Assembly (NCBI GenBank): GCA_016748015.1
Contig: JAAOMT010000786.1
Location: forward strand, 623,814 to 687,813
DNA length: 64,000 bases
DNA from: Geosiphon pyriformis uo1
Taxonomy: Eukaryota; Fungi; Glomeromycota
Direction: 5' to 3'
Below are positions 1 to 64,000 of this stretch, piece by piece. Position numbers and translations under genes: made by a program. The notes below the pieces were generated by a model, which saw only the letters and a list, made by a program, of their open reading frames with translations, had not been told where the DNA came from and did no database searches. The number at the start of each line of letters is the position of its first letter. Positions within the stretch are counted from its first letter, which is position 1.

Positions 1-2180
1 CCAAAGAGTTAACCAAACCTAAATCAAAACACCTTTTGAAACTTGCACATTTGTAAGAACCATCTTCATTGAAATCGCCACCCAAGATGATGAAAGAAGA
101 CTCATTTACTGCCCTTGCAATTAAAGAATTAACATTATCTGTCTGAGAGAAACGAACTGCCAGAGAAGCTCCAGCATACAGCTCCAAAACTGAGACAGAA
201 AGATTATTTTTGAAAAAGAGCCTGAGAGAAAAAAACTGGCCAGAAATATCCAAAACTTTGCATACATGCCGAGCCAAAAAATTGTTTATAATAATCACAA
301 TCCCAGAACTCAGGTGACCAGAATCCAAACCAGAAGTAAAAACCCAAACACCATTAAACTTGTTCATGATCCAAGAACAAAGAATTTGAATTTGCAACCA
401 TAGACAAAACTAAAGCAAGAGGTTGAGAGACAGACATAGCAGGGGTTTTATTTGAAACAGACACCAAAAACACCAACTTGGCACCATTTAGGCATTTTAG
501 TATACATAATACTTGGTCCAACAGGAGTTTCAAAGATTATTCTAAAGACAACAAGCATTCATTCAAAGCAGAGTTAAGTGTGAAAGTAGAAGGAGGCAGA
601 CCACCAGAACCTGGACCACCAAAGGAAAAGAAACTTGAATCAGAACCAACAAAAAAACTAGAAGACGTAAATGCAAAAGAAATAACTTAAGCCTATAATT
701 TACTGCCAAAGGCAGTTGGGCGAAAGATGGGAACACTTTTTTTTGCATACAACTTGGCAAGTTGGAGGCAATTCTCATCCAAAATGACCCGCTTTATAAA
801 TGATTTTGGAGGCTTGGGAGTGGAAGCAATCTCAGCATCACACTCCAAAACTAAATGACCAAGTTTCCCACACTTATCACACCAAACAAGACCCAATCTA
901 ACCCAAGAAAGCTTCACTCCACCAAGAATTGGAACTGTGCAAAAAGCTGACTCCAACATTTCGTTAGACTCAAAGCCGACCACAGCACAGCGAGTCCTAT
1001 TGCCACTTTCTAATGACTAATTAATAACACACATCTTCTCACCAGCCCCTTCCAAAAGATTTCCAAGATCATGTGCAGTTGTACCCACAGGCAAAGTAAA
1101 CAAAAGCGCTCTGAACTGATCTCTTGATGTCCATGTCTCACAATTCCCCACAGCTTTGGCCACTTGCACTGAATCTTTCCCGATCAAGAATGACCACTTA
1201 GCTGCCAACAGATCTACTTGGCTCAATTTGGCAAACTCTACCACAGCCTTCTGCTACAGCCCAATGAGTTACAATCGGATCGACACTACCTGACCAAACT
1301 CAGAAAGAGCAGCAACAATCATTCTCTTTGGTGTATCCATGGGAATTTTCTTTATTATTATGGCCCAATCTGAACAAATTCCTTGTTTCTTAAGATTGAT
1401 GTTTACGGTGATCCCCTCTTTTTTGGCCAATGATGTGGCCTTTTCCATGCTGATCTCTAAAGTGAAGGTAGATCTGATAATCTCTTCAAATTTTGAGGAG
1501 GTAGTGGTCTCCCCAAAACCATTAATTTTCGAAAATAATTTTCTGATGACCTGAATTTTAGCTGTAGCCAATTTGTTTTTCACAGCTAAAAAATTAATGT
1601 CCAGAGCAAAAAATTTTTTCACAGCAACTTCCACTTGAGTTTTGACTATTTTGGGATTTAACTACTTTCTTTCCAAAGAAATACCAAGAGGGGAAGGGAG
1701 GAAACCACCATTGTCGTCATCTATGTCATAATCCAGAGAACCAAAAGGGGAACCACAAGCCAAATCATTTTTAACTCTCTTTGCTCTAGGAGTTGTAGCA
1801 GCTGAACCAAGAAAAGACTTATTATTGTTACCGACCAGAATGTCATTAACAATACTACTACTAGAATCACTTTCCATATCAGAGTACATGCTTCTATCAG
1901 AATGAAATTTGGCCAAAGAAACACCACCTTTAATACCAGAATGCTTGACATTGCAAAGAGAAATCCTTTTTTTTTGTGAAAAAGAGCCACCAGCAGGACC
2001 AAAGGAAGCACTCAAGGAGGCCTTCGAACTTGACAAACTGCCACTAGAGACAGCCTCCATATCCACAACAAATGGGTTATGTGTAAAAAAAATAGTGAAA
2101 TAAAACAGATAGAAAAAACAAAAAACTTCTTTCAAAATTGTGCTCTTTGGGGAATTTGGGATGTATGAGAGAAAAAAGTT
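1..2180 (-). mobile_element. LINE copy A, 5' part (5'UTR, ORF1, start of the APE endonuclease); continues beyond the window start
   Basis: Minus-strand fragments (IIIKKIPMDTPK..EFGQV, ALLFTLPVGTTAHDL, CDKCGKLGHLVLEC) match ORF1 of copy C. Positions 1-380 read ..LYAGAS..ILGGDFNED.., matching the ORF2 APE domain. Confidence 0.9.
385..2060 (-). pseudogene. LINE ORF1 (Gag-like: RRM-like domains plus CCHC zinc knuckle), disrupted
   Basis: ORF-track fragments 1662-2135, 1269-1634, 1017-1244 and 693-983 are colinear with 10290-12193 and are broken by nonsense transitions. Confidence 0.85.
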
Positions 2181-2660
2181 TTTATTTTGTTTTATTAAAA
2201 AAAAATTATAAATTTAAATTAAATTAAAAAATTTTAAATAAATATTATTTTAATTAAAACTAAAAATAATATAAAATTATTTTATTTAATTTAACATTAT
2301 ATTATTTTATAATTTTATTATTTAATTATTAATTATATAATTTATTTATATATAATAATTATATAATTTACATATTAAAAAATTAAATTAATAATTAGTT
2401 TTATTTTATTTTTAAAACTTATTAAATTGTTTTTAAATTAGTTTTTTACTAATTTTAATTATGTTAATTAATAAAATTAAATTAACTGTAAATAATAATT
2501 ATATAATTAATTATATAAATTACATTTATTTTAAAGTTTTTATTATATTATAATAATTAATAATTAAATTATACTTATTAATAATAAATATAATAATAAT
2601 AATAATAATATATATTTTTATTATTATTCTATTATTTAATGTAATTATTTTAGTCAATAG

Positions 2661-3197
2661 TTTTTTTTTTTTTTTAATTGCTTAACGAGTGAGGTCCAAA
2701 CACTACCTAGTGCTATACATCAAAGAAATGATCTAAACTAGATGTGAATCATGCATTTTCTACACACAACCAGCCACTTGGGCTGATCAGAACAACATTA
2801 CGCAGCTATGTGAATTGAAACCAAGTCATTTACACCAGAAAAAAACAAACAAGGTTTGTGAAAGCCAAAACGAACACCAAAAGCATCAATAATGCCAAGC
2901 AATTTGACCATCCTGGCTGACAACCCTGAGATCAAACCAGAAACCGAGACAGGAACTGAGCCATTAAATAAAATTAGCCCATTTTTTTCCATATAGGCAC
3001 AATGTTTAACATGAACTGACCAGACTTCACTTCTAAAAGCAAAATTAAGAGAGTGTGTAAATTTGACAATCTCCAAACTAGCAACTTTGGAGTTATGAAA
3101 GATGGAAACTGCCTTACGAAACCAATCATTAAAAAAACCCTTATAAAAAGCCATAAACAAAGACAAGTCAGAAACACAGGATGACAACAGTTGTAAT
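2661..3197 (-). mobile_element. 5'-truncated LINE copy E with poly(A) tail
   Basis: A poly-T run starts at 2661. The 3'UTR is homologous to the reverse complement of 16870-16990. ORF 2798-3187 matches the ORF2 C-terminus. Candidate TSD AATAGTTTTT at 2656-2665 and 3198-3207. Confidence 0.88.
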
Positions 3198-3279
3198 AAT
3201 AGTTTTTATTATAAAGCAAAACAAATTATATTAATATATAATATTACTTATTTTAAAAATTTAAATTAATTTATAAAAA

Positions 3280-6200
3280 ATTTTTTATTTTTATTAAGTT
3301 TTACAAATGCAGTCCAATTACTACCTAAAAATATGCAATCAAAAAAAATTCTAAATTAAATATAATTTATGCTTTTTTTATATGTAACTAGCTATTTAAA
3401 CCAATTAAAACAATATTATATATTTATACTACTTATTACAGAAAAGTCTTACATAAAACCAAAATACAAATTAGTCAAAAAAAAGTATAATTTAAAACAA
3501 ATATATATATTTAACTTAATATTAAAATTATAAATTATCTTGAAAGTTCACAAGAATGATAATTTTAAAATAAATAAAATAACCAATTCATTACAAGACA
3601 GAAAATCATGCTTTTTATAATATGCTTTTAGTTATGTATTTGACAATTAAATAATAGTTTTATGACTTTTAGCAAAACTCCAGACCAAATCAATAATTAT
3701 TACACTACTATCAGATCTAGTACCCAATAAGTACACCATTTTAGCCACCTATTTTTCCAATACAAAGTCTTTAACCAACAACATATATAAGCAATTAAAA
3801 GATTTAACTTTATAAAGATTAAATTATTTTACAATCAGTAGTACAAACATCCAACAAATTAATTCACTTGTGAATGATGTTTGAAATTAGGTTTTTTCTA
3901 GTGCAATTATCATAAATACATGAAAATATATAATCAGAGTTTTCAATTAGCTCATATTAAATGTATAATATGCTAAAATAATTTAATTTATATAGTTTTT
4001 TTCTTTTGGTCATAGACAAATAGCAGTGCAAGACTTTTATAAAATAAGATTAAAGTACTACAGAAACAAAGCTAATAAAACCAAATTTAATATAATCATC
4101 AAGATTTCATATGCTAAAATTTCTATGCATATTAAAGAAATTACAAAGTATTATATTCATAGTACTATCAGTGTATTTGGATTTTTAACTAATAAAATTA
4201 ATAGTTTTAAATAACTATCTAACAAAGTAATGAACATTCTCAGAAACAGGTTTTCTTTCAATGGCAAAAAAATAGTATAATATTCAAACAGGTATTGTAA
4301 AACTAGATGTAGTGGCAGTATTAGTAAAAAAAGTCTGCTTATTTATTATTAATAATTCCAGAATAATCTTTAACCTTATTCTAATTAACTGATAAATTTT
4401 TTTACATAATAGTTTAACAAATATGTTTTCTCTCAATTCAGTATTTATTATCAAAATTGGGCCTAATGTACTCCTTATTTAAAACACAAACATTCAATAA
4501 TATTTGATTATCTGTAAACAATATAATTAAGTTAAACATAAGAATACATTTCAATATAAGTACAATAATCTATAATTCTATTAGAATTAAAGAAAACAAG
4601 TTACTTATCTTAATTTAAACACTTGTTTTAATATCCAAAAAATATACAGCCATATCATTATAAGCACTTACAGAATCAAGATTCTTGATTAAACTATTAG
4701 TATAGACAATTATCTCTCTTGCTTTATTTTTTAGCAAATACTTTTTGGCAAATTCAAAGTTGTATAATTGGCCAACAGATATGAGATGAGAAGTCAAAGC
4801 ACTATAGCTAACTAGGCCATCTTTCTCAATAAACATGACAAGTAAGCTAAACCAATCAGAAACAAGATCTCTAGAATCAAGTCTTTTTTATCTGTAAAAT
4901 GTGTTCTATATAAAGCAAACTTTATAATAGTCCAGAAGTTGGTCAGCAAAAACAATGTTAAATCTTTTCAAAAATTTTATCATGCTAATATAACAATCTA
5001 AACTTAAGACATCAACAATAGCAATATTACTACCAGCCCAAAAAACATTTGGAGGATTGTTCTCTAAAAACAAACTACATAATATTAAAGTATTAGTTCT
5101 GCTTTTCAGAAAACAGTTTATCAGATTAATTGACAACAAAACTGGAAAACTAAGAAGATGCTAAAACATCTAGCTAATGGCCTGTAAATCTATAACTCTA
5201 TGTTTAAATAATCTGCTAAGAATTTCTTTCTTCTGAATTAGCAAAAGTAACCAAATTAACTGTTAGATTTTTAGTTTATATCTGCTTAAAAAACTTGAGA
5301 CCATATAATTTAGAATAGAAAATAGCTTTATTAGAAAAGTTTTTAGACAAATTGGTCTTAAGTTTCAATGTTTTTCTTAGTATTTTGTCTTGTTTTTTAT
5401 ACATATTCATTAATGTATAATTAAATTATAGTCTATAATTAACAATAGACTGGAGAATTGCAAACACCAAATATAAAAATTGCTTGTTTAAAATAGCTTT
5501 TTTCAAACCAAATTTGTGAAAAACTTAACATTTGAATAAGTTTTGACAAGACTTGGTTTAAAAAAACCATTTGTGGACAAAAAAATACCCAAGTATCTAT
5601 AAGACTTACTCTTTTTTGTTATCAAAATATTAGATCTACTTATTAACAAATGGGAAACTTCTACTTTTTAATTGATAAGTATGATAATTGTTTTCTCAGT
5701 GTTAATTGAAATATTATTAATTTTGAAAAATTTACTAACAATTTCTAAGATGCATTAAATAGCAAACATGCTATTTTCATTCCAAATTATATTATTTACA
5801 AAGATCTTTGCTGCCAAAAAAAATTTTTTGTCATCTTTAAAATCTTGTTTGCCAGTTTTTATAATAAATTTCAAATTCAATCTATAGCCAAATAAACTAA
5901 TATATTTTTTAATCTTACAAAGCAAAAGATCATAAAAAATTTTCTATAGCAGTAGTAAAAAAATTTCCTTCTAATTTAAACTATTATGTACAGTATATCT
6001 ATTCATAAGCCCAAAATCTGTTATTACTTAATTAATTTTATTATTGTAAATGCTTTCAAAAAACTTAATAAAATAGAGACATATTTTAATCTTAATTAGA
6101 TTGTTCTATAAATAGTACTACTTAACAGAATTATATGTTTTATACATGTCTTAAAGAACCAATTATAACTTTCTGCTCTTTTTTAATACATCTTTAATCA

Positions 6201-9200
6201 TAAAACCAATGATAAAAATTGAAGTCTGAGTAAATGTTTCCTTCAAAACTAAAAAATTATTACCACATAAGACATTAAATCTACTACAAACCAAAAAAAT
6301 CCTATCTGAAAAAATATCTTACAAGTTGTTTTAATTAAAATTATTGGCCTAGTATTCATAAAAATTTCTTCTTAATTATATAGTTTTGATATCATAAAAA
6401 CTCAAACCTTTTTTCACTGTGTAAAAACTGTACCTAACACTAAATATACATTAAAAATGTCTAACAAATCTTTTAGAACCTGTTTATTAGTATGTTTCCA
6501 GAGCTTATTAAGAATACCAGAAAGACCAACAGCTTTTTTATCAAACAGGTTTTTAATTATTTGCAAAAATTCATCAAACTTAATATCATACATAATTTTT
6601 GAAAAAACACAATCATTAACATAATTCAAGAGAACATATTAGTTGAACTATCAATCAAACCAAATGTTAAGTACTATATGTTTCTTTGTTCACCCTTCTA
6701 TAATAGTATTAATTATAGACTTGATCTTATAAAACTCCAAAATTAGATTGTTATTTATTATTAGATAGTTAAATATTATTTTTTAAAACAGTTGTTCTAA
6801 AATACTTTTAATTATTTTTTATCAAAGCAAAAATTTTTCATGTGCTTTTTTATTGTTTTTTTGATGTAATTATTTCTGGCAATTTTGAACTCATAATACT
6901 TGAATTTGTGATATTTTTTTTGATTCTTAACAGATAGCACAGAATTTTTTCCAATTTTTTACTACTATTAACCAAGATATTTACTTTGAAAATCTCTTTT
7001 TATCAACAACAATCCAAGTATTAATAAAATGATTAATTTCTAAATCTTGATTTAAGTTCAAATTTTTTACAATTTTGGTTATCAACAGCTTTAGCTTGAA
7101 AAACTTAGATAATTGCTTGTTTTATAAGCACTCAAAATTATTGAACCAAAGTTTAAAAAATACTTTATTAACAGAATTCACTACCACTTCTCTCAAAATT
7201 ATTTATATTGTATCTTATTAAACTTAGCTGTCTTGTTTAAAAATGTACTTAAAAAATATTTTTTGAAATATAACTACTTAACAACTTAAGTATCTTTGAT
7301 TTTAAACTTTTATCTATCTCTATTAGTCTGCTTACAAATATTATTAAGACAAGTATTTAAGAAACCACTCAAACCAATTGCAATTAAAACAGCCATATGA
7401 TTAGTGTTAAAAAAATTAACAACAATGTCAACTCTATGACCTTTTTATTGCTTTTAGAATTGCTCCAAGTAGGAATCTTAACTAATAATTGCTTATTAAA
7501 TAAGTTGATCAAATCCAGATCCAAACAAAACTTAAAACTTGCACTTTTCTTAAAACTATTTTTATTAAAATCTTCACTTAATACTATAAAAATACTAGAG
7601 CTAACTGTCTTAATAATAAAAAAATTAACTTCAAATGCTTGGCTAAATTTTGTTTCTACAGAAACATTAATATATAAACTTAAAATCATAACTGAAATTT
7701 TGTCTTTAAAGAAAAGTTTTACTGAAATTATACAATCAAAAACTTCTTTTACTTTAAAAACATACTAAGTTAAAGAATTGTTTATAATAACAGCCATTTC
7801 AGCACCAAAAAAACTTTTATTCAGACCAGTTGTGAAAATTTGCACTTTATTAAACTTATTTATAATCCATAGTCTAATACTAAATCTTAACTTTGTTTTT
7901 ATAACAATAGAAATTATATTACCTAAACTTGTATGTTAATAAATAATATCTTTTTGCTTTACAGAAACATTAATATTCTGAATATTACATGTAACAAATT
8001 TTCACACTAAGTTATTTATTAAGATGATAAAAACATTAAAGAGTCCAAGCCAGAACACAACTAATTCAATCTTACCAAAACTAAATTAACAAAAACCTTA
8101 AGAGCAACTATTTTTGTTTCTAAGCCACTCATTTTAGTGGTTAAAATTTTTGATCTACTCAAACTTAAATCTGAAGTCTTATTATTTACAACTGAAAAAA
8201 AAAGATAAGCAATACAAATATATTATCTAGAACCATATTCAAATCTAAATTTGAATTCAAAAGTACAGACACAGTAAAAGAAGAAGATTAAAAAGTAGAT
8301 ATTAAAGATACTAGGTCTACAAAGCTTAATTTTTGCACAATACTAGACACTTGATCTGCCAAAAGCTCCAAAAAATGTTCCAAAGAGACCAAATAAGCAT
8401 TCAAAAAAAAGTTATTTAGTAAAGTAGAAAGAAAATTTTTATTAGAATCTGAAGCACCAAGAAAAAAAGAACCAAAACCAGAACCAAAAAGCAACTTATT
8501 GGAAACAAAAACTGCTAAAACTATTTAAGCCCATAATTTGCCACCAAAAGCAGCAAAATAAAAGATAAGAACATTTTTTTTGGCATACAACTTGACTAGT
8601 TAAAGGCAATTTTTATTTGAAATAAATTTCTTAAATACTTTTAAAAGTAGAAAACTAAGGGAACCAAATGCATCATACTTCAAAGCAAAATAACCAAACT
8701 GTTTATATTTCTCATATCAAACCAAATCCAATCTAGTCCAAAAGAGTTTTACACCACCAAAAATTAGCTTTGTGTAAAAAACAGACTTCAGCTCCTCATT
8801 TGATTTAAAACTAACCATAGTACAGTAAATCCTGTTTTCAGTTTTAAATAACTAATTTATAATGCAAGTTTTTCTACTAGTCTCTTTTAATAGAATACCA
8901 AAATTATGAACAATTGTTTACACCAACAAAATAAACAAAAGTGTCTTAAATTAATTTTTTTACAGCTTTGGCTATATGTATTGAATTTTTTCTAATCAAA
9001 AATAACTACTTTGTTACCAATTGATCTGTTTAAGCCAATTTGGCAAACTTCACTATAGCTTTTTGCTATAGCCCAATTAATTGTAAATAGATTGATACTA
9101 CTTGGCCAAACTCAAAAAGAGCTGCAATAATCATTTTTTTTGATATGTCTATGGAAATTTTCTTAATAATTATGGTTTAATCTGAACAAATTTCTTGTTT

Positions 9201-9960
9201 TTTGATATTATTGTTTATAATAATTTTTTTTTGGCCAATAATGTGGCTTTTTCTATGCTTTTTTCTGATGTAAATATAAATTAAATAATTTTTTCAAATT
9301 TTAAGAAGATAATAGCTCTTCCAAAATTATTGATTATTAAGAAAAATTTTCTAATTACTTGAGTTTTTGTTGCTAATTTTTCTTCTACTGTTAAAAAATT
9401 AATATTTAAAACAAAAAATTTTTTGACAGCTACTTTTTTTTGAGTCTTTACAATTTTAAAATCAATCCAGAAATATGTTAAAAGAAGAAAAAAAAGATTT
9501 TTATCTTTATCTATGCCAAAATTAATTGTACCAATAATGAAATTATATTTCAAATTATTATTAATATTTTTAGTCTTAAGAGTTGTTATTATTAAACCAA
9601 AAAAACCACTATTATTACTATTTACTAGAAAATTATCATTCTTACTATCATTAAATTCACTATTCATATCTAAATACACACTATTACCAGAACCAGATTT
9701 GCTTAAAAAAATATTTTTATTATTATTAGAGTGCTTAATATTATTTACAAAAATTTTTTTTTTCTGGAAAAAAAAGTCTCTAATTGGTTTATAGAGAACA
9801 TCTTTGGATGTCTTTTTCTTAAACATATTGTTATTAAAAACAGCCATCAAATCTATCATAAAAAAGTTATTAGCTTGTAAAATATTAAAAGTTATAATAT
9901 TAAAAAAAACAAAAAACTTTTTTTTTCAAAAATTGCTCTTTGAAAAATTTTGAATATAAT
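3280..9960 (-). mobile_element. Near full-length, heavily decayed LINE copy B
   Basis: Degenerate 3'UTR at ~3300-3420. RNase H fragment (IIVYTNSLIK, 4615-4836), RT region (~5500-6630), APE (VLSEDFNK, 7384-7689) and ORF1 (9281-9859) lie in the same order as in copy C. Confidence 0.85.
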
Positions 9961-10289
9961 TATTTTATAGTAAATATCAAAATTTTTAATTATAGTTTTT
10001 TAATAAAAATAATAAAAATAATAAAAATTTTTTTTTAGACTTAAAATAATTAATTTAATTTACTAAAATTAATAATTAATTAATTTAAAAATATTAATTA
10101 AAATTAATTTTGAGTTTTTAATTAAAAATTTATTTTATTGATTTATAATAACTAATATTATTTCCAAGTAACTCTTTCTTTTGTTGATTCCTTGTCCACA
10201 ACAAAAGCTTGGAGTTGTTGAAGAGATAGTCTTCCTTACCCTTTTTTTTTTTTATTCCTTTCGTTATTTCTTCAAACGTACCTTTATTT

Positions 10290-12193
10290 GTGTCTATAGA
10301 TCCAATAGGCTCTTCTGCTAGTGCTTCGAGTTCGAGTTTGGCTGGGTTGGGGTCCCAGTCTGGCAGCAAAAAAATTAAAGCATGTGTTAAGAGTATATAC
10401 TTGTGTGGTTCTTCATACAAAAAAACAAAGTTGCCTGGTGTCTCTGGTGGCATTATGGACTCATTGGATGGCCTGATTTTGGTGGGTATGCTACATGGTG
10501 ATGGTGTTGAGCTGCAGAGATCTTGGGGAAGCGAGGTGGATAGTGAGGAAGTGGGTGTTAGTGAGGTGTCAGATGCTGAGAATTTGGAAAGTGCAGTTGT
10601 TAAGGAGACAAATTACATGGATCCCAACACTTTTGAGACTAATGAAATAGAAGATGATATAACTCCAAGGAAAACACAAACAAGAACCCTCATTTTGGAA
10701 CAGCCACCAAAGGCAATTTCTTTTGCAGGCATGAATAATGACGATATTGAGTTGGTGCTTTCTGAAGCTAAATTTGCTGGATGCAATCAGCTGCCATCTG
10801 TGATTTCACGTGTTTTGGAATGTCGCGCTTTTGAACCAGTTAAATCATTTGCCTTAGATGTAGAGTTGTCAAATGTGTCTGGAAAGACCAATAGTGATAA
10901 GTTGATTTTAATTAAAAAATTTTTTACAGAATTGATGGTTTTGAAGGAGCCTCAACTCCCTCAAAATTTCCTGGTATCATTCAATCAACTTTCACAAGTG
11001 GGTCTAGTTTGAATAAGGCCAGGGAAATGGTGATCAATGAAAAAATAATTGTGAATGATGATCTCAAAAAAATCAACAACCATTCAGATTGGAAAATAAT
11101 CATCAAGGAGATCCCAATAGATCTTCCCAAATCAGCAATTGAGGCAGTGTTCTCTAAATTTGGCAAAATCATATCAATCAAGATGCAATTAATTGGGCTT
11201 TGGCAGAAAGCTTTGGTGGAATTTGAGTCTACTGAAACTGCATGTTTGGTCATGTCTAAATGGTCAGTTCTTGTGGGTAAGGATTTTGTGCATGTTGCTT
11301 TGGCCATCAGTGACAAGGAGCTATGGATTTTGAGAGACCATTATCATGCTTTGTTGTACACCCTTCCAGTTGGTACTACTGCACATGATCTTTCTGAGTT
11401 GATAGAGGCTTATGATGAGAAAACATGCTTTATTGGCCGAAATTCTAGTTCATATGTTCATAATAGGTGTGCAGTCATTTGTTTTGAGAATAAGGCATTC
11501 AAGTTGGCTGCTATTGGTTCTGTTCCTGTTTTCAAGGGTGTGAGTTTGCAGTGGACTGGTTTTTTTTTGGTCAGTTGCACTCAGTGCAAACAATTTGGTT
11601 ATATTACAATCAACTGTTCTTTGGGTGGGAATTCTGGTGTCTGTGGGAAATAAGTGTTCTCTGATCAGGATTGGGTTTGTCTGACTGGCATTTATAAGAA
11701 AAAGCTGGCTTCTATCTTCTGTCCCATGTCTTTCACTGGTAAAACTTGGGCTCAAGTTACTAGAGATCTCAATTCTTGTATGGCTTCGTTGTCTCCTGAT
11801 AGCAGTTTGCTGTTGGCTGTGGTACCTCTCCCTCAATTTTTTTTGGATGTGAATAATAGATTTGCCACTCTTGAGCACAGTCTCGCCAGTTTTGCTGAGC
11901 AGGTTAATAAGCTGGCCAAAAGGTTGGATGCACTCAGGCCAACAGTTTCCCAGCATGGCCTTGGATGTCAGCCATTAATGACCCCTTTATCACAGAATCA
12001 AGGGGCAGATACAGTGATGAGTGAGAGTTCAGGTGCAGTCACTAGTGGTAGGACTGTTGCAGAGATAGTTGTTTATGATTTGTTGGCAGTTTCTAAATTG
12101 GAAGATACTTTGGATATTCTTTCAAAAACTGTTATGGGCCTTTTGGCCAAGTTGGAAAATGCTGGTTTGGGTTTTGGATCACTTTTTCCTTAA
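10290..12193 (+). pseudogene. LINE ORF1: RRM-like domains, CCHC knuckle, C-terminal coiled coil
   Basis: IIIKEIPIDLPKSAIEAVFSKFGKI..ALVEFES (RRM-like); CTQCKQFGYITINC (CX2CX4HX4C with H>Y); RFATLEHSLASFAEQVNKLAKRLD. Frameshift at ~10925 and stop at 11651. Confidence 0.85.
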
Positions 12194-15100
12194 TGATTGA
12201 CATCATTTGGAAGGTAGCTACATGTAATGTTCGAGATATGAACAATTTTGCAAAACAAGAAGACATTGTGCATTGGCACAAAGATTCATGCAATTTGGTT
12301 TATATTCTCATAGAAACAAAGTTGAAAGATAAAGCTTATCTTTGGTTGGCTAGCAAGTTTAATAGCGTTCATGTTTTCTCTTCTGGTTTGGCTTCTGGCT
12401 ACACTAAAGCTGGTGTTGTGATGATTTTGAACAATTCTTTAGCTAAGCATGTTAGTAAGATTTCTGAGATTCCTGGCCATCTTCTCTGCATTAAGTTACT
12501 TTTTAAGAACAAACTTTTGGTTTCTATCTTGGGGCTTTATGCTGGTGTTTTTTTGACTGCTCGGTTTTCTCAAGCTGCCAAAATCAATTCCTTAATTGCA
12601 AGGGCTGTTAATGAATCTTTTTTTGTTATTCTTGGTGGTGATTTCAATGAAGATGGTTCTTGGAAGTATGCCAGTCTCAAAAAATGCTTTGATTTGAATT
12701 TGGTTAACTCTCTGGAGGGGAGCTCTTTTGTAAAGTTACCTACTTGGTGCAACTCTCATGGTGTCACTAAGACAATTGATTACATGTTTATTTTATCTAA
12801 TTTAATTGGTGCGGTAGTAAATCGTAGTATGGCTGCTGTCAATGACTATTTTGATACCAATCATAAGGCTGTTTCTGTATCCATGGGTTTTGGTGATTTG
12901 CTAGATGTACAACTAAACTCTTTGCATAAACAGACAAATAGGGATCATTGGAAATATAATTTTATGAGTGCTGATAGTGCTAAGTGGATCAAATTCAAAA
13001 AAGATATGGCTGCAAATGCTGCCATGTTTTGTGATGAATTTGGTGCTGCTGGAAGGAGTTCAGATTTGGACTTAATATGGAATGCTCTCCACCAAGTAGT
13101 GTGCTTATCGGCAGAAAGTGTTTTTAAGAAGAAATAATTTAAGAGCTATGACAGTGTTTTTAATAGGGCATCCTCCAGATTTCACAAATTGGAACTTTTG
13201 GTGTTGAGAATTGTCAAGACCTCGCGTCTGGCTTTCTATGATGAGTTTGTTTCCCTACTTGGCTTATGGAGTGGCCTTGATTCTATCAATGCCTCTGTTG
13301 TTAAGTCTCTTTTTTTTTCAGATTCTCATTTTGATGCTATTTGGTTGGTTTTGGCCAAAATCAGAAAATCTTACCATTTGTCTAAGTTGTCGGAATTGGA
13401 CTGTGCTAGGGAGTCTCAGATCAGGTTGGCAATTGACAGAAGAATGGAGAGCTTTGAGTTGAACAAGGGTCATACTATTAGGAGTGTTTTGGAATGCCCT
13501 TTCTGCAAAGTAGTTTTAGACCATCTAGTGATGGGTGATGAGCTGATTTTGAAGCCTAATTTTGTAAAGTCTAAGATGGATGTGATTATAGAGGGTTGAA
13601 CTTAATCACATCAGGTGGTCACTGATGTCTTTAGTGATTGAAATCATCAATATCAACCTTTGAATTATGTTTTTGATAAAGTCTTTTCTGGTGTAATGAG
13701 TTTAATTAGTTTTGATAAGTTGTTTGGGGTGGTTTTTGGTCTGTCTGATGGCAAAGCTGCTGGCCTTTCTGGAATTTCAAATAAACTCTGGAAGCATTGT
13801 GATAGATTTGTTTTGGATATGCTTTTAGTGCTTTTAAACTCTTGTTTGTCATGTGAATCAGTGCCTTGCTCTTGGAAGAAGGCATGAGTCTCAATGATCT
13901 CTAAATTATATGAGTGGGAGGGTGTACTAACAAATACGTATCCTATTGCTTTGATTGAGACAGCTTATAAGATTTTTTCTGATCGGATTTCGTTGGCATG
14001 CAGCATGTTTAACGTTCTTTGTGGTGACAACTTTTCAGTTTTGAAGGGTACATCTACTCAGTCTCCCATTTTTGCAGTTGGTTCTATTATTGAAGATGCT
14101 CTAGAAAAAGACTGTAAGCTCTGGCTTGTTTTACAGGACATGAAGAAGGCGTATGACTCAGTTGGCTGGGAGCATCTCAGTAAATGTTTGGTTAGGATTA
14201 AAATGTGTAACAAGTTCATTTGGTTTTTCAGTGGTATTCATTGGGGTCGCACCAATTGAGTTATAACAGATTTTGGGCTGACAAGTGATTATCATGTGCA
14301 CAATGTTTTGGACCAAGAGGAAGTTTTTTCTCCTCTCTTGTAGCACATATTTTATAATCTTCTCTTGTACGAAGTCAAGTGATAGGAGAATGTGTGTGGG
14401 TACAGACTGAATTCCTATTTTATTTCCAAGAGTGGTCATGCTGAGTCTTAGGTTAGATTTTCTATGTTTTTTGCTGCTGGTGCCTTCATCAATGATACAA
14501 TTTGAATTGGTAGCAGTCTGAGGGCTACTCAACATATTCTCAATGTTGCTAGTGAATTTTTTTGAATCAATAACATTTCAATTAACAATAACAAGACAGT
14601 GGTCATCCCTATTAATAGCAGGGTCAGCAATCCTTCTCTTTTTATCAGTGGTTCACCCATTTCTATTGCCTGGAAGGAAGAGTCTCATCAATATTTGGGT
14701 ATTTTTTTCTCAACTAAGGACCTATTGAAACCTAGTTTGATTAAAGCCCATTCAGACATTCATTTTTTTACCAATCTGGTTCTAAGAAAGGCTATCACGG
14801 ATAAGCAGCTCTTGTATTTAGTTTTAGTGGTTCTCCATCCTATAGTCAGTTATAGGACCCAGTTTAGCTTTGTTCCTATTGGTGCATGCAACAAATGGGA
14901 TGCCATGATTCGCAAGACTTTAAAACTCAAATCTGGTCTGCCACTCAATTTTCCTGGTAATATGATTCACCACCCTTCCTTCTATGGTCTAAAGTCTTTT
15001 TTGCAGGTTCAATCTGAAGACAAAGTCATCTCTCTCATCAGTTTTGTGAACTCCAGTGGTATTTTGGGCCACTTATTTTCTCACAGATCTTATGACTTAC

Positions 15101-16869
15101 AAGTTTTATGTTGGCACTCTGTCCACCCATTGAGTTGTCTGGTTCGTATTTGTGTCAGTGCTTCTAATAACTTTTTGGCTGGCCTGGTTTGCATACTCTT
15201 TAATTGCAAGTTGTTTTTGGGTGGCTCTTTGGCCAATGCATTTCATTTTAATGGTGGGGTGCTCATGTTAGCTGTTCTTGGTGAGTCAAGATTTTTTAAG
15301 TTTCTCCTATCTCTCTGGTGTTATGGTATAGCTTTTATTGATTAGCTTTGTGATCATCATGGTTCTGTTTTTAGTTGGTATGCATTTAAGTGGTGGAAGA
15401 GGTTGGACCCCCACAGACCCATTTCTGATTGGTTTAGGCTTTCTGCTGCATTTCTCGATGGCATAACTTCTTCTTCTGCTCTTTCTTCAGTTTTGGATGA
15501 TGTTGGTCTTTTGAATATTTTTGGTTTTGGTGAATTTTTGTCTGTCTGTAATTGTCTCTCATGTGTTGAAACTGGTGGTTTATCTGTCTACACAGATGGA
15601 TCTTTGAGAAATCTGGGTATGATCAGCTGTAAAGCTGGAGCTGCTGCCTTTTTTGAGAATGTTGGTCTGGGTTTGGGCATTGGCATGTCAGGTTTAATGT
15701 CGTCCACCCTGGTTGAGCTACAAGCCATTGCTTTGGCCCTGGAATGCATCCTCTCTTCTAGTTCGGTTTGCCTGTTTTCAGATAGTCAATCTGCCTTAGA
15801 TGTGTGCAAAGTGGAATTGGGTCTTTTGCATTCTGATTTTCACAGTCAGTGTTGAGTTGAGTGTTGGCATATTGTTAACTTAATTCATAGGAAAAATTTA
15901 AGGGTTAGCTGGCATAAAGTCAAAGGTCATTTTGGTGTGGAAGAGAATAAGCAGGCTGATTTGATTGCTGGTTTTGACTCTCTTTCTAGTTGGTTTCTTC
16001 CTCCTTGCTTGGATGAGCACTTTTTGGTGACTGATGGTGTTGTGATTTCTGGTAATTCTAGACGTTTTGTCTGAGATGTTTTCTATTCTATTAGTCGTGC
16101 ACGTTGGGAAATAGGTTTGGAAGTTAAGTTTTTAACAAGTGATTTGATTTCTGAGATTGATTGGTCGCATTCTTCATTGGTGTGGCATTTGGATTTGCAT
16201 ATGGCTGCTGGTTTTACCAGCAGAGTCTCGGCTAATGCGTGCACTTATTTCATAAAGACTTTGCATCATCGACTGCCTGTGGCTGTTTGTAAGTGCCTTT
16301 ATAATAGGTTTTATCCTAGTGTTTTGTGTTTGTATTGCAGTGAAGTGGAGGTGTCAGATCATGTGTTTTCTTGTGGAGTCAATGATTCTGCTTGGCGTCA
16401 GTTATTAGAATTCCATGTGAAGTCTTAGAAGACACTTTCTGGATTGTCTCATTTTTTGTCAAGTGTGTTGCGTTTGTTGTCATCTTGTGTCTCTGGTTCT
16501 TCAGTGTTGGTGGCTTTTCATAAAGGTTTTGTTTTTAATGATTGGTTTTGCAAGACTGTTTTTGTCTTTCATGACTCTAAGATGGCTGGTTTAAAGGTTG
16601 TCGAGTTTGCATGTTCTCTTGGTTTTGCTTTTAGGGATGATATTTGGTTGGTTTGTGCAAAACATTGTACATATATAGAAAAAAACAGGTTGATTCCTCT
16701 AGATGGTTTGATTCCTATTTCATTGCCTGGTTTGTCTTCAAAGTTTTCTGCTGGTGTGGTCAATTTGCTGGGAACAATTGAGGCTTTTGGTATTAGCTTT
16801 GGTTATCACAAGTGTTGCTTATTTTTTTCTGGTATTGGTAACTCAGTTTCTGTTTATATAGTTATATAG
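12193..16869 (+). pseudogene. LINE ORF2: APE endonuclease, RT, RNase H, C-terminal zinc finger
   Basis: APE: ATCNVR, ETK, GDFN, TIDY, TNH. RT: LQDMKKAYDSV, AFINDT. RNase H: VYTDGS, ELQAI, FSDSQ, KVKGH..N..AD. Zinc finger: CLYC..DHVFSC. Many in-frame stops. Confidence 0.93.
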
Positions 16870-17202
16870 TGTTGTTCTGACTGGCCCGAGTGGCTGGTCA
16901 CATGTAGAAAATACATGATTCGTGCCTACTTTAGATTATTTCTTTGATGTATAGCAGTAGGTAGCATTTGGACCTCACTCATTAATTAAAAAAAAAATAA
17001 CTAATAATATTTAAAAAATATATTTTATTATTAAAATTAATATTTAAAAATTATCTGGTTGGTTCTGAGTTGGTGAACTTTCTTGGTAAAGCAAAGTTTT
17101 CAAATAAGATATATATTTGGTTATAATATTATTTTAAATTTTAATATATATATTTTACTAATATTTTTATGAATTTTTAAAAACCAAATATATATATATA
17201 TA

Positions 17203-18511
17203 TTTTTATATTTAATAAGTAAGATTCAAATATTATTTAATATAATACATTAAACTAAAAGTGAATTATGCATTTACTATATATAACCAGTTATTCAAAT
17301 TAATTAAGACAATACTATGTATTTATATATATAAAAACCAAATTTTTTATATTCAAAAAGAACAAACATGATTTAAATATGCCAAAATTCACTTTAAAAG
17401 CTTTAATAATTTTTAGCAACTTAATTATACAATTAAATAATACAAATAACAAACTAATAGTAACTATTAATATAGTTTTATTATATAAAATTAGACTATT
17501 TTTTTCTATTAAAACTTAATACTTAAAGCAAACAAGTTATATATTATTTCTAAAAGCCAGTTTAAAATTATGTACAAAGTTAATAATTTTACAATTAATA
17601 ATTCTTAAAAATTAAAAGAGCTTTCTAAAATTAATTCTTAAAAATAATTTTTTTACATAAAACTATATATACATTAATATTAAAAAAACACAAAAAAAAC
17701 AATTAAAAAACACATAAAATAATCTAAGTTGACTAAAAGACACTTTTTAGGTTGTTATATAAATATTTAACAGTTTTTTATAAACTTTATTATCTATTTT
17801 GCAAAAAAAAACATGATTTAAAAATTGATATCTTTATAAAATAAATACACAATATTATAATAATATTTATTATATATATATTTATGTACAGTTATTAGTA
17901 CTCTGTAATATAAAATTTTTATAAAATAAGAATATATCCAATTAAAGCTTTGCTTATAAATCTAGTTAATATATGTAAATTAGAATACTATACTTATAAT
18001 AATTTAACTTAATTTATATTCTCAAATAAACTGGTTTTTAAGATTCTAAATTTAGATTTGATTTCTTAACAAATAAAATAAATTGTCTAAAAAATCACAT
18101 AAATAAAATGTTTTGTATTCTTTAAAACCATTTTATTACTAATCTTAATAAAACATTTTTATATATAAACCAAAAACATTATATTTAAAAATAAGACTGT
18201 ACTTGCCAATAAATCAGCTTTTTTATTGTCCAAAACATTCGAATAATTCTTAATCTTATGCTAATTTATACATAAATTCTTCTTTTAAATAATATTTATT
18301 ATATATTAGTGTTTAATCCAAAAATAATTATAAAGATTTAGTAATACCAAATTTAATTTTAAGTCATATATATTTAAAACTGCTTGGTTATTAGAAAACA
18401 AATTAACTATACAAAAAAAAACATATTTTAAAGTAAATACAATAGCTTATAACTCAATTATAGTAAAAGAAATTAATTTAGATATTTTAATACCTAATTC
18501 CAAATTTACAT
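17203..18511 (-). mobile_element. Very decayed LINE copy D, 3' part (RNase H, zinc finger, 3'UTR)
   Basis: The minus strand reads LELGIKISKLISFTIIEL*AI, NLFSNNQAVL, *HKIKNYSNVLDNKKADLLA and YFIKILYYRVLITVHK, colinear with ORF2 of copy C. A degenerate 3'UTR lies at ~17210-17330. Confidence 0.8.
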
Positions 18512-19044
18512 TATTATTCATAAAAAAAGTACAAGTAAAAAAAACAGATAAAAAAATAAATCAATAGAAAAATAGAACTTAGCAAGTAAGCATAATGTTA
18601 AAAAATTATGACATATTGCTTAGCAATATATATATTGTTAATAAATTATGGCATACTATTTAGCAATGAACATATTGTTAAAAAATTATGATACATTGTT
18701 CAGCAATAAACATATTGTCAGAGAAAATAAGATATATTGCTCAAAAAAATGTGAGATCTTATATAACAAAAATTATGTATATATAATAAGAATATTAAAA
18801 ACAGAAAAAACAAAATTGATATTGACAATCAATTAAAACCTATTAATTACTTAATATCTCTCCTTTCAAAAGATAGTTTTTTACAACTTGAAATAGAATC
18901 AGACTATATATTAATAAAATATTAATTATTACCTAAAATCTATGTTATTATCACTTGATTAAAAAATATTAATTAATTCTATGCTATCAATACTCAATGT
19001 TAATAAAATCCAATACTTAATTATACTAGACCAATAGCTCTTGA
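18512..19044 (+). mobile_element. Old family-1-related solo LTR, 5' half
   Basis: Starts TATTATTCATAAAAA (transition-decayed TGTTACTCATAGAAA). Carries the TATA block AATTATGTATATATA..AACAGAAAA and CAATAGCTCTTGAT, as in LTR 23631-24498. Left flank ACAT. Confidence 0.75.
18579..18740 (+). repeat. 40-bp tandem repeat x4 in U3 of the old LTR
   Basis: Units start at 18579, 18620, 18660 and 18700. Consensus is approximately TTAGCAATAAACATATTGTTAAAAAATTATGACATATTGC. Confidence 0.85.
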
Positions 19045-19792
19045 TGATTATTTAGGGTCTTAAAGCAAATAACAAATCCATAACTTGGTGCTCAATTGAT
19101 GATGTTGGTTTCTGAAATATTGTTATCTAAAGGTTTTGGTTAAGTCCTTGGTATAATGGACAGAAATTCAATAGTTGTTTATTTATAGCTTCTCAGAATT
19201 GCAATTCTGTCAATTTTTTTTTTCAGCTTGATGGCCAGTATTCTTCTGATAAGTAATCCATAATTCTTTTATATGTTCTACCCACTCACAGAGGTCTTTT
19301 ACCAGGCAATTTTTGACATCAATAACTCAGTGCTTTAATCCTTTAATCAATTAGTACACAACAAAAAAAATAAAAAAATAAAAAAAAAAAATAAAAAAAA
19401 TAAAAAAATAAGCCAAGGCAATAAAAGTTAGTATTCTGTCAATAGCCATGATCAAGAGCTATTGTTCTAGTGTGGTTAAGTATTAATTTCTATCAACATA
19501 AAGTGTTGATATAGGAGAGTAGATTTGAGATAGTGAATAATTATTTATTTGATATTTGTGATGTAAAAGATTGCTTAGATCAAATCTAAACTGCAAAGTC
19601 TGTTTTTTTTACTTCTAATGCTACCAATATATATACATAATTGAGATTCCTCAATTTTTTACACCAGGAATTCTGAGATTTCTGAAATTTTGCAATTTCT
19701 TTGAGAGGAATTCTGGAATTCTATATTTATTACAGCTATTTTTGATTGGCTAATTTATATGCTAATATACTTCCTATATTCTATGAATAACA
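19045..19792 (-). repeat. 3' LTR of element 1a (outer ~10 bp deleted)
   Basis: Direct repeat of 48146-48969 with an internal deletion in the repeat array. Confidence 0.9.
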
Positions 19793-19806
19793 TTATTTCT
19801 TTTTCT

Positions 19807-20435
19807 TTAATATTGAGCTTTGTCAAGATTTTCTAATTCTAATTCTTCATCTTTGAGTATTTCTTGAACTTTTTTTTCAAGAATTACCTGTGCTATTTTG
19901 TTCTGTAATTCTTCAAATTGAGTGTTGGTTATTTTTCCCATTTAGTTAATAGTAATAGAGTTCATTTCTGGATTGAGTAAGATTCTGGTTGATCTTGAAA
20001 TCTAGTGTGTAGCCAATAAATGGCTCTTGCTTATGTGATCAAATTGTTTTTTTCCACAAATTGTTTCAATTGTTGCAGTATTGTTGAGTCAAATAATTGT
20101 TTTGTTTTATCTGTATACAAGTCTTAAATATTCAAGTATTGTCCCAAATAAAAGTAGCAAAAGTTTTTTGGAAATTGTTGTATCTACCAATTTCAAGTTT
20201 CTATAGTCAACTTTTAATATTGGGTAACTTTTGGTTGTGTTTCTATTGCCAATTTCACTTTTGTAATTATTTTGTTCACAATGTTTTCTGTTTTCTTTTA
20301 TATTTTATCTCGTGGTTTTTTTCTGGTGTTTGTGTATCTGATAGTTTGTTGGTTGATTGTAATTTCGATTTTTTGTTGTTGAATCAGTTAAAAAAGTTGT
20401 TGTGCTAGTAAGTGAATGCCATCAGTAATCTCCAT
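19807..20435 (-). pseudogene. ORF3 of element 1a, unknown function
   Basis: Starts ATG GAG ATT ACT GAT (MEITD) and ends AQY*. Homologous to 32262-32891. Confidence 0.8.
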
Positions 20436-20489
20436 TTTTTTTCTGTTGTCTTTTGTTATGTATACTATATCTTTATATACTTTTTTGGT

Positions 20490-21874
20490 TGTTCAATTTT
20501 ATGTATTTGGTTCAATGATTATAATTGGTTCTAGATCTTGTGGAATCTCATCTGGTTTGACTAATATTCTCTGTACTCCTAATTGTAAAATATTATTGAT
20601 AGATGATGATGCTATATAGTAATATTGTTTTAGTCAATCACTATGTGCTGCTTTGGTTAAGATTTTGTTGTTCAACCTTAATTTATAAGCTCTATTTCCA
20701 AGAATTTCTTCTATGTGAAATGGTCTGTCTCATTTAGGATCAAATTTTCTACTCCATTGTTTTTTTACTTTAATATAATATAAAAGTACTTTGTTTCCAA
20801 TTTTGAATTTAACTGGTTTTTCTGGTAGTTGGTTATTGTGTTTTTTTTTTGTTTTTCTTGTGACTTTTGGATGTTATTAGCTGCTCTTTGCTGTGTGTTT
20901 TCTAGTATCTCTATTAAGTCATATGTTCTTTTCAACAATGTTCTTTGAAAATTTTCTTCTGTTATTGATTCTGTTAGATATGTTTTGACTTCTATCTCAA
21001 CTGATAAGGTTGCTGTTCTACCATATACTAATTTGAATGGTGTTGCTTGTATAGTGTCTTGCTTTATTGTCTGATAAGCAAATAATACTAATGGTATAAT
21101 TAAATCCCATTCGTTCTGGTTTTTTTGACTGATTTTGACAATGGCTTCACACAATGTTCTGTTAAATCTTTCAACTAACTCATTTGTTTGTAGATAGTAT
21201 GGTGATAATAATAGTTTTTTGATTCCAAATCTTTGACTTAATTCTGCTAGTATTCTATTTACAAAGTGAATTCCTTGATCTGATAATAGTTCTTTTAGAC
21301 ATCTATGTTAATATATCAAATCTTGATGAACGAATTTGACAATGGATTCTACATCTGCTCTTTGAATGGCTTTTGCTTCTGGCTATTTTGTGAGATAATC
21401 TATGACTATTGCAATATATCTGTTGTTTCTACTGGTTATTGTTAATGGTCTGACTAAGTCAATTCCAATGTGATCAAATGGTTGTTCTATTTTGATTAGT
21501 CTCAATAGTTTACTGGATTTTGTTCCTCCTTTTTTCTGACAAGCATCACAATTTTGCACATATTAGATAATATCTGGATATATTAATGGCCAATAGTATC
21601 TTTTTCTGGTTCTTTTTATGGTTGTTTTTTTATGAAAATATCCTGCTGTTGGGTCTGAATACATGTTGAATAATATTATCTCTTTCTCTGGTTCTGTGAT
21701 TACTCTGGTTGGTTGATCTGGATTTTTTTTGTTTTTCTGGTAAAATATATTTTGATGGTTGATAAAATATTTTGATTGTTGTTTGATATGGCTTCATTTT
21801 TTTGAAGATAATTTTTCCTTAAACTGCCGAATATTTATATAATATTTAAGTTGTTAGTATTTCTGTATATTCAT
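20490..21874 (-). pseudogene. Integrase ORF of element 1a
   Basis: ATG MNIQKY at 21874; CEAIVKISQK..VLFAY..TPFKLVYGR. Confidence 0.85.
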
Positions 21875-21906
21875 TTTTTGTTATATTTTTTTGGGTTGAA
21901 ATGTTT

Positions 21907-23630
21907 TTAGATTTGTCTCATTCACGACAAACCATTGGCATTCCTATTGTCTTTTCTCTTTTTATAATATACTGTGAATATATATGGTGATAGTACTATT
22001 TTCCATCTTGCATGGTAATCATCTCCAAATTCTTGCTTTTAGATTGCAGTTAATCTCTTGTAATCAGTGTACACATCAAACTTTTGACTCAAGTATTCTT
22101 TCCATTTGGTAATAGCCCAATAGATAGCTAAGTGTTTAAATGCTGAAGTTCTATAGTTTTTTTCAGCTGGATTTAAGCTTTTGCTAGCATATGCTACTGG
22201 ATGTTTTCTTCTATCTGAACTTTTTTGCAATAATACTACTCCTAATGCTTGGCCTGATGTATCAGTGGTAATGATGAATAGTTTGCTGTGATCTGGATAC
22301 ATCAACACTAAAGCTTGAATAAGCTTTCTTCTTAATATATTGAAGACTTCTTGCTGGTTTTTTGTTCATTCATATTTGGTGTTTTTTGATTGAAGCTGGT
22401 ATAATGGCTGAGCCAGTTTAGAAAAATCTTTAATAAAGTGACAATAGTATCCAGCAAATCCCAAGAATGCTCTTAGTTCTGTCAAGTTGGTTGATACTGG
22501 AAAGTTCTTGACCACTTCAATTTTGTCTGGATTTATTTTGATACTATTTTTGTTTACAATATGTCCCAAAAACTTGAGTTCCGTTTTTCCAAAGAAACAT
22601 TTGGTTGTATTTAGCTTTAATCCGGCTCTTCTTAGTCTTTCAAACACTTGTTGGAAATAATGTAGATGATCATTGAATGTTTTTGAGAACATATTAGTGT
22701 TATCCAAATATACGACTACTGATTTTTATAGCAGTTTCATATAGACAATTTCCATCAGCTGTTGAAATGTGGCTGGAGTATTTATTAAACCAAATGGCAT
22801 TACTTCAAATTCAAAGTTTTCTTCCCAAGTTGTAAAAGCTGTTTTCTTCTTGTCTTCTGGTTTCATGATTATTTGCCAATAACTGCTGTCTAAGTTTAAA
22901 GTTGAGAACCATTTTTTTCCTTCAAAAGCATTGAATAGTTCTTGAATTTTTGGAGTTGGGTAGCTATTATTTTTGATTACTTCATTTAATTTCCAGTAAT
23001 CCACACAAAAGTGTACTTTTCCATTCTTCTTACAGACTAGTACTATTGGTGACAACTATGGGCTTATTGATGGCTGAATTAATCCATTGTCGAACATTCG
23101 ATTGATTTCTTAATGAATAATCTCATGGCTGGCTGGTAGTACTCTGTATGTTCTCTGTTTAATTGGCATTGCATCTCCAGTCTTAATTTGGTGTTGGATA
23201 ATGTCAGTTCTGCCAAATTCGTTTTTACTGGCAAAGATGTTATTAAAATTGTTGAATAACATTTTGAGCTGCATATGTTGTAGTGGATCTAAGTTTTTCA
23301 TGTTTATTTGTTCCAATTGTTCTGGTTAGAGCAAATAACATTTGTTTCATCCATATATTGTTTGTGATATAATATCCACATATTCACAAAGTTGTGGAAA
23401 GTCTGGAATGGTGTCTGACAGTTGGTCTTCAATTTCAGTGGTTAAGTATCCAATAGTGGTTCCTTCTGGTATCTTGATGACATTTTTCATGTTGTTGTAA
23501 ATGAGAATTTTGATATAACTGTGGTTCTTAACTGGTATGTGTAGATTGACTAATCCAATTTCTCTTAATTTACAAAGTATTGCTTCTGCCTCAAAAATCT
23601 GAACCTAATTCTTTACTTTTCTCTCTATGG
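21907..23630 (-). pseudogene. RT and RNase H of element 1a
   Basis: SPIVLV..FCVDY, VMPFGLINTPATFQ, YLDN, FLGH, TTDTSG..HPVAYAS, VYTD. Confidence 0.92.
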
Positions 23631-24498
23631 TGTTACTTATAGAAATATAGGAAATATATTAGCATAATTATTAGCCAATCAGAAGTAAGCATAGTAAATG
23701 TGGAATTCCAAGATTCCTCTCAGGAATTGCAGGATTCCAGAAATTTCAGGATTCCCGACAAGGAATTGCAGGATTCCAGAATTCTAGGATTCCTCTCAAA
23801 GGAATTGCAGGATTCCAGGAATTCCAGAATTCCTGTCGTGAAGAATCGGGAAATTGAGGAATCCCAATTATGTATATATAGTGGTAGTGTTAGAAACAGA
23901 AAAGACAGAATTGATACCACAGAATCTTTAGCCAAGAAACAAAATTATCAAATAAATAATTATTCCATATCTCAATTCACTCTCCACTATCAACACTTCA
24001 TGTTGATAGTAATTGATACTTAACCACACTGGAACAATAGCTCTTGATTATGGCTATTGACAGAATACTAATCTGCCAAACCACCTGGGCTTATTTCTTT
24101 TCTTTCTTTATTTTCTTGTATTTTCTTTTCTTTATTTTATTTGATTTGATTGTTGTGTATACTAATTGATTAAAAGATTAAGCACTGAGTTATTGACATC
24201 AAAGATAGCCTGGTAAAAGACCCAAAAATAAGGATAGGATTTTATATATTATCAGATAGCTTACTAGAAAGACACAACTGCCAGACTAAATCTGGCCACC
24301 ACACTGAGAAAGAAATTGGGAAAACAACTTAAGAATACAACCACTATCAACCTTATTGAATCTCTGTCCATTATACAAAAGACTCAACCAAAATCTTCAG
24401 ATAACAATACCTTTAGAACATTATCAACGGAACTAGCTTTAAGCACTAAGTTATGGGTTTGTTATTTAATTCAACAGCCAAAATACTCACCTGTAACA
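23631..24498 (+). repeat. 5' LTR of element 1b
   Basis: Direct repeat of 32905-33772 with inverted termini TGTTAC/GTAACA. CCAAT at ~23675 and TATATATA at ~23873. Confidence 0.97.
23699..23866 (+). repeat. GGAATT(G/C)CAGGATTCC-type tandem array in U3
   Basis: Repeated GGAATTCC/GGATTCC quasi-palindromes between the CCAAT and TATA motifs. Also present in the other 1a/1b LTRs. Confidence 0.9.
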
Positions 24499-24500
24499 TT

Positions 24501-24517
24501 TGGTGCTTCCTGTGAGG
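24501..24517 (+). promoter_or_regulatory. Primer-binding site (possibly elongator tRNA-Met)
   Basis: TGGTGCTTCCTGTGAGG lies 2 nt after the LTR. Element 1a has TAGTGCTCCTTGTGAGG. The tRNA identity is tentative. Confidence 0.8.
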
Positions 24518-24518
24518 T

Positions 24519-27500
24519 ATAATCCTACAGAAAACCAGCACCAACAACACCAAACCAAAAGTGGTAGAATCAGAAACCATAGAAGCAAACCATTTAAAAT
24601 TCGCGAAAGCTTTATTTCAACACTATTGTCAACACTTAGAATTAAACCACAATCATATATCTACTGAATCAGTCTTTAACTTCTACATCAACGAAAAAAT
24701 TTCCTCTTTGTTAGGAACACCAGTGAATACTGAATTAGCCAGGAAAACTTTCTACAGAGAATTAATTCAAAATACCAATCTGCCAACAAATCACAATTTT
24801 GCTTCCATCATTACTGAAATCAACAAAGAAATTGAACATCACATCCAACAAAGATATCCAATTACTTATGCCAATAAAGGCAAAGGGAAACTACAAACAC
24901 CAGCAGTAATACCCAAAAAGATACAACCACCCACTTAGAAGAAAACAAGAATTGAATCACCAACTGACCCATCCTATCACTACACACTGGGAAGTGTCAT
25001 CAATATAACATCAGCAAGTGCGTCCACATCAAATGTAATATCAACATTCGGATGACTCCCATTCCAAAGTAAACAAAGAAAAACAGATCTATTAGGACCA
25101 TATGGCGAATATTTTGAGGGATTTAAATCACAATCATCAATCCCATCAGGAATTTGATCACCACCACCTCAACCAGACTTTGGAACTGCTACTCTGTGGG
25201 AACTATCTGAAGAAGAAGAGGAAAAAGAATTGAAAGATCAAGAATTTATTTACCAAAACCTGATCACTGAAAGCCCGGAAGTTGAAACCCTGAATCTTCA
25301 AGCTTAGCAAAATTTAAATATAGAAAATTTGGAAATCAAAACTCTGAATCAGCAAAGGCAGAACAATCCAAACCCCGAATTAATTAATCAGCAAAACTTA
25401 CCTCTGGTAATTGTCATCAATCAACCACCAATTAATTCAGTAGCCAAACCTATACAGCAGCCATTTCAACTACCACTCCAACAACCAGGACAACAACAAC
25501 AACTGTTTCAATAGCCACCACAACAACCCAACTTAGATCCAATGGCCTATGCACCAATCACAAAACTTGACAACTTTACCGGCAAAGAGGATGATGCTCA
25601 GGTATGGCTGAATGATATAGAAAAAGCCATCGCAGCCAATGAATGGAATGATGCTCAAGCAATGCAAGCCATTCCATACTTTTTTAAGGATACTGCTGAT
25701 TTATGGTACCAGAGCTTGATTAATAAACCACAAGATTTTAATGCCTTCAAAGTGGAATTCTTAAGATACTTCAGCAACAATAACAGCATCAATAGTCTAG
25801 TCAATGCATTCACTACCATAAAACAAGGAGAAACTGAAACAGTCACAACTTACCTGGAATGCTTTCATTAAAACCTACGCCAAATTCAAGCAATTGACGC
25901 CAACTATTTCACAGCACCAAATCAGTTTATCCATGGCCTGTGCAGCAGCATCTTGTAACATGTACGTCCGTTGCATTCAGGTACCCTTCAAGACGTAGTT
26001 ACACGCGCCAGAGATTTTGAATCCACTGAGTCAGAGACTAACCACGCCCAAGCTGTTAATCTAGTAATAAACGGATTATCTAAATTGGATTCCAAATTAG
26101 AGAAGTTTAGTGAATCAATTAATAAGAGATTAAAAGGATACTTAGCTGACAATTACGCCATTTATCAGTCTCCACAATGATGCAATAATCAAAGAAACTC
26201 TAATTATGCCCAAAATCAACCATGTTCATCTTCATCAACCAATCAACAGTGGCAACAGGAAATGTATATCTGCCACTATTGTGGTAAACAAGAACATATT
26301 CAAATTGACTGTCACCAGCGTCTAAATAACCAATGATTGGGAAATCAATATCAAAACCCCGATTGCCAGTTCCAAACTCCGAATCATTATCCAAATTAGG
26401 GTTAAGACCAATATCAAAATAATTACCTGCTAATAACACAGCAACCAATCTATCAACCACCAGTATATCAACCTCCGATTTATCAGCTGTAGCCACAAGT
26501 AATATATCAACCACAGCCACCAATCATCTATCAACCCCAACCAATTTAAACACCACTCCAGAATCCAGCTCAAATGACATCAGGCAACTCTTGATCCAGA
26601 GTCACTCAAAACTGGAGATCGGCGATAGTTGTTTACCAACTGATTCTCAGTTTGCTAAACCCACCATCAGGATCACACACCCAGAATTTGGATACCAGTC
26701 GCATCCAAAACCCAAATTCCCAACACTATTTAAGTCTCCTGGTTAACCCAGAAGATGCCACATCCTACAACATGGAATCCAATCAGCACATACCTCCCAA
26801 CACGATTCCACTAGCAACCATCTCTAGTGACAAATCCCTAGCAGCCATCTTTCCTTTTGAACTCGAAGAAAACACACTGATACCATTATTTAGTAGAGCC
26901 ACCCTCGAAGAAAAACCTATAACAGCAATGTACACAGATGCCAGAGTTGATGGTCACTCCATCAAACTCATCCTAGATAGTGGATCAGCTGGCAGCATAA
27001 TCACAAGACAGCTCATAGATCAATTAGGTTGCCGAGTTGATCGAGCTGCCAGCACTAGAATCATTACTGCCGATGGTGCCACAAAAACACCTATCGGCAA
27101 GATAGATGATTTCCTTATAGAAATTAATAGCATCATAGTACTCATCAAAGTCATAGTAATGGATGCCACCCAATACCAAGCCCTAATTGGTAATGACTGG
27201 CTGTCCAAAACCAACGCCGTGCTCAATTGGACAACCCAAGAGTTAATACTCAGCCAGAATGGAAGACACACATGAGTACCAGCAATATGTGGCCATTTCA
27301 AGGCTACCAACAACATGGTACCACTAATCGACTTTGACAAGAAGAAACTAAAACCTACCTGGAAAGCCTACCAAGTGTTGTGGGCTGATGAAGAGCACAA
27401 TGAACTGCCACCAATACTCTTCTGGGACAACAACAACAAGGGAAAAGGGAAACAAAAGGAAGAACTTACCTGGGAAACTGATGACCTGATATGAACCGAC

Positions 27501-30500
27501 AATAACGAGAGCAAACCGACTTCAAGCTGGGAAAGGGAAGAAGACAAAAAAAATAAAATAAAAGGAAAAGAAAAAGAGACCACTCAAACCACCACTGCTT
27601 ATAAAATCTACACCATACCATAATGATCTACTTATCGTCAATTTAAGCTTATATGTGTTGATTGTGACAAGAAATTGTTGTCAATGGATGCATGCTGTGG
27701 GGACGATGAGAAATATTCAATGGCAACTAGGTTCTATTGCCACCCATGTGTTCTTAAATGCTTTGGAAGACCAAAACAAGTAGGGAAATAGAACAACCAG
27801 TTATGCTTAGCTTGTGAAGAGACTCTATTGGACAAAGGAATATGGCATGACATTCCTGGATGTGAAGGAACATGCAATGTATTGTGTCAATACACGATTC
27901 TGATTAACAACTGGATTAAAAAGGGGACACCAATTGAAGCCGCTTGGCAAAGAACAGTGTGACAATTAGACAGTTGTCCACATGACGATAACGAAATTTG
28001 GAAAATGACAACCACAAAAATTGAAGGCACATCGCCAGAAGAAATCTGGACAATTAAAAACAACCCACCAGAATCCATTGAGCTTGACTGGGACGCAAAG
28101 CCAGTCATAAATTTTCTAGAACCAGAAGAGTTCCATAAATACTACCAAAACTTGGCACCTACTAGAGAAGAGCAAGAACAATGGCTAGTACAGTTAAATA
28201 CAAGACTGTGTTACCATTGTTTAATTTCCAGTGACTTTGAATATTGTGATGATTGTGACCTTATTTACAATCCACCACCATGCATGATCTACTCGATCCC
28301 TGAAGAAGAAGAACCAATCAGCAGCTGTGCATCAGAATCAGAATCGCTGATCAATCGTGATCCAGACTCTAATGATAACAATGAAAACACTGGTTCCAGC
28401 TCCATTCAAAATGGCAATAATGACGAAAACAATTCAGACTCAGATTCAAATCCCGATTTAAACTATGAACAATATATTGCACTATTAGATCTCTCCAAGA
28501 AACAAGAGTTGAAATGGTATAGTGACAATAGGGAAGGTATTATGCCAGAACGTGTACATGATACTAATGCAGAGTTTGATCTGAGGTATCCAGGAAAAGA
28601 GATCATCAAATTGGAGCCACATTTACGCATCTGCATTGATCTGAAAATAGCACTAAAAATTCTGGCAACAACAATGGTTCAATTAGCATCTAGGAGTAGT
28701 CTAGCAAAAAGAGGAATTAATATAAGAGGAGGAATAATTGACGCAGGATATATAGGAAATATCATCGCAATGTTATAAAATGACTCAGAAAAGGCCTATA
28801 TAATAGAATCCAATGAAAAGATAGCACAGGCAATATTCCTGCCTCTGGTTAGAATAGCTCAGTTAGTATCAGTGGGAAAGAGGGAGAAATTAGGAATAAC
28901 AGCGAAAGGAATACAGAGATTTGGATTGATGGGTAAAATAGATGTACCAGTTAATATGGCAAAGGAAAAAATTGTTGGCCAAGGAGAAATTATCTCAACC
29001 GGTCAAGCTATTTCTATTCCACCATATAGCCAGTACATGTTAGCAATAGAAAGGAAGGAAAAGAAGCAAGAACAGATTTTTGAAGCTGAAGCAAACCTTT
29101 GTGAATCAGGAGAGATTGGACTGATCAATTTCCACATACCAGCCAAGAGCTATAGCTGCATAAAAATTCCCATCTACAACAACACTGGCAATATCATCAA
29201 CATACCAGAAGGAACTACCATCAGATATTTAACCACAGAAATAGAAGACCAACCACCAAACCTCATTCCAGACTTTCCACAACTTTGTGAATATGTTGAC
29301 ATCACATCACAAACAATCTATGGACGAGACAAATGTTATTTGCTCCAACCAGAACAATTGGAACAAATGAACATAAGAAACTTAGATCCACTCCAATGTA
29401 TACAGCTCAAGATATTACTCAACAATTTCAACGACATCTTTGCCAGCGAAAATGAGTTTGGCCAAACTGACATTATCCAGCATCAGATCAAGACTGGAGA
29501 TGCAATGCCAATCAAACAAAGAGCATACAGAGTGCTGCCAGCCAGTCACAAAATCATTTGTCAAGAGATAAACAGAATGCTTGACAATGGGCTAATTCAA
29601 CCATCAATGAGCCCATGGTCGTCACTAGTGGTACTCATCTATAAGAAAAATAGAAAAATCCGGTTTTGTGTAGACTACAGGAAACTTAATAGTGTAACTC
29701 GTGGAGACAGTTATCCAACTCCACAAATACAGAAATTATTCGATGCTTTCAGTGGGAACAAATAGTTCTCAACATTAGATTTGAACAGTGGTTACTGGCA
29801 AGTAGCCATGAATCCAGCTGACAAAGAGAAGACAGCATTTACTACTAGAGAAGGGAATTTTGAATTTGAAGTGATGCCATTTGGCTTAACCAATGCCCCA
29901 GCAACTTTCCAATGGCTAATGGAAATTGTTTATACTGGTTTATTGTGGAAATCAGTAGTTGTATACTTGGACAACACCAATGTATTCTCAAAGACATTTG
30001 ATGATCATCTTCATCTTCAACAAGTGTTCAAAAGACTAAGAAAAGCAGGACTAAAGTTAAATGTGACAAAGTGCTTCTTTGGCAAGACAAAACTCAAATT
30101 CTTGGAACACATAGTCAACAAAGATGGCATCAAAACAGATTCAGAGAAAATAGAGATAGTAAAGAACTTTCCAGTGCCAACCAATATAACAAAACTGAAA
30201 TCATTCTTGGGATTCACTAGCTACTATTGTCATTTTATCAAGAACTTTTCCAAGATAGTGCAGCCACTCAACCAACTGCAAAACAAAAATACGAAATATG
30301 AATGAACAGAAAGTCAACAAGAAGCTTTTGATATTCTGAGAAAAAAGCTCATCCAAGCTCTAGTACTGATCTATCCAGATTACAGCAAACCATTCATCAT
30401 CACCACTAATGCATCTGGCCAAGCATTGAGAGCAGTATTATCTTAGAGGACTGGACAGCAGAGAACATCCAGTAGCATATGCCAGCAGAGATTTAACACC

Positions 30501-30762
30501 AGCTGAAAAGAACTATGGAACACCGGAACAAGAACACTTAGCAATATACTGGGCCATCATGAAATAGAAAGAATACTTGAGCCAGAAGTTTGAAGTATAC
30601 ACAGATCACAAGGGATTAACATCACTCCAAAAACAAGAATTTGGAGATGGAAGACAGTCAAAATGGAAAATGGCACTCACACCATACAATTATACTATAC
30701 ATTACAAAAAAGGAAAAGACAATGGAAATGCTGACGGTTTATTGTAAATAAGACAAATCTAA
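24519..30762 (+). pseudogene. Gag-PR-Cys-rich domain-dUTPase-RT-RNase H polyprotein of element 1b
   Basis: ORF fragments from 24561 to 30305 are all in one frame. Capsid FTGKEDDAQVWL, knuckle CHYCGKQEHIQIDC, protease LILDSGSAGSII, dUTPase, RT (VMPFGLTNAPATFQ, YLDN) and RH. One 2-bp deletion at ~30450. Confidence 0.92.
28540..28935 (+). pseudogene. Trimeric dUTPase domain within the polyprotein
   Basis: Motifs AEFDL, ASRSSL, GIIDAGYIG, EKIAQAI and G..RFG correspond to dUTPase motifs I-V. Confidence 0.92.
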
Positions 30763-30825
30763 GAACATTTCAACCCAAAAATATAATAAAACCAGAACAA
30801 TACCAACAAAAAAATACAACAAAAG

Positions 30826-32207
30826 ATGAACATACAAAAATATTAACAATTGCAACATTATCTAAACACTCAACAGTTCAAAAAGAATTTATCTCAAATG
30901 GAATGAAAGAGTATCAAACAACAATCAAAATATTTTATCACTCACCAAAATATACTTTATCGGAAAAATAGAAGGGATCCAGATCAACCAACCAGAGTAA
31001 TTACGGAGCCAGAAAAAGAGACAATATTATTCAACATGCACTCAAATCCAACAGCAGGACATTTTTACAAAGAAGCAACCATGGAAAGAACCAGAAAAAG
31101 ATACTATTGGCCATCAATGTACCCAGACATCATTCAATATGTTCAAAATTGTGATGCTTGTCAGCGAAGAGGAGGAACAAGACCCAGTGAACCATTAAGA
31201 CCAATCAAAGTGGGACAACCATTTGACCGTATTGGAATTGATTTAGTCAGACCATTAACAATTACCAACAGAGGAAACAGATACATAGTGGTAGCCATGG
31301 ACTATCTCACTAAATGGCCAGAGGCAAAAGCAATTCAAAGAGCGGATGCAGAATTCATTGCCGAATTCATTCATCAGGATTTGATTTATCAACATGAATG
31401 TCCAAAAGAATTATTATTAGACCAAGGAACTTATTTTGTGAACAAACATTAACAGAATTGAGCCAAAGATTCGGAATCAAGAAACCATTATCATCACCAT
31501 ACCATCCACAAACCAATAGATTAGTAGAAAGATTCAACAGAACATTGTGTGAAGCAATAGCTAAACTCAGCCAAAAAAACCAGAACAATTGGGATTTGTT
31601 AATACCATCAGTACTATTTGCTTATCGGACAATAAAGCAAGATACTACACAAACAACACCATTTGAATTAGTATATGGTAGAACAGCAACACTACCAGTA
31701 GAAATAAAAGTCAGCACATACCCAACCAAACCAATAACAGAAGAGAATTTCAAAGATACATTGTTGAGAAAAACATATGACTTAATGGAAACATTGGAAA
31801 ACAACCAAAGAAGAGCAGCTGATAATATTTAAAAGTTACAAGAAAAACAGAAAAAAAGACACAATAGTTAACTACCAGACAAACCAGTTGAATTCAAGAT
31901 TGGAGACAAAGTATTACTATATTGTACCAAAGCAGAAAAACAATGGAGTGGAAAATTCGACCCCAAATGGGACGGACCATTTCACATAGAAGAAATTTTA
32001 AGAAATGGAGCTTACAAATTAAGATTGAATAACAAAATTTTAACCAAAGCAGCACATGGAGATCGACTAAAGCCATATCGTAACATCACATTACCATCTA
32101 CCAGTAATATTCCACAATTAAGAGTACAGAGAATACTAGTCCAACCAGATGAGATTCCATGAGATCTGGAACCAATTGTTATTATCAACAACAACATGTT
32201 AAATTGA
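30826..32207 (+). pseudogene. Stand-alone integrase ORF of element 1b
   Basis: ATG MNIQKY; HHCC (H..GH..YYWP..CDAC); DDE core (GIDL, DQG, ERFN); GPY/F module WDGPF. No chromodomain is evident. Confidence 0.9.
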
Positions 32208-32261
32208 TCAATTAAAAGAATATATAAAGATATAGTAGACATAACAGGAAATATCAAAAAA

Positions 32262-32891
32262 ATGGAAATTACAGACAACATTCACATATTAGCACAACAA
32301 CTCTTTCAATTAATCCAACACCAGAAAATGGAGATTACAATCAATCAACAAACCATTCAATATCAAGATACTAGAAAGACATTGCAACTCAGAACACTGA
32401 AGAAAACTGAAAATATGGTGGACAAAATCATGGTGAAAGTAAAATTAGCAATAAAAGAATCGACAAAAGAGTCACTATATCAAGAGTTAACTAAAGAAAC
32501 TTGGAATTGGTAGATACAACAATTTCCATGAAACTATTGTTATTTTTACTTGGGACAACATGTAAATATCCAGAATCTATATACGGATAAAACAAAGCGA
32601 TTATTCGACAAAAGAATACTACAACAATTAGAACATTTTGTGGGAAAGAACAACTTATCTACACAAGCCCGAGCCATATACCAAATACACACAGCATTTC
32701 AGGATAAACCAGAAATATTGCTCAACAGAGCAATGGATATGGTTACCAGTAATCAATTGGGAAAAATTACCAATGCTTAATTTGAAGAATTACAGACCCA
32801 AATAACACAAGTAATTCTCGAAAACGAAATCCAGGAAATACTTTAAGAGGGGGAATTACATGAGTTGGATTTCGATGAAGCTCAATATTAA
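32262..32891 (+). pseudogene. ORF3 of element 1b (~209 aa), unknown function
   Basis: One 630-nt frame from ATG to TAA, interrupted only by transition-type stops. Homologues are present in all four elements. Confidence 0.82.
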
Positions 32892-32904
32892 AAGGAGGGA
32901 ATAA
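32891..32904 (+). promoter_or_regulatory. Polypurine tract
   Basis: AAAGGAGGGAATAA immediately before the 3' LTR. Confidence 0.85.
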
Positions 32905-33772
32905 TGTTACTCATAGAAATATAGGAAATATATTAGCATAATTATTAGCCAATCAGAAGTAAGTGTAGTAAATGTGGAATTCCAGGATTCTTCTCAGGAA
33001 TTGCAGGATTCCAGAAATTTCAGGATTCCTGACAAGGAATTACAGAATTCCAGAATTCCAGGATTCCTTTCAAAGGAATTGCAGGATTCCAGGAATTCTA
33101 GGATTCCTGTTGTGAAAAATTGGGGAATTGAGGAATCCCAATTATGTATATATAGTGGTAGTATTAGAAACAGAAAAGACAGAATTGATACCACAGAATT
33201 CTTAGCCAAGAAACAAAATTATCAAATAAATAATTATTCCATATCTCAATTCACTCTCCACTATCAACACTTTATGTTGATAGTAATTGATACTTAACCA
33301 CGCTGGAACAATAGCTCTTGATTATGGCTATTGATGAAATACTAATCTGCCAAACTGCCTGGGCTTATTTCTTTTTTTTCTTTATTTTTTTGTATTTTTT
33401 TTTCTTTATTTTATTTGATTTGATTGTTGTGTATATTAATTGATTAAAAAATTAAGCACTGAGTTATTGACGTCAAGGATAGCCTGGTAAAAGACCCAGA
33501 AATAAGGGTAGGATTTTATATATTATCAGATAGCTTACCAGAAGGGCATGACTGCCAGACTAAATCCGGCCACCATACTGAGAAAGAAATTGAGAAAACA
33601 ACTTAAGAATACAACCACTATCAATCTTATTGAATCTCTGTTCATTATACAAAGGACTCAACCAAAACCTTCAGATAACAATACCTTCAGAACATCATCA
33701 ACGGAACTAGCTTTGAGCACCAAGTTACAGGTTTGTTATTTAATTCAACAGCTGAAATAATCACCTGTAACA
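32905..33772 (+). repeat. 3' LTR of element 1b
   Basis: 868-bp direct repeat of 23631-24498. Confidence 0.97.
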
Positions 33773-36700
33773 ATGGTTATCATGTATTGATTATATGGTG
33801 GAATGGAAATTGATTGATGAGTGGAGATAATTTTTCCCTTGTCAACAATTTTTTTTTCTGCCATATTAACTGATACATCTATTCTACCCATTTATTCAAA
33901 ACCCTGTATTTTTTTAGCTGTGATCCCTAATTCTTCTCTGTTTCCCATTGACACTAACTGAGCTATTTTTATCAGAGGTAGAAATATTGCCTGTGCTATC
34001 TTTTTGTTTGGCTCTATAATATAGGCTTTTTCAAAGTTATTCTGTAGTATTACAATGATGTTTCCTACATATCCTGCATCAATTATTTCTCTTCTGATGT
34101 TGATTCTCTTTTTCACTAAACTACTCCTAAATGCTAGTTGAATTATAGTTGTTAAAATTTCCAGTACTATTTTGAGATCCAGGCATGTGCATAAATGTGG
34201 TTCCAATTTGATGGTGTCCTTTCTTGGATATCTCAAATCAAACCTGGTATTGGTATTATGTACACATTCTGGTATAATGCCTTTATTGTTGTCACTATAC
34301 CATCTGAGTTCCTGTTCCTTGAAAAAATCAGAAAGCATGATGTATGTTTCAGGATTTGAATCAAAATTCAGATCACTATTATTTTCTTTGCCATATTGAG
34401 CAAAGCTAAAACTGTTGTTTTTATTATCATCATTGTCAGAGTTTGAATTGGAATTGAAAGTTGATTCCAATTCTGCTGTGCAGTTGCTAATTGGTTTTTC
34501 CTCTTCTGGAATTGTGTAGATCATGCATGGTAGTAGATTGTAAATAAGGTCACACTTATTACAATATTGAAAATCACATGGAATTAAACAGTGGTTACAT
34601 AGTTAGGTATTAATTTTTTCTAAATATTGTTCTTGTTCTTTTTGAGTGGATGCTAATTCTTAGTAGTGTTTGTGGAATTGTTCTGGATCCAAAAGATTTA
34701 TGACTAGTTCTGAGTTTCAGTTAAGTTCTATAAGTTCTGGAGAGTTATTTTTTATTATCCTGATTTCCTCTGATGACACGCCTTTGATTTTGGTGAGTGC
34801 CATTTGCCATATTTTGTTATCATTATGTGGACAACTGTCTAGACATTTTACTGCTTTTTTCTAGGTGGCTTCGATTAATGTTTTTTTTCTTACCTAGTCA
34901 CTTATTAAGATCATATACTGACATGATTCATCACATGTTTCTCTTCTCCCAGGAATGTCATTCCATATTTCTTTGTTAAAGAGAGTTTTGCTGCAAGCCA
35001 AACATGATTTGTTGTCTCATTTTTCTTGTCTTTTTGGTCATCCAAACCATTCAATGTTGCATGAATGGCAATAGAATTTAGTTGCTGTCTGCCATTTTTC
35101 ATTGTCACTACAGTATGCATTCATTGTGGACAATTTCTTGTCACAGTCAATGAATATTAATTTTGGTCAGCAATAGTTAGATAGTGGTGGTATGGTATAA
35201 ATATAAGGAATATGAGTGGCTGCAGTAATTAGAACTGGCTCTTTTTCTTTTCCTTTTGTCTTTTTTTCTCACTCCTAAGTTGATAATTTGTCCAGATTAT
35301 TGTCAGTTTCTCAGGCTTGGTTGGTATTCTAGATAAGTTCTTTTTTTTGTTTTCTTTTTCTGTTGTTGTCCCAGAAGAGTATTGGCAGTAATTTATGGTG
35401 GTCATTTTCAGCCCATAATACTTGATAGGCTTTCCAAGTAGATTTCTTCTCTTTTTCCTTAAACTCGATAAGTGGTGCTGTCATGTTGGTAGTTTTGAAA
35501 TGGTCACACATGGCTGGAACACATGTGTGTTGACTGTTCTGGCTAAGTTGAAGCTCTTGCGTGTTCCAATCAAGTGTTATGTTGGTTTTAGACAGTCAAT
35601 CATTACCAATGAGTACTTGGTATTGAATGGCTTCTATGACTAATATTTTGATTGACACAATGATGCTATTGACTTCTATAGGAAAGTCATCAATCTTGCC
35701 AATTGGAGTTTTGGTCACTCCATTAGCAGTGATGATTCATGCACTAGCAGTTCAATCAACTTGGCGACTTAATTGGTCTATGAATTGTTTTATAATGATG
35801 CTGCCAGCTGATTTATTGTCTAAGATTAGTTTGATGAATTGGTCATCAACTTTGGCATCAGTGTATATGATGGTAATAGATTTTTTTTCGAGAGTGGCTC
35901 CACTAAATAATGACATGACTAACAGTTCCTCAAGTTCAAATGGAAAGATGGCATTTAGTGATTTGTTCTCTGTGATGGTAGCTGGTAGAATATTGTTAGT
36001 GGGTGTTAGAGTGTAATTGGTTTTTTGGTTGTTGGATGGGACATTTTCTGGGATTACTAGAAGACTTAAATAGTTCTGAGAATTTGGGTTTTGGGTGTAC
36101 CCAACTCCTGAACTCTGCTGGCATGATTCTAATAGATAATCTAATGAACTAGGAATTGGTTGATAAACCACCATTGCCAATCTCCAGTTTTAGGTAACTC
36201 TCAATCTAGGGTTCTCTGATGTCATTTGAGCTGGATTTAATGTTGGTGTTTGAACTACAGGTGTCTGATAAATTATTTGTGGGTTGATATATTACTTGTG
36301 GCTGTGGTTGATAGATTAGGATTTGATATATAATTGGTTGATAAATAGACTGCTGCATTATTAGCAGGTAAGTAGGTTGATATTGATCTTGATTTGCATA
36401 ATGATTCGGTATTTGAAGTTTGTAATCAGGATTTCTATATTGATTTTTTGATTGTATATTACTATAAAAATGGCAGTTAGCTTGGATATGGCCTTGTTTA
36501 CCACAGTTGTGGCAGACATGCATTTCTGGCTGCCACAGCTGATTGAATGATAATAATGGACATAACTGATTTTGGAAACAATTCGCATTTTCTGAATTAT
36601 TGCATCATTGTAGTGGTTAATAAATTGTGTAATTGTCAGCTAAGTATCTCTTGATTTTCTGATTGATTGAATTACTGAATTGCTTTAGTTTGGAATCCAA

Positions 36701-37199
36701 ATCAAATAATCTATTCATTACTAGATTTACAACTTGTGCATAATTAGCTTCTAATTCAGCTAATTCAAAATCTCTGGTGCATGTAACTGTATTTTGTAGG
36801 TTGCCTAGATGTAGTGATTGTATGTATTGCAGGATGTTACTGTGTAATCTGTGAATAAACTGATTCAGGATCTGGGCTGTGGTAAAATAATTGGCATTGA
36901 TGCTTGTATTTGGTGCAAATTTTGATGGAAACATCTCAAGTAAGTGGTAACTGCTTCAGTATCTTCCTGTTTGATGGTGGTAAAGGTGTTGGCCAAGCAA
37001 TTAATGCTGTTGCTATTACTAAAATATCTTAAAAATTCCAATTTAAATGCATCAAATGTTTGGGGTTTCTGAGCTAGGCTATGATACCACAAGTTGGTGG
37101 CATCTTAAAGAAAATTGGGGATTGCTTAAAGAGCTCTGATGTCATTCCAGTTATTGGTGGTGATGGCTTTGACAATATCATTGATCCATGTTTGGGCAT
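33773..37199 (-). pseudogene. Element 1a polyprotein middle piece (Gag, PR, Cys domain, dUTPase)
   Basis: CHNCGKQGHIQANC, LILDNKSAGSII, RFDLRYP..RSSL..IIDAGYVG..KIAQAI. Confidence 0.9.
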
Positions 37200-38151
37200 T
37201 GTTACTGGAGGTTTTTGGTCTCTTTTCTTGAATGTTGTTAATGTTAATTTGCTGTGAATTCACATTCTCAGGAAATAGTTGGACCTCCAGTAACTGAATT
37301 TATCTTTAAATTATCTCTTATAATTTGAACTGCTGGGCTTATAAGTGGAATGGCCAATTCTGTGCCAGTTATTTTATGTAGTTATGTTGTAGTAAACGTC
37401 AACTCTTTTCCAGGAATTGCTTGTCTGAAAGCTCACTAAAAATTGTGTAGTTATTTTGCTATGAAAATCAACTCTTCTACAGGAATCTCGTCTATAGGCT
37501 ACCCTAATGATTGTAATAAGAAAAATAAAAGAAAATAAAAGAAATGTAAAAGAAATAGAATTTTGTCAAGAGAAACGTTTTCTATCCAGGCCTGAAGTCA
37601 CTAACAGTTTATTGAAATTGGTAGCTAATTAATTTTAAAACATTAGTTGTGTTGAGGGAATTTCAAGTGTAATAATTTAAGAATTTGGTTTTTGAATATT
37701 TAATTTTTATTTGATTTTGTAAAAGATAATTTGTTTCAATTAAGATATCTAACATAAGATACTATGGTAAGATACTATAAGAAGATACATTTTCTTGAAG
37801 AAAAAAGCTCTTTTTTTATACAACTTTTTGTAGTACTAGTCTTTAAACTTGTACTTTTCTTTTTGCTATAATTTGGGTGAACTAAAGATACATTTCGGCA
37901 AACTACAAATTATTTCACTGAACTATTGATTATTTCGGCCAATTTTCATTAATTTCGGCAAATTTTAACTATGTTAAATAGTTCAGGATATTGTGTAATT
38001 TAATCATCTTAATTTTTAGAGTACAAATCGGATTATTGATTGAGTAATGATTTTTGATAATTTGATTAAATAATAAGTAATAATCGAAATAATAATAATA
38101 TATGCTAATTAATAATAGGAATTATGAAGATAATTTTATGTTAATTAATAG

Positions 38152-38859
38152 CTAAGATTCTACTGGTAACATAATCTTCTCCTCAAAACTGAGCTTTATC
38201 AAAGTCCAAGCACTATCTGTAATATTAAAATAGTGGTCCAAGATAATTAAAGTAATCTGGTCTAAAAATTGTTGAAATTTTAGTTCTGTGAGCTTTCCAA
38301 TGTATTGAATCTTTATTGGATGAAGTATTGGGTTTTGTAAGACGTTTTTACAAGTGTTAAATAAATCATAGAGTCTAAATGCTGCTCTAAGTTTATAGCA
38401 AATGTTTGTTGGTCCAGCTGTTGTCTTAAATTCATTGTGAATTTGTTTTTGTATAGCCTCAGAAGTAATGTTGGTTGCTTCAAGTTCTAGTTTTCATTTA
38501 TAAAGTGTTTTTTCAATATGAAAATATCTATATATAAGAGTATGTTCATTGTTCTGTTTATTGAGAAATAGTAGAAGTTTTTGTTGCATTGTGGCATTTG
38601 ATAGAATGTCAATAGAGGCAGATAAAAAGTTCTCTTTTAGTGTTTGCTTCAAAAGTTTTGGTAATTGATTTTCAGAGTAACTTTTTGTTTTTCTTCTATA
38701 GGGGTGATAATTCTGAGAATTATTTACTACTGGAGCTGTGATTTCTTTTTGAATGTAATTAATTTGACTTCTATTAATCATTATAAATAAGTCAAAAAGT
38801 GTTTTCAAAGCTAACATTAATTTTTGGGATATTTGTTGAATATTTCGGGGAATAATCAT
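38152..38859 (-). pseudogene. ORF3 of element 2a
   Basis: MIIPRNIQQISQKLMLALK..YRYFHIEK..RAAFRLYDLF..IGKLTELKF. Homologous to 50511-51230. Confidence 0.82.
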
Positions 38860-39022
38860 GATAAAAATGACTAATTAATAAACAAAATTTGAAAAAAAAT
38901 AAAGAAAATTATTTTTGGATATAAGATTTTTATTTGTTTTTGGTTTTGAATATTTCTTCTAATTATTTACTATTTTTGATTTATGTTTTGTGTATTTTAA
39001 AGGAGTTTGTGAAAATGTTAAA

Positions 39023-40407
39023 TTAAGTGTTCAAGTTTGGTTGTTGTTCTATTATAATTATTGGTTTTAAATTTTGGAGAATATCTTCAGGATTAATTAA
39101 AAGAGAATGTGTACCAATTTGTAGAATTAATGGTTCAAGATTGTTTTTGGAATGATAGTGTTTCAATCAATTTCTATGTGCAACTTTTGCTAGTACTTTG
39201 TTATTAAGTCTTAACTTATATGATCCATTGCCTAGAATTTCGTAAATATAAAATAGTCCATCCTATTTATGTTCAAATTTTCTACTTTACTGTTTTTCAG
39301 CCTTTATTCTGTATAAGAGAACTTTATTTTCAACTTTAAATTTGTTGGTAACTGGTGGCAGTTTGTTGTCATGTTTTTCTTTTTGTAGAGCTTGGAAGTG
39401 TTCAATATGAGTGACTGCTATGTATCTTTTTTCTTTCAATGTACTAAGAAGTGTGTAAGCTTTTCTTTGGAGTGTTTTTTGAAAGTTTTTTTCATTGATT
39501 AGTTGCACTGGGTATGTTTCCACTGTGAAATTAATTGGTAATATTGCTGTCCTTCCATAAGTAAGATCAAATGGTGTGTGTTTTATAGTATCTTGTTTTA
39601 GTGTTCTGTATGCTAGTAACACTGATGGAATAAAAATATTCTATTTTTGCTCAAAATTTGTTGAGACTTTGGCTAATGATTCACATAATGTTCTGTTAAA
39701 ATGTTCTACAAGTCTATTTGTTTGGGGGTGATAAGGTGATAAAAAAAGTCTTTTAACATTAAATTATTCACAAATTTCTTGTATTAGGTTGTTCACAAAA
39801 TGTGTTCTTTAATCAGATAAAAGCTCAATTGGGCATTCATGTCTACAAATAATGTCTTCATAAATGAAATTTGCTACTGATTTTGCATTTGCTTTTTGAA
39901 TGGCTCTAGCTTTAAGCCATTTGGTGAGATAATCTACTGCAACTACAATATAGCAATTTTCTTGAATTGTGATAAGTAGTAGTCTGACTAAATCAATTCC
40001 AACTCTGTTAAAAAATTGTCCAACTTTGATTGAATTTAAAGGTTCTGTGGAGCAAGTTTTTTCTCTTCTTTGACAACTATCACAAGATTCTACATATTGT
40101 CAAATGTCTTTTTGCATGTGAGACCAAAAATAATGTTTAAGAGTTCTTTGGATTGTTCTATCTCTTCCCAAGTGTGCTGAAGATAGATCTGTGTACATGT
40201 TATATAGGATTGTTTTTATTCATTTTCTTGTACTAATCTGAATAATTGGTTTGGGTTTCTACAATTTTTGTAATAAATTTTGTTGTGATGTATGAAATAT
40301 TGTCTGAATTGGTGTTGTAATTAATGTTTTTTACTTGGAAACCAATTTTTTGGTATGGTAAAAGTTTCCAAATAGTTTTTAAGATTGTTGTAATTTCTGG
40401 GATCTAT
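39023..40407 (-). pseudogene. Integrase ORF of element 2a (start ATG>ATA)
   Basis: (M)DPRNY start; LLAYRTLKQDT..TPFDLTYGR. Colinear with 51353-52738. Confidence 0.85.
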
Positions 40408-40470
40408 TATTGTTTTGTTGTTTTGTTGTTTTGTTGGTAGTAGTAAGTTATAGTAGATTTGTTAATAGTG

Positions 40471-43400
40471 TTAATTTTATCTTATTCTTAAAAGACTATT
40501 AACATTAGTGTGTAATTTTCTTGGTTTGTGGTGTACAATATATTTGTAATCTGCTAGAAAATCATTTCATTGAGACTGTTTGGCACTTTGTTTAGTTTTC
40601 TTTTTATTAAGCCATTTGAGACCAATATTGTTAGTTATAATGTCAAATTCTTTTCCATCCTTCAAATATTGTTGAAAATGTTTAAGAGCCCAAATGACTG
40701 CAGCAGCTTTTAATTCAGTTGAGTCATATTTGAGTTCTGTTGGCTTGAGTGTTCTGCTAGCATAGGCAATGACTTGCTCCTGGCCATTTTCATCTAATTG
40801 TGATAGGATGGCACCAAAAGCTATGTGTGAAACATCAGTGGCTAGTTGGAACTATTTGTTAAAGTCTGGGTATGCAAAAACTGGAGCTGTTGTCAATTTT
40901 GTTTTAAGGGTTTCAAAAACTTTCTGTTGTTCTTTAGTCTATTAATATGGCATGTTTTTGTTGGTAAGATAGTTAAGTAGTTTGGCAATTTCTAAGAATT
41001 TTTTTATGAATTTTCTATAGTAAGAGACTAATTCTACAAATTCTCATAGCTCTGTGGTATTTTTGGAAGTTTGAAAGTTTTTGACAACACTGATTGTTCC
41101 AGAATTTGGTTTGACTCCATTTTTGCTAACAATGTGTCCAAAAAAGATTAAGCTTGTTTTTCCAAAGTGACATTTCTCAATGTTTAACTTTAATCCTGCT
41201 TTCCATAATCATTGAAAAACTTCTCACAAGTGAATAAGATGAGCTTCAAAGCTTGGTAAGTATACATTAGTGTTATCAAGATAAACAACTATTAATTGCC
41301 ATAAGAGTCCTTCATATACAATATTCATGAGTTATTGAAATGTTGTTGGTGCATTGCAGAGTTCAAAAGACATAACATTGAAATTATAGTTCTCTTCTTA
41401 AGTAGTGAATGCTGTTTTGGATCGATTTTTTGGGTCCATTTTGACTTGTTAGTATTTACTTTCCAAGTCTAAAGTTGAGAAGAACTTGGCTTTTTCTAAG
41501 GCATTCAGCATATCATCAATTCTTGAAAGAAGGTAAGCATCTTCAATTGTCATGCTGTTGAGCTGATAATAATCTACACAGAATCTGATTTTTTCATTTT
41601 TCTTTTTAACAAGAACTATTGGTGAAGTCTAAAGACTTCTTGATGATTAAATCAATTCGTTATTAAGCATTCTTTGGATCTCTTCTCTGATAAATTGGTG
41701 GCTAGCAGGTAAAACTCGATAGACTTGTTGTTGTTTTGGTGGAGCATCTCCTGTGTGGATCTAATATTGAACAATATCAGTTTTTCCAAGATTATTGTTG
41801 TCTTTTGCAAATATATCTGCAAATTCAGCTATCAATTGCTTCAATTGTTTTTGTTGTTGGGGTTCTAAGAGACCCATGTTGATTTAAGAGAGTTTTTCTT
41901 CTAAAAAATGATAGTTTTCAGTGATAGGAATGATGTTTAGATTAGGTAATAGGGTATGTCTTACAATTTCGATGAAATTAGAGACAATTTGGAAGTTTTC
42001 ATCTTGAAAGATATTGCTGTGTATGATTCTAATTTCTAATTTATTTAATAAGACAATAGAATAATTATTGGGGTTATAGAATGTAACTTGAAATTTTTTC
42101 ATTCCTTTAGGAATATAAACGTTTAGAATTGAAATTTCATGCTTTAAACAGATTTGTTCATTGGATTCAAAAATTTGTTGGGTAGTAGTGGGTTTTAAGC
42201 AAGTGTAAATTTCGTGATGTTTACCAAAAAGTGAAATGGTAATTGGTTGGAGAAGTTGAAGAATCTGGTGAGATTCATTCTGTACATTGAAAGCTATGTT
42301 TACTGGCACTGTAAATCGTCTAATTGAACCAAAACTTTGAGTTTTTTTTTCACTTTTTTCTAATTGTTCTCTGTTTTTAACTGATTATAAACCCGAAATG
42401 TTGATTAAGAGTAGGTAAATTGCTTGGGCAATCTTTTCAGCATGTTCAATTATGAATGGTTTGTCTGTTTTATTCTGTAACATGATAGTAATGTTTCTAG
42501 TATATCCTGTATCTATGACTTCTCCTCTAACATTGATTTCTTTGCTTGCCAATAATGATCTGGATGCAATTTGAATCATTGCTCCAGGTGAAATTTTAAA
42601 AGTGATTCTGAGATTGATTTTTGTTAAAAACTTTGGTTGGAGAACCAAAGTATCTTTTTCTGAATATTTTAGATCATATTCAGCATCAATCTCATGTGCT
42701 TTTTCTGGTCTGATTTTTTGGCCATGGTTGTCAAAATATTTAAGTTGTAAGGGTGATTGATTTTCAAGAAGATAGATAAGGGTGGTTGGTAGTTCTTCTA
42801 CCAGTTCAGATACTCCAAATTCGATTTCATTTTCATCATTCTCATCTGGCAGGGGAATGCTAAGAGCATAACATTCTAAACACCATTGGTTATCACAAAG
42901 CATAACACATTCTTTATATAATTGAATGTTTATTTGCTTTAATTATTAAATTTGAGTTTCTTTGGTTGGGTATGTATAACTTGCAATTTGGTGGTAGATT
43001 TCTACTTCATTTTCATAATCAAATCCAGCTAATTCCATAGTATACTCAATATATTTAGCTTTTTTTATTTGGCAGACATCTTTTTGAGTGGCTCTATTAA
43101 TTAATGTCATTGCTAAGTCAAAAATTATTTCAGCATCATGAGAGTAGTAATAGAGTTTATTGAAGGCACTGTTGTATGCTGCATTAAATAGTGTTCCTCT
43201 TCTGACTTTTTCTGAAATTGATAGAGCATATTGACATGTTTAATTACATACTCCTCCTCTCATTACAACATCAATCCAGTTGTATTCTTCTGATAGTATA
43301 TCTCCACATGTGAGACAAGGAATGTTGTCTTATTTTCCACTTCTTTTTGGAGATCCAAATCGTTCTCTATGGCATGTTTTACAGAAATAGCAGGTGCAGA

Positions 43401-46102
43401 TTTCATATTCCTTTTCTGGAGATATACAAGCTCCCATAGATAAAAGCTTCTTCTTGCAATCTTTGTATTTTAGTGAGATATATGATGGTTTTTTTCATGG
43501 TTCTGGTGTGGAATATCTAACTTTCTTCTATCCTTTTGATTCTTCAAAAATCTTCTGTTCTGTTTCTTCAGCCCAATTGGATGTTGATCAAAGGGCTATG
43601 TAGGTTTCAGTAAGTGGTATTTCCTTCTCTTTCTCAAATTCGAATACTGGAGCTTTTTCTGATCATTTGTTGAAAGTACCACAGATTGCAGATACTATAA
43701 TGTATTGTCTTTGGTATGATATTTTAAGTTCCTGAGTTTCCCAGTTTAAGTTTGCATTGACTTTAAGAAGCCAATTATTCCCAACAAGAGCTTGGTATTG
43801 GGGTGCATCCATGACTAGAATTTTGACTGAAATGGTAATTTCATCAATAGTAAATGGGAAGTTATCAATTTCTTCTGCTGGAATTTTTTTCATGCCATCA
43901 GCTGTAACAATTACAGTCTGAGCTGGTTTGTCAACAGTTTTTTGAAGTTGCTGCATTAATTGGTAAGTGATAATACTTTTAGTGGATCCATTGTCTATGA
44001 TTAATCAGATGGGTTTTCCCTCTACTGTAGTTTCAGTATACATGGCAGTGATAGCTTTTTGTTCATTAGCTGCTGTATTGCTAAGCAAGAATGGTAATTC
44101 ATTTGCTTCAAATTTGAATGGAAATATATCTGAAAGGTTGGCATTTTGGACAATTTGAGCTGGTGAAATGGTATTGTTAGAAGGGTTTGATTTTGGTGCT
44201 GCAGTTTCACCTTCAAAAAGTGCAGTTTGTTGAAAATTCGATTCTTCTTGCATTGTTAAATAACTGGGTTGAATATGAAACTGAGTGGGTCTTTGTTAAA
44301 CAAAATTTCGAAAAACTAGTTGATTATTGTAGTTAAATCTGTTGTTGTTTGTTAAAAAACGATTTTGTGGTGTGAATTGGTTTTGTTAGATTAATCTTCT
44401 GACTGGTACTTAATATTGTTGAGTGGGTGGTGTCGGATATTGTTGAATTGGTAAAGGTTGTGGAGTTGGTTAATAGTAACTGTTTTGATTTTGTGGTCTT
44501 GGTGAATAATAAGTTGGTAATAGAGATTGATAGTAAAATTGTTGTGGTAAAAGGTAATGTTAATTACTCCTGTTTTGTTGGTTTTTTTGCAATTTCCTAC
44601 AATCTTGTTTCCAGTGTTCTGGAATTCTATAATAATAACAATTTTGAGATTGGTTGTTGAATGGTGATCCAAAGTTGTTTTGATTGCATTGTTGTGGTGG
44701 TTGATATCTTTGTAGTTATTGCTATTGTTGTTGTTGGTTTGTAAAGTAGCTTTCAATCTTTTTTGTGAGTTGGTCTATTTTTTTTTTAGCTGTTGAGCTG
44801 GTTTCTTCAATAGCTAAGTTGACAAGTTTGATGTGGTTTGCTTCTTCTATTGCCATTTCATAGTTTTTTGCATGTCTAATGGCAGTTGTTAAGTCTTCTG
44901 GAACATGTGGACAAACTTTTTTAATGAGTTTGTCTTTTAATCCTGCTATAAACTAATCCAAAATCTGGGCATTGGAATAGTATTTATTGGTTTTCAATTA
45001 TCAAATTTGTCAAAAAAGTTTATTGAATCTTTCAAGATAAGTCATGACAGTTTCAGATGTTTCTTGTTTAATATTGTAAAAGCAGTTTCGGAAAGTAATA
45101 GAGATATTGTTGTTAGTGAATTGTTGTAAGTAAACATCTTTGAATGCTTGCCAGTTCCCAAATGGTTCTTCTAAGTTTTCAAACCATTCTCTTGCAGTTT
45201 CTTGGAGAAAGTATGGGATTGCTTTGAGCATTCTTGCTGTATTCCAACTATTTGTATCTTCTGCTTTTTGAACTTTGTAAAGCCATTCTTGAGGGCTGAT
45301 ATTATTGTCTTTACTAGTGAATTCTGAGATTTTTGCAATATAAGCAGTTGCTATTTCTTCTTTGTTTTCTGTAGTTTTTTTTTGTTCTGATTCAGTTTCT
45401 TCACTTTCCAAGTTTTTTGAATGATTACTTTCATTTTTCTGTAAGTAATCAATAATATTGGTGCTTGTTAATATGGGTTTCTGTTGTTAAGTAGGACTTT
45501 TAGGTGACTGAAAATTTTTTAGTCTTAAGAAACAGATAAGTGGTGAATTTGGTGTTTGTGATTGAGCAAGTGAAATTGAAATAGTGTAATAGAAAGTGGT
45601 AATTTGACACTGGTTCCTTGTTCAGATGTTTACAAGTGTTTGGCAGTTGTCTTTGGTAGTATTGGTGTATTTGAAGTGGTTCTTGAATATTGTTTCACTT
45701 TTTGTTTGCCTTTGTTGCTTGTTTCTGTTTCTGATTTAAAGTCAAGAGAGTATTTGGACTGTACTGGGTATTTTTCTTCACAATACTCAATAATGTTAAA
45801 ATTAAGTTTTTGGAAGTAGGTAGCAAGTGTTTCACTGTTCAGGTCTTCTGTTTCCAATTGTGAATAGTGTACTAAATTATTGTAGAGGTTGTTTTTGACT
45901 TCTGAGATGTTGTAGTTTCCAAAAAAAATAGTTGTTGATGCGATTTTCAATATATTGGTATAGTGATTTCTTGAAAATTTCAATTCCGTCTTGGATGTTG
46001 AATCTTTGCTTGCAGTGTGTATAAATTGATTGATAATACTCTAGAGTTGTTGTGTCTGGTGTGGTTGCCACTTTGAAGTTGTTTTTGCTGTGTTGTTTTC
46101 GT
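40471..46102 (-). pseudogene. Gag-PR-Cys domain-dUTPase-RT-RH polyprotein of element 2a
   Basis: ORF fragments from 45411 to 41884 are in one frame. Capsid AKISEF..PQEWL; dUTPase AEYDL/ASRS/VIDTGYT/KIAQAI; RT and RH motifs at 40500-41800. Confidence 0.9.
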
Positions 46103-47088
46103 GAGAAAGCACCAAATGTTACTGAAGGTTTTTGGTCTCTTTTCTTAAATATTGTTAATGTTGATTTGCTGTGAATTCACGTTCTTAGGAAGTAGTTGGA
46201 CTTTCAGTAACTGAATTTATCTTCAAATTATCTCCTATAATTTGAACTGCTGGGCTTATGAGTGAAATGGCCAATTCTGTGCCAGTTACTTTATGTAGTT
46301 ATGTTGTAGTAAACATCAACTCTTTTTCAGGAATTCTTCATCTGGAAGCTCACTAAAAATTGTGTAGTTACTTTGCTGTGAAAATCAACTCTTCTACAGG
46401 AATCTTGTCTGTAGGCTACCCTAATGATTATGATAAGAAAAGAAAAAAAAAATAAAAGAAATGTAAAAGAAATAGAATTCTGTCAAGGGAAACGTTTTCT
46501 ATCCAGGTCTGGAGTCACTAACAGTTTATTGAAATTGGTAGCTAATTAATTTCAAAACATTAGTTGTGTTGAGGGAATTTCAAGTGTAATAATTTAAGAA
46601 TTTGGTTTTCGAATATTTAATTTTTATTTGATTTTATAAAAGGTGATTTGTTTTAATTAAAATATCTAATGTAAGATACTATAGTAAAATACTATGAGAA
46701 AATACATTTTTTTGAAGAGAGAAGCTCTTCTTTTATACAACTTGTTGTAGTACTAGTCTTTAAACTTGCACTTTTCTTTTTGCTACAATTTGAGTAAACT
46801 AAAGATACATTTCGGCAAACTACAAATTATTTTACTGAACTATTGATTATTTCGGCCAATTTTCATTAATTTCGGCGAATTTTAACTATGTTAAATAGTT
46901 CAGGGTATTGTGTAATTTGATCATCTTAATTTCTAGAGTACAAATCGGATTATTGATTGAGTAATGATTTTTGATAATTTGATTAAATAATAAGTAATAA
47001 TCGAAATAATAATAATATATGCTAATTAATAATAGAAATTATAAGAGTAATTTCATGCTAATTAATAGCTAAAATTCTACTGGTAACA

Positions 47089-48145
47089 GTGTTGTCTTCT
47101 TTGCCAGAAAATTTTTCTAGCTTTGTGATGGGTGTGTATGCCATTTGTATGATCAGTTGTTAGTATAGTGGTTGAAATTGTTGTTGTGGCTGTTGAATTG
47201 GCTGCTGTGGTTGTTGAGATGGTTGAAGCAGTTGTTGAATCAGTTCAATAACTGGTTCAATTGATGGCTGATTGATAATGACTACTGGAGGTAAGTTTTG
47301 TTGATAAATTGTTTTGGAGTTTGGATTGTTTTAAGCTTGTTGGGTTTAAATGTTTGGAGTTTCAACTTCTGGATTTTCTAGGATCAGGTTTTGATAAGTA
47401 AATTCCTGATCCTCACTTTCTTCTTCTTTTGATTCTGGTACTTCTCACGAACTTGTAGTTCCAAAATCTGGTTGAGGTGGCAGTGATCAAAATCCTGATG
47501 GCATTGGTGATCACAATTTAAATCCTTCAAAATATTTACCATATGGTCCTAATAATTCTGCTCTTATTTGTTTATTTTGGAATGAGAATCATTCAAAGGT
47601 TGATGTCACATTTGATATGGATGTATCTACTAAGGAGATATTGATAGCACTTCCTAATATATAATAGTATGATGAGTTGGTTGGAGATTCAACTCTGGTT
47701 TTCTTCTAAGTAGGTGGTTGTATCTTTTTGGGTGTTACCACTGGTGTTTGCAATCTTTCTTTGTCTCTGTCTGCATAGGTAATAGAGAATTGTTGTTAGG
47801 TGTACCTTTTAATAGTTTAATTGATTTCCTTGATAATTGGTGTAAAACTGTAGTTTTTTGGTAAGCTGGTATGTTGAAACAATTCTGTATAGAAATTTTC
47901 TCTTGCAGATTTAATGTTAACTGTTTCTCCTAAGCAGTCTGTGATTTTATTATTGATGTAAAAGTTAAAGACTGATTCTGCTGGGAAATAGTTGTTGTTT
48001 AATTCTAACTGTTGGCTGTACTGTTGAAACAAGGATTTGGCAAATCTTAAGTGGTTTGCTTCTATGATTTCTGATTTTGCCACTTTTGGATGATTGTTGT
48101 TAGTGCTGGTTTTTTGTAGGATTATACCTCACAAGGAGCACTAAA
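47089..48145 (-). pseudogene. Element 1a PBS and 5' Gag region
   Basis: AKSEIIEANHLRFAKSLFQ matches the ORF at 24561; MAYTPITKLE capsid start at ~47144. Confidence 0.88.
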
Positions 48146-48969
48146 TGTTACAGATAATTATTTGGGGTCTTAAAACAAATAACAAACCCATAACTTAATG
48201 CTCAATTGATGATGTTGGTTTCTAAAGATATTATTATCTGAAGGTTTTGGTTGAGTCCTTGGTATAATAGAAAGAAATTCAATAGTTGTTTATTCATAGC
48301 TTCCCAGAATTGCAATTCTGTCAATTTCTTTCTTTAGCTTAATGGTTGGTACTTCTCTGGTAAGTAATCTGTAATTTCTTTACATGCTCTACCCACTCAC
48401 AGGGGTCTTTTACCAGGCAATTTTTGATGTCAATAACTCAGCACTTTAATTTTTTAATCAATTAGTACACAACAAAAAAAATAAAAAAAATAAAAAAATA
48501 AGCCAAGACAATAAAAATTAGTATCCCATCAATAGCCATAATTAAGAGCTATTGTTCCAATGTAGTTAAGTATTAATTTTTATTAACATAAAGTGTTGAT
48601 ATGAAAGAGTGGATTTGAGATAATAAATAATTATTTATTTGATATTTGTGATGTAAAAGGTTGCTTAAATCAAATCTAAACTGCAAGGTCTGTCTTTTCT
48701 ATTTCTAATGCTATTAATATATATACATAATTGAGATTCCTTAATTCCTCAATTCTTTACACCAGAAATTTTGGGATTTCTAGAATCCTGCAATTCCTTT
48801 GAGAAGAATTCTGGAATTCTGGAATTTTGCAATTTCTTGTATGAAAATTCTGAAATTTCTTGAATTTTGCAATTCTTTTGAGAAAAATTTTGGAATTCCA
48901 CATTTACTATGGCTACTTCTGATTGGCTAATTTATATGCTAATATACTTCCTATATTCTATAAGTAACA
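48146..48969 (-). repeat. 5' LTR of element 1a
   Basis: TGTTAC..GTAACA termini; repeat of 19045-19792; the PBS is adjacent. Confidence 0.95.
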
Positions 48970-49356
48970 ATAGCTATTAACAGAATACTAATTTCTTATT
49001 TTTTTATTTTTTTTTATTTTTTTTTGTTTTATTTTTTTGTTATTTACTAAATAATTAAAAAAAATTCAGTGTTAAGTAATTGATATTAAAGATAGCCTGG
49101 TAAAAAATCTGAGAATAAGAATAAAAATTTAAGAATAGCTTACCAGAAAGACACAACTGTTAAAATAAACTGGCTATTATGCTGAAAAAAAAATTTATAA
49201 AAGAAACTATTAATTAAATCTTTGTTTATTATACAAAAAATTTAACCAAAACTTTCAAACTTTAAAACCTTTAGATATTACCAACATAACCAACTATTGA
49301 GCACCAAATTATGGGTTTGTTATTTGTTCTAACATTCCAAATAATCACCTGTAATA
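48970..49356 (+). mobile_element. Old solo LTR, 3' half
   Basis: Resumes the family-1 LTR at ATAGCTATTAACAGAATACTAAT and ends ATCACCTGTAATA. Right flank ATAT. Confidence 0.85.
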
Positions 49357-49455
49357 ATATTTTCAAAAAAACCAGCAGTGCTAATTTTTATACCAGTAAT
49401 ACTTAAATTGCTTAAAAACTGTTAATATAAACAAAAAAACAAATTACATTAAGAT
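49357..49455 (-). mobile_element. Continuation of LINE D (RNase H N-terminus)
   Basis: Reads FVYINS..SNLSITGIKISTAGFFEN, matching VYTDGSLRNLG..AGAAAFFEN, and joins to VNLELG at 18511. Confidence 0.75.
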
Positions 49456-50510
49456 TTTAATTGAATTAAACTGAACCAAACTTTAGATGTTGTTTAAATT
49501 CAGTTCAAATTATGAACCAAACTTGAATTGAATCAATTTTTTAAAGTAGGTTCAGTATTACCGGAGGTTTTTGGTCTCTTCTTAGCTCTTGTATGTTTGT
49601 TGTAATGCTGTTAATTCACAATTATGGGAAGTGTTTGAACCTCCAATAACTGAATTTATCTTCAAATTATCTCCTATAATTTGAACTGTTGGGTTTATAA
49701 GTGGAATGGCCAATTCCGTGCCAGTTACATTGTATAGTTATGTTGTAATAAACATCAACTCTTTCCCAGAAATTGCTCATCTGGAAGCTTACTAAAAATG
49801 TGTAGTTACTTTGCTGTGAAAGTCAACTCTTTTACAGGAATTCTTGTCTGTAGGCTACCCAAATAATTTATAATAAGAAAAAAAAGAGAATAAAAGAAAT
49901 GTAAAAGAAAAAGTAAAACTTGATGATTTATGGAAGTCATTTCAGATCCAGGTCTGGAAATGCTTTAACAGTCTATTGAAATTGGTAGCTAATCAATTTC
50001 AAACTGTTAGTAGGAATTGGTTAATTTCAAGGAAAATAATTTAAGAATTTGGCTTTTCAAATTTATTTGATATTTATTTTGTTTTTGTGTGTAAAGAATA
50101 ATTTTAATTATTAAATCTGAAGTAAGATACATTTTCTCAAAGAGAAAAGCTCTTCTTTTATATAACTTGTCATAATACTATTTTATGAACTTGAATTTTG
50201 CTCTTTTCTATAATTTTGCTAAACTAAAGATATATTTCTGCAAACTACAAGTTATTTCTGCAAACTATTAGATATTTTGGTAAACTATCAATTATTTCGG
50301 CAAATTTCTACAAATTTTGGTGAACTTTTGAATGTTACATATTTCAGGGTATTACATGATTGATCATCGCACTTAGATTATATTTGTGTTATGTACAAAT
50401 TGGGTTATTAATTAAATGATAATTTCAGACATTTTGCTAATGTAATAAGTAATAATTTGAAACGATAATATATGCTAATTAATGATAAGATTTATAAGGG
50501 TAATTTCATG

Positions 50511-51230
50511 TTAAACAATATCTCTAATTTTGTCTGGTAACATAACCTCCTTCTCAAGACTGAGCTCCGTCAAAGTCCAAGTACTGTCTGTAATTTCCAG
50601 ATAATAATCCAAAATTATTGAAGAAATTTGGTCTGAAAATTGTTAAAATTTCAGTTCTGTGAGCTTTCCAATGTATTGAATCTTCAAAGGCTGTAAAATT
50701 GGGTTTTGTAGGACGTTTTCACAGGTATGGAATAGGTTATAAAGTCAAAGAGCAGCTCTTAGTTTATAATAAGTGTTTGTAGATCCAGCTGTTGTCTTGA
50801 ATTCATTGTGGAGTTGTTTTCGAATAGCTTCTTTTGTGAGGTTTGCTGCTGTAAGCTCCTGTTTTTGTTCATGAAGTGTTTTTTCAATGTAGAAATATCT
50901 ATATATTGGAGTATAGTCGTAGTTTTTTTTATTAAGACACAGTTGAAGTTTTTGTTGAATAGTAGCATTCGGTGGAATACTAATAAGAGTGAGCATTAAG
51001 TTTTCTTTTAAAGCAAGCTTTAGAAGTTCTGGCAGGTGAATTCCAGAATAACTTCTTGTGTTTTTCTTATACGGGTGATATTTTTGTGCATTTGGGGCTA
51101 AATTTGTAACTATTTCTGTTTGGGTATAATTAATGTGGTTTCCAGTAACAGTAATAGATAATTCGGGTATTGTTTTTAAAGCTAACATTAGTTTTTAAGA
51201 TAATTGTTAAATGTTTTGAAAAATAGACAT
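50511..51230 (-). pseudogene. ORF3 of element 2b (~239 aa), ends inside the 3' LTR
   Basis: Single 720-nt frame, MSIFQNI..EKEVMLPDKIRDIV*. Confidence 0.82.
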
Positions 51231-51352
51231 TATAAGAGATTTGAAAATAAAAGAAAATTATTTTTGGTGTATGGGTTTTTATGTTATTTTTGTTTTGTTT
51301 TTGTGAGATTGTTTCTAAATTATAATGATATAACTATAATAATAAATTTAAA

Positions 51353-52738
51353 TTAAGTGTTCAAGTTGGGAGGTTGTTCAATGACAACTATTGGTTCTAA
51401 TTTTCAGAAAATATCTTCAAGATTGATTAAAAGGGAATGTGTACCAATTTGTGGAATTAATAGTTCAGGATTGTTTCTGGAATTATAGTGTTTCAAACAA
51501 TCTCCATGTGCAACTTTTGCTAAGATTTTGTTATCAAGTCTTAGCTTGTATGATCCGTTGCCTAGGACTTCATGGATAAAGAATGGTCCATCCCATTTAT
51601 TTTCAAATTTTCCACTCCATTGTTTTTCAGCTTTAATTCTGTGTAAGAGAACTTTGTTTCTAATTTTAAATCCATTGGTAACTGGAGACAATTTGTCATC
51701 ATGCCATTCTTTTTGTTGGGCTTGGGAGTATTTAATATGAGTGGCTGCTATTCGTTGTTTTCCTTCTAACATGCTAAGCAGAGTATAGGCTCTTCATTGT
51801 AGTGTTTTCTGGAAATTGTTTTTATCAATTGGTTGTGTTAGGTATGTTTCCATGGTAAAACTAATTGGTAATGTTGCTGTCTTTCCATAAGTTAAATCAA
51901 ATGATGTGTGTTTTGTGGTATCTTGTTTTAGTGTTCTATATGCCAGTAACACTGATGGAATAAAGAGATCCTATTTTTGCTTAAAATTGGTTGAGACTTT
52001 GGCTAATAATTCACACAATGTCCTGTTGAAACGTTCTACAAGTCCATTTGTTTGTGGATAGTAGGGCGAAGATAATGGTCTCTTGACATTAAATCATCCA
52101 CAAATTTCCTGGATTAAATTGTTCACAAAATGTGTTCCTTGATCAGATAAAAGTTCTATTGGGCATTCATATCTACAAATGATGTCTTTGTAGATAAAGT
52201 TTGCTACTGATTTCGCATCTGCTCATTGAATGGCTCTGGCTTCAGGCCATTTGGTAAGATAGTCTACAGCTACTGCAATATAATGGTTTCCTTGGTTTGT
52301 GATAAAGAGTGGTCTGACTAAATCGATACCAACTCGGTTAAACAGCTGTCCAACTTTGATTGGGTTTAAAGATTCTGTAGGACAAGTTCCTCCTCTTTTT
52401 TGACAACTATCACAAGACTTAACATATTCATGAATGTCTTTTCTCATTTGAGGCCAAAAATAATATGCTAGTGTTCTCTAGGTGGTGCTGTTTTTTCCTA
52501 GGTGTGCTGATGAAGGATCTGAGTGCATGTTATATAAAATAGTTTCTTTTTCATGTTCTTGTATTAATCTGAGCGAATTGTCTGGATTTCTGAAGTTTTG
52601 ATAATAAATACTGTTGTTGTGTAAGAAGTATTGTTTGGCTTGTTGTTGTAACCAATGTTTTTTATTTGAGGACCAATCTGTTGGGATTGTTAATGTCTCC
52701 AGATATTGTTTAAGATTGTTGTAGTTTTTGGGGTTCAT
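51353..52738 (-). pseudogene. Stand-alone integrase ORF of element 2b (~461 aa)
   Basis: 1386-nt single frame from ATG MNPKNY; HHCC, GIDL, YLTKWPEA, WDGPF. Confidence 0.9.
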
Positions 52739-52784
52739 TGTTTGTTGTTTTGTTGTTAATTCAAATGGGTGTTGTTTTTATGTT

Positions 52785-55700
52785 CTAATCTTGCTTCATT
52801 TTTGAAAGACAATCAACATTGGTGTGGAGTTTTCCTGGTTTGTGATGTACAATGTATTGGTAGTTGGCTAAAAATCCTGTTCATCAGATTTGTTTGGCAT
52901 TCAGCTGAGTGTTTTTGTTTTGAAGCCATTTGAGTCCAATATTATCAGTGATAATATCAAATTCTTTGGGTCTGAGGTAAAGGTTGAAGTGATGTAGGAC
53001 CCAGATTACTGCTACAGTTTCTAATTCTGTTGCAGAGTAGTTCTTTTCAGCTGGCTTCAATGTTCTGCTAGCATAAGCAATTACTTGCTCATTTCCATTG
53101 TTATTTAACTGTGATAGAATGGCACCAAAAGCAGTATAAGAGGCATTTGTTGCTAACCAGAATCAGTTGCTGAAATCTGAGTAGACGAGAATTGGAGCTG
53201 TGGTTAGTTTTTCTTTGAGGATTTCAAATGCATTTTGGTGTTCAGCAGTTCATTTATATTCGATGTTTTTGGTGGTAAGCTGGTTGAGAGGTTTTGCAAT
53301 TTCTGAGAATTCTTTGATAAACTTCTAATAATAGGAGGCTAACCCTATGAATTCTCTTAATTCTGTAGTGTTTTGAGGAGTTTTGAAGTTTTTGACAGTG
53401 CTGATTTTTCCAGAGTCTGGTTTGATTTCATCTTTACTAACAACGTGACCAAGAAAGGCCAAGCTTGTTTTTCCAAAGTAGCATTTTTCAATGTTGAGTT
53501 TCAGTCCTGCTTTTCGTAATTATTGAAATACTTCTCACAAGTGTTTTAAGTGTAATTCGAACGATGGAGAATAAACATCAGTATCGTCAAGATAAATGAC
53601 TACTGACTTTCAAAGGAGTTTTTTGTACACAATATCCATTAATCTTTGAAATGTTGCTGGTGCATTGCATAATCCAAAAGACATTACATTGAATTTATAG
53701 TTTCCGCCTTGGGTTGTAAAGGCTGTTTTGGAACAATCTTTGGGATCCATGGCAACTTGCCAGTATCCACTTTCTAGATCTAGTGTTGAAAAGTATTTGG
53801 ATTTTCCAAAGGCATCTAATATGTCATCAATTCGGGGAAGAGGGTAGGCATCTCTCATGGTGATACTGTTGAGTTGTCAATAATCAACACAAAATCGTAT
53901 CTTTCTATTTTTCTTCTTAACTAGGACCACAGATGAGGCCCATAGACTCATTGATGATTGAATAAGCCTATTGTTAAGCATCTGTTGTACTTCTTTTTGA
54001 ATAAATTGGTGACTTTCTGGAGCAACTCAGTAGGCTTGTTGTCACCTTGGTTTGGCATCTCCTGTATAGATTTGGTGTTGAACCAAATCAGTTCTTCCTA
54101 AGTCATTGTTGTTTTCGGCAAAGATATCAGCAAATTCTGCAATTAGCTTTTTAAGCTGGTTTTGTTGTTGTGATTCAAGTTGTTTCATGTTGATTCAAGA
54201 TAGTTTTTCTATAACAACATAGTAGTTTTCAGAGCTGGTGTTTGGGTTGATTTTTGGTAGTAAATGTCCAATAATTTCAGAGAAATCGGGGATTGTTTGG
54301 GGTAATTCTTGTTGAAAGATATTACTGTGAATAACTCCAATTTCTAAGTTATTTAATAAAACTATGGGGAAATTGTTGGGATTGTAAAAAGTAACTTGAA
54401 TTTTCTTTGTTCCTTCTGGAATATAAATGTTTGGGATTGAAATATTATATTCCAAGTAGATTTGTTCATTGAACTCAAAAATTTGTTGTGTAGTTGTTGG
54501 TTTTTCACAAGTGTAAATTTCAGAGTGTTCTCCAAAGGGTAAAATAGTAATTGGTTGTGGAAGTCATAAAATTTGGTGAGATTCTTTCTGTTCATTGAGG
54601 GCTATGTTTACTGGAACTGTGAATTGTTCAGTTGAACCAAAACCTTGGGTTTCTCTTTCACTTTTTCCCAATAGTTCTCTTTGATTGACTAATTGTAAAC
54701 CCGAAATGTTGATTAAGGGTAAATAAATGGCTTGGGCAATTTTCTTGGCATGTTCAATCTTAAACAGCTTGTCAGTTTCGTTTTGGAGTATTACTGTTAT
54801 GTTACCAGTATATCCAGCATCAATTATTTCTCCTCTAACATTGATTCTTTTGCTTGCCAGAGAGAACTGGAAGGCGATTTGAACCATTGCTCTTGGCGGG
54901 ATTTCGAGAGCAATTTTGAGGTTGATTTTTGTGAGAGATTTGGGTTTGAGAACAAAAGTATCCTTGTCTGAATATCTTAGGTCATATCCAGCATCAATTT
55001 CATGTGCTTTTTCAGGTTTTATTCCTTGTCCATTGTTGTTGAAGTATTTGAGTTGTAAGGCAGGCTGGTTTTTAATAAGATAGATGGGTATTGCTTCAAT
55101 TTCTTCTGTTGCTTCAGGTTTTCCAAATTCAATTTCGTTCTTATCATTTTTATTGGGCAAAGAAATGCTAAAAGCATAGCATTTAGGACACTACTGTTCA
55201 TCACAAGACATAATGCATTCTTTACATAGCCTAATGTTCATTTGCTCTAATCATTGAATTTAAGCTTCTTGGGTTGGGTAGGTGTAACTTGCAATTTGGT
55301 GGTAGACTTCTACTTTATCTTCATAATTGAATCCAGCTAATTCTATGATGTATTCAATGTATTCTGCTTTTTTTATTTGACAGACATCTTCTTTAGTAAC
55401 TCCATTAATTAATGCTATTGCTAGGTCGAAAATCATCTCTGTATCATGGGGGTAGTAATAAAGTTTGTTGAGAGCACTGTTGTATGCCACATTAAAGGGT
55501 GTTCTTCTTTTTACTTTTTCTGAAATTGATAAAGCATATTGGCAGGTCTGATTGTAGACTCCTCCTCTCATTGCTATATCAATCCAATTGCATTCTTCTG
55601 GTAGCATATCTCCACAAATCAAACAAGAAGTGTTATCCCATTTTCTGCTTCTTTTTATTAGATGGCCTCATTGTTCTCTATGGCAAGCCTTGCAGTAATA

Positions 55701-58444
55701 ACGAGTATGATTTTCATATTCTTCTTCAGGTGAAATGCAGGCTCCCATTGAGGAGAGTTTCTTGTGGCAGTCCTTGCATTTGAGTGGAATGTAGGGGCAT
55801 TGTTTTCATGGTTCTGGTTTTGAATAGGGGACATTCCATCTAGTTGTTACTGGTTCTTTTGTTTCAAGAGAATCATTTGTTGAAAAGTACTGTTGTTCAG
55901 TTTCATTGGCCCAATTGGAGGTTGATTTAAGTGCCATAAATGTTTTAATGATGGGCTTTTCTTCTTCCAGTTTGAATTCAAAAGCTGGGGCTTTTTCGGA
56001 GCGTTTGTTGAATGTATCACAAATGGCAAGTATCTGGGCGTTTTGTTCTTGGTAGGAGATTGTTAACTCTTGTGTCTTCCAATTCAAATTAGCATTGGCT
56101 TTTTGAAGCCAATCATTTCTGACAAGAGCTTGGTACTGGGGCACGTCCATTATAAGAACTTTGACTGGAATGGTAATTCCATCAAGAGTGAATGAAAAAT
56201 TGTCAATTTCTCTTACTGGAGTCTTTTTCATACCATTGGCAATAACAATTACTGTTTGAGCTGGTCAGTTGACATTTCTTTTTAACTGTTGCATTAACTG
56301 GTAGGTGATGATGCTTCCAGCAGATCCACTGTCTAGGATCAAGTGAATTGTCTTTCCTTCGACTTCTGCTTCAGTGTACATAACATTGCTTTTTGTTCAT
56401 TGGTGGCTGCATTACTAAGCAGAAATGGTAACTCATTTGCTTCAAACTCAAAAGAGAATATGTCTGAAAGGTTGGTGTTTTTAGCAATTCTGGCTGGTGG
56501 GATTGTGGTAGGAGTATAGAAAGGATTTTGTTGTTGTGCTGCAGCTCTACCTTCCGAGAGTGCAGTATGGTGAAAATCCTGTTCTTCAGATATTGTAAGA
56601 TAGCTAGGTTGAGTATAATAATGGGTGGGTCTTGGCTGAGCTGGATTTCAGGGAACTAATTGGTTATTCAAATTGATTCTATTGTTGTTTACTTGGTATC
56701 AGTTTTGTGATGTAAATTGATTTTGCAGAATTAATTTTCGAGCAGGCACTTGATAATGTTGTGTGGATGGTTGTTGGTATTGCTGTTGAATTGGCTGTAG
56801 GGCAGACTAATAATAGTTACTTTGATATTGGGGTCTTGGTAGATAGTAAGCTGGTGGTGGTAGTTGATAATAAGATTGCTGTGGTGGAGGGTAATGTTGA
56901 TTACTCCTATTTTGTTGGTTTCGTTATAGCTTTTTACAATCTCTTTTCCAGTGGCCAGAAATTTTACAGTAATGACAACTCTGAAACTGGTTATTAGAGG
57001 ATGATGTGAAGTTGTTTTGATTCCGTCTTTGGAGTGGTTAATATTTTTGGGGTTGCTGTTGTTGTTGGTTGGTGAAATAGTTTTCGACTTTCTTTGCGAG
57101 TTGGTCAATTTTCTCTTCAGCTGCTGAGCTGGTTTCTTCAATGGCTAAGTTTATGAGTTTTGTACAATTGGCTTCTTCTATGGCCATTTCATATCTCTTT
57201 GCATGCTGAATGGCAGAGTTTAAATCTTCTGGGGCATGTGGGCAAACCTTTTTAATCAGTTTATCCTTTAAACCAGTGATAAATTGATCCAAGATTTGAG
57301 CATCAGAATAATAATCATTAGTTTCAAGTTGGCAAATTTGTCTGAGAAGTTTGTTGAATTTCCCAATATAAGTCATAACAGATTTGGAGGGTTCTTGTTT
57401 GATATTGTGAAAATAATTTTGAAGAGTGATTGAGGTGTTGTTATCAGTAAATTGTTCTAAGAAGGCAGTTTTAAAAGCTGTCCAGTCATTAAAAAGGGTG
57501 GTCAAGTTTTCAAACTATTTGCCTGCTGTTCCTTTGAGAAAGTAGAGAATTGTTCTTAACATTCTGACAGCATTCCATCAATTTGCATTTCCAGCTTTAG
57601 TAACTTGGTCAAGCCATTCTTGGGGACTGGTCTCAATGTCTTTTCTATTGAATTCAGGGATTTTTGCGATGTATGCTGTCATTTTATCTTCTTTGTTTTC
57701 ACTGTTTATTGATTCTTTTTCAAATATTTCAGAGTTGTTTTCTTCATTCGCTGCTGTCTCAAAGTGTTCACTTCAATTTTCAGCTAGAAAGTCAAGGAGA
57801 TTGGAACTAGTTTGAAGGGGTTCTTGTTGTCTGGTGGGACTTCTGGGTGATGTAAAATCTTCTAGTCTTGCAAATCAATTTAAGGGTGAATTAGGTGTTT
57901 GTGCTTGTGCAAGTAAAGCTGGAAAAAGTGTGATAGTAAGTGGAAGTTTTGAACTGGTTCCTTGTTCAGGTGTTTGTAAGTGTTTGGCAGTTGTTTTTGG
58001 TAGTATTGGGGTATTTGAGGTGGTTTTTGAGTATTGCTTCAATTTTTGTTTGCCTTTGTTGCTTGTTTCTGTCCCTGATTCAAAATCAATAGAGTATTGA
58101 GACTGCACTGGATATGTTTCTTTACAGTACTTAATAATGTTAAAATTTAGTTCTTGAAAGTAAGTGGCAAGTGTTTCACTGTTAAGGTCTTCAGTTTTCA
58201 ACTGTGAATAGTGTACTAAATTATTGTAAAGGTTGCTTCTAACTTCTGAGATATTGTAATTTCCAAAAAGATATTTGTTAATGCGGTTTTCAATGTATTG
58301 ATATACTGATTTTTTGACAACTTCAATTCCGTCTGGAATGTTGAATCTTTGCTTGCAGTGGGTGTAAATTGATTGGTAATACTCTAGAGTTGTTGCATCT
58401 AGTGTGGTCACCACTTTGAAGTTGTTTTGCTGTGTTGTTTCCAT
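52785..58444 (-). pseudogene. Gag-PR-Cys domain-dUTPase-RT-RH polyprotein of element 2b
   Basis: MTAYIAKIPEF capsid start, LILDSGSAGSII, DAGYDL..IIDAGYTG..RETQGFGST, DAYPLPRIDD, YLDD. One 4-bp deletion at ~56385. Confidence 0.92.
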
Positions 58445-59769
58445 GGAAGAACATCAAATGTTACCAGAGGTTTTTGGTCTCTTCTTAGCTCTTGTATGTT
58501 TGTTGTAATGCTGTTAATTCACGATTATGGGAAGTGTTTGAACCTCCGATAACTGAATTTATCTTCAAATTATCTCCTATAATTTGAACTGCTGGGCTTA
58601 TAAGTTGAATGGCCAATTCCATGCCAGTTACTTTGTATAATTACGTTGTAGTAAATGTCAACTCTTTCCCAGAAATTGCTTGTCTAGAAGCTTACTAAAA
58701 ATATGTAGTTACTTTGCTGTGAAAGTCAACTCTTCTACAGGAATTCTTGTCTGTAGGCTACCCAAATAATTTATAATAAGAAAAAAAAGAGAATAAAAGA
58801 AATGTAAAAGAAAAAGTAAAACTTGATGATTTATAGAAGTTATTTCAGATTCAGGCCTGGAAGTACTTTAACAGTCTACTGAAATTGGTAGCTAATCAAT
58901 TTTAAACTGTTAGTAGGAATTGGTTAATTTCAAGAGAAATAATTTAAAAATTTGGCTTTTCGAATTTATTTGATATTTATTTTGTTTTTGTGTGTAAAGG
59001 ATGATTCTAATTATTAAATCTGAAGTAAGATACATTTTCTTGAAGAGAGAAGCTCTTCTTTTATACAACTTGTCATAATACTATTCTATGAACTTGAACT
59101 TTGCTTTTTTTTACAATTTCGCTGAACTAAAGATACATTTCGGCAAACTACAAGTTATTTCTGCAAACTATTAGATATTTTGGTAAACTATCAATTATTT
59201 CAGCGAATTTCTACAAATTTTGGCGAACTTTTGAATGTTATATATTTCGGGGTATTGCATGATTGATTATCGCGTTTAGGTTACATTTGTGTTATGTATA
59301 AATTGAGTTATTAATTAAATGATAATTTTGGACATTTTGCTAATGTAATAAGTGATAATTTGAAACGATAATATATGCTAATTAATAATAAGATTTATAA
59401 GGGTAATTTCATGCTAAACAATATCTCTAATTTTGTCTGATAACATCAGTTTGAGTTTGGCATTAAACTTTTTTGACAAGTTTAAGTTTGGTTCAAGTCT
59501 GGTTTAAAGTTTACAAACTTATTCAAGTTTGATGGAATTAAAAAAATATAACTTGTACTATTTGTTTATTAATTATTACTTTATTTAATTATTATGATTA
59601 GTTAAAGAGATGTATAAAATTATGTATGTATAATAATTTTACTTTTCAACTTATCAAAATAAATTTATTTTTGGCATTATCTAATGTTATCAAAGATTTA
59701 AAATTCAAAATAACAGAATTTAATAATTCAAATAGTCCAAATATTAATATATTTGGTAAATGTAGTTTT

Positions 59770-62525
59770 CAAAGTAAAGTATAAAACTATTTTAATTAGT
59801 TTAAGTGGGCAAAAAAAAACAGCTAAATATATGGTTTCAAAATGTGTGCATAAACCATTTTCTTGTAAGATTATGAATATTACCAAATTTTTATGGTATT
59901 AATTAGAGACTTTTTACTAGACAATATATGTTATAATAGAAAAATATTATAAGAAAAGACAAAATGTTCAAAAAAATTGTAAGTCAATTAAAGAAATGTT
60001 TTAATGAATAAGATTGCTATTTTTTTTTAATTTTTAACCAATTTAATTAGAAAACTGTTCTAGCCTTCTATAATAACTGTTATTGATGTTAATAATAAAA
60101 AACTTTATAACATAATTATTATTTGGTTTATTAACTATCAGCAATCACTTTTTATAGTAGAAGACTCTAAATTAATTGAAATATTTCAATATTTAAATCC
60201 TACTTTTCAAACTGTTTGTGTTGATACAATTAAAAATAAAGTTATAGAACTTTATGTTATAGGTAGACAAAAATTAAAAATAAGCATTATTTTTATTATG
60301 AAATATTTTTTTTTTTTACTTATATTTATAATATGATAGGCATACTTAGATATTATTAAGTTCAAAATTTCTTTTATATCAAATTTCTAAACATTTCCCA
60401 ATAACAAAGTTTTTGTTTCTATTACTGTTTATTATATTAATGACAATTGAAATTTTTAACAAACAATAATTGATTTTAGATTAATAAGTAAATAATATAA
60501 TAGAATAAACATTGTGAATAGATTTTTTAAAGTATTAAAAGATTATAGAATTATATCAAAAATTCATATATATATTCTTACATAAATTTGGATTAGTCAA
60601 TGGCTAATAATAAAATTAGCATATCATGCAACATATTAGTATTATCTGAAACTTAAAGTTACTATAATGTCCATATTATCAAAAATTGCATTTTCTTAAT
60701 ATTGGTTTAAGTTGGTTTTTATTATTGTCCTAAAGCTGAATTTTCAACATTAGTATTATCTAAGGTTTAAAGTTACTACAGTGCTTATATTATTGAAAAT
60801 TATGTTTTTTTAATATTGGTTTAAGTTGGTTTTTATTATTGTTCCAAAGCTCAATTTTTTATATTAGCATTATCTTAGGCTCAAAATTAATACAATGCTT
60901 ATATTATCAAAAACTATTAATATTAATTTATATGATTTTTATTATTGTTTTAAGTCGAATTTTTAGCCAAAAAGATTAAAAAAGAAGTTTAAGAAAAAGT
61001 TATATTTATCCTCTTTTTATACAAGTTTACTATTAATTTTATTGTTTATAACTTAATTTTTTTTTAACAGCTTCTTACTATTATCTTTAATAATACTACA
61101 AATAATAATACTTTTATAAAAGAGTTAACAAGAAAATTAAAAAAAGAAAATATTCAATAGAATTTAAAGAATCTTTGATTTTGATACTTTGATCATATTT
61201 TAAATTTAGCAGTATAAACAACTATAAGTGAAATAAAAAATAATGTTTTCAAGATATTTGTTAAAAATCCAAACCAAATATATTTACTTAAAATTTTTTT
61301 AATGTAAATTTTATATAAATTAAAAATTAAGAAACTTAATTCTGCAATTCATATTTTGTTCTAATGTTTTGGACTTCTTAAATATGTCTATAATATATGT
61401 TAAATTAAATACTGTAAATATATTTTGAATTGTCCCATCTTATAAAATTCTATTTATAACATAGTCAGGAATAAATTATCTCTTAAATTAACAAGTTATT
61501 TATTTTTGATTTTATATATTTTGAATACAAAAATTTTAATTGTAAATTTATAAATATTAAACACTTTTACTAACACTTATATTGATCTTTATTAATATGT
61601 TATTTTACATAATTAGTAAGCTGTCTTTAATAAAATTGCTAAATTCCTTAAACTATTTAAGAATATTATAATTAAAATATTAATCAGTTTAAATAATACT
61701 GCTTCTTTAATTATTTACTTCTTTAATATTATTTTTAATTACATCAAAGACATAATTAATAATAATGAATCTAATAAAGCATTATAATCTTAATTGTATT
61801 TATTTAGTTATTTATTTAACATATTTAATATTAAATCTATTACTTGTTATAACAGTTAAGATAGTAAAAGGAAAGTTGGTTGAATATTACTCTAAAACAA
61901 ATACAACTATAATACTCTGTACTGTATTGAATTCAAAAAAAATTCTATTATTTCACCAAAAAAAAATTTTGAATGATAATATTAATAAAATAAAAAAATT
62001 ATAAGTTATTAATTTATTCAAATGGTTTTATTTTCCAACTTTTACATAATAAATAAATTTTTAAAATACATACTTTTTTTGAAATGAAGTATATATTAAA
62101 CATTATACTAACATTAAAATGACAGTTTTTGTTGAATAGCAATTTTAATAATACTATAATATTAGTTACATAATCTATATTAAAAGTAGACTTTAATAAT
62201 AATAATAAAAAAGAACTTAATAAAATTGATCATTATATTTTTAAAAAAATGGCCAATAGAAAAATAAATGTAATGATATAGTGGAAGGTATATTACAAAA
62301 AATATTTATCTAAATTAATATGTTATTAATAATTTAATATTTAGGCACATTAAACACAATTTTTTTGTTTTGCATATAGGATTTGTAATTATTTGGCAAT
62401 TTAAAAATTATCTGTTGTTTTTGAATATGTCTTTTCTGCAAATAAAAATATAATTACAAATATAAAATTTTGCTTAATATCTAAAACTATAAGAGCAATA
62501 CAGTGTTTTTAATCATAAATATAAA
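59770..62525 (+). pseudogene. hAT (Ac/ZBED-like) transposase with spliceosomal introns, decayed
   Basis: BED-finger remnant (KV*NYF..TAKY..KC..LWY); IVEDSKLIEIFQYLNP; KISFISNF*T (decayed DxWT); IIFNNTTNN (decayed DNA.NN); RYFDHILNLAV (decayed CxxH); dimerisation domain *WK..NYLAI..SV..VFS..KTIRAIQC. Confidence 0.82.
60636..60965. repeat. 114-bp tandem repeat x~3 in a putative transposase intron
   Basis: Units start TTAG(T/C)ATTATCT at 60636, 60750 and 60864. Confidence 0.88.
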
Positions 62526-64000
62526 GACTATTGAAAAAAAAATTAAATAATAATATAGTATAATATAATGTTTTTAATAGTTGAATTTAAACATGTTTAT
62601 AAATTTTAAACTAAACTTGAACCAGAATTGTTGTATGTGTTTAAATTTAGTTTAAGTTTAATAATTTTAAGTCTAATTCAGTATAAATTTGAAATTTTGC
62701 CAAATTTTTTGTTTAAGTTTGGTTTAGTTTAGTGGTTCAATTAAACTTAAACCAAATTAGACTAAACATTGGAATTTTAGTCTGGTTTTATTAGACTTAA
62801 GTTGGTTTTTAAAGACAATATTAAGTTGTTTTATATAAATTTTGGTTTTATAACTTCTTTAATTATAGTTATTAAAGTTTTTATTAGTGGTTTTTTTTTA
62901 ATTATACTTAAGATTATAAAATCTTTTGTAATAGTTTCTGGCTTTTTTATTTTATAATATCCTAATTGATACATCTTTTAATAACATTAAAAATGCTTTT
63001 GGTATTTTTGGTGCTATTATTTTTATTAAATTAAAGTCTGTTGATTTGTAGCAATATGCTATTGTTAATTTTAAGAACTTTTTTCTGCTGTTGTTGTTTT
63101 TAGTAACTGGTTTGTATTAGTAAAAAAACAGTATTTGGATTTTTTTTTTTCTTAATTAAAAAAAATTATAAAATTTTTTTTAAAGCCAAATTGGTTAATT
63201 TTTTTTTCAGTTATACTATTTTTGAAATCAGTAATATAATTTTTTAGATTGGTAGTCATACTTGTTTTATTTCTTGTTTTCTGAATTTTTATTATTATTA
63301 ATATTTTGCTGTTGTTATTTTTAAGTCTTATAAAATATTAAAGTTTGTTATAGTAAAAACTAGTACTTTGTACAAATATTATATTTAATAAAAAATTTTT
63401 AGATACTAATACTATTATAGATATTAAAGTTTAAACTAATTGTCTGTTAATTATAAGATGTTTTCATTTTTTTTTTCTAAGTTGTCTTTTAAGTTTGTTG
63501 TTGGCTCTTAGTTTTTTGTATTATTTGTTGTTAATAATAAATTTTATACTATGGTTTTTGTCTCTCTGATTTTTTTTGTTGCTTTTTTGGCTGTTTCTGT
63601 TGTTAATTTTGTTATCAAGTTTAAATTAAATTTATTGAAATTTCAAATCTTAAGCTTAACTGCTTTGATAAAGTTTATTATTAAATCTATTGGTTTTTTG
63701 ATTGCTTTAATAACTTTTTTTGTGTTTGAAAATATGCATAAAAATTACAAAATCGAGAAAAATTTGCTTATTGTACTTAATACTTTTTAAAGCTTTGTTT
63801 CTTTTTTGGTTAATGTATTTAAAAACTTTGTTAATCTTAAAATTAAAGTTGAATTTAATAATATAAACAATAATTTAAGTGCTGTTAAAGCATGTTTTTT
63901 AAGTAAAAAACATGTAATTATATGATTATTTTGTGATAAATATGTAGTTTTAAAGTTAAAGATAGTATTAAGCAAATTAAACTGTTTTTAAGTGAGTTTA

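Follow-up and report, generated by a model that had tools for sequence, protein, structure and literature searches.

A separate integrase reading frame in Ty3/Gypsy retrotransposons of Geosiphon pyriformis and their metagenome relatives

The sequence at positions 23631-33772 of the window (the whole analysed stretch of Geosiphon pyriformis DNA, 64,000 nucleotides long) is a decayed Ty3/Gypsy LTR retrotransposon, here called copy A, in which the integrase (IN) occupies an ORF of its own behind the stop codon that follows RNase H (RH). The split is genuine and not a matter of decay. It is shared by three other copies in the window and by metagenome relatives, and the split elements form a single clade.

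Structure of the elements

Copy A has the following features, all on the plus strand.

23627-23630 (left) and 33773-33776 (right), +: target-site duplication (TSD) ATGG
23631-24498, +: 5´ LTR (868 bp) with termini TGTTAC...GTAACA
24501-24518, +: primer-binding site (PBS), TGG, 2 nt past the LTR
24519-25541, +: ORF1 N-terminal extension of ~340 codons with a coding signal; ATG-free, no Pfam family
25542-26320, +: Gag; capsid domain (PF03732, PF19259 weakly), CCHC knuckle around 26271 decayed
26937-27206, +: aspartic protease (PR), DSG motif, in the Gag frame (PF13975, E 1e-10)
27654-28290, +: cysteine-rich region in the Gag-PR frame, no family assigned
28536-28904, +: dUTPase in the PR/RT interval (PF00692, E 2e-15)
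29457-30762, +: RT and RH, frame break near 30445, ORF1 stop TAA at 30760-30762
30763-30825, +: 63-nt RH-IN spacer, ATG-free; A content 62%, G content 5%
30826-32207, +: ORF2, free-standing integrase with its own ATG (30826), YPYY-type N-terminus, H2C2, rve and SH3; stop at 32205-32207
32208-32261, +: IN-ORF3 spacer, 54 nt, ATG-free, A-run ahead of the start codon
32262-32891, +: ORF3 of 209 codons; product predicted to be helical and soluble, outside known families
32890-32901, +: polypurine tract (PPT), overlapping the ORF3 stop
32905-33772, +: 3´ LTR of copy A, 868 bp

This order of parts had been proposed in the preliminary description, and it is confirmed by LTR comparison, by the ORF map and by the order of Pfam matches in copy A (Gag, PR, dUTPase, RT and RH in one frame, then IN with H2C2, rve and SH3). 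The LTRs of copy A are identical at 812 of 868 bp and differ by 55 transitions and one transversion. Gag through RT does lie in one frame, with every stop-to-stop fragment from 24516 to 30305 in the same phase. Besides the frame break in RH, copy A has another in IN (~31443). Both are absent in copy B, and RT-RH and IN are unshifted in copy D.

The extension ahead of Gag is coding: substitutions between copies A and B are distributed over codon positions as 0.25/0.21/0.33, and all four indels are multiples of 3. It contains no ATG in either copy. A start of ORF1 inside the LTR was rejected, as LTR indels between A and B break the frame and no codon bias is seen there. The window contains no tRNA gene to which the PBS could be assigned.

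Three further copies lie on the minus strand.

19043-48969, -: copy B, of the family of A, into which A and C have inserted; RH stop at 21909-21907, 32-nt spacer, IN ATG at 21874
37200-47088, -: copy C, family 2, Gag-RH in one frame; RH stop 40473-40471, 63-nt spacer, IN start reads ATA; ORF3 from 38859
49556-59445, -: copy D, family 2, TSD TCAG; RH stop 52787-52785, 46-nt spacer, IN ATG at 52738; ORF3 from 51230

DNA identity is 72-78% between A and B, 75% between C and D and about 65% between families. The two families of the preliminary description are upheld; the dissimilarity of their PBSs is only partial, for A and C both start with TGGTGCT. Similarly, 4-bp TSDs are exact in A and D, but that of C is doubly decayed (GCAT/GTGT, inferred from one GCGT) and the left end of B is ambiguous. 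The TGTTAC termini hold for copy A, while the left end of copy D reads TATTAC. Relatives likewise have PPT-TGTTAY and TAACA-PBS boundaries.

Integrase is split from ORF1

The expression break was expected before IN, and this is where we find it: ORF1 stops right after RH in 4/4 window copies, at a homologous codon (ADxLSRxxQx-stop) in both families. The RH-IN spacers of A/B/C/D measure 63/32/63/46 nt and place IN in frames 0/2/0/1 relative to RH. They consist of 56-66% A and 0-5% G, and none contains an ATG. In sequencing run X1, which is possibly from the source sample and hence not independent support, alternative letters at the RH stop and the IN ATG all stay below 8%, and 32-nt spacer deletions are present.

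Window copies are dead, each carrying 22-38 stops within the aligned portion of ORF1, so one might regard the split as an artefact of decay. Moreover, an RT Trp codon at 30303 reads as stop in all four of them. Such sharing is compatible with the rate of Trp-to-stop decay (9/28 Trp sites), and intact relatives have Trp at the homologous position. As this is the sole stop common to all four copies, a shared recoding stop within ORF1 was rejected too. Because relatives with unbroken ORFs of 1,100-1,600 codons likewise end after RH, and because the junctions of relatives agree, the decay explanation can be dismissed with near certainty.

The junction survey comprised 80 metagenome loci, which are not independent (near-copies are, for example, L025/L026 and L035/L038); RH lies upstream on the contig in 37. 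IN is split off in all 37 and fused in none. Relative to RH, it lies in frame 0/1/2 in 10/16/10 of the 36 loci whose frame could be assigned. In eight of the 37, stop and start overlap, by -1 (TAATG), -8 (three loci), -11, -14 (two loci) and -20 nt, and in one further locus a gap of 2 nt separates them; the junction of L024 is exactly TAATG. The IN start has a purine at -3 in 52/58 and G at +4 in 49/58 cases, against 55% and 31% for internal ATGs. The 25 short spacers contain 7 ATGs where 23.5 are expected, whereas the long spacers of three relatives (365, 521 and 727 nt) hold 7-12 ATGs, the chance level. Junctions between IN and ORF3 follow the same pattern, with gaps including -1, -4, -8, -11, +2 and +3.

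Split elements make up one RT-RH clade with branch support 96/80 (35 split versus 26 fused rows), whose sister is a fused element; the references in these trees are database neighbours, not a named set of Metaviridae clades. No relative was found among the viral contigs searched. dUTPase is patchy across the clade, being present in 4 of the 115 long proteins retained for analysis and in the window families. The suggestion of a candidate undescribed clade stands, as no title or abstract in our literature search describes a Gypsy clade with split IN; consensus sequences of these elements may be contained in the curated library of AMF repeats from PMC11952901. Two broader statements must be narrowed. 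Firstly, the tricistronic design applies to the window element and not to the whole clade, for ORF3 is missing in nine relatives, where IN runs directly to PPT-LTR. Secondly, the lack of a Gag-Pol break, seen in copies A and C, is not clade-wide, as six relatives carry an in-frame UGA-CUA in the PR/RT interval, and it is ordinary in Metaviridae.

ORF3

The ORF3 family (562 clusters) is helical and ~140 aa long clade-wide, with no Pfam or fold match. When 122 members were searched against Pfam, no family was shared by more than two of them. A structure model of 148 aa is all-helical, with pLDDT 97. Foldseek searches of PDB and BFVD returned no match to it at E<=0.001, VIA-align reached a best Z of 4.5, and the best ESM Atlas score of 0.85 is a lead only. 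No transmembrane stretch is apparent: peak 19-residue hydropathy is 0.27 in P0121 and exceeds 1.6 in 1/150 family members. ORF3 therefore does not resemble an errantivirus-like third ORF with env-type surface and transmembrane domains. Geosiphon ORF3 is a possible homologue of this family: against an independent HMM, ORF3 of copy D scored 10.9 bits (top shuffle 8.4), that of L002 7.8, that of C 5.5 and that of A -6.0. Compared with the Geosiphon copies directly, ORF3 of L002 matches A, C and D with E values between 1e-9 and 1e-13. The order of C-terminal helices is similar in Geosiphon and clade models, but their alignments overlap.

A proposed model of integrase translation

We suggest that IN (and ORF3) are translated from the same full-length RNA by termination-reinitiation at the next AUG, and consider the chances of this slightly better than even. 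After the RH stop, the 40S subunit would remain on the RNA and restart at the strong-context AUG of IN, having crossed a short spacer free of AUG or, in overlapping junctions, no spacer at all. The output of IN might be a few percent of the Gag-Pol level with no need for protease cleavage, and the same step would be repeated for ORF3. The dosage of IN is then likely set at translation, as assumed in the preliminary description. Not being packaged within Gag-Pol, IN would need to enter the particle by binding RNA, Gag or ORF3.

Reinitiation is suggested by the conserved RH stop, the conserved IN start, their free frame relation and the confinement of this arrangement to a single clade. A fungal precedent exists in CHV1, where reinitiation at UAAUG occurs at 2.5-4.4% and tolerates 1-10 inserted A (available text of PMC2699510), and a retroelement precedent in SART1 (available text of PMC10275272). 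The same part of the latter source regards reinitiation after a long ORF as exceptional. Further, scanning from the stop would not cross the long ATG-containing spacers of three relatives, and UGGGA, a TURBS-type motif, occurs upstream of the stop in just 3/37 loci, with no enrichment.

One subclade (21/80 relatives) carries a covarying RNA hairpin of ~40 nt directly upstream of the IN AUG. The model has 11 pairs, with 98.4% of cells paired and compensatory change at 6 pairs. Its end is 3 nt from the AUG in 12/19 loci with measurable distance. A stable hairpin 0-9 nt ahead of the AUG could hinder scanning. Searched against the window, the model gave a best E of 0.53, which we take as chance. 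Rfam has no family for it; the only match in 12 loci was a sub-threshold one to MIR397, away from the motif.

The main rival of reinitiation is a separate subgenomic, unspliced mRNA for IN (and ORF3), whose source would be either an internal promoter, located in RT/RH or in the spacer, or cleavage of a longer RNA by processing at the conserved hairpin. It would account for the strong Kozak context, AUG-poor leaders and free RH/IN frame relation, for the long AUG-containing spacers of three relatives and for the T-rich tracts that some spacers contain. The tight coupling of stop and start (-20 to +2 nt) seen in nine loci would be unnecessary if IN had its own promoter, and inspection by eye revealed no promoter motif across spacers; we hold this explanation to be possible, albeit unlikely.

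Internal ribosome entry on genomic RNA, at the unstructured A-rich tract in Geosiphon and at the covarying hairpin in the one subclade, seems quite unlikely to us. The A-rich, G-poor window spacers and the short distance from hairpin to AUG agree with it, but overlapping junctions leave no spacer at all for such entry, and the hairpin, confined to a minority of loci, is neither detected in the window nor known to Rfam.

Spliced pol or env RNAs occur in other LTR elements. IN might similarly come from an RNA joining the 5´ leader to an acceptor ahead of its AUG, and both family-1 LTRs contain a T-rich tract followed by a branch-point-like TACTAAT. We nevertheless rate splicing as very improbable: splice acceptors show no enrichment before the IN AUG in the 37 loci compared with shuffles (a branch point and a YAG, both at most 90 nt ahead of the AUG, in 4 versus 5.1), and no AG precedes the IN ATG of copy B.

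Finally, a fused RT-RH-IN might still be produced if ribosomes read through the RH stop or shift frame there. In its favour, IN is in frame with RH in copies A and C and in 10/36 relatives, and the readthrough-type context UGA-CUA is used elsewhere in the clade. The frame data largely refute this explanation, which we find hardly credible: IN occurs in each of the three frames, junctions extend from a 20-nt overlap to spacers of more than 300 nt, in-frame spacers can contain extra stops (A, C), the stop context is unconserved and Met is retained at the same place.

Significance

In the canonical plan of LTR elements, IN gets both its dose and its entry into the particle by membership in Pol. 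This large clade broke that link, so another route of production and packaging is needed. Its junctions come in hundreds of natural variants, with overlaps, A-rich spacers or a structured hairpin, on which reinitiation behind long ORFs could be studied in fungi. The clade also explains why annotations of Rhizophagus list so many "integrase core domain" proteins that stand alone; P0011, P0044 and P0077 are intact examples from Rhizophagus irregularis. It is probably behind much of the LTR expansion of Geosiphon, which takes 41.2% of the genome (PMC11952901). Moreover, it offers a concrete route for the open question of how Gypsy and Ginger1 are related.

Taken together, one might imagine a widespread fungal Gypsy clade whose polycistronic design replaces polyprotein processing of IN. 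Ribosomes would be restarted or recruited at the beginning of IN by a new RNA element, which may also bind free IN for packaging of genomic RNA, ORF3 would be a partner with a new fold, and free-standing YPYY integrase genes would be the kind of intermediate that gave rise to Ginger1. As a whole, this joint reading is speculative and rather improbable.

Comparison with known systems

As the ICTV profile treats IN inside pol as the canonical layout, we file the split-IN element as a non-canonical Ty3/Gypsy lineage. Like Metaviridae, whose interior spans 3 to >15 kb, it has two LTRs, PBS and PPT around the coding part and the order CA-NC-PR-RT-RH-IN. For RT and IN of relatives, the top PDB match is Ty3 (347 bits for RT-RH of L011, 110 bits for IN P0001); the next solved RT reaches 207 bits with L011. 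A single gag-pol ORF is a standard option in the family (PMC7879559), exemplified by DGLT-A (available text of PMC5911963), with which our elements have in common LTRs, PBS, PPT, domain order, Ty3-like RT and capsid, TGTNR termini and one gag-pol frame. The profile places IN within pol and lists env as the only third gene (PMC7879559). Here, IN is a stop-bounded ORF of its own, fused in 0/37 relatives and 0/4 window copies, and ORF3 is a small predicted soluble protein. No chromodomain is present at the IN C-terminus in Pfam results for the window element or among the 120 IN matches listed.

Fungal Gypsy elements with dUTPase are Postia PosPlaTy3-5, those of Phanerochaete and Tuber Tmt1; they carry it in the PR/RT interval, as the window element does, and split IN is not described in the available part of that source (PMC2864245).

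A pararetrovirus-like (TAV-like) translation strategy, also proposed earlier, found no support. Caulimoviridae (CaMV) similarly have several serial ORFs on one RNA, but our elements possess LTRs and integrase, and their RT is much nearer to Ty3. No TAV-like gene was detected in searches of ORF3 against Pfam, PDB and BFVD; an analogous function is still compatible with this.

Overlapping or adjacent stop and start are common to CHV1, SART1 and split-IN elements such as L024. In the former two, reinitiation was demonstrated experimentally; in ours it is deduced from sequence, a spacer is present at most junctions, and the ORF ahead of the stop greatly exceeds theirs in length.

With the YPYY-integrase Gypsy groups (Athila/Tat, Cer1, Gypsy-1-I_RO, DGLT-A1), split-IN elements share an aromatic motif of ~40 residues ahead of H2C2, judged by eye against the available description in PMC2836005, and with these groups and Ginger1 they share 4-bp TSDs and TGTNR ends (same source). 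The available part of Bao et al. 2010 (PMC2836005) mentions no LTR element whose IN has an ORF of its own. According to that part, Ginger1 DNA transposons have integrase as a gene with its own Met, as here. Our elements differ from Ginger1 in lacking an OTU or Ulp1 tail and a CCGG target preference (their TSDs are ATGG and TCAG), and in being complete LTR retroelements, flanked by direct LTRs and carrying RT-RH ahead of IN, where Ginger1 is a TIR-bounded transposase alone.

Organization of the window copies

Copies A to D, the four decayed Gypsy copies of the window, fall into two families. Copy A is nested within copy B of the same family, while C and D form a second family, with RT and IN about 65% identical to the first. 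The features of copy A are:

23631-33772 (+): LTR element, termini TGTTAC...GTAACA, 4-bp TSD ATGG
from 24519 (+): single frame of Gag (PF03732), protease, Cys-rich region, dUTPase, RT and start of RNase H (RH)
near 30445 (+): frame break inside RH, with none there in B, C and D
30760-62 (+): TAA, the RH stop
30826-32207 (+): integrase (IN) with H2C2, rve and SH3, its ATG 63 nt past the RH stop
from 54 nt past IN to the PPT (+): ORF3, 209 codons

The LTRs are 868 bp each and identical at 812 positions, the differences being 55 transitions and 1 transversion. With 24 stops in ORF1, copy A is dead. The layout in the preliminary description is thereby borne out: LTR ends and TSD, one-frame ORF1, RH stop, separate IN and ORF3.

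In all four copies RH terminates at the same codon, in ADxLSRxxQx*. The RH-IN spacers (63, 32, 63 and 46 nt in A, B, C and D) are G-poor and free of ATG, and IN then begins with M-N/D-x-x-x-Y, copy C reading ATA at the start. One RT Trp codon is likewise a stop in 4/4 copies, which could be held against a real split; however, 9 of 28 Trp sites have become stops through decay, and intact relatives keep Trp at this position. In sequencing run X1, where the family is present in very many copies and which may be the same sample as the window, every alternative letter at the stop and IN ATG positions stays below 8%; some contigs have a spacer 32 nt shorter.

Several other observations concern the window. 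Four X1 contigs join position 29000 to 30906, deleting RT, RH and the IN start; this derivative is likely a non-autonomous subfamily. Neither A nor B has an ATG in the coding extension upstream of Gag (24519-25541 and 47089-48145); both have ATA after the PBS and an LTR with a T-rich tract followed by TACTAAT. Candidate starts are a decayed ATG, a non-AUG start or a spliced leader. The family 1 U3 (23700-23850, 32975-33125) carries imperfect repeats of a self-complementary unit, and another partial family 1 LTR, inverted, adjoins the copy B 5' LTR at 48970-49354. Decayed LINE-type elements with RRM-containing ORF1, RT and RNase H lie at 693-2213 (-) and at 8369-10166 and 10230-16869 (+).

Separate integrase among relatives

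With the copy D IN as query, 716 proteins of 253-805 aa were found at E<=1e-30. Nearly all of the 120 matches listed are 400-440 aa long and begin at a homologous Met; five carry the name Rhizophagus irregularis. Because this size range leaves out fused forms by design, genomic context was examined directly in metagenome stretches retrieved with an IN alignment, namely the best 80 of at least 547. The 5' end of the IN frame is on the contig in 64 of these 80 loci; 58 have an ATG, which in 53 falls no more than 12 codons from where it is expected. RH lies upstream in 37 and is fused to IN in none. IN stands in frame 0, 1 or 2 relative to RH in 10, 16 and 10 loci (one had no frame call; L018 and L038 were scored from an earlier stop within the ORF1 tail), and stop and start overlap in 8/37. 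PPT-TGTTAY and TAACA-PBS junctions identify these relatives as LTR elements with the same ends. NCBI assigns one clade integrase, P0523, to an Acidobacteria MAG, probably because fungal DNA ended up in a bacterial bin.

A protein search limited to >768 aa, a size range biased towards fused forms, yielded 120 rows, of which 5 short RT-RH matches were removed; IN is present in 49 of the remaining 115 and absent from 66. Eight concatenated gene models and two duplicates were removed before tree building. In the FastTree phylogeny (125 rows), one clade (0.911) unites the four window copies with 16 loci and 55 proteins that lack IN. The sole IN-less row outside, P0352, sits among fused rows and still has an IN zinc-finger match. 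With IQ-TREE on 61 hand-picked rows, the split/fused state changes once (96/80), and the fused protein P0318 is sister of the split clade (99/99). Since P0318, with its short RH-IN linker, shares the IN N-terminus and the C-terminal EPIVVI of split elements, the split is likely derived, provided the midpoint root is right. RT and IN are nearest to Ty3 in a PDB search; the trees place the elements among unnamed database neighbours only.

Variation within the clade

Between protease and RT, an in-frame TGA-CTA, a readthrough-type context, is present in six loci (L005:2882, L006:870, L032:3290, L034:902, L054:3358, L068:1585). All except L054, which stands apart, form a fully supported FastTree subclade. 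In nine loci (L005, L006, L014, L015, L032, L034, L059, L068, L072) IN is followed directly by PPT-LTR; some members of the clade can therefore do without ORF3. The dUTPase distribution is patchy. The clade is therefore defined by its free integrase, and not by a missing Gag-Pol break or by three ORFs. The break before IN proposed in the preliminary description is real and recurs in 37/37 relatives that have RH on the contig, but its uninterrupted Gag-Pol and its three-ORF count do not hold clade-wide.

ORF1 of L011, L021, L030, L041, L042, L053 and L054 extends 216-586 residues beyond RNase H; this tail is acidic, Cys/His-rich and ends in a stop, and that of L011 matched no Pfam family. A NUDIX domain occurs as third ORF in L020:1945-2886 and within ORF1 in proteins P0302 and P0309.

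For the copy A ORF3, all 120 matches listed are Geosiphon pyriformis proteins (best 90% over full length), which makes this fungus the likely host. By HMM, a conserved ORF3 family of ~140 aa is present in 33 of the best 80 loci; it comprises 562 clusters at 50% identity. Geosiphon ORF3s are linked to it via locus L002 (E 1e-9 to 1e-13), an independent HMM clearly supporting copy D only. The predicted structure is confidently all-helical (pLDDT 97), and the median pI is 8.8. As no transmembrane stretch or Pfam family was found, ORF3 is not env; our guess is a basic helical partner of nucleic acid or IN.

Expression of the integrase

Recoding into an RT-RH-IN fusion is ruled out, because all three frame relations occur. 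We suggest that IN might be translated by reinitiation after the ORF1 stop, a reading to which we give about an even chance on sequence grounds. Of 58 loci with an IN start codon, 52 show a purine at -3 (55% at internal ATGs) and 49 show G at +4 (31%), and in 25 short spacers there are 7 ATGs where 23.5 would be expected, although near-copies among loci inflate the significance of these statistics. UGGGA is not enriched (3/37 loci). Simple scanning from the stop fits poorly with the length of ORF1 and with three spacers that are long and contain AUGs. A subgenomic mRNA for IN is appreciably less probable, and internal ribosome entry is unlikely. Production from spliced RNA is very improbable, acceptors being found at 4/37 loci against 5.1 expected.

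A hairpin of ~40 nt lies directly 5' of the IN AUG in 21 of the best 80 loci (L011:5193-5229, L035:1141-1177 and 19 more), in every case in sense orientation, its 3' end 0-9 nt from the AUG in most carriers. It consists of a 3-bp basal stem, a 12-nt purine bulge starting GAAAGC, a 6-bp stem and a conserved CA/GUGA cap. Across an alignment of 17 copies, 98.4% of cells are paired and compensatory change is seen in 6/11 pairs, a level reached in 4/500 shuffles. It has no Rfam match. Its absence from the window makes it a subclade feature; initiation, packaging and processing are candidate roles.

Comparison with known systems

The lack of a Gag-Pol frameshift, previously considered distinctive, is not: gag-pol as a single ORF is a standard option (PMC7879559), found also in DGLT-A according to the accessible text of PMC5911963, and dUTPase between PR and RT was already known from fungal Gypsy elements (PMC2864245, in part). 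The lineage is Ty3/Gypsy with a separately encoded integrase, whose mode of expression we infer. No description of such a clade was found in a literature search that did not extend to supplements, most subscription journals or the Repbase, GyDB and Dfam collections; the available portions of PMC11952901, bioRxiv 2021.03.30.436303, PMC3248453 and PMC2774666 do not mention a split IN.

The stop/start overlap of locus L024, TAATG, is the same signal as in the fungal virus CHV1 and in SART1. In the accessible parts of the respective papers, CHV1 reinitiation amounts to 2.5-4.4% and tolerates inserted A's (PMC2699510), and SART1 uses an overlapping TAATG-type signal (PMC10275272). Bao et al. (PMC2836005, available sections) report integrases of the YPYY type from some Gypsy groups and from Ginger1, and leave open the route from LTR element to DNA transposon. 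On that route, an integrase gene standing alone would be a plausible candidate step.

Follow-up and report, generated by a model that had tools for sequence, protein, structure and literature searches.

Self-comparison of the window, a 64,000-nucleotide stretch of the Geosiphon pyriformis genome, revealed nested LTR elements belonging to two families. Element 1b of family 1 (forward strand) and element 2a of family 2 (reverse strand, 37200..47088; primer-binding site (PBS) at 46114, GTG at 46071) are inserted in element 1a of family 1 (reverse strand), whose 5' part (47095..48972) comprises the LTR, the PBS (48143), a GTG (48083) and the capsid ATG (47144). Element 2b of family 2 (reverse strand, 49558..59445) adjoins this group; its PBS at 58456 contains an ATG (58444), and it has a GTG at 58414 and its capsid ATG at 57682. 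Within 19043-59445, 4-bp target duplications flank 1b and 2b, and also 2a if CpG decay is allowed for. Decay in this region consists of C>T and G>A changes in both CpG and non-CpG contexts and has hot spots, which account for three identical stop codons carried by 1a and 1b. Every copy examined is dead. Elsewhere in the window, decayed LINE-like elements in both orientations (1-17050) include an ORF1 with an RRM (E 3e-5) and the start of an endonuclease-like ORF2. A palindromic AT-rich stretch lies at 2179-2678, a partial family-1-like LTR fragment (48988-49358, forward strand) adjoins 2b, and a tandem repeat with a unit of about 114 nt is found at 60635-60949. No tRNA genes were detected in the 64-kb window.

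The sequence of element 1b is that of a Ty3/gypsy retrotransposon that has decayed and that encodes a dUTPase: the element has an LTR pair with a target duplication, a PBS and a polypurine tract (PPT), and the gene order gag, protease, reverse transcriptase (RT), RNase H, integrase. The 5' LTR (23631..24498, 868 nt) has TG...CA ends, a 4-bp target duplication (ATGG), a TATA-like box at 23873 and an AATAAA at 23951, and is 93.5% identical to the 3' LTR (32905..33772). The 18-nt PBS (24501..24518), which follows the LTR and has a sequence that would pair with a tRNA 3' end, contains an in-frame TGA at 24513. The segment 25542..26594 begins with the capsid AUG and encodes a Ty3-type capsid (Pfam Retrotrans_gag, E 4e-8; a weak Ty3_capsid match starts at residue 4), a CCHC zinc knuckle recognized by eye and a P/Q-rich spacer. 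It is followed by pol (26595..32904), in which Pfam identified protease, dUTPase, RT and integrase, with the dUTPase between protease and RT, and RNase H was recognized by eye; the PPT lies at about 32890. Since gag and pol share a single frame (24561-30302) that runs through RT without a frameshift, either of the two starts discussed below would give the whole polyprotein. All stops in this frame fit C>T or G>A decay, and the pol frame reaches the PPT, with no env frame. A Cys-rich region with several CxxC pairs lies between protease and dUTPase (27276-28200, forward strand), and by eye the integrase tail contains a GPF-type motif followed by some 200 further codons up to the PPT (~32200-32890, forward strand).

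The two families probably use different primer tRNAs because their 18-nt PBS tails differ (24501-24518 on the forward strand versus 58456-58439 and 46114-46097 on the reverse strand); that of family 1 appears to resemble the end of an elongator Met or Ile tRNA. The U3 region of family 1 (23720-23860, forward strand) carries degenerate repeats of about 20 nt of the GGAATT/GGATTCC type, with a weak Rfam match (E 0.19); no Rfam match was above chance. Scans of metagenome contigs with the PBS pattern and the capsid, and of viral contigs with RT, gave no match. Copy statistics were drawn from the four copies in the window, public gene models and one DNA run, from which 1,940 contigs, possibly of the window's own sample, were surveyed for variants with coverage ending at 24555. 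In three protein searches, all hits carrying a species name among the 120 matches listed in each were hypothetical proteins of G. pyriformis; one hit, without a name, was the window's own. The evidence comes from a single species.

An AUG-poor extension upstream of the capsid

Positions 24519-25541 of 1b form one frame of 341 codons that lacks methionine and is continuous into MAYAPI at 25542. This Met-free frame had been described in the first-pass annotation, which took it to be conserved from the ATA at 24519; the frame itself was confirmed, whereas its conservation does not extend to the ATA, as relatives use three frames before the GTG at 24561. Counted from that GTG, the extension comprises 244-327 residues (about 250-330 codons) across both families. 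Five stops interrupt the extension frame of 1b, and relatives carry W, Q or R at these sites.

Our recount agreed with the earlier figures of four ATG trinucleotides in the 1b extension and 15 in the 330 nt that follow 25542. For the extension 14.5 would be expected, and none of 500 dinucleotide shuffles was as low. The shortage is shared by 1a (5 versus 12.2 expected), 2a (1 versus 7.6) and 2b (2 versus 8.4), and in both families it stops exactly at the capsid ATG. The count of three ATGs before the capsid of 2b likewise holds if that at 58444 is included with the two in the extension; as stated earlier, ATG 58444 is ACG in 2a, and the site falls inside the PBS. In the 120 listed relatives of family 1, Met occupies the capsid position in 51 of 61 sequences, and it reaches at most 14 of 109 in any extension column after the PBS. 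The 120 listed for family 2 give the same picture, again with no majority Met; the column just before the capsid Met departs from it, as one subfamily has its Met there, one codon earlier. Both families retain the capsid Met, with M at 151 of 176 family-1 motifs.

The comparison of observed with expected ATGs that had been proposed as a check was also made against decay-matched controls, and the deficit persists. In codon shuffles preserving amino-acid and codon content (2a was left out because of frameshifts), out-of-frame ATG plus ACG triplets were depleted in 1b (5 observed, 12.6 expected), 1a (4 and 11.4) and 2b (3 and 12.4; p<=0.002 each). The signal of ATG alone was weaker (p 0.04-0.14), and CTG, GTG and TTG were not depleted. 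Eight of nine control ORFs from the same elements were normal for ATG plus ACG, the integrase of 1b being low (p 0.009). Gene models gave a similar picture: residue pairs that create ATG or ACG triplets occur in the N-terminal domains of the two families at 0.46 (95 sequences) and 0.23 (102 sequences) of expectation, and in the capsids at 1.00 (127 sequences) and 1.08 (58 sequences).

The four ATGs of the 1b extension (24868, 25033, 25052 and 25102) are all out of frame. One of them belongs to a CGA>TGA stop and another precedes a column with G>A changes in 28 of 80 cases; for the remaining two, the residues that follow show G>A at rates of 0.26 and 0.34, which exceed the control median of 0.18 but stay within the control range; this range reaches 0.45 and is derived from columns overlapping the test columns. 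All four are also ATG in 1a. This sharing need not be ancestral because 1a and 1b share three stop codons as well, and it is no proof of decay. The four ATGs fit CpG decay, and the active element was plausibly AUG-free in this region.

Coding capacity and structure of the extension

Only transversions were used for pN/pS in order to avoid C>T decay. Between 1a and 1b the extension has a pN/pS of 0.36 over 308 codons (28 synonymous and 56 nonsynonymous differences; binomial p 3e-5), with 0.29 for the N-terminal domain and 0.22 and 0.46 for the linker; the capsid value is 0.16, and LTR controls range from 0.61 to 2.12, or at the widest from 0.56 to 2.4. Between 2a and 2b the corresponding values are 0.26 and 0.47 for the extension and 0.17 for the capsid. 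All five indels that distinguish the extensions of 1a and 1b are multiples of three. The dN/dS analysis suggested in the first-pass annotation hence points to purifying selection on a coding extension, which would have been translated in active elements.

The extension consists of an N-terminal domain of about 105-111 amino acids (24561..24893 in 1b, forward strand) and a low-complexity, acidic, S/P/T- and P/Q-rich linker (24894..25541), whose length varies from about 120 to 215 residues across the families. Cross-profile searches matched the N-terminal domains of families 1 and 2 with E values from 4e-10 to about 1e-6, as top matches among about 100 sequences (reversed control, E>3), and hhalign aligned 91 columns (E 0.002, probability 13%). 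With an identity of 25-27%, and on the strength of these profile matches, the two N-terminal domains are homologous. The family-2 extension had previously been considered to have the same AUG-poor property and a different sequence; the former proved correct, but the first ~105 amino acids are related to those of family 1. The idea of a family-specific accessory domain has to be abandoned for the same reason: the domain is common to both families.

Structure prediction, also called for earlier, yielded a putative four-helix domain: AlphaFold2 placed four helices at matching positions in both families (pLDDT 82.5 and 81.8), each input alignment including sequences of the other family. The domain had no match in curated Pfam (best E 0.002-0.006), in a PDB sequence search (E 0.21) or, for the model, in Foldseek at E<=0.001, and the ESM Atlas returned unnamed or weak leads, or none. 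With regard to a retroviral MA fold, the observations were four predicted helices and a best VIA Z of 7.3, to unrelated helical chains. Such a lack of family or fold matches does not make the fold new. A profile search retrieved 201 matches, and the ten unnamed ones checked among the best 150 of these 201 were all from G. pyriformis. Myristoylation at Gly2 is typical of retroviral MA, though not universal; Gly2 is absent here, where both families have A, V, T or I directly after the GTG. Because the Ty3 capsid profile and the AUG at 25542 start at the same place, the shorter product would be a plain capsid-first Gag.

A conserved GTG as candidate start codon

Relatives agree from V-A-E-S-E onward, the V corresponding to GTG 24561 (24561..24563, forward strand). 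This candidate GUG start codon has the context AAA GTG G, with A at -3 and G at +4, and the heptamer AAAGTGG is identical in all four window copies and hence in both families (GTG 24561 in 1b, GTG 58414 in 2b). GTG accounts for 22 of the 138 Val codons in these ORFs. Among relatives, the position is V in 129, M in 9 and I in 0 of 143 family-1 sequences and V in 113, M in 10 and I in 2 of 127 family-2 sequences, and only two of eight other Val columns show any M. Decay of this Val to M rather than to I points to a GTG codon. A combination of A at -3 and G at +4 has been described as a favourable start context in fungi (PMC5487733), and GUG is reported to rank second after CUG among near-cognate starts (PMC5666671).

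By contrast, the ten codons preceding the GTG are found in three frames among relatives. The frames read from family-1 models, which like those of family 2 are ab initio gene models and not DNA, number 72, 13 and 11 of the 120 listed (14 unclassified, 10 without anchor). In family 2, 31, 10 and 9 were counted among the 50 informative of 127 models, and the ACG is in frame in only nine; 2a and 2b differ by one base between PBS and GTG. When mapped on a quick tree of 92 family-1 N-terminal domains (upstream residues excluded; one strong branch), the frame label required four changes, as opposed to 16.4 in shuffled data, with none of 200 shuffles as low. Such clustering of frame labels by lineage indicates that the frame offsets were inherited by amplified lineages. 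Since its frame differs between subfamilies, the spacer from PBS to GTG (24519..24560, forward strand), which includes the ATA, is probably untranslated. In the third frame, as far as can be deduced from protein, the PBS is followed by a TAA that corresponds to 24520 and closes everything upstream, so that the GTG is the first identifiable in-frame near-cognate codon there.

The use of three different frames by related copies speaks against initiation at ATA 24519 or at the family-2 ACG, as had been assumed in the first-pass annotation; moreover, ATA 24519 lacks a G at +4. The start of the long Gag is therefore most likely GTG 24561 (58414 in 2b) rather than ATA or ACG, as judged from conservation and context. 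Two-start Gag proteins of the glyco-Gag type share this arrangement, in which a conserved near-cognate codon with a strong context precedes the gag AUG in the same frame.

Two further candidates were rejected on the basis of the variant survey. Among the 1,940 contigs, no variant of at least 8% was present that would make ATA 24519 a decayed ATG, nor was there a T>C variant of at least 8% at 24513 that would make the PBS TGA a decayed CGA.

The LTR leader

Two upstream AUGs are present in all four family-1 LTRs, downstream of the TATA-like box at a position relative to transcription that depends on a deduced start site. The first (24000..24023) lies in weak context and opens a uORF of seven codons; the second (24050..24169), in strong context in three of four LTRs, opens one of 25-39 codons over a T-rich tract. 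Scanning past these conserved AUGs would have to rely on reinitiation, on leaky passage or on an intron in the 5' UTR. They count against simple scanning, and the family-1 leader is not AUG-free. In family 2, one leader ATG lies about 30 nt past the TATA box and a second is present in 2a alone; at the sites of the remaining leader ATGs, copies may have ACG, ACA, ATA or AAG instead.

An in-frame AUG at or upstream of the PBS had been regarded as incompatible with non-AUG initiation. Such an ATG does exist in U5 (24453..24455; ATG in three of four LTRs, ACA in the 3' LTR of 1b), but after 20 codons its frame runs into the PBS TGA 24513, and in two subfamilies the ATG is not in frame. It reads as a probable decayed ACG because relatives show mixtures of M and T at this codon (T 9, M 5, R 1) and of W, Q and R in the next frame (Q 11, W 7, R 1); no variant at 24453-55 was seen on the 1,940 contigs, which gives no support to such decay.

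No significant RNA structure was predicted around PBS and GTG (z -1.5 to +0.8). All four 5' LTRs contain a 50-nt tract with 35-38 T about 350 nt before the PBS (24091-24177, forward strand, in 1b), followed by a TACTAAT branch-like motif in family 1 and by TAG/CAG in family 2. The tract may mark where a 5'-UTR intron ends or may serve in polyadenylation; a conserved splice donor for such an intron was not found. Several gene models contain a 24-nt 'intron' across LTR end and PBS, which we dismissed as probably the caller's way round a stop; 24 nt is too short for a fungal intron.

Discussion

Non-AUG initiation combined with leaky scanning to the capsid AUG, as put forward in the first-pass annotation, is still the best reading of this locus. 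It survives the tests on selection, AUG deficit and Met conservation, with GUG taking the place of ATA or ACG as start. We thus regard it as probable that active elements made a GUG-initiated long Gag and, by leaky scanning, an AUG-initiated short one. Ribosomes would scan in a cap-dependent manner from the LTR leader, and a minority would start at GUG 24561, which lies in a strong context, to give the long Gag. Most would pass through an AUG-free stretch of about 1 kb and initiate at the capsid AUG (25542), giving the short form, such that two products could arise from one RNA. By analogy with murine leukemia virus (MLV) as well as rice tungro bacilliform virus (RTBV), long chains might amount to a few to about 10%. 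The long form is predicted to carry the four-helix domain on a flexible linker at the N-terminus of the capsid. The domain, present on few capsid subunits, would most likely act as a sub-stoichiometric targeting or host-interaction module.

The main rival, which we consider unlikely, is that the extension is spliced to an AUG-bearing LTR exon. An intron ending at AAG/TG would remove U5 and PBS, and the spliced mRNA would be translated but not reverse-transcribable. A splice variant of this type is reported for PEG10 besides its CUG start (PMC2800197). Splicing explains the conservation of AAAGTGG and the free upstream frames equally well, and it finds further support in the strong AUG at 24050 that is conserved in family 1 and in public gene models that splice at or near 24561. 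However, AAG is a rare splice acceptor, the 40-60 nt before AAG/TG are A/C-rich and have no pyrimidine tract, the gene models use many different junctions, and the two families have no upstream AUG exon in common. Splicing also leaves unexplained why AUG is avoided in all frames over 1 kb and why the capsid Met is conserved. A distinctly improbable model has the long Gag begin at GUG or at a nearby near-cognate codon and derives the short Gag from an RNA of its own, whether internally initiated or spliced, or supposes that no short Gag exists. The capsid-start Met could then be a cleavage-site or structural residue, and truncated Gag of Ty1 does originate from an internally initiated RNA (PMC5408680). 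Yet a separate RNA needs no AUG-free kilobase, and in both families the deficit ends right at the capsid ATG, as has been described for scanning across ORFs I-II of RTBV (PMC5902531).

Initiation further upstream, at ATA 24519, at the PBS ACG or, given read-through of the PBS TGA, at the U5 AUG 24453, appears very unlikely. The frame is open from the ATA in 1a, 1b and 72 of 120 listed family-1 models, and ATG 24453 lies in that frame in three of four LTRs and is the start in 12 of 120 models. On the other hand, amplified subfamilies have other frames before the GTG, the ACG frame is restricted to 9 of 50 informative family-2 models, the ATA is without the +4 G, and the U5 codon varies as expected for a decaying ACG. 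There is hardly any room for the view that the extension is an untranslated long 5' leader or a relic. Two thirds of it are of low complexity, and the LTR is likewise AUG-poor (5 versus 14.7 expected), but pN/pS is 0.22-0.47 in every segment of both families, indels keep the frame, and the domain is maintained at ~25% identity between families.

The arrangement proposed here, a GUG-initiated Gag above a leaky-scanned one, resembles several known systems. The glyco-Gag of MLV consists of the whole Gag plus an extension (PMC5120145), translated at ~6.7% of gag (PMC5778647). As with the candidate GUG of our elements, its near-cognate start has a favourable context and precedes the gag AUG in the same frame; it differs in that it uses CUG, adds 88 residues and belongs to an enveloped gammaretrovirus, whereas here a GUG precedes 244-327 residues with a soluble-looking helical domain. 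The extension of gammaretroviral glyco-Gag provides a membrane anchor and glycosylation. No long hydrophobic run is visible in the translated extension described here, and 1b, a Ty3-type element without env whose pol frame runs to the PPT, does not encode a gammaretroviral glyco-Gag proper. For PEG10, mutagenesis demonstrated two starts for a Gag-derived protein, a CUG and, downstream of it, an AUG (PMC2800197); PEG10, however, is a host gene with a 34-residue extension, while the present elements were once mobile and high in copy number, have a ten-fold longer extension and avoid AUG in all frames. RTBV shares a non-AUG first start, an AUG-free stretch and leader uORFs: ~10% of ribosomes take the first start, and the lack of internal AUGs over ~900 nt lets ribosomes scan to later ones (PMC5902531). 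Unlike the single frame found here, with no significant structure between PBS and GTG, RTBV has separate ORFs I-II-III and a ribosome shunt over a stem-loop.

In fungi, conserved near-cognate starts with A at -3 and G at +4 beside uORFs are described for cpc-1, the extension of which has a dN/dS of ~0.35 (PMC5487733); cpc-1 encodes a host transcription factor, and its starts are CUG, AUU and ACG. As proposed for our elements, Ty1 yields a second, shorter Gag product, p22, from an internal AUG, but it does so from an internally initiated RNA, p22 misses part of the capsid, and Ty1 is a copia-type element (PMC5408680). Tuber Tmt1, Postia PosPlaTy3-5 and Phanerochaete Gypsy elements have a dUTPase between protease and RT (PMC2864245), in the same position as in 1b; the available part of that report describes no non-AUG Gag extension.

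A dUTPase in fungal gypsy elements is thus already known (PMC2864245), and so is the two-start strategy, from a retrovirus (MLV), a pararetrovirus (RTBV) and a domesticated gene (PEG10). We found no report of a non-AUG gag start in an LTR retrotransposon in a literature search largely confined to openly accessible papers. It is tempting to speculate, at somewhat less than even odds in our judgement, that an autonomous fungal Ty3/gypsy lineage evolved the glyco-Gag strategy independently and that a long Gag with an undescribed four-helix, matrix-like domain aided its amplification. The conserved GUG and the AUG-free kilobase would then set the ratio of long to capsid-first Gag, and the domain would have helped the families to reach hundreds or thousands of copies in Geosiphon, in whose genome LTR elements are reported to make up 41.2% (PMC11952901).

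One consequence concerns annotation: because gene callers had no AUG at their disposal, hundreds of G. pyriformis 'hypothetical proteins' have arbitrary spliced N-termini. If the proposed mechanism is true, these elements would be mobile LTR retrotransposons that make a Gag isoform from a non-AUG start, with an unannotated protein domain exposed at the matrix position of a fungal Gag, and the ribosomes of an arbuscular-mycorrhizal lineage are likely to accept GUG as a start codon.

Follow-up and report, generated by a model that had tools for sequence, protein, structure and literature searches.

The integrase (IN) of the LTR retrotransposon lineage described here is almost certainly encoded by a separate cistron, which follows the stop codon that closes the Pol frame after RNase H (RH). 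The group with this split layout is large and likely to be fungal, and the layout itself is real, lineage-wide and apparently undescribed. No description of it was found among the listed matches of full-text searches, and Repbase, GyDB, subscription papers and the supplementary TE libraries of AMF genome papers may already contain it. The evidence comes from four decayed elements in a 64-kb window (this being the whole stretch of DNA analysed) and from intact relatives, which support the preliminary proposal of a separately translated IN both from the IN side and from the reverse transcriptase (RT) side.

In Ty3/Gypsy elements and orthoretroviruses, a covalent Gag-Pol tether sets the amount of integrase and its entry into the particle. 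Since a whole intact lineage does without it, the tether is evidently dispensable and, given this established biology, another route for the packaging of IN would be needed. Two questions thereby become open to direct test, namely by what means IN without a tether reaches its cDNA and in what way the second and third long ORFs of a fungal RNA are translated, with a covarying RNA element and the family of a third ORF (ORF3) providing concrete handles. There is also a consequence for annotation, as gene callers join these ORFs by false introns or list the INs as orphan 'DDE transposases'.

The four window elements and their RNase H-integrase junctions

The window is AT-rich and packed with decayed retroelements, and its comparison with itself identified four dead LTR elements, A to D (Table 1), with A and B forming one family and C and D a second. 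Their LTR pairs are approximately 93% identical and end in TG..CA, and the elements have target-site duplications of 4 bp, a TGG primer site and a polypurine tract. Pfam domains occur in the order Gag, protease (PR), dUTPase, RT and RH, followed by those of IN, namely a zinc finger, a core and a weakly matched SH3 domain. The nearest named homologs are those of Rhizophagus and Cetraspora, from which the host is probably a Glomeromycotina-like fungus; an intact member, P0008, is encoded by Rhizophagus irregularis. The Gag-Pol frame of A has 23 stops in its first 1975 codons, the counts for the two alternative frames being 136 and 144, and its IN ORF is interrupted by stops and one frame slip; transitions account for 55 of the 56 differences between its two LTRs. 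The frame of copy B is continuous through RH, unlike that of A. Between the protease and dUTPase there is a long Cys-rich, acidic region (27276-28500) without a Pfam match. Elsewhere in the window, a decayed element on the forward strand at about 10200-16900, possessing endonuclease- and RT-like ORFs as judged by eye, is probably a non-LTR retrotransposon; related pieces are located at 1-3200 and 8369-10166. The region 2179-2680 has repeated matches to its own reverse complement.

Table 1. Features of the four LTR elements in the 64-kb window (positions are those of the window)
Feature	Positions	Strand	Basis or remark
Element A, LTR retrotransposon of full length, decayed and inserted within B	23631..33772	+	LTRs 812/868 identical, TG..CA, duplication ATGG
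A 5' LTR	23631..24498	+	self-comparison
A primer-binding-site-like sequence, begins TGG, 2 nt past LTR	24501..24517	+	sequence; candidate
A Gag-PR-dUTPase-RT-RH frame	24516..30762	+	Pfam; frame slip in RH near 30450
A dUTPase domain, between protease and RT	28536..28904	+	PF00692, E 3e-16
A RNase H stop TAA	30760..30762	+	sequence
A spacer of 63 nt, with A at 62% and G at 5%	30763..30825	+	sequence
A integrase ORF, begins at own ATG and comprises a zinc finger, a core and an SH3-like end	30826..32207	+	Pfam
A third ORF (ORF3), own ATG	32262..32891	+	29% identity to post-IN ORF of intact locus L006
A polypurine tract	32890..32901	+	sequence
A 3' LTR	32905..33772	+	self-comparison
Element B, family of A, interrupted by nested A and C	19043..48969, low end approximate	-	self-comparison
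B junction: stop 21909-21907 (TAA), 32-nt spacer, ATG 21874-21872	21872..21909	-	sequence
Element C, second family	37200..47088	-	LTRs 906/973 identical
C junction: stop 40473-40471 (TAA), 63-nt spacer, ATA at 40407-40405	40405..40473	-	sequence
Element D, family of C	49556..59445	-	LTRs 921/986 identical, duplication TCAG
D junction: stop 52787-52785 (TAG), 46-nt spacer, ATG 52738-52736	52736..52787	-	sequence

As first described, the RH stop is found at a homologous position in all four copies, in each case three to five codons past the RH-end motif N-A/V-D/N-x-L-S/L-R, and both the stops and the four spacer lengths were confirmed, with IN in phase 0, 2, 0 and 1 for A, B, C and D respectively. 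The statement that IN has its own ATG in all four copies holds for three of them and fails for C, where ATA is found instead, as the first description itself records. The spacers, for which no fold was predicted, consist of 61-62% A and 2-5% G compared to 40% A and 16% G for element A overall, with the gap between IN and ORF3 being likewise A-rich (59% A). That of A possesses two further in-frame stops and no ATG. In a search of A, B and D for in-frame GT-AG introns that would fuse RH to IN, none was found in A or B, and a single poor one in D.

Because two of the spacers are in frame and transition decay is heavy, the window alone left room for a decayed continuous frame. Conservation across genomic copies was followed with contigs of run X1 mapped on the junction of A, with a summed depth of about 650,000-790,000 and a variant threshold of 6%; the further runs X2 and X3 yielded three contigs and none, respectively. 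At the RH stop no other letter reached 6% of X1 depth, in agreement with the conserved stop originally suggested, and the same was found for the two in-frame spacer stops and the IN ATG of A. In contrast, 90% of X1 depth departs from the internal IN stop of A at 31830, and 88% from that at 31869. The middle of the A spacer is variable among copies and its length varies in X1, with a 1-nt loss in approximately 9% of the local depth and two 32-nt skips. X1 may be the source sample of the window itself, and no variant is listed either for 30745 and 30844, probable decay stops at the edges of the mapped region; this evidence for a conserved stop is supporting, not decisive.

Intact relatives of the window elements

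Homologs of IN were collected in the size range of 172-548 residues, and the best 120 of 727 are mostly 410-432 residues long, with the zinc motif beginning 66-76 residues from the N-terminal methionine in 91 of the 119 bearing it. As this size range cannot reveal fusions, longer proteins were also searched. Among the 120 listed of 875, just three reach 45% identity (P0121, P0122, and P0123), all of these being single-member NCBI gene models which join RH and IN. P0121 and P0122 lack the end of RH as well as the start of IN at the join, while P0123 skips RT altogether. No IN relative was found in the viral contig collection.

A DNA scan blind to fusion gave metagenome loci, the best 80 of 537 of which were taken, originating from 17 of 64 collection parts. 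The IN start is included in 65 of these, with the remaining 15 cut inside IN, and the RH-end motif was identified in 39 of the 65; the other 26 are short contigs, have long extensions or were missed by the regular expression (e.g., L052, with an 11-nt overlap). In all 39 loci with an RH end, Pol either stops 5' of the IN ATG or overlaps IN out of frame. The continuous RH-IN frame that would have spoken against a separate IN is thus absent from 39 of 39 loci, and the shared split layout of these intact relatives bears out the earlier view that the stop is not a product of decay. Pol and IN stand in all three phases (13, 15 and 11 loci) and the Pol stop is TAA in 21, TAG in nine and TGA in nine. 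The gaps range from -20 to 727 nt, with seven overlaps (including TAATG, ATGnnTAA, -14 and -20), 21 gaps of 0-100 nt, five of 101-200 nt and six longer, those of L026 and L029 being inflated owing to an earlier stop within their extension. Thirty nt is exceeded in 28 loci and not in the other 11; with eight of 39 junctions within 20 nt, tight coupling is not a general feature. Four gaps of 365-727 nt carry 7-12 ATGs each. Locus L006, with a spacer of 24 nt, is the nearest intact relative of the window elements in both trees (below); other intact junctions measure -1 nt in L023 and 89 nt in L003, and that of L013 has a stem-loop. Small ORFs of 44-83 codons lie between RH and IN in the spacers of L034, L022, L046, and L071; in L034 the 44-codon ORF has a stop that overlaps the IN ATG by 4 nt (ATGA).

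The RT side was searched with RT-RH of copy D against long proteins, ranked by best single alignment. Among the 120 listed, the top 23 RT-RH relatives are all without IN, and 20 of these 23 end within five residues of the aligned RH end. The RT-RH tree places the window copies, split loci and IN-less proteins together (SH 97, 58 rows with two fused), with L077 outside. The later trees were built on hand-picked subsets of 61, 46, and 45 rows, the RT trees having no named reference clades. In that of 61 rows, a group of 35 split and three fused rows has an SH-aLRT value of 92; L018 was left out here, as its RT in the first RT tree lies downstream of its IN.

The fused proteins grouping with the lineage are P0124, P0125, and perhaps P0159, and these are either reversions or sisters of the split lineage. 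P0124 nests among split INs in the IN tree (SH 98, 45 rows). A strictly split clade is not rejected by the RT data (AU p 0.73, 46-row subset), with which re-fusion of P0124 and P0125, a candidate considered, is not shown.

Translation of the separate integrase

The context of the IN ATG was analysed in 57 non-redundant loci, with 336 internal in-frame ATGs as a control. A purine is present at -3 in 51 of 57 compared to 211 of 336 internal ATGs (p 3e-5) and G at +4 in 47 of 57 compared to 99 of 336, while residue 2 of IN is D, E or N in 56 of 57; for the last two features protein constraint may be partly responsible. The IN ATG accordingly has the Kozak context of a true start codon. Upstream ATGs are depleted: the 25 spacers with a length of 10-200 nt have nine, whereas 21.8 would be expected from composition (p 0.0017). 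Nucleotide conservation was absent from the final 85 RH codons of 28 loci, and the RH coding sequence 5' of the stop revealed no shared RNA structure. The junction between IN and the next ORF, obtained for 14 of 40 complete INs, measures -8, -4, -1, +3 or 32-167 nt.

A covarying stem-loop of approximately 40 nt, with an 11-nt purine-rich bulge and a conserved loop, lies just 5' of the IN ATG in 21 of the 80 loci (e.g., L012:5194-5230), its 3' end being 0-9 nt from the ATG in 19 of the 21. It is absent from the window, and a diverged form occurs in L017. The model was built from 19 sequences, the remaining two being near-copies; in the 19, 91% of cells pair and nine of 14 pairs change on both sides, with the covariation score reached by none of 500 shuffles (relatedness of the sequences inflates such scores) and slid controls pairing at 24-46%. 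Twelve of the pairs were also predicted by RNAalifold. Single-sequence folding is modestly supportive (z -2.6 to +1.2), another fold being preferred in four of ten training sequences. A search of Rfam with 11 loci, six of them with the stem-loop, gave no stem-loop match at E up to 1, and the pattern had no exact match in viral contigs and genome contigs. In six relatives (L012:4357-5163, L027, L030, L037, L040, and L045) Pol extends 216-344 residues beyond RNase H with a conserved Cys/His-rich domain lacking a convincing Pfam match. These six loci form one branch, and five of them have the stem-loop.

Of the 38 loci whose sequence continues for 600 nt or more past IN, 23 have ORF3 (e.g., L013:1596-2039), whose family comprises 454 clusters (E-value cut-off 0.001). 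The window ORF3 matches that of L006 with an E-value of 3e-13 and the wider family weakly (E 0.083). Structure modelling gave a confident, all-helical model (mean pLDDT 97). The protein has no Pfam or PDB sequence match, and comparison of folds gave none either, with Foldseek E-values above 0.07 and a best VIA Z of 4.6; this does not show a new fold. In the Atlas, the ORF3 of L006 hit one unnamed Mucoromycota cluster, with no usable hit for L013.

The best explanation, to which we give about an even chance, is that Gag-Pol ends at RH and that IN, as a separate gene with its own ATG, is translated by reinitiation on the full-length RNA. Ribosomes would terminate at the RNase H stop, after which the small subunit would remain on the RNA, traverse the short unstructured spacer (or move backwards where the frames briefly overlap) and begin IN synthesis at the first ATG; ORF3 would probably be translated by the same restart. 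IN made in cis could then meet the particle via genomic RNA or Gag binding without a covalent tether or, alternatively, might join the cDNA later in the manner of a transposase. Reinitiation is favored by gaps that are mostly of 100 nt or less (28 of 39, overlaps included), by the same pattern at the IN-ORF3 junction and by the ATG-poor spacers. Reinitiation after long ORFs is described for the fungal viruses CHV1 and HvV190S, for CaMV and for SART1 in the available text of a review (PMC10275272), and the TAATG and ATGnnTAA overlaps of some loci resemble the TURBS system of caliciviruses. However, the same text gives about 20-30 nt or less as the distance needed by TURBS-type restart, whereas the window gaps are 32-63 nt and just 11 of 39 loci are within 30 nt; no TURBS-like upstream tethering RNA element was seen, the loci being only about 50% identical in protein. 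Gaps too long for classical stop-restart in 28 of 39 loci, the ATG-containing gaps of 365-727 nt and the failure to find a conserved upstream nucleotide element or structure all argue against reinitiation, as do the two or three fused proteins against a split reading of the lineage. With this spacing and no upstream element found, restart would have to rely on scanning or on the help of a protein, as in CaMV, the lineage differing in that no transactivator was identified. In SART1, reinitiation needs a downstream RNA structure (PMC10275272, in the text available), and one branch of the lineage likewise has a structure that follows the stop. The stem-loop, being close to the ATG in 21 loci, could hinder simple scanning.

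The Kozak context and ATG depletion are not specific to reinitiation, as they fit a capped subgenomic leader and ordinary cap-dependent scanning equally well. Production of IN (and ORF3) from subgenomic mRNAs, through an internal promoter or splicing from a 5' donor, routes used by foamy viruses for their accessory genes and Pol, is possible, with a chance well short of even. It would leave gap length free, as the range from -20 to 727 nt allows, and a precedent is found in foamy viruses, which have an internal promoter and whose Pol is packaged without Gag-Pol fusion (PMC12789967, in the text available). The lineage resembles these viruses in an enzyme made apart from Gag that may likewise be packaged without a covalent tether; there, however, all of Pol including IN is separate, whereas here RT-RH is on Gag and IN alone is free. 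Subgenomic mRNAs do not predict the recurrent short stop/start overlaps at two junctions, nor are they favored by the absence of conserved nucleotides from the last RH codons or by an AG immediately 5' of the IN ATG in only one of 57 loci. Quite unlikely is internal ribosome entry at the spacer, whether at an A-rich unstructured tract in the window families or at the stem-loop in the other branch. The base composition of the spacers and the position of the stem-loop directly 5' of the ATG agree with it, and A-rich internal entry occurs in yeast, but the whole element and the IN-ORF3 gap are also A-rich, an entry site could not be accommodated in eight of the 39 loci, and the stem-loop is missing from the window and from 58 of the 80 loci, many of these incomplete.

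It is very unlikely that RH and IN are rejoined by intron removal, readthrough or frameshifting, with the usual polyprotein still being made. The three NCBI gene models would suggest such joining, but the parts missing from them speak against it, and although some candidate in-frame intron is present in eight of 39 loci, all eight have long C-terminal extensions, which offer many donors. CUA or CAR follows the RH stop in none of 39 loci. By comparison, the in-frame Gag-PR/RT stops of the lineage, which serve as an internal control, read UGA-CUA, a readthrough context, in five of five examined (L015:2882, L025:3290, L069:1585, L022:870, and L061:3358, an unusual place for a recoding site). Pol overlaps the open IN frame in 11 of 39 loci, with a slippery-like heptamer in one of these 11, but no such overlap exists in the other 28, and all three phases occur. 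An origin of the stop and spacer by decay, in these dead copies, of a pol that was formerly uninterrupted is suggested by the many transition-derived stops and by the two of four spacers that are in frame. This can practically be dismissed, being refuted by the intact loci with their common split layout and opposed by the RH stop without a variant of at least 6% across genomic copies in X1.

As an extension of the reinitiation reading, it is proposed tentatively, and with considerable doubt, that the lineage represents a diverse and hitherto undescribed clade of LTR retrotransposons of fungi that would be polycistronic (Gag-Pol, IN, ORF3) on one RNA. In one branch, a 40-nt RNA switch at the IN start would be recognized either by IN itself or by the Cys/His domain that follows RNase H, controlling IN synthesis or loading the untethered IN, and a novel-fold ORF3 would act as a reinitiation transactivator or packaging adaptor. 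If true, this would be a natural form of integrase delivery without a Pol tether, half-way between LTR integrases and Ginger-type transposases.

Comparison with known retroelements

The window elements resemble Ty3/Gypsy elements (Ty3, DGLT-A) in their LTRs with TG..CA ends, 4-bp duplication, primer-binding site and polypurine tract, as well as in a Ty3-like capsid and the order Gag-PR-RT-RH-IN. The best PDB match of the RT is that of Ty3 (E-value 5e-88), with 9e-58 for CaMV and 1e-37 for foamy virus. A check of the IN C-terminus for GPY/F gave a Tf2-like SH3 domain (PF24626, E-value 4e-5), below the curated cut-off. The Pol of Ty1 and Ty3 is processed into PR, RT/RH, and IN, and DGLT-A is a single ORF, as stated in the available text of PMC5911963. 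The lineage differs in having IN outside Pol (split in 39 of 39 loci) and, as IN is not released from Pol, it is classed as a Ty3/Gypsy-like variant and not as a canonical member.

A free-standing Gypsy-type integrase of approximately 400 residues is also found in Ginger1 (Bao et al., 2010, PMC2836005, in the part available), and the N-terminal region before the zinc finger is similar as judged by eye. The IN tree of 45 rows puts split INs, Ginger-like proteins and eight fused INs in one group (SH 96), the four 'Ginger-like' rows being labelled from domain content alone; a broad group is also described for YPYY-bearing integrases in the available part of Bao et al. (PMC2836005). In contrast to Ginger1, the window elements possess direct LTRs and an RT, and no terminal inverted repeats were seen in them. 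Descent of the free IN from Ginger received no support, and an exclusive clade of split and Ginger-like INs was rejected (AU p 0.005).

Lokiretrovirus and Odin elements have a tether and a second RNase H, with env in Loki, whereas the window elements have a single Ty3-type RH followed by the stop; the C-terminal extensions of the six relatives gave no match to a second RH. A separate IN ORF in Loki or Odin elements was not borne out by term searches of the main texts of their descriptions. Further differences from Ty3/Gypsy are the third ORF after IN and the dUTPase between PR and RT of the window elements. A dUTPase is also possessed by P0267 and P0281, while P0279, P0291, and P0297 have a NUDIX domain (PF00293) in Pol.

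Follow-up and report, generated by a model that had tools for sequence, protein, structure and literature searches.

What is encoded behind the integrase of the LTR retrotransposons in this 64,000-nucleotide stretch of Geosiphon pyriformis DNA (the window), where a further reading frame, ORF3, recurs in every element: is it a working gene of the elements, and what might its product do?

Four nested elements and their third reading frame

By comparing the window with itself we found four related LTR elements belonging to two families, two of them lodged within a third and one beside this nest (Table 1). The LTR termini are TG...CA, with the LTR ends decayed in B and D, and PBS-like and polypurine tract (PPT) sites are present; the 4-base target duplications are exact at A and D and carry two mismatches at C. 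The domains follow the order gag, protease, dUTPase, RT, RNase H, integrase (IN), the dUTPase lying between protease and RT, and by these features and this order the host elements are Ty3/gypsy LTR retrotransposons. Since the two LTRs of a pair differ by 6.5-11%, all four elements are old and decayed.

Table 1 Features of the nested elements, with positions counted along the window
Feature	Position	Strand	Remarks
Element A	LTRs 23631-24498 and 32905-33772	+	Family 1; sits within element B
5' LTR of A	23631..24498	+	6.5% different from 3' LTR; 4-base target duplication
PBS-like site, then gag, protease, dUTPase, RT, RNase H of A	24499..30755	+	Decayed
Integrase of A	30903..32207	+	Own ATG, separate ORF; decayed, frameshifted; domains confirmed on the L001 homologue
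IN-ORF3 spacer of A	32208..32261	+	54 bases, A-rich, from integrase stop to ORF3 ATG; in frame with IN
ORF3 of A	32262..32891	+	Family 1; 209 codons; 4 internal stops
Polypurine tract of A	32890..32904	+	Start overlapped by the ORF3 stop
3' LTR of A	32905..33772	+	
Tandem array in 3' LTR of A	32977..33110	+	39-base unit, 3.5 copies; first part of LTR, upstream of a TATA-like box
Element B	19045..48969	-	Family 1; split by A and C
Pieces of B	about 19045-23628, 33778-37189, 47095-48969	-	
ORF3 of B	19807..20435	-	Family 1; about 209 codons; 8 internal stops, one frameshift near 19983
Element C	37200..47088	-	Family 2; sits within element B
ORF3 of C	38152..38859	-	Family 2; 235 codons; 1 internal stop; through PPT into 3' LTR
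Element D	49558..59446	-	Family 2; beside the A/B/C nest
ORF3 of D	50511..51230	-	Family 2; 239 codons; 4 internal stops; through PPT into 3' LTR
LTR arrays	23703-23834, 32977-33110, 48766-48897, 50233-50304, 59137-59201		

ORF3 lies behind the integrase in 4/4 elements, and a profile search of all six frames recovered no further significant copy in the window. A first-pass annotation, made from the letters of the window, had described a frame of 209-239 amino acids between IN and the PPT of all four elements, each with its own ATG after an A-rich spacer. The presence and the lengths stand, but none of the four copies is an open frame. Likewise, the placement between IN and PPT is correct for A and B, whereas the family 2 frames cross the PPT and stop about 20-30 bases inside the 3' LTR. 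An ATG start is found in all four, and the spacer before it is A-rich in A and B but longer, with a T-rich tract at its end, in C and D. In family 1, where the frame stops at the PPT, a conserved pre-LTR motif is read in another frame than in family 2; because both families read through this motif, the conserved-looking C-terminal tails partly reflect a DNA signal. The family 1 start has an alternative, an in-frame Met 10 codons upstream, in 30/82 annotated models with the start motif; this codon is ATA in elements A and B. Intact versions of ORF3 are annotated in G. pyriformis (P0004, 209 aa; P0154, 221 aa; P0192, 239 aa), and the copy in element A is 90% identical to P0004.

Two other coding stretches of these elements were noted in passing. 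In both families, protease and dUTPase are separated by a long stretch rich in cysteine (about 27300-28500 on the forward strand and 55200-55800 on the reverse strand), of which one piece, taken from element D, has no Pfam match. The gag of element D has about 190 codons without a Pfam match ahead of its capsid-like portion (57875-58453, reverse strand).

Selection on ORF3 and its relatives

The selection acting on ORF3 was estimated as dN/dS by the pairwise Nei-Gojobori method with transition weighting (kappa 3), on two pairs only, A/B over 197 codons and D/C over 222 codons. The ratio was 0.27 for A/B (95% bootstrap 0.17-0.39) and 0.41 for D/C (0.29-0.57), well below 1, so that the near-neutral outcome named beforehand as speaking against a conserved gene did not appear. 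In the same pairs, RT-RNase H gave 0.25 (A/B) and 0.28 (D/C) and integrase 0.42 (A/B) and 0.37 (D/C); ORF3 is under purifying selection similar to that on RT and IN. As controls, six frames laid over the LTRs gave 0.82-1.48 and shifted ORF3 frames 0.86-2.35, and varying the transition weight from 1 to 5 kept ORF3 at 0.15-0.47, with upper bounds of at most 0.66. By part of the protein, the ratio was 0.25 for the N-terminal region, 0.26 for the core, 0.46 for the linker and 0.78 (0.37-1.96) for the tail. The estimates also count the neutral changes that accumulated once the elements had inserted and are therefore higher than the true ratio, which a rough correction places at 0.16 and 0.32 for the two pairs. 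ORF3 is almost certainly a real, functional gene of the elements.

The ORF3s of the two families, which had been aligned by eye in the first-pass annotation, share 22% identity and are homologous along nearly their full length. Their Smith-Waterman scores (107 for A vs C, 100 for A vs D) were reached by 0/1000 shuffles in either case (maxima 63 and 66), and a profile-profile comparison of family 1 with family 2 (hhalign) returned a probability of 87.6 and an E of 3.5e-6 over 189 columns, which supports the earlier alignment. Sequence searches gave 125 matches for the ORF3 of A and 201 for that of C, and all 120 listed for each query are hypothetical proteins of G. pyriformis; hundreds of proteins annotated as hypothetical in this species are thus pieces of ORF3 and not host genes. 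When 1.84 billion representatives were searched with a profile, 115 matched, and the 10 that were looked up comprise 8 from G. pyriformis, among them three more divergent ORF3 subfamilies, and 2 from metagenomes; one more metagenome relative came from a further search. The ORF3 lineages are 20-41% identical to one another, and the family may resemble a multicopy hypothetical family of other Glomeromycotina.

In a scan of metagenomes, at least 2 of 592 candidate stretches were confirmed as carrying ORF3, both from soil (L001 and L002). L001 is a near-intact element in which RT-RNase H is followed by a stop, an integrase that has its own ATG and a single internal stop, about 316 bases of spacer, and an intact ORF3 that reads into the LTR. 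It is 55-56% identical to A and D in RT, 54-63% in integrase and 28% in ORF3. No relatives of ORF3 were found in viral contigs and no matches in plasmids, and the window itself contains no Rfam match.

A predicted helical protein and its nearest comparisons

A hydropathy measure revealed no membrane segment in 10/10 ORF3 proteins, the highest 19-residue values being 0.27-1.33; the proteins contain 0-2 cysteines each, and their pI is 7.0-9.3 in the Geosiphon copies and 5.2-5.9 in three soil proteins. The only Pfam row naming an env protein is a single chance-level one (PRRSV_Env, E 0.53), and there is no significant fold match to viral fusion proteins; the conclusion drawn at first sight that ORF3 is not env is upheld, and there is no confident match to another known ORF either. 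An AlphaFold2 model of one member, P0278, built on an 84-sequence alignment, has a mean pLDDT of 80. In it the N-terminus is predicted to form a helix and a beta-hairpin (residues 7-38, pLDDT 60-70), which a basic linker, flexible and disordered, connects to a compact core of helices (residues about 82-200, pLDDT about 88-96). Together with the selection and the lack of a membrane segment, this mostly helical model agrees with the soluble helical accessory protein that had been proposed. Prediction of a homodimer, made without an alignment, scored 0.01.

Scans of ORF3 against Pfam, PHROGs and NCBIfam gave nothing at the curated cut-offs, and sequence searches of the PDB gave importin-5 at E 0.02-0.2, HincII at E 0.2 and nothing else. 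Foldseek against viral and PDB libraries, the check that had been suggested for a known match, returned nothing at E 0.001, and among 48,161 chains VIA-align found no Z of 5 or above, the best being 4.7 as compared with the 7-8 that is a typical best for unmatched models. The ORF3 protein can therefore be described as having a predicted all-helical core without a significant Pfam, PDB or viral-fold match. Below significance, the DNA-binding domains of ParB, Spo0J and KorB and a fragment of a sigma factor stand among the top 50 of the 48,161 chains (Z 3.3-3.9, rmsd 3.1-5.0, 59-92 residues aligned), tied with unrelated helical proteins. The commonest weak Pfam family is DUF1016_N (PF17761), which appears for 9/84 members, all from family 2, with a best E of 0.0028; FtsQ (37/84) and phrog_23683 (34/84), both unrelated, are commoner among the weak rows, so that this recurrence means little. 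We compared ORF3 with a profile of YhcG, which carries this domain, made from 64 proteins (63 of 81 fetched loci that passed a length filter, and the query). The two profiles align over 55 columns with a score of 19.4 (P 0.03), above 60/60 column shuffles and level with the best of 60 block shuffles (19.37), while hhalign assigns a probability of 1.6% and HMM cross-searches reach E 0.04-0.05 at best (sets of 64 and 144 proteins). The likeness to DUF1016_N and to the ParB/KorB domains thus amounts to a helical segment, a similar residue pattern over these 55 columns and low Z rows, with scores that are not significant. The YhcG N-terminal domain is itself described, in the pertinent passage of PMC1189080, as helical and of unknown function.

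One could also speculate that ORF3 is a viral coat or nucleocapsid gene that was captured, a remnant of env, or a passenger without function. The ESM Atlas features bear on the first of these: the top match (0.94) is an uncharacterised, mostly Mucoromycota cluster, which may mean capture from a wider fungal family, and a closterovirus coat protein follows at 0.93. However, the Atlas recognition of 2186 lies below the tool's own mark of 2300, with 156/256 features in common, a query with P0004 gave no usable match, and filamentous-virus coat proteins of plants are absent among the fold-search matches listed. A remnant of env is at odds with the absence of a membrane segment, and selection as strong as that on RT and IN rules out the neutrality expected of a passenger. 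We regard this whole group of origins as very unlikely.

Third ORFs that are not env form an established class in LTR retrotransposons, as the available extracts of two studies set out (PMC5408684; PMC11728184). According to these extracts, the ORF3s of bdelloids and the 3' aORFs of plants resemble the Geosiphon frame in being extra, lineage-specific ORFs after pol, some of 200-240 residues, and several bdelloid lineages have a dUTPase; the bdelloid ORF3s are usually made from spliced messages (PMC5408684). The Geosiphon ORF3 differs from them in its fungal host, the separate integrase ORF and the overlap with the PPT region, and none of the signatures GDSL, DEDDy, transmembrane or fusion-protein was detected in it. 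A survey of Glomeromycotina transposons records the expansion of LTR elements in G. pyriformis, and its passages on Geosiphon, gypsy, ORFs and LTRs make no mention of extra ORFs (PMC11952901). In the literature that we searched, which was not exhaustive, so that an earlier account may exist, there is no description of the ORF3 family or of the split-integrase layout in fungi. ORF3 is thus an apparently undescribed protein family in an unusual three-ORF layout, the class of third ORFs itself being known. Two other elements were considered and set aside: Odin elements, whose supposed separate integrase is not borne out in the available part of PMC9040795, and Troyka elements, which differ in termini, target duplication and hosts as far as the extract of PMC12440569 describes them.

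A separate integrase and the possible roles of ORF3

For the ORF3 product we tentatively favour a regulatory role, in which it would bind nucleic acid and control expression of the element that encodes it. This predicted function draws on the position of the frame at the 3' end over the PPT, a location typical of retroelement regulators, on family-specific tandem arrays of the LTRs, on a motif that recurs in both the LTR and the spacer of L001, and on the weak DUF1016_N and ParB leads. Set against it, no fold or family match is significant, and the pI of the soil proteins is acidic. The array in the LTR of element A may offer protein-binding sites. LTR repeat arrays are common sites for host factors. 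In L001, a 7-base motif occurs three times in the LTR (3117-3713), twice in the spacer before ORF3 (2140-2455) and nowhere in 2,800 coding bases; 0/3000 shuffles of the spacer reach two copies, for a motif that was picked after looking. It possibly marks an internal promoter. The count was made in L001 only, and no such sharing was noticed in the spacers of A-D.

Arrays that lie upstream of a TATA-like box and are specific to the family were also noted more generally, with units of 39-40 bases in family 1 and of 20 bases in element D.

If ORF3 is such a regulator, it would have a short transcript of its own, from an internal promoter or through splicing, and its protein would enter the nucleus and bind the LTR repeat arrays or the genomic RNA, much as foamy-virus Tas or CERV of the Cer1 element do. 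This binding would promote expression of the element and could include shielding the LTR from silencing by methylation. Tas, which binds LTR and internal promoters (PMC517496), resembles ORF3 as a small soluble accessory gene (Tas/Bel1) near the 3' LTR; it belongs to another class of element, no homology was detected, and it serves as a working analogy for the putative binding of LTR and internal promoters by ORF3. CERV, which exports the genomic RNA of Cer1 in C. elegans (PMC10309623), is the case of a gypsy element that encodes its own regulator of RNA expression, but its mRNA is spliced and its protein has three predicted domains, as compared with the one helical core and small N-terminal module of ORF3, a distinction drawn from its description. 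LTR elements make up 41% of the G. pyriformis genome, according to the passages available of PMC11952901, and an element-encoded regulator or anti-silencing factor, if true, could help to explain the expansion of LTR elements in a heavily deaminating genome.

The decay of the elements also bears on a different role, in which ORF3 would act as a counter-defence whose targets are a host protein or small RNAs, bound with no recognition of the element's sequence. Across all four LTR pairs, the differences comprise 264 transitions vs 8 transversions, and 59/100 CpG sites have changed; as other C contexts changed at 18-24%, deamination outside CpG is strong as well. Such heavy attack by the host would be in keeping with a counter-defence, and the fast divergence of ORF3 between lineages would suit a conflict role. 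Within families, however, the pairwise estimates show purifying selection and give no hint of positive selection, and no likeness to a known suppressor was found; we consider this role improbable.

The layout of the integrase bears on two further possibilities. Integrase is a separate ORF in 5/5 elements (A-D and L001), all of them ORF3 carriers, which raises the question of how it is made and packaged. From the end motif of RNase H to the start of IN there are 57-176 bases, in phases 0, 1, 0, 1 and 2, so that all three phases occur. The co-occurrence of ORF3 with this split layout, proposed as a check in the first-pass annotation, holds in each of these five, including L001 as the sole outside element long enough, within a set of relatives that all carry ORF3. 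As background, some gypsy groups are described as having a motif ahead of the zinc finger of integrase (PMC2836005).

The junction before integrase was seen to be a CAA-rich spacer of variable length and phase (30755-30903 in element A, its counterparts in B-D, and L001:772-798), the start codon of IN having decayed in C.

A partner of integrase is one role that this arrangement might suggest: ORF3 could bring IN into particles or steer integration, acting in trans like the C-terminal IN domain of other gypsy elements. A separate IN ORF would need another route into particles, Pfam detects no chromodomain on the L001 integrase, and the short spacer of family 1 leaves ORF3 in the frame of IN, a partial annotated model (P0084) even running from IN to ORF3 without a stop. 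An outright IN-ORF3 fusion in family 1 was judged unlikely, because family 2 and L002 likewise have the end of integrase at the position of the family 1 stop; fusion is therefore not the rule, and in L002 an extra ORF separates IN from ORF3. ORF3 is moreover 22-28% identical between lineages in which integrases are 54-63% identical, a rapid divergence for a fixed partner, if not a decisive argument. On balance a partnership with integrase seems unlikely.

The extra ORF of L002 (L002:425-811) has 128 codons and no Pfam match.

The same layout could be served by a factor resembling caulimovirus TAV (P6), likewise encoded by the last ORF of a polycistronic reverse-transcribing element. This was the leading suggestion of the first-pass annotation, and such a factor would allow translation to resume at the integrase ORF further downstream. 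Restart or internal initiation would fit the series of three ORFs, the spacers that are short and rich in CAA, and the favourable start contexts ahead of IN. TAV is much longer, more than twice the length of ORF3; no link to it in sequence or fold was seen, and its domains are absent among the best 25 of 68 Pfam families for the 84 ORF3 members. With short spacers, ribosomes can also reinitiate when no dedicated factor is present, and the layout could be explained equally well by splicing or by internal promoters, so that we think a TAV-like activity hardly probable.

Returning to a regulator of the element's own expression, one could extend it to a class of 'complex' fungal gypsy elements. 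Besides gag-pol, these would possess a free-standing integrase and a regulator that recognises specific sequences, has an undescribed helical fold and is produced from an internal promoter; it would bind lineage-specific LTR arrays and either switch the element on or block its methylation. This fuller scheme is speculative and in its entirety unlikely; if true, it would represent a foamy-virus-like circuit that evolved independently in fungi.

Outside the four elements, the window contains the decayed remains of another kind of retroelement, probably LINE-like, in which an RRM domain and RNase H are recognisable (10230-17000, forward strand), fragments related to it at the start of the window (1-3200, reverse strand), and a tandem repeat with a 114-base unit in 2.4 copies (60635-60913).
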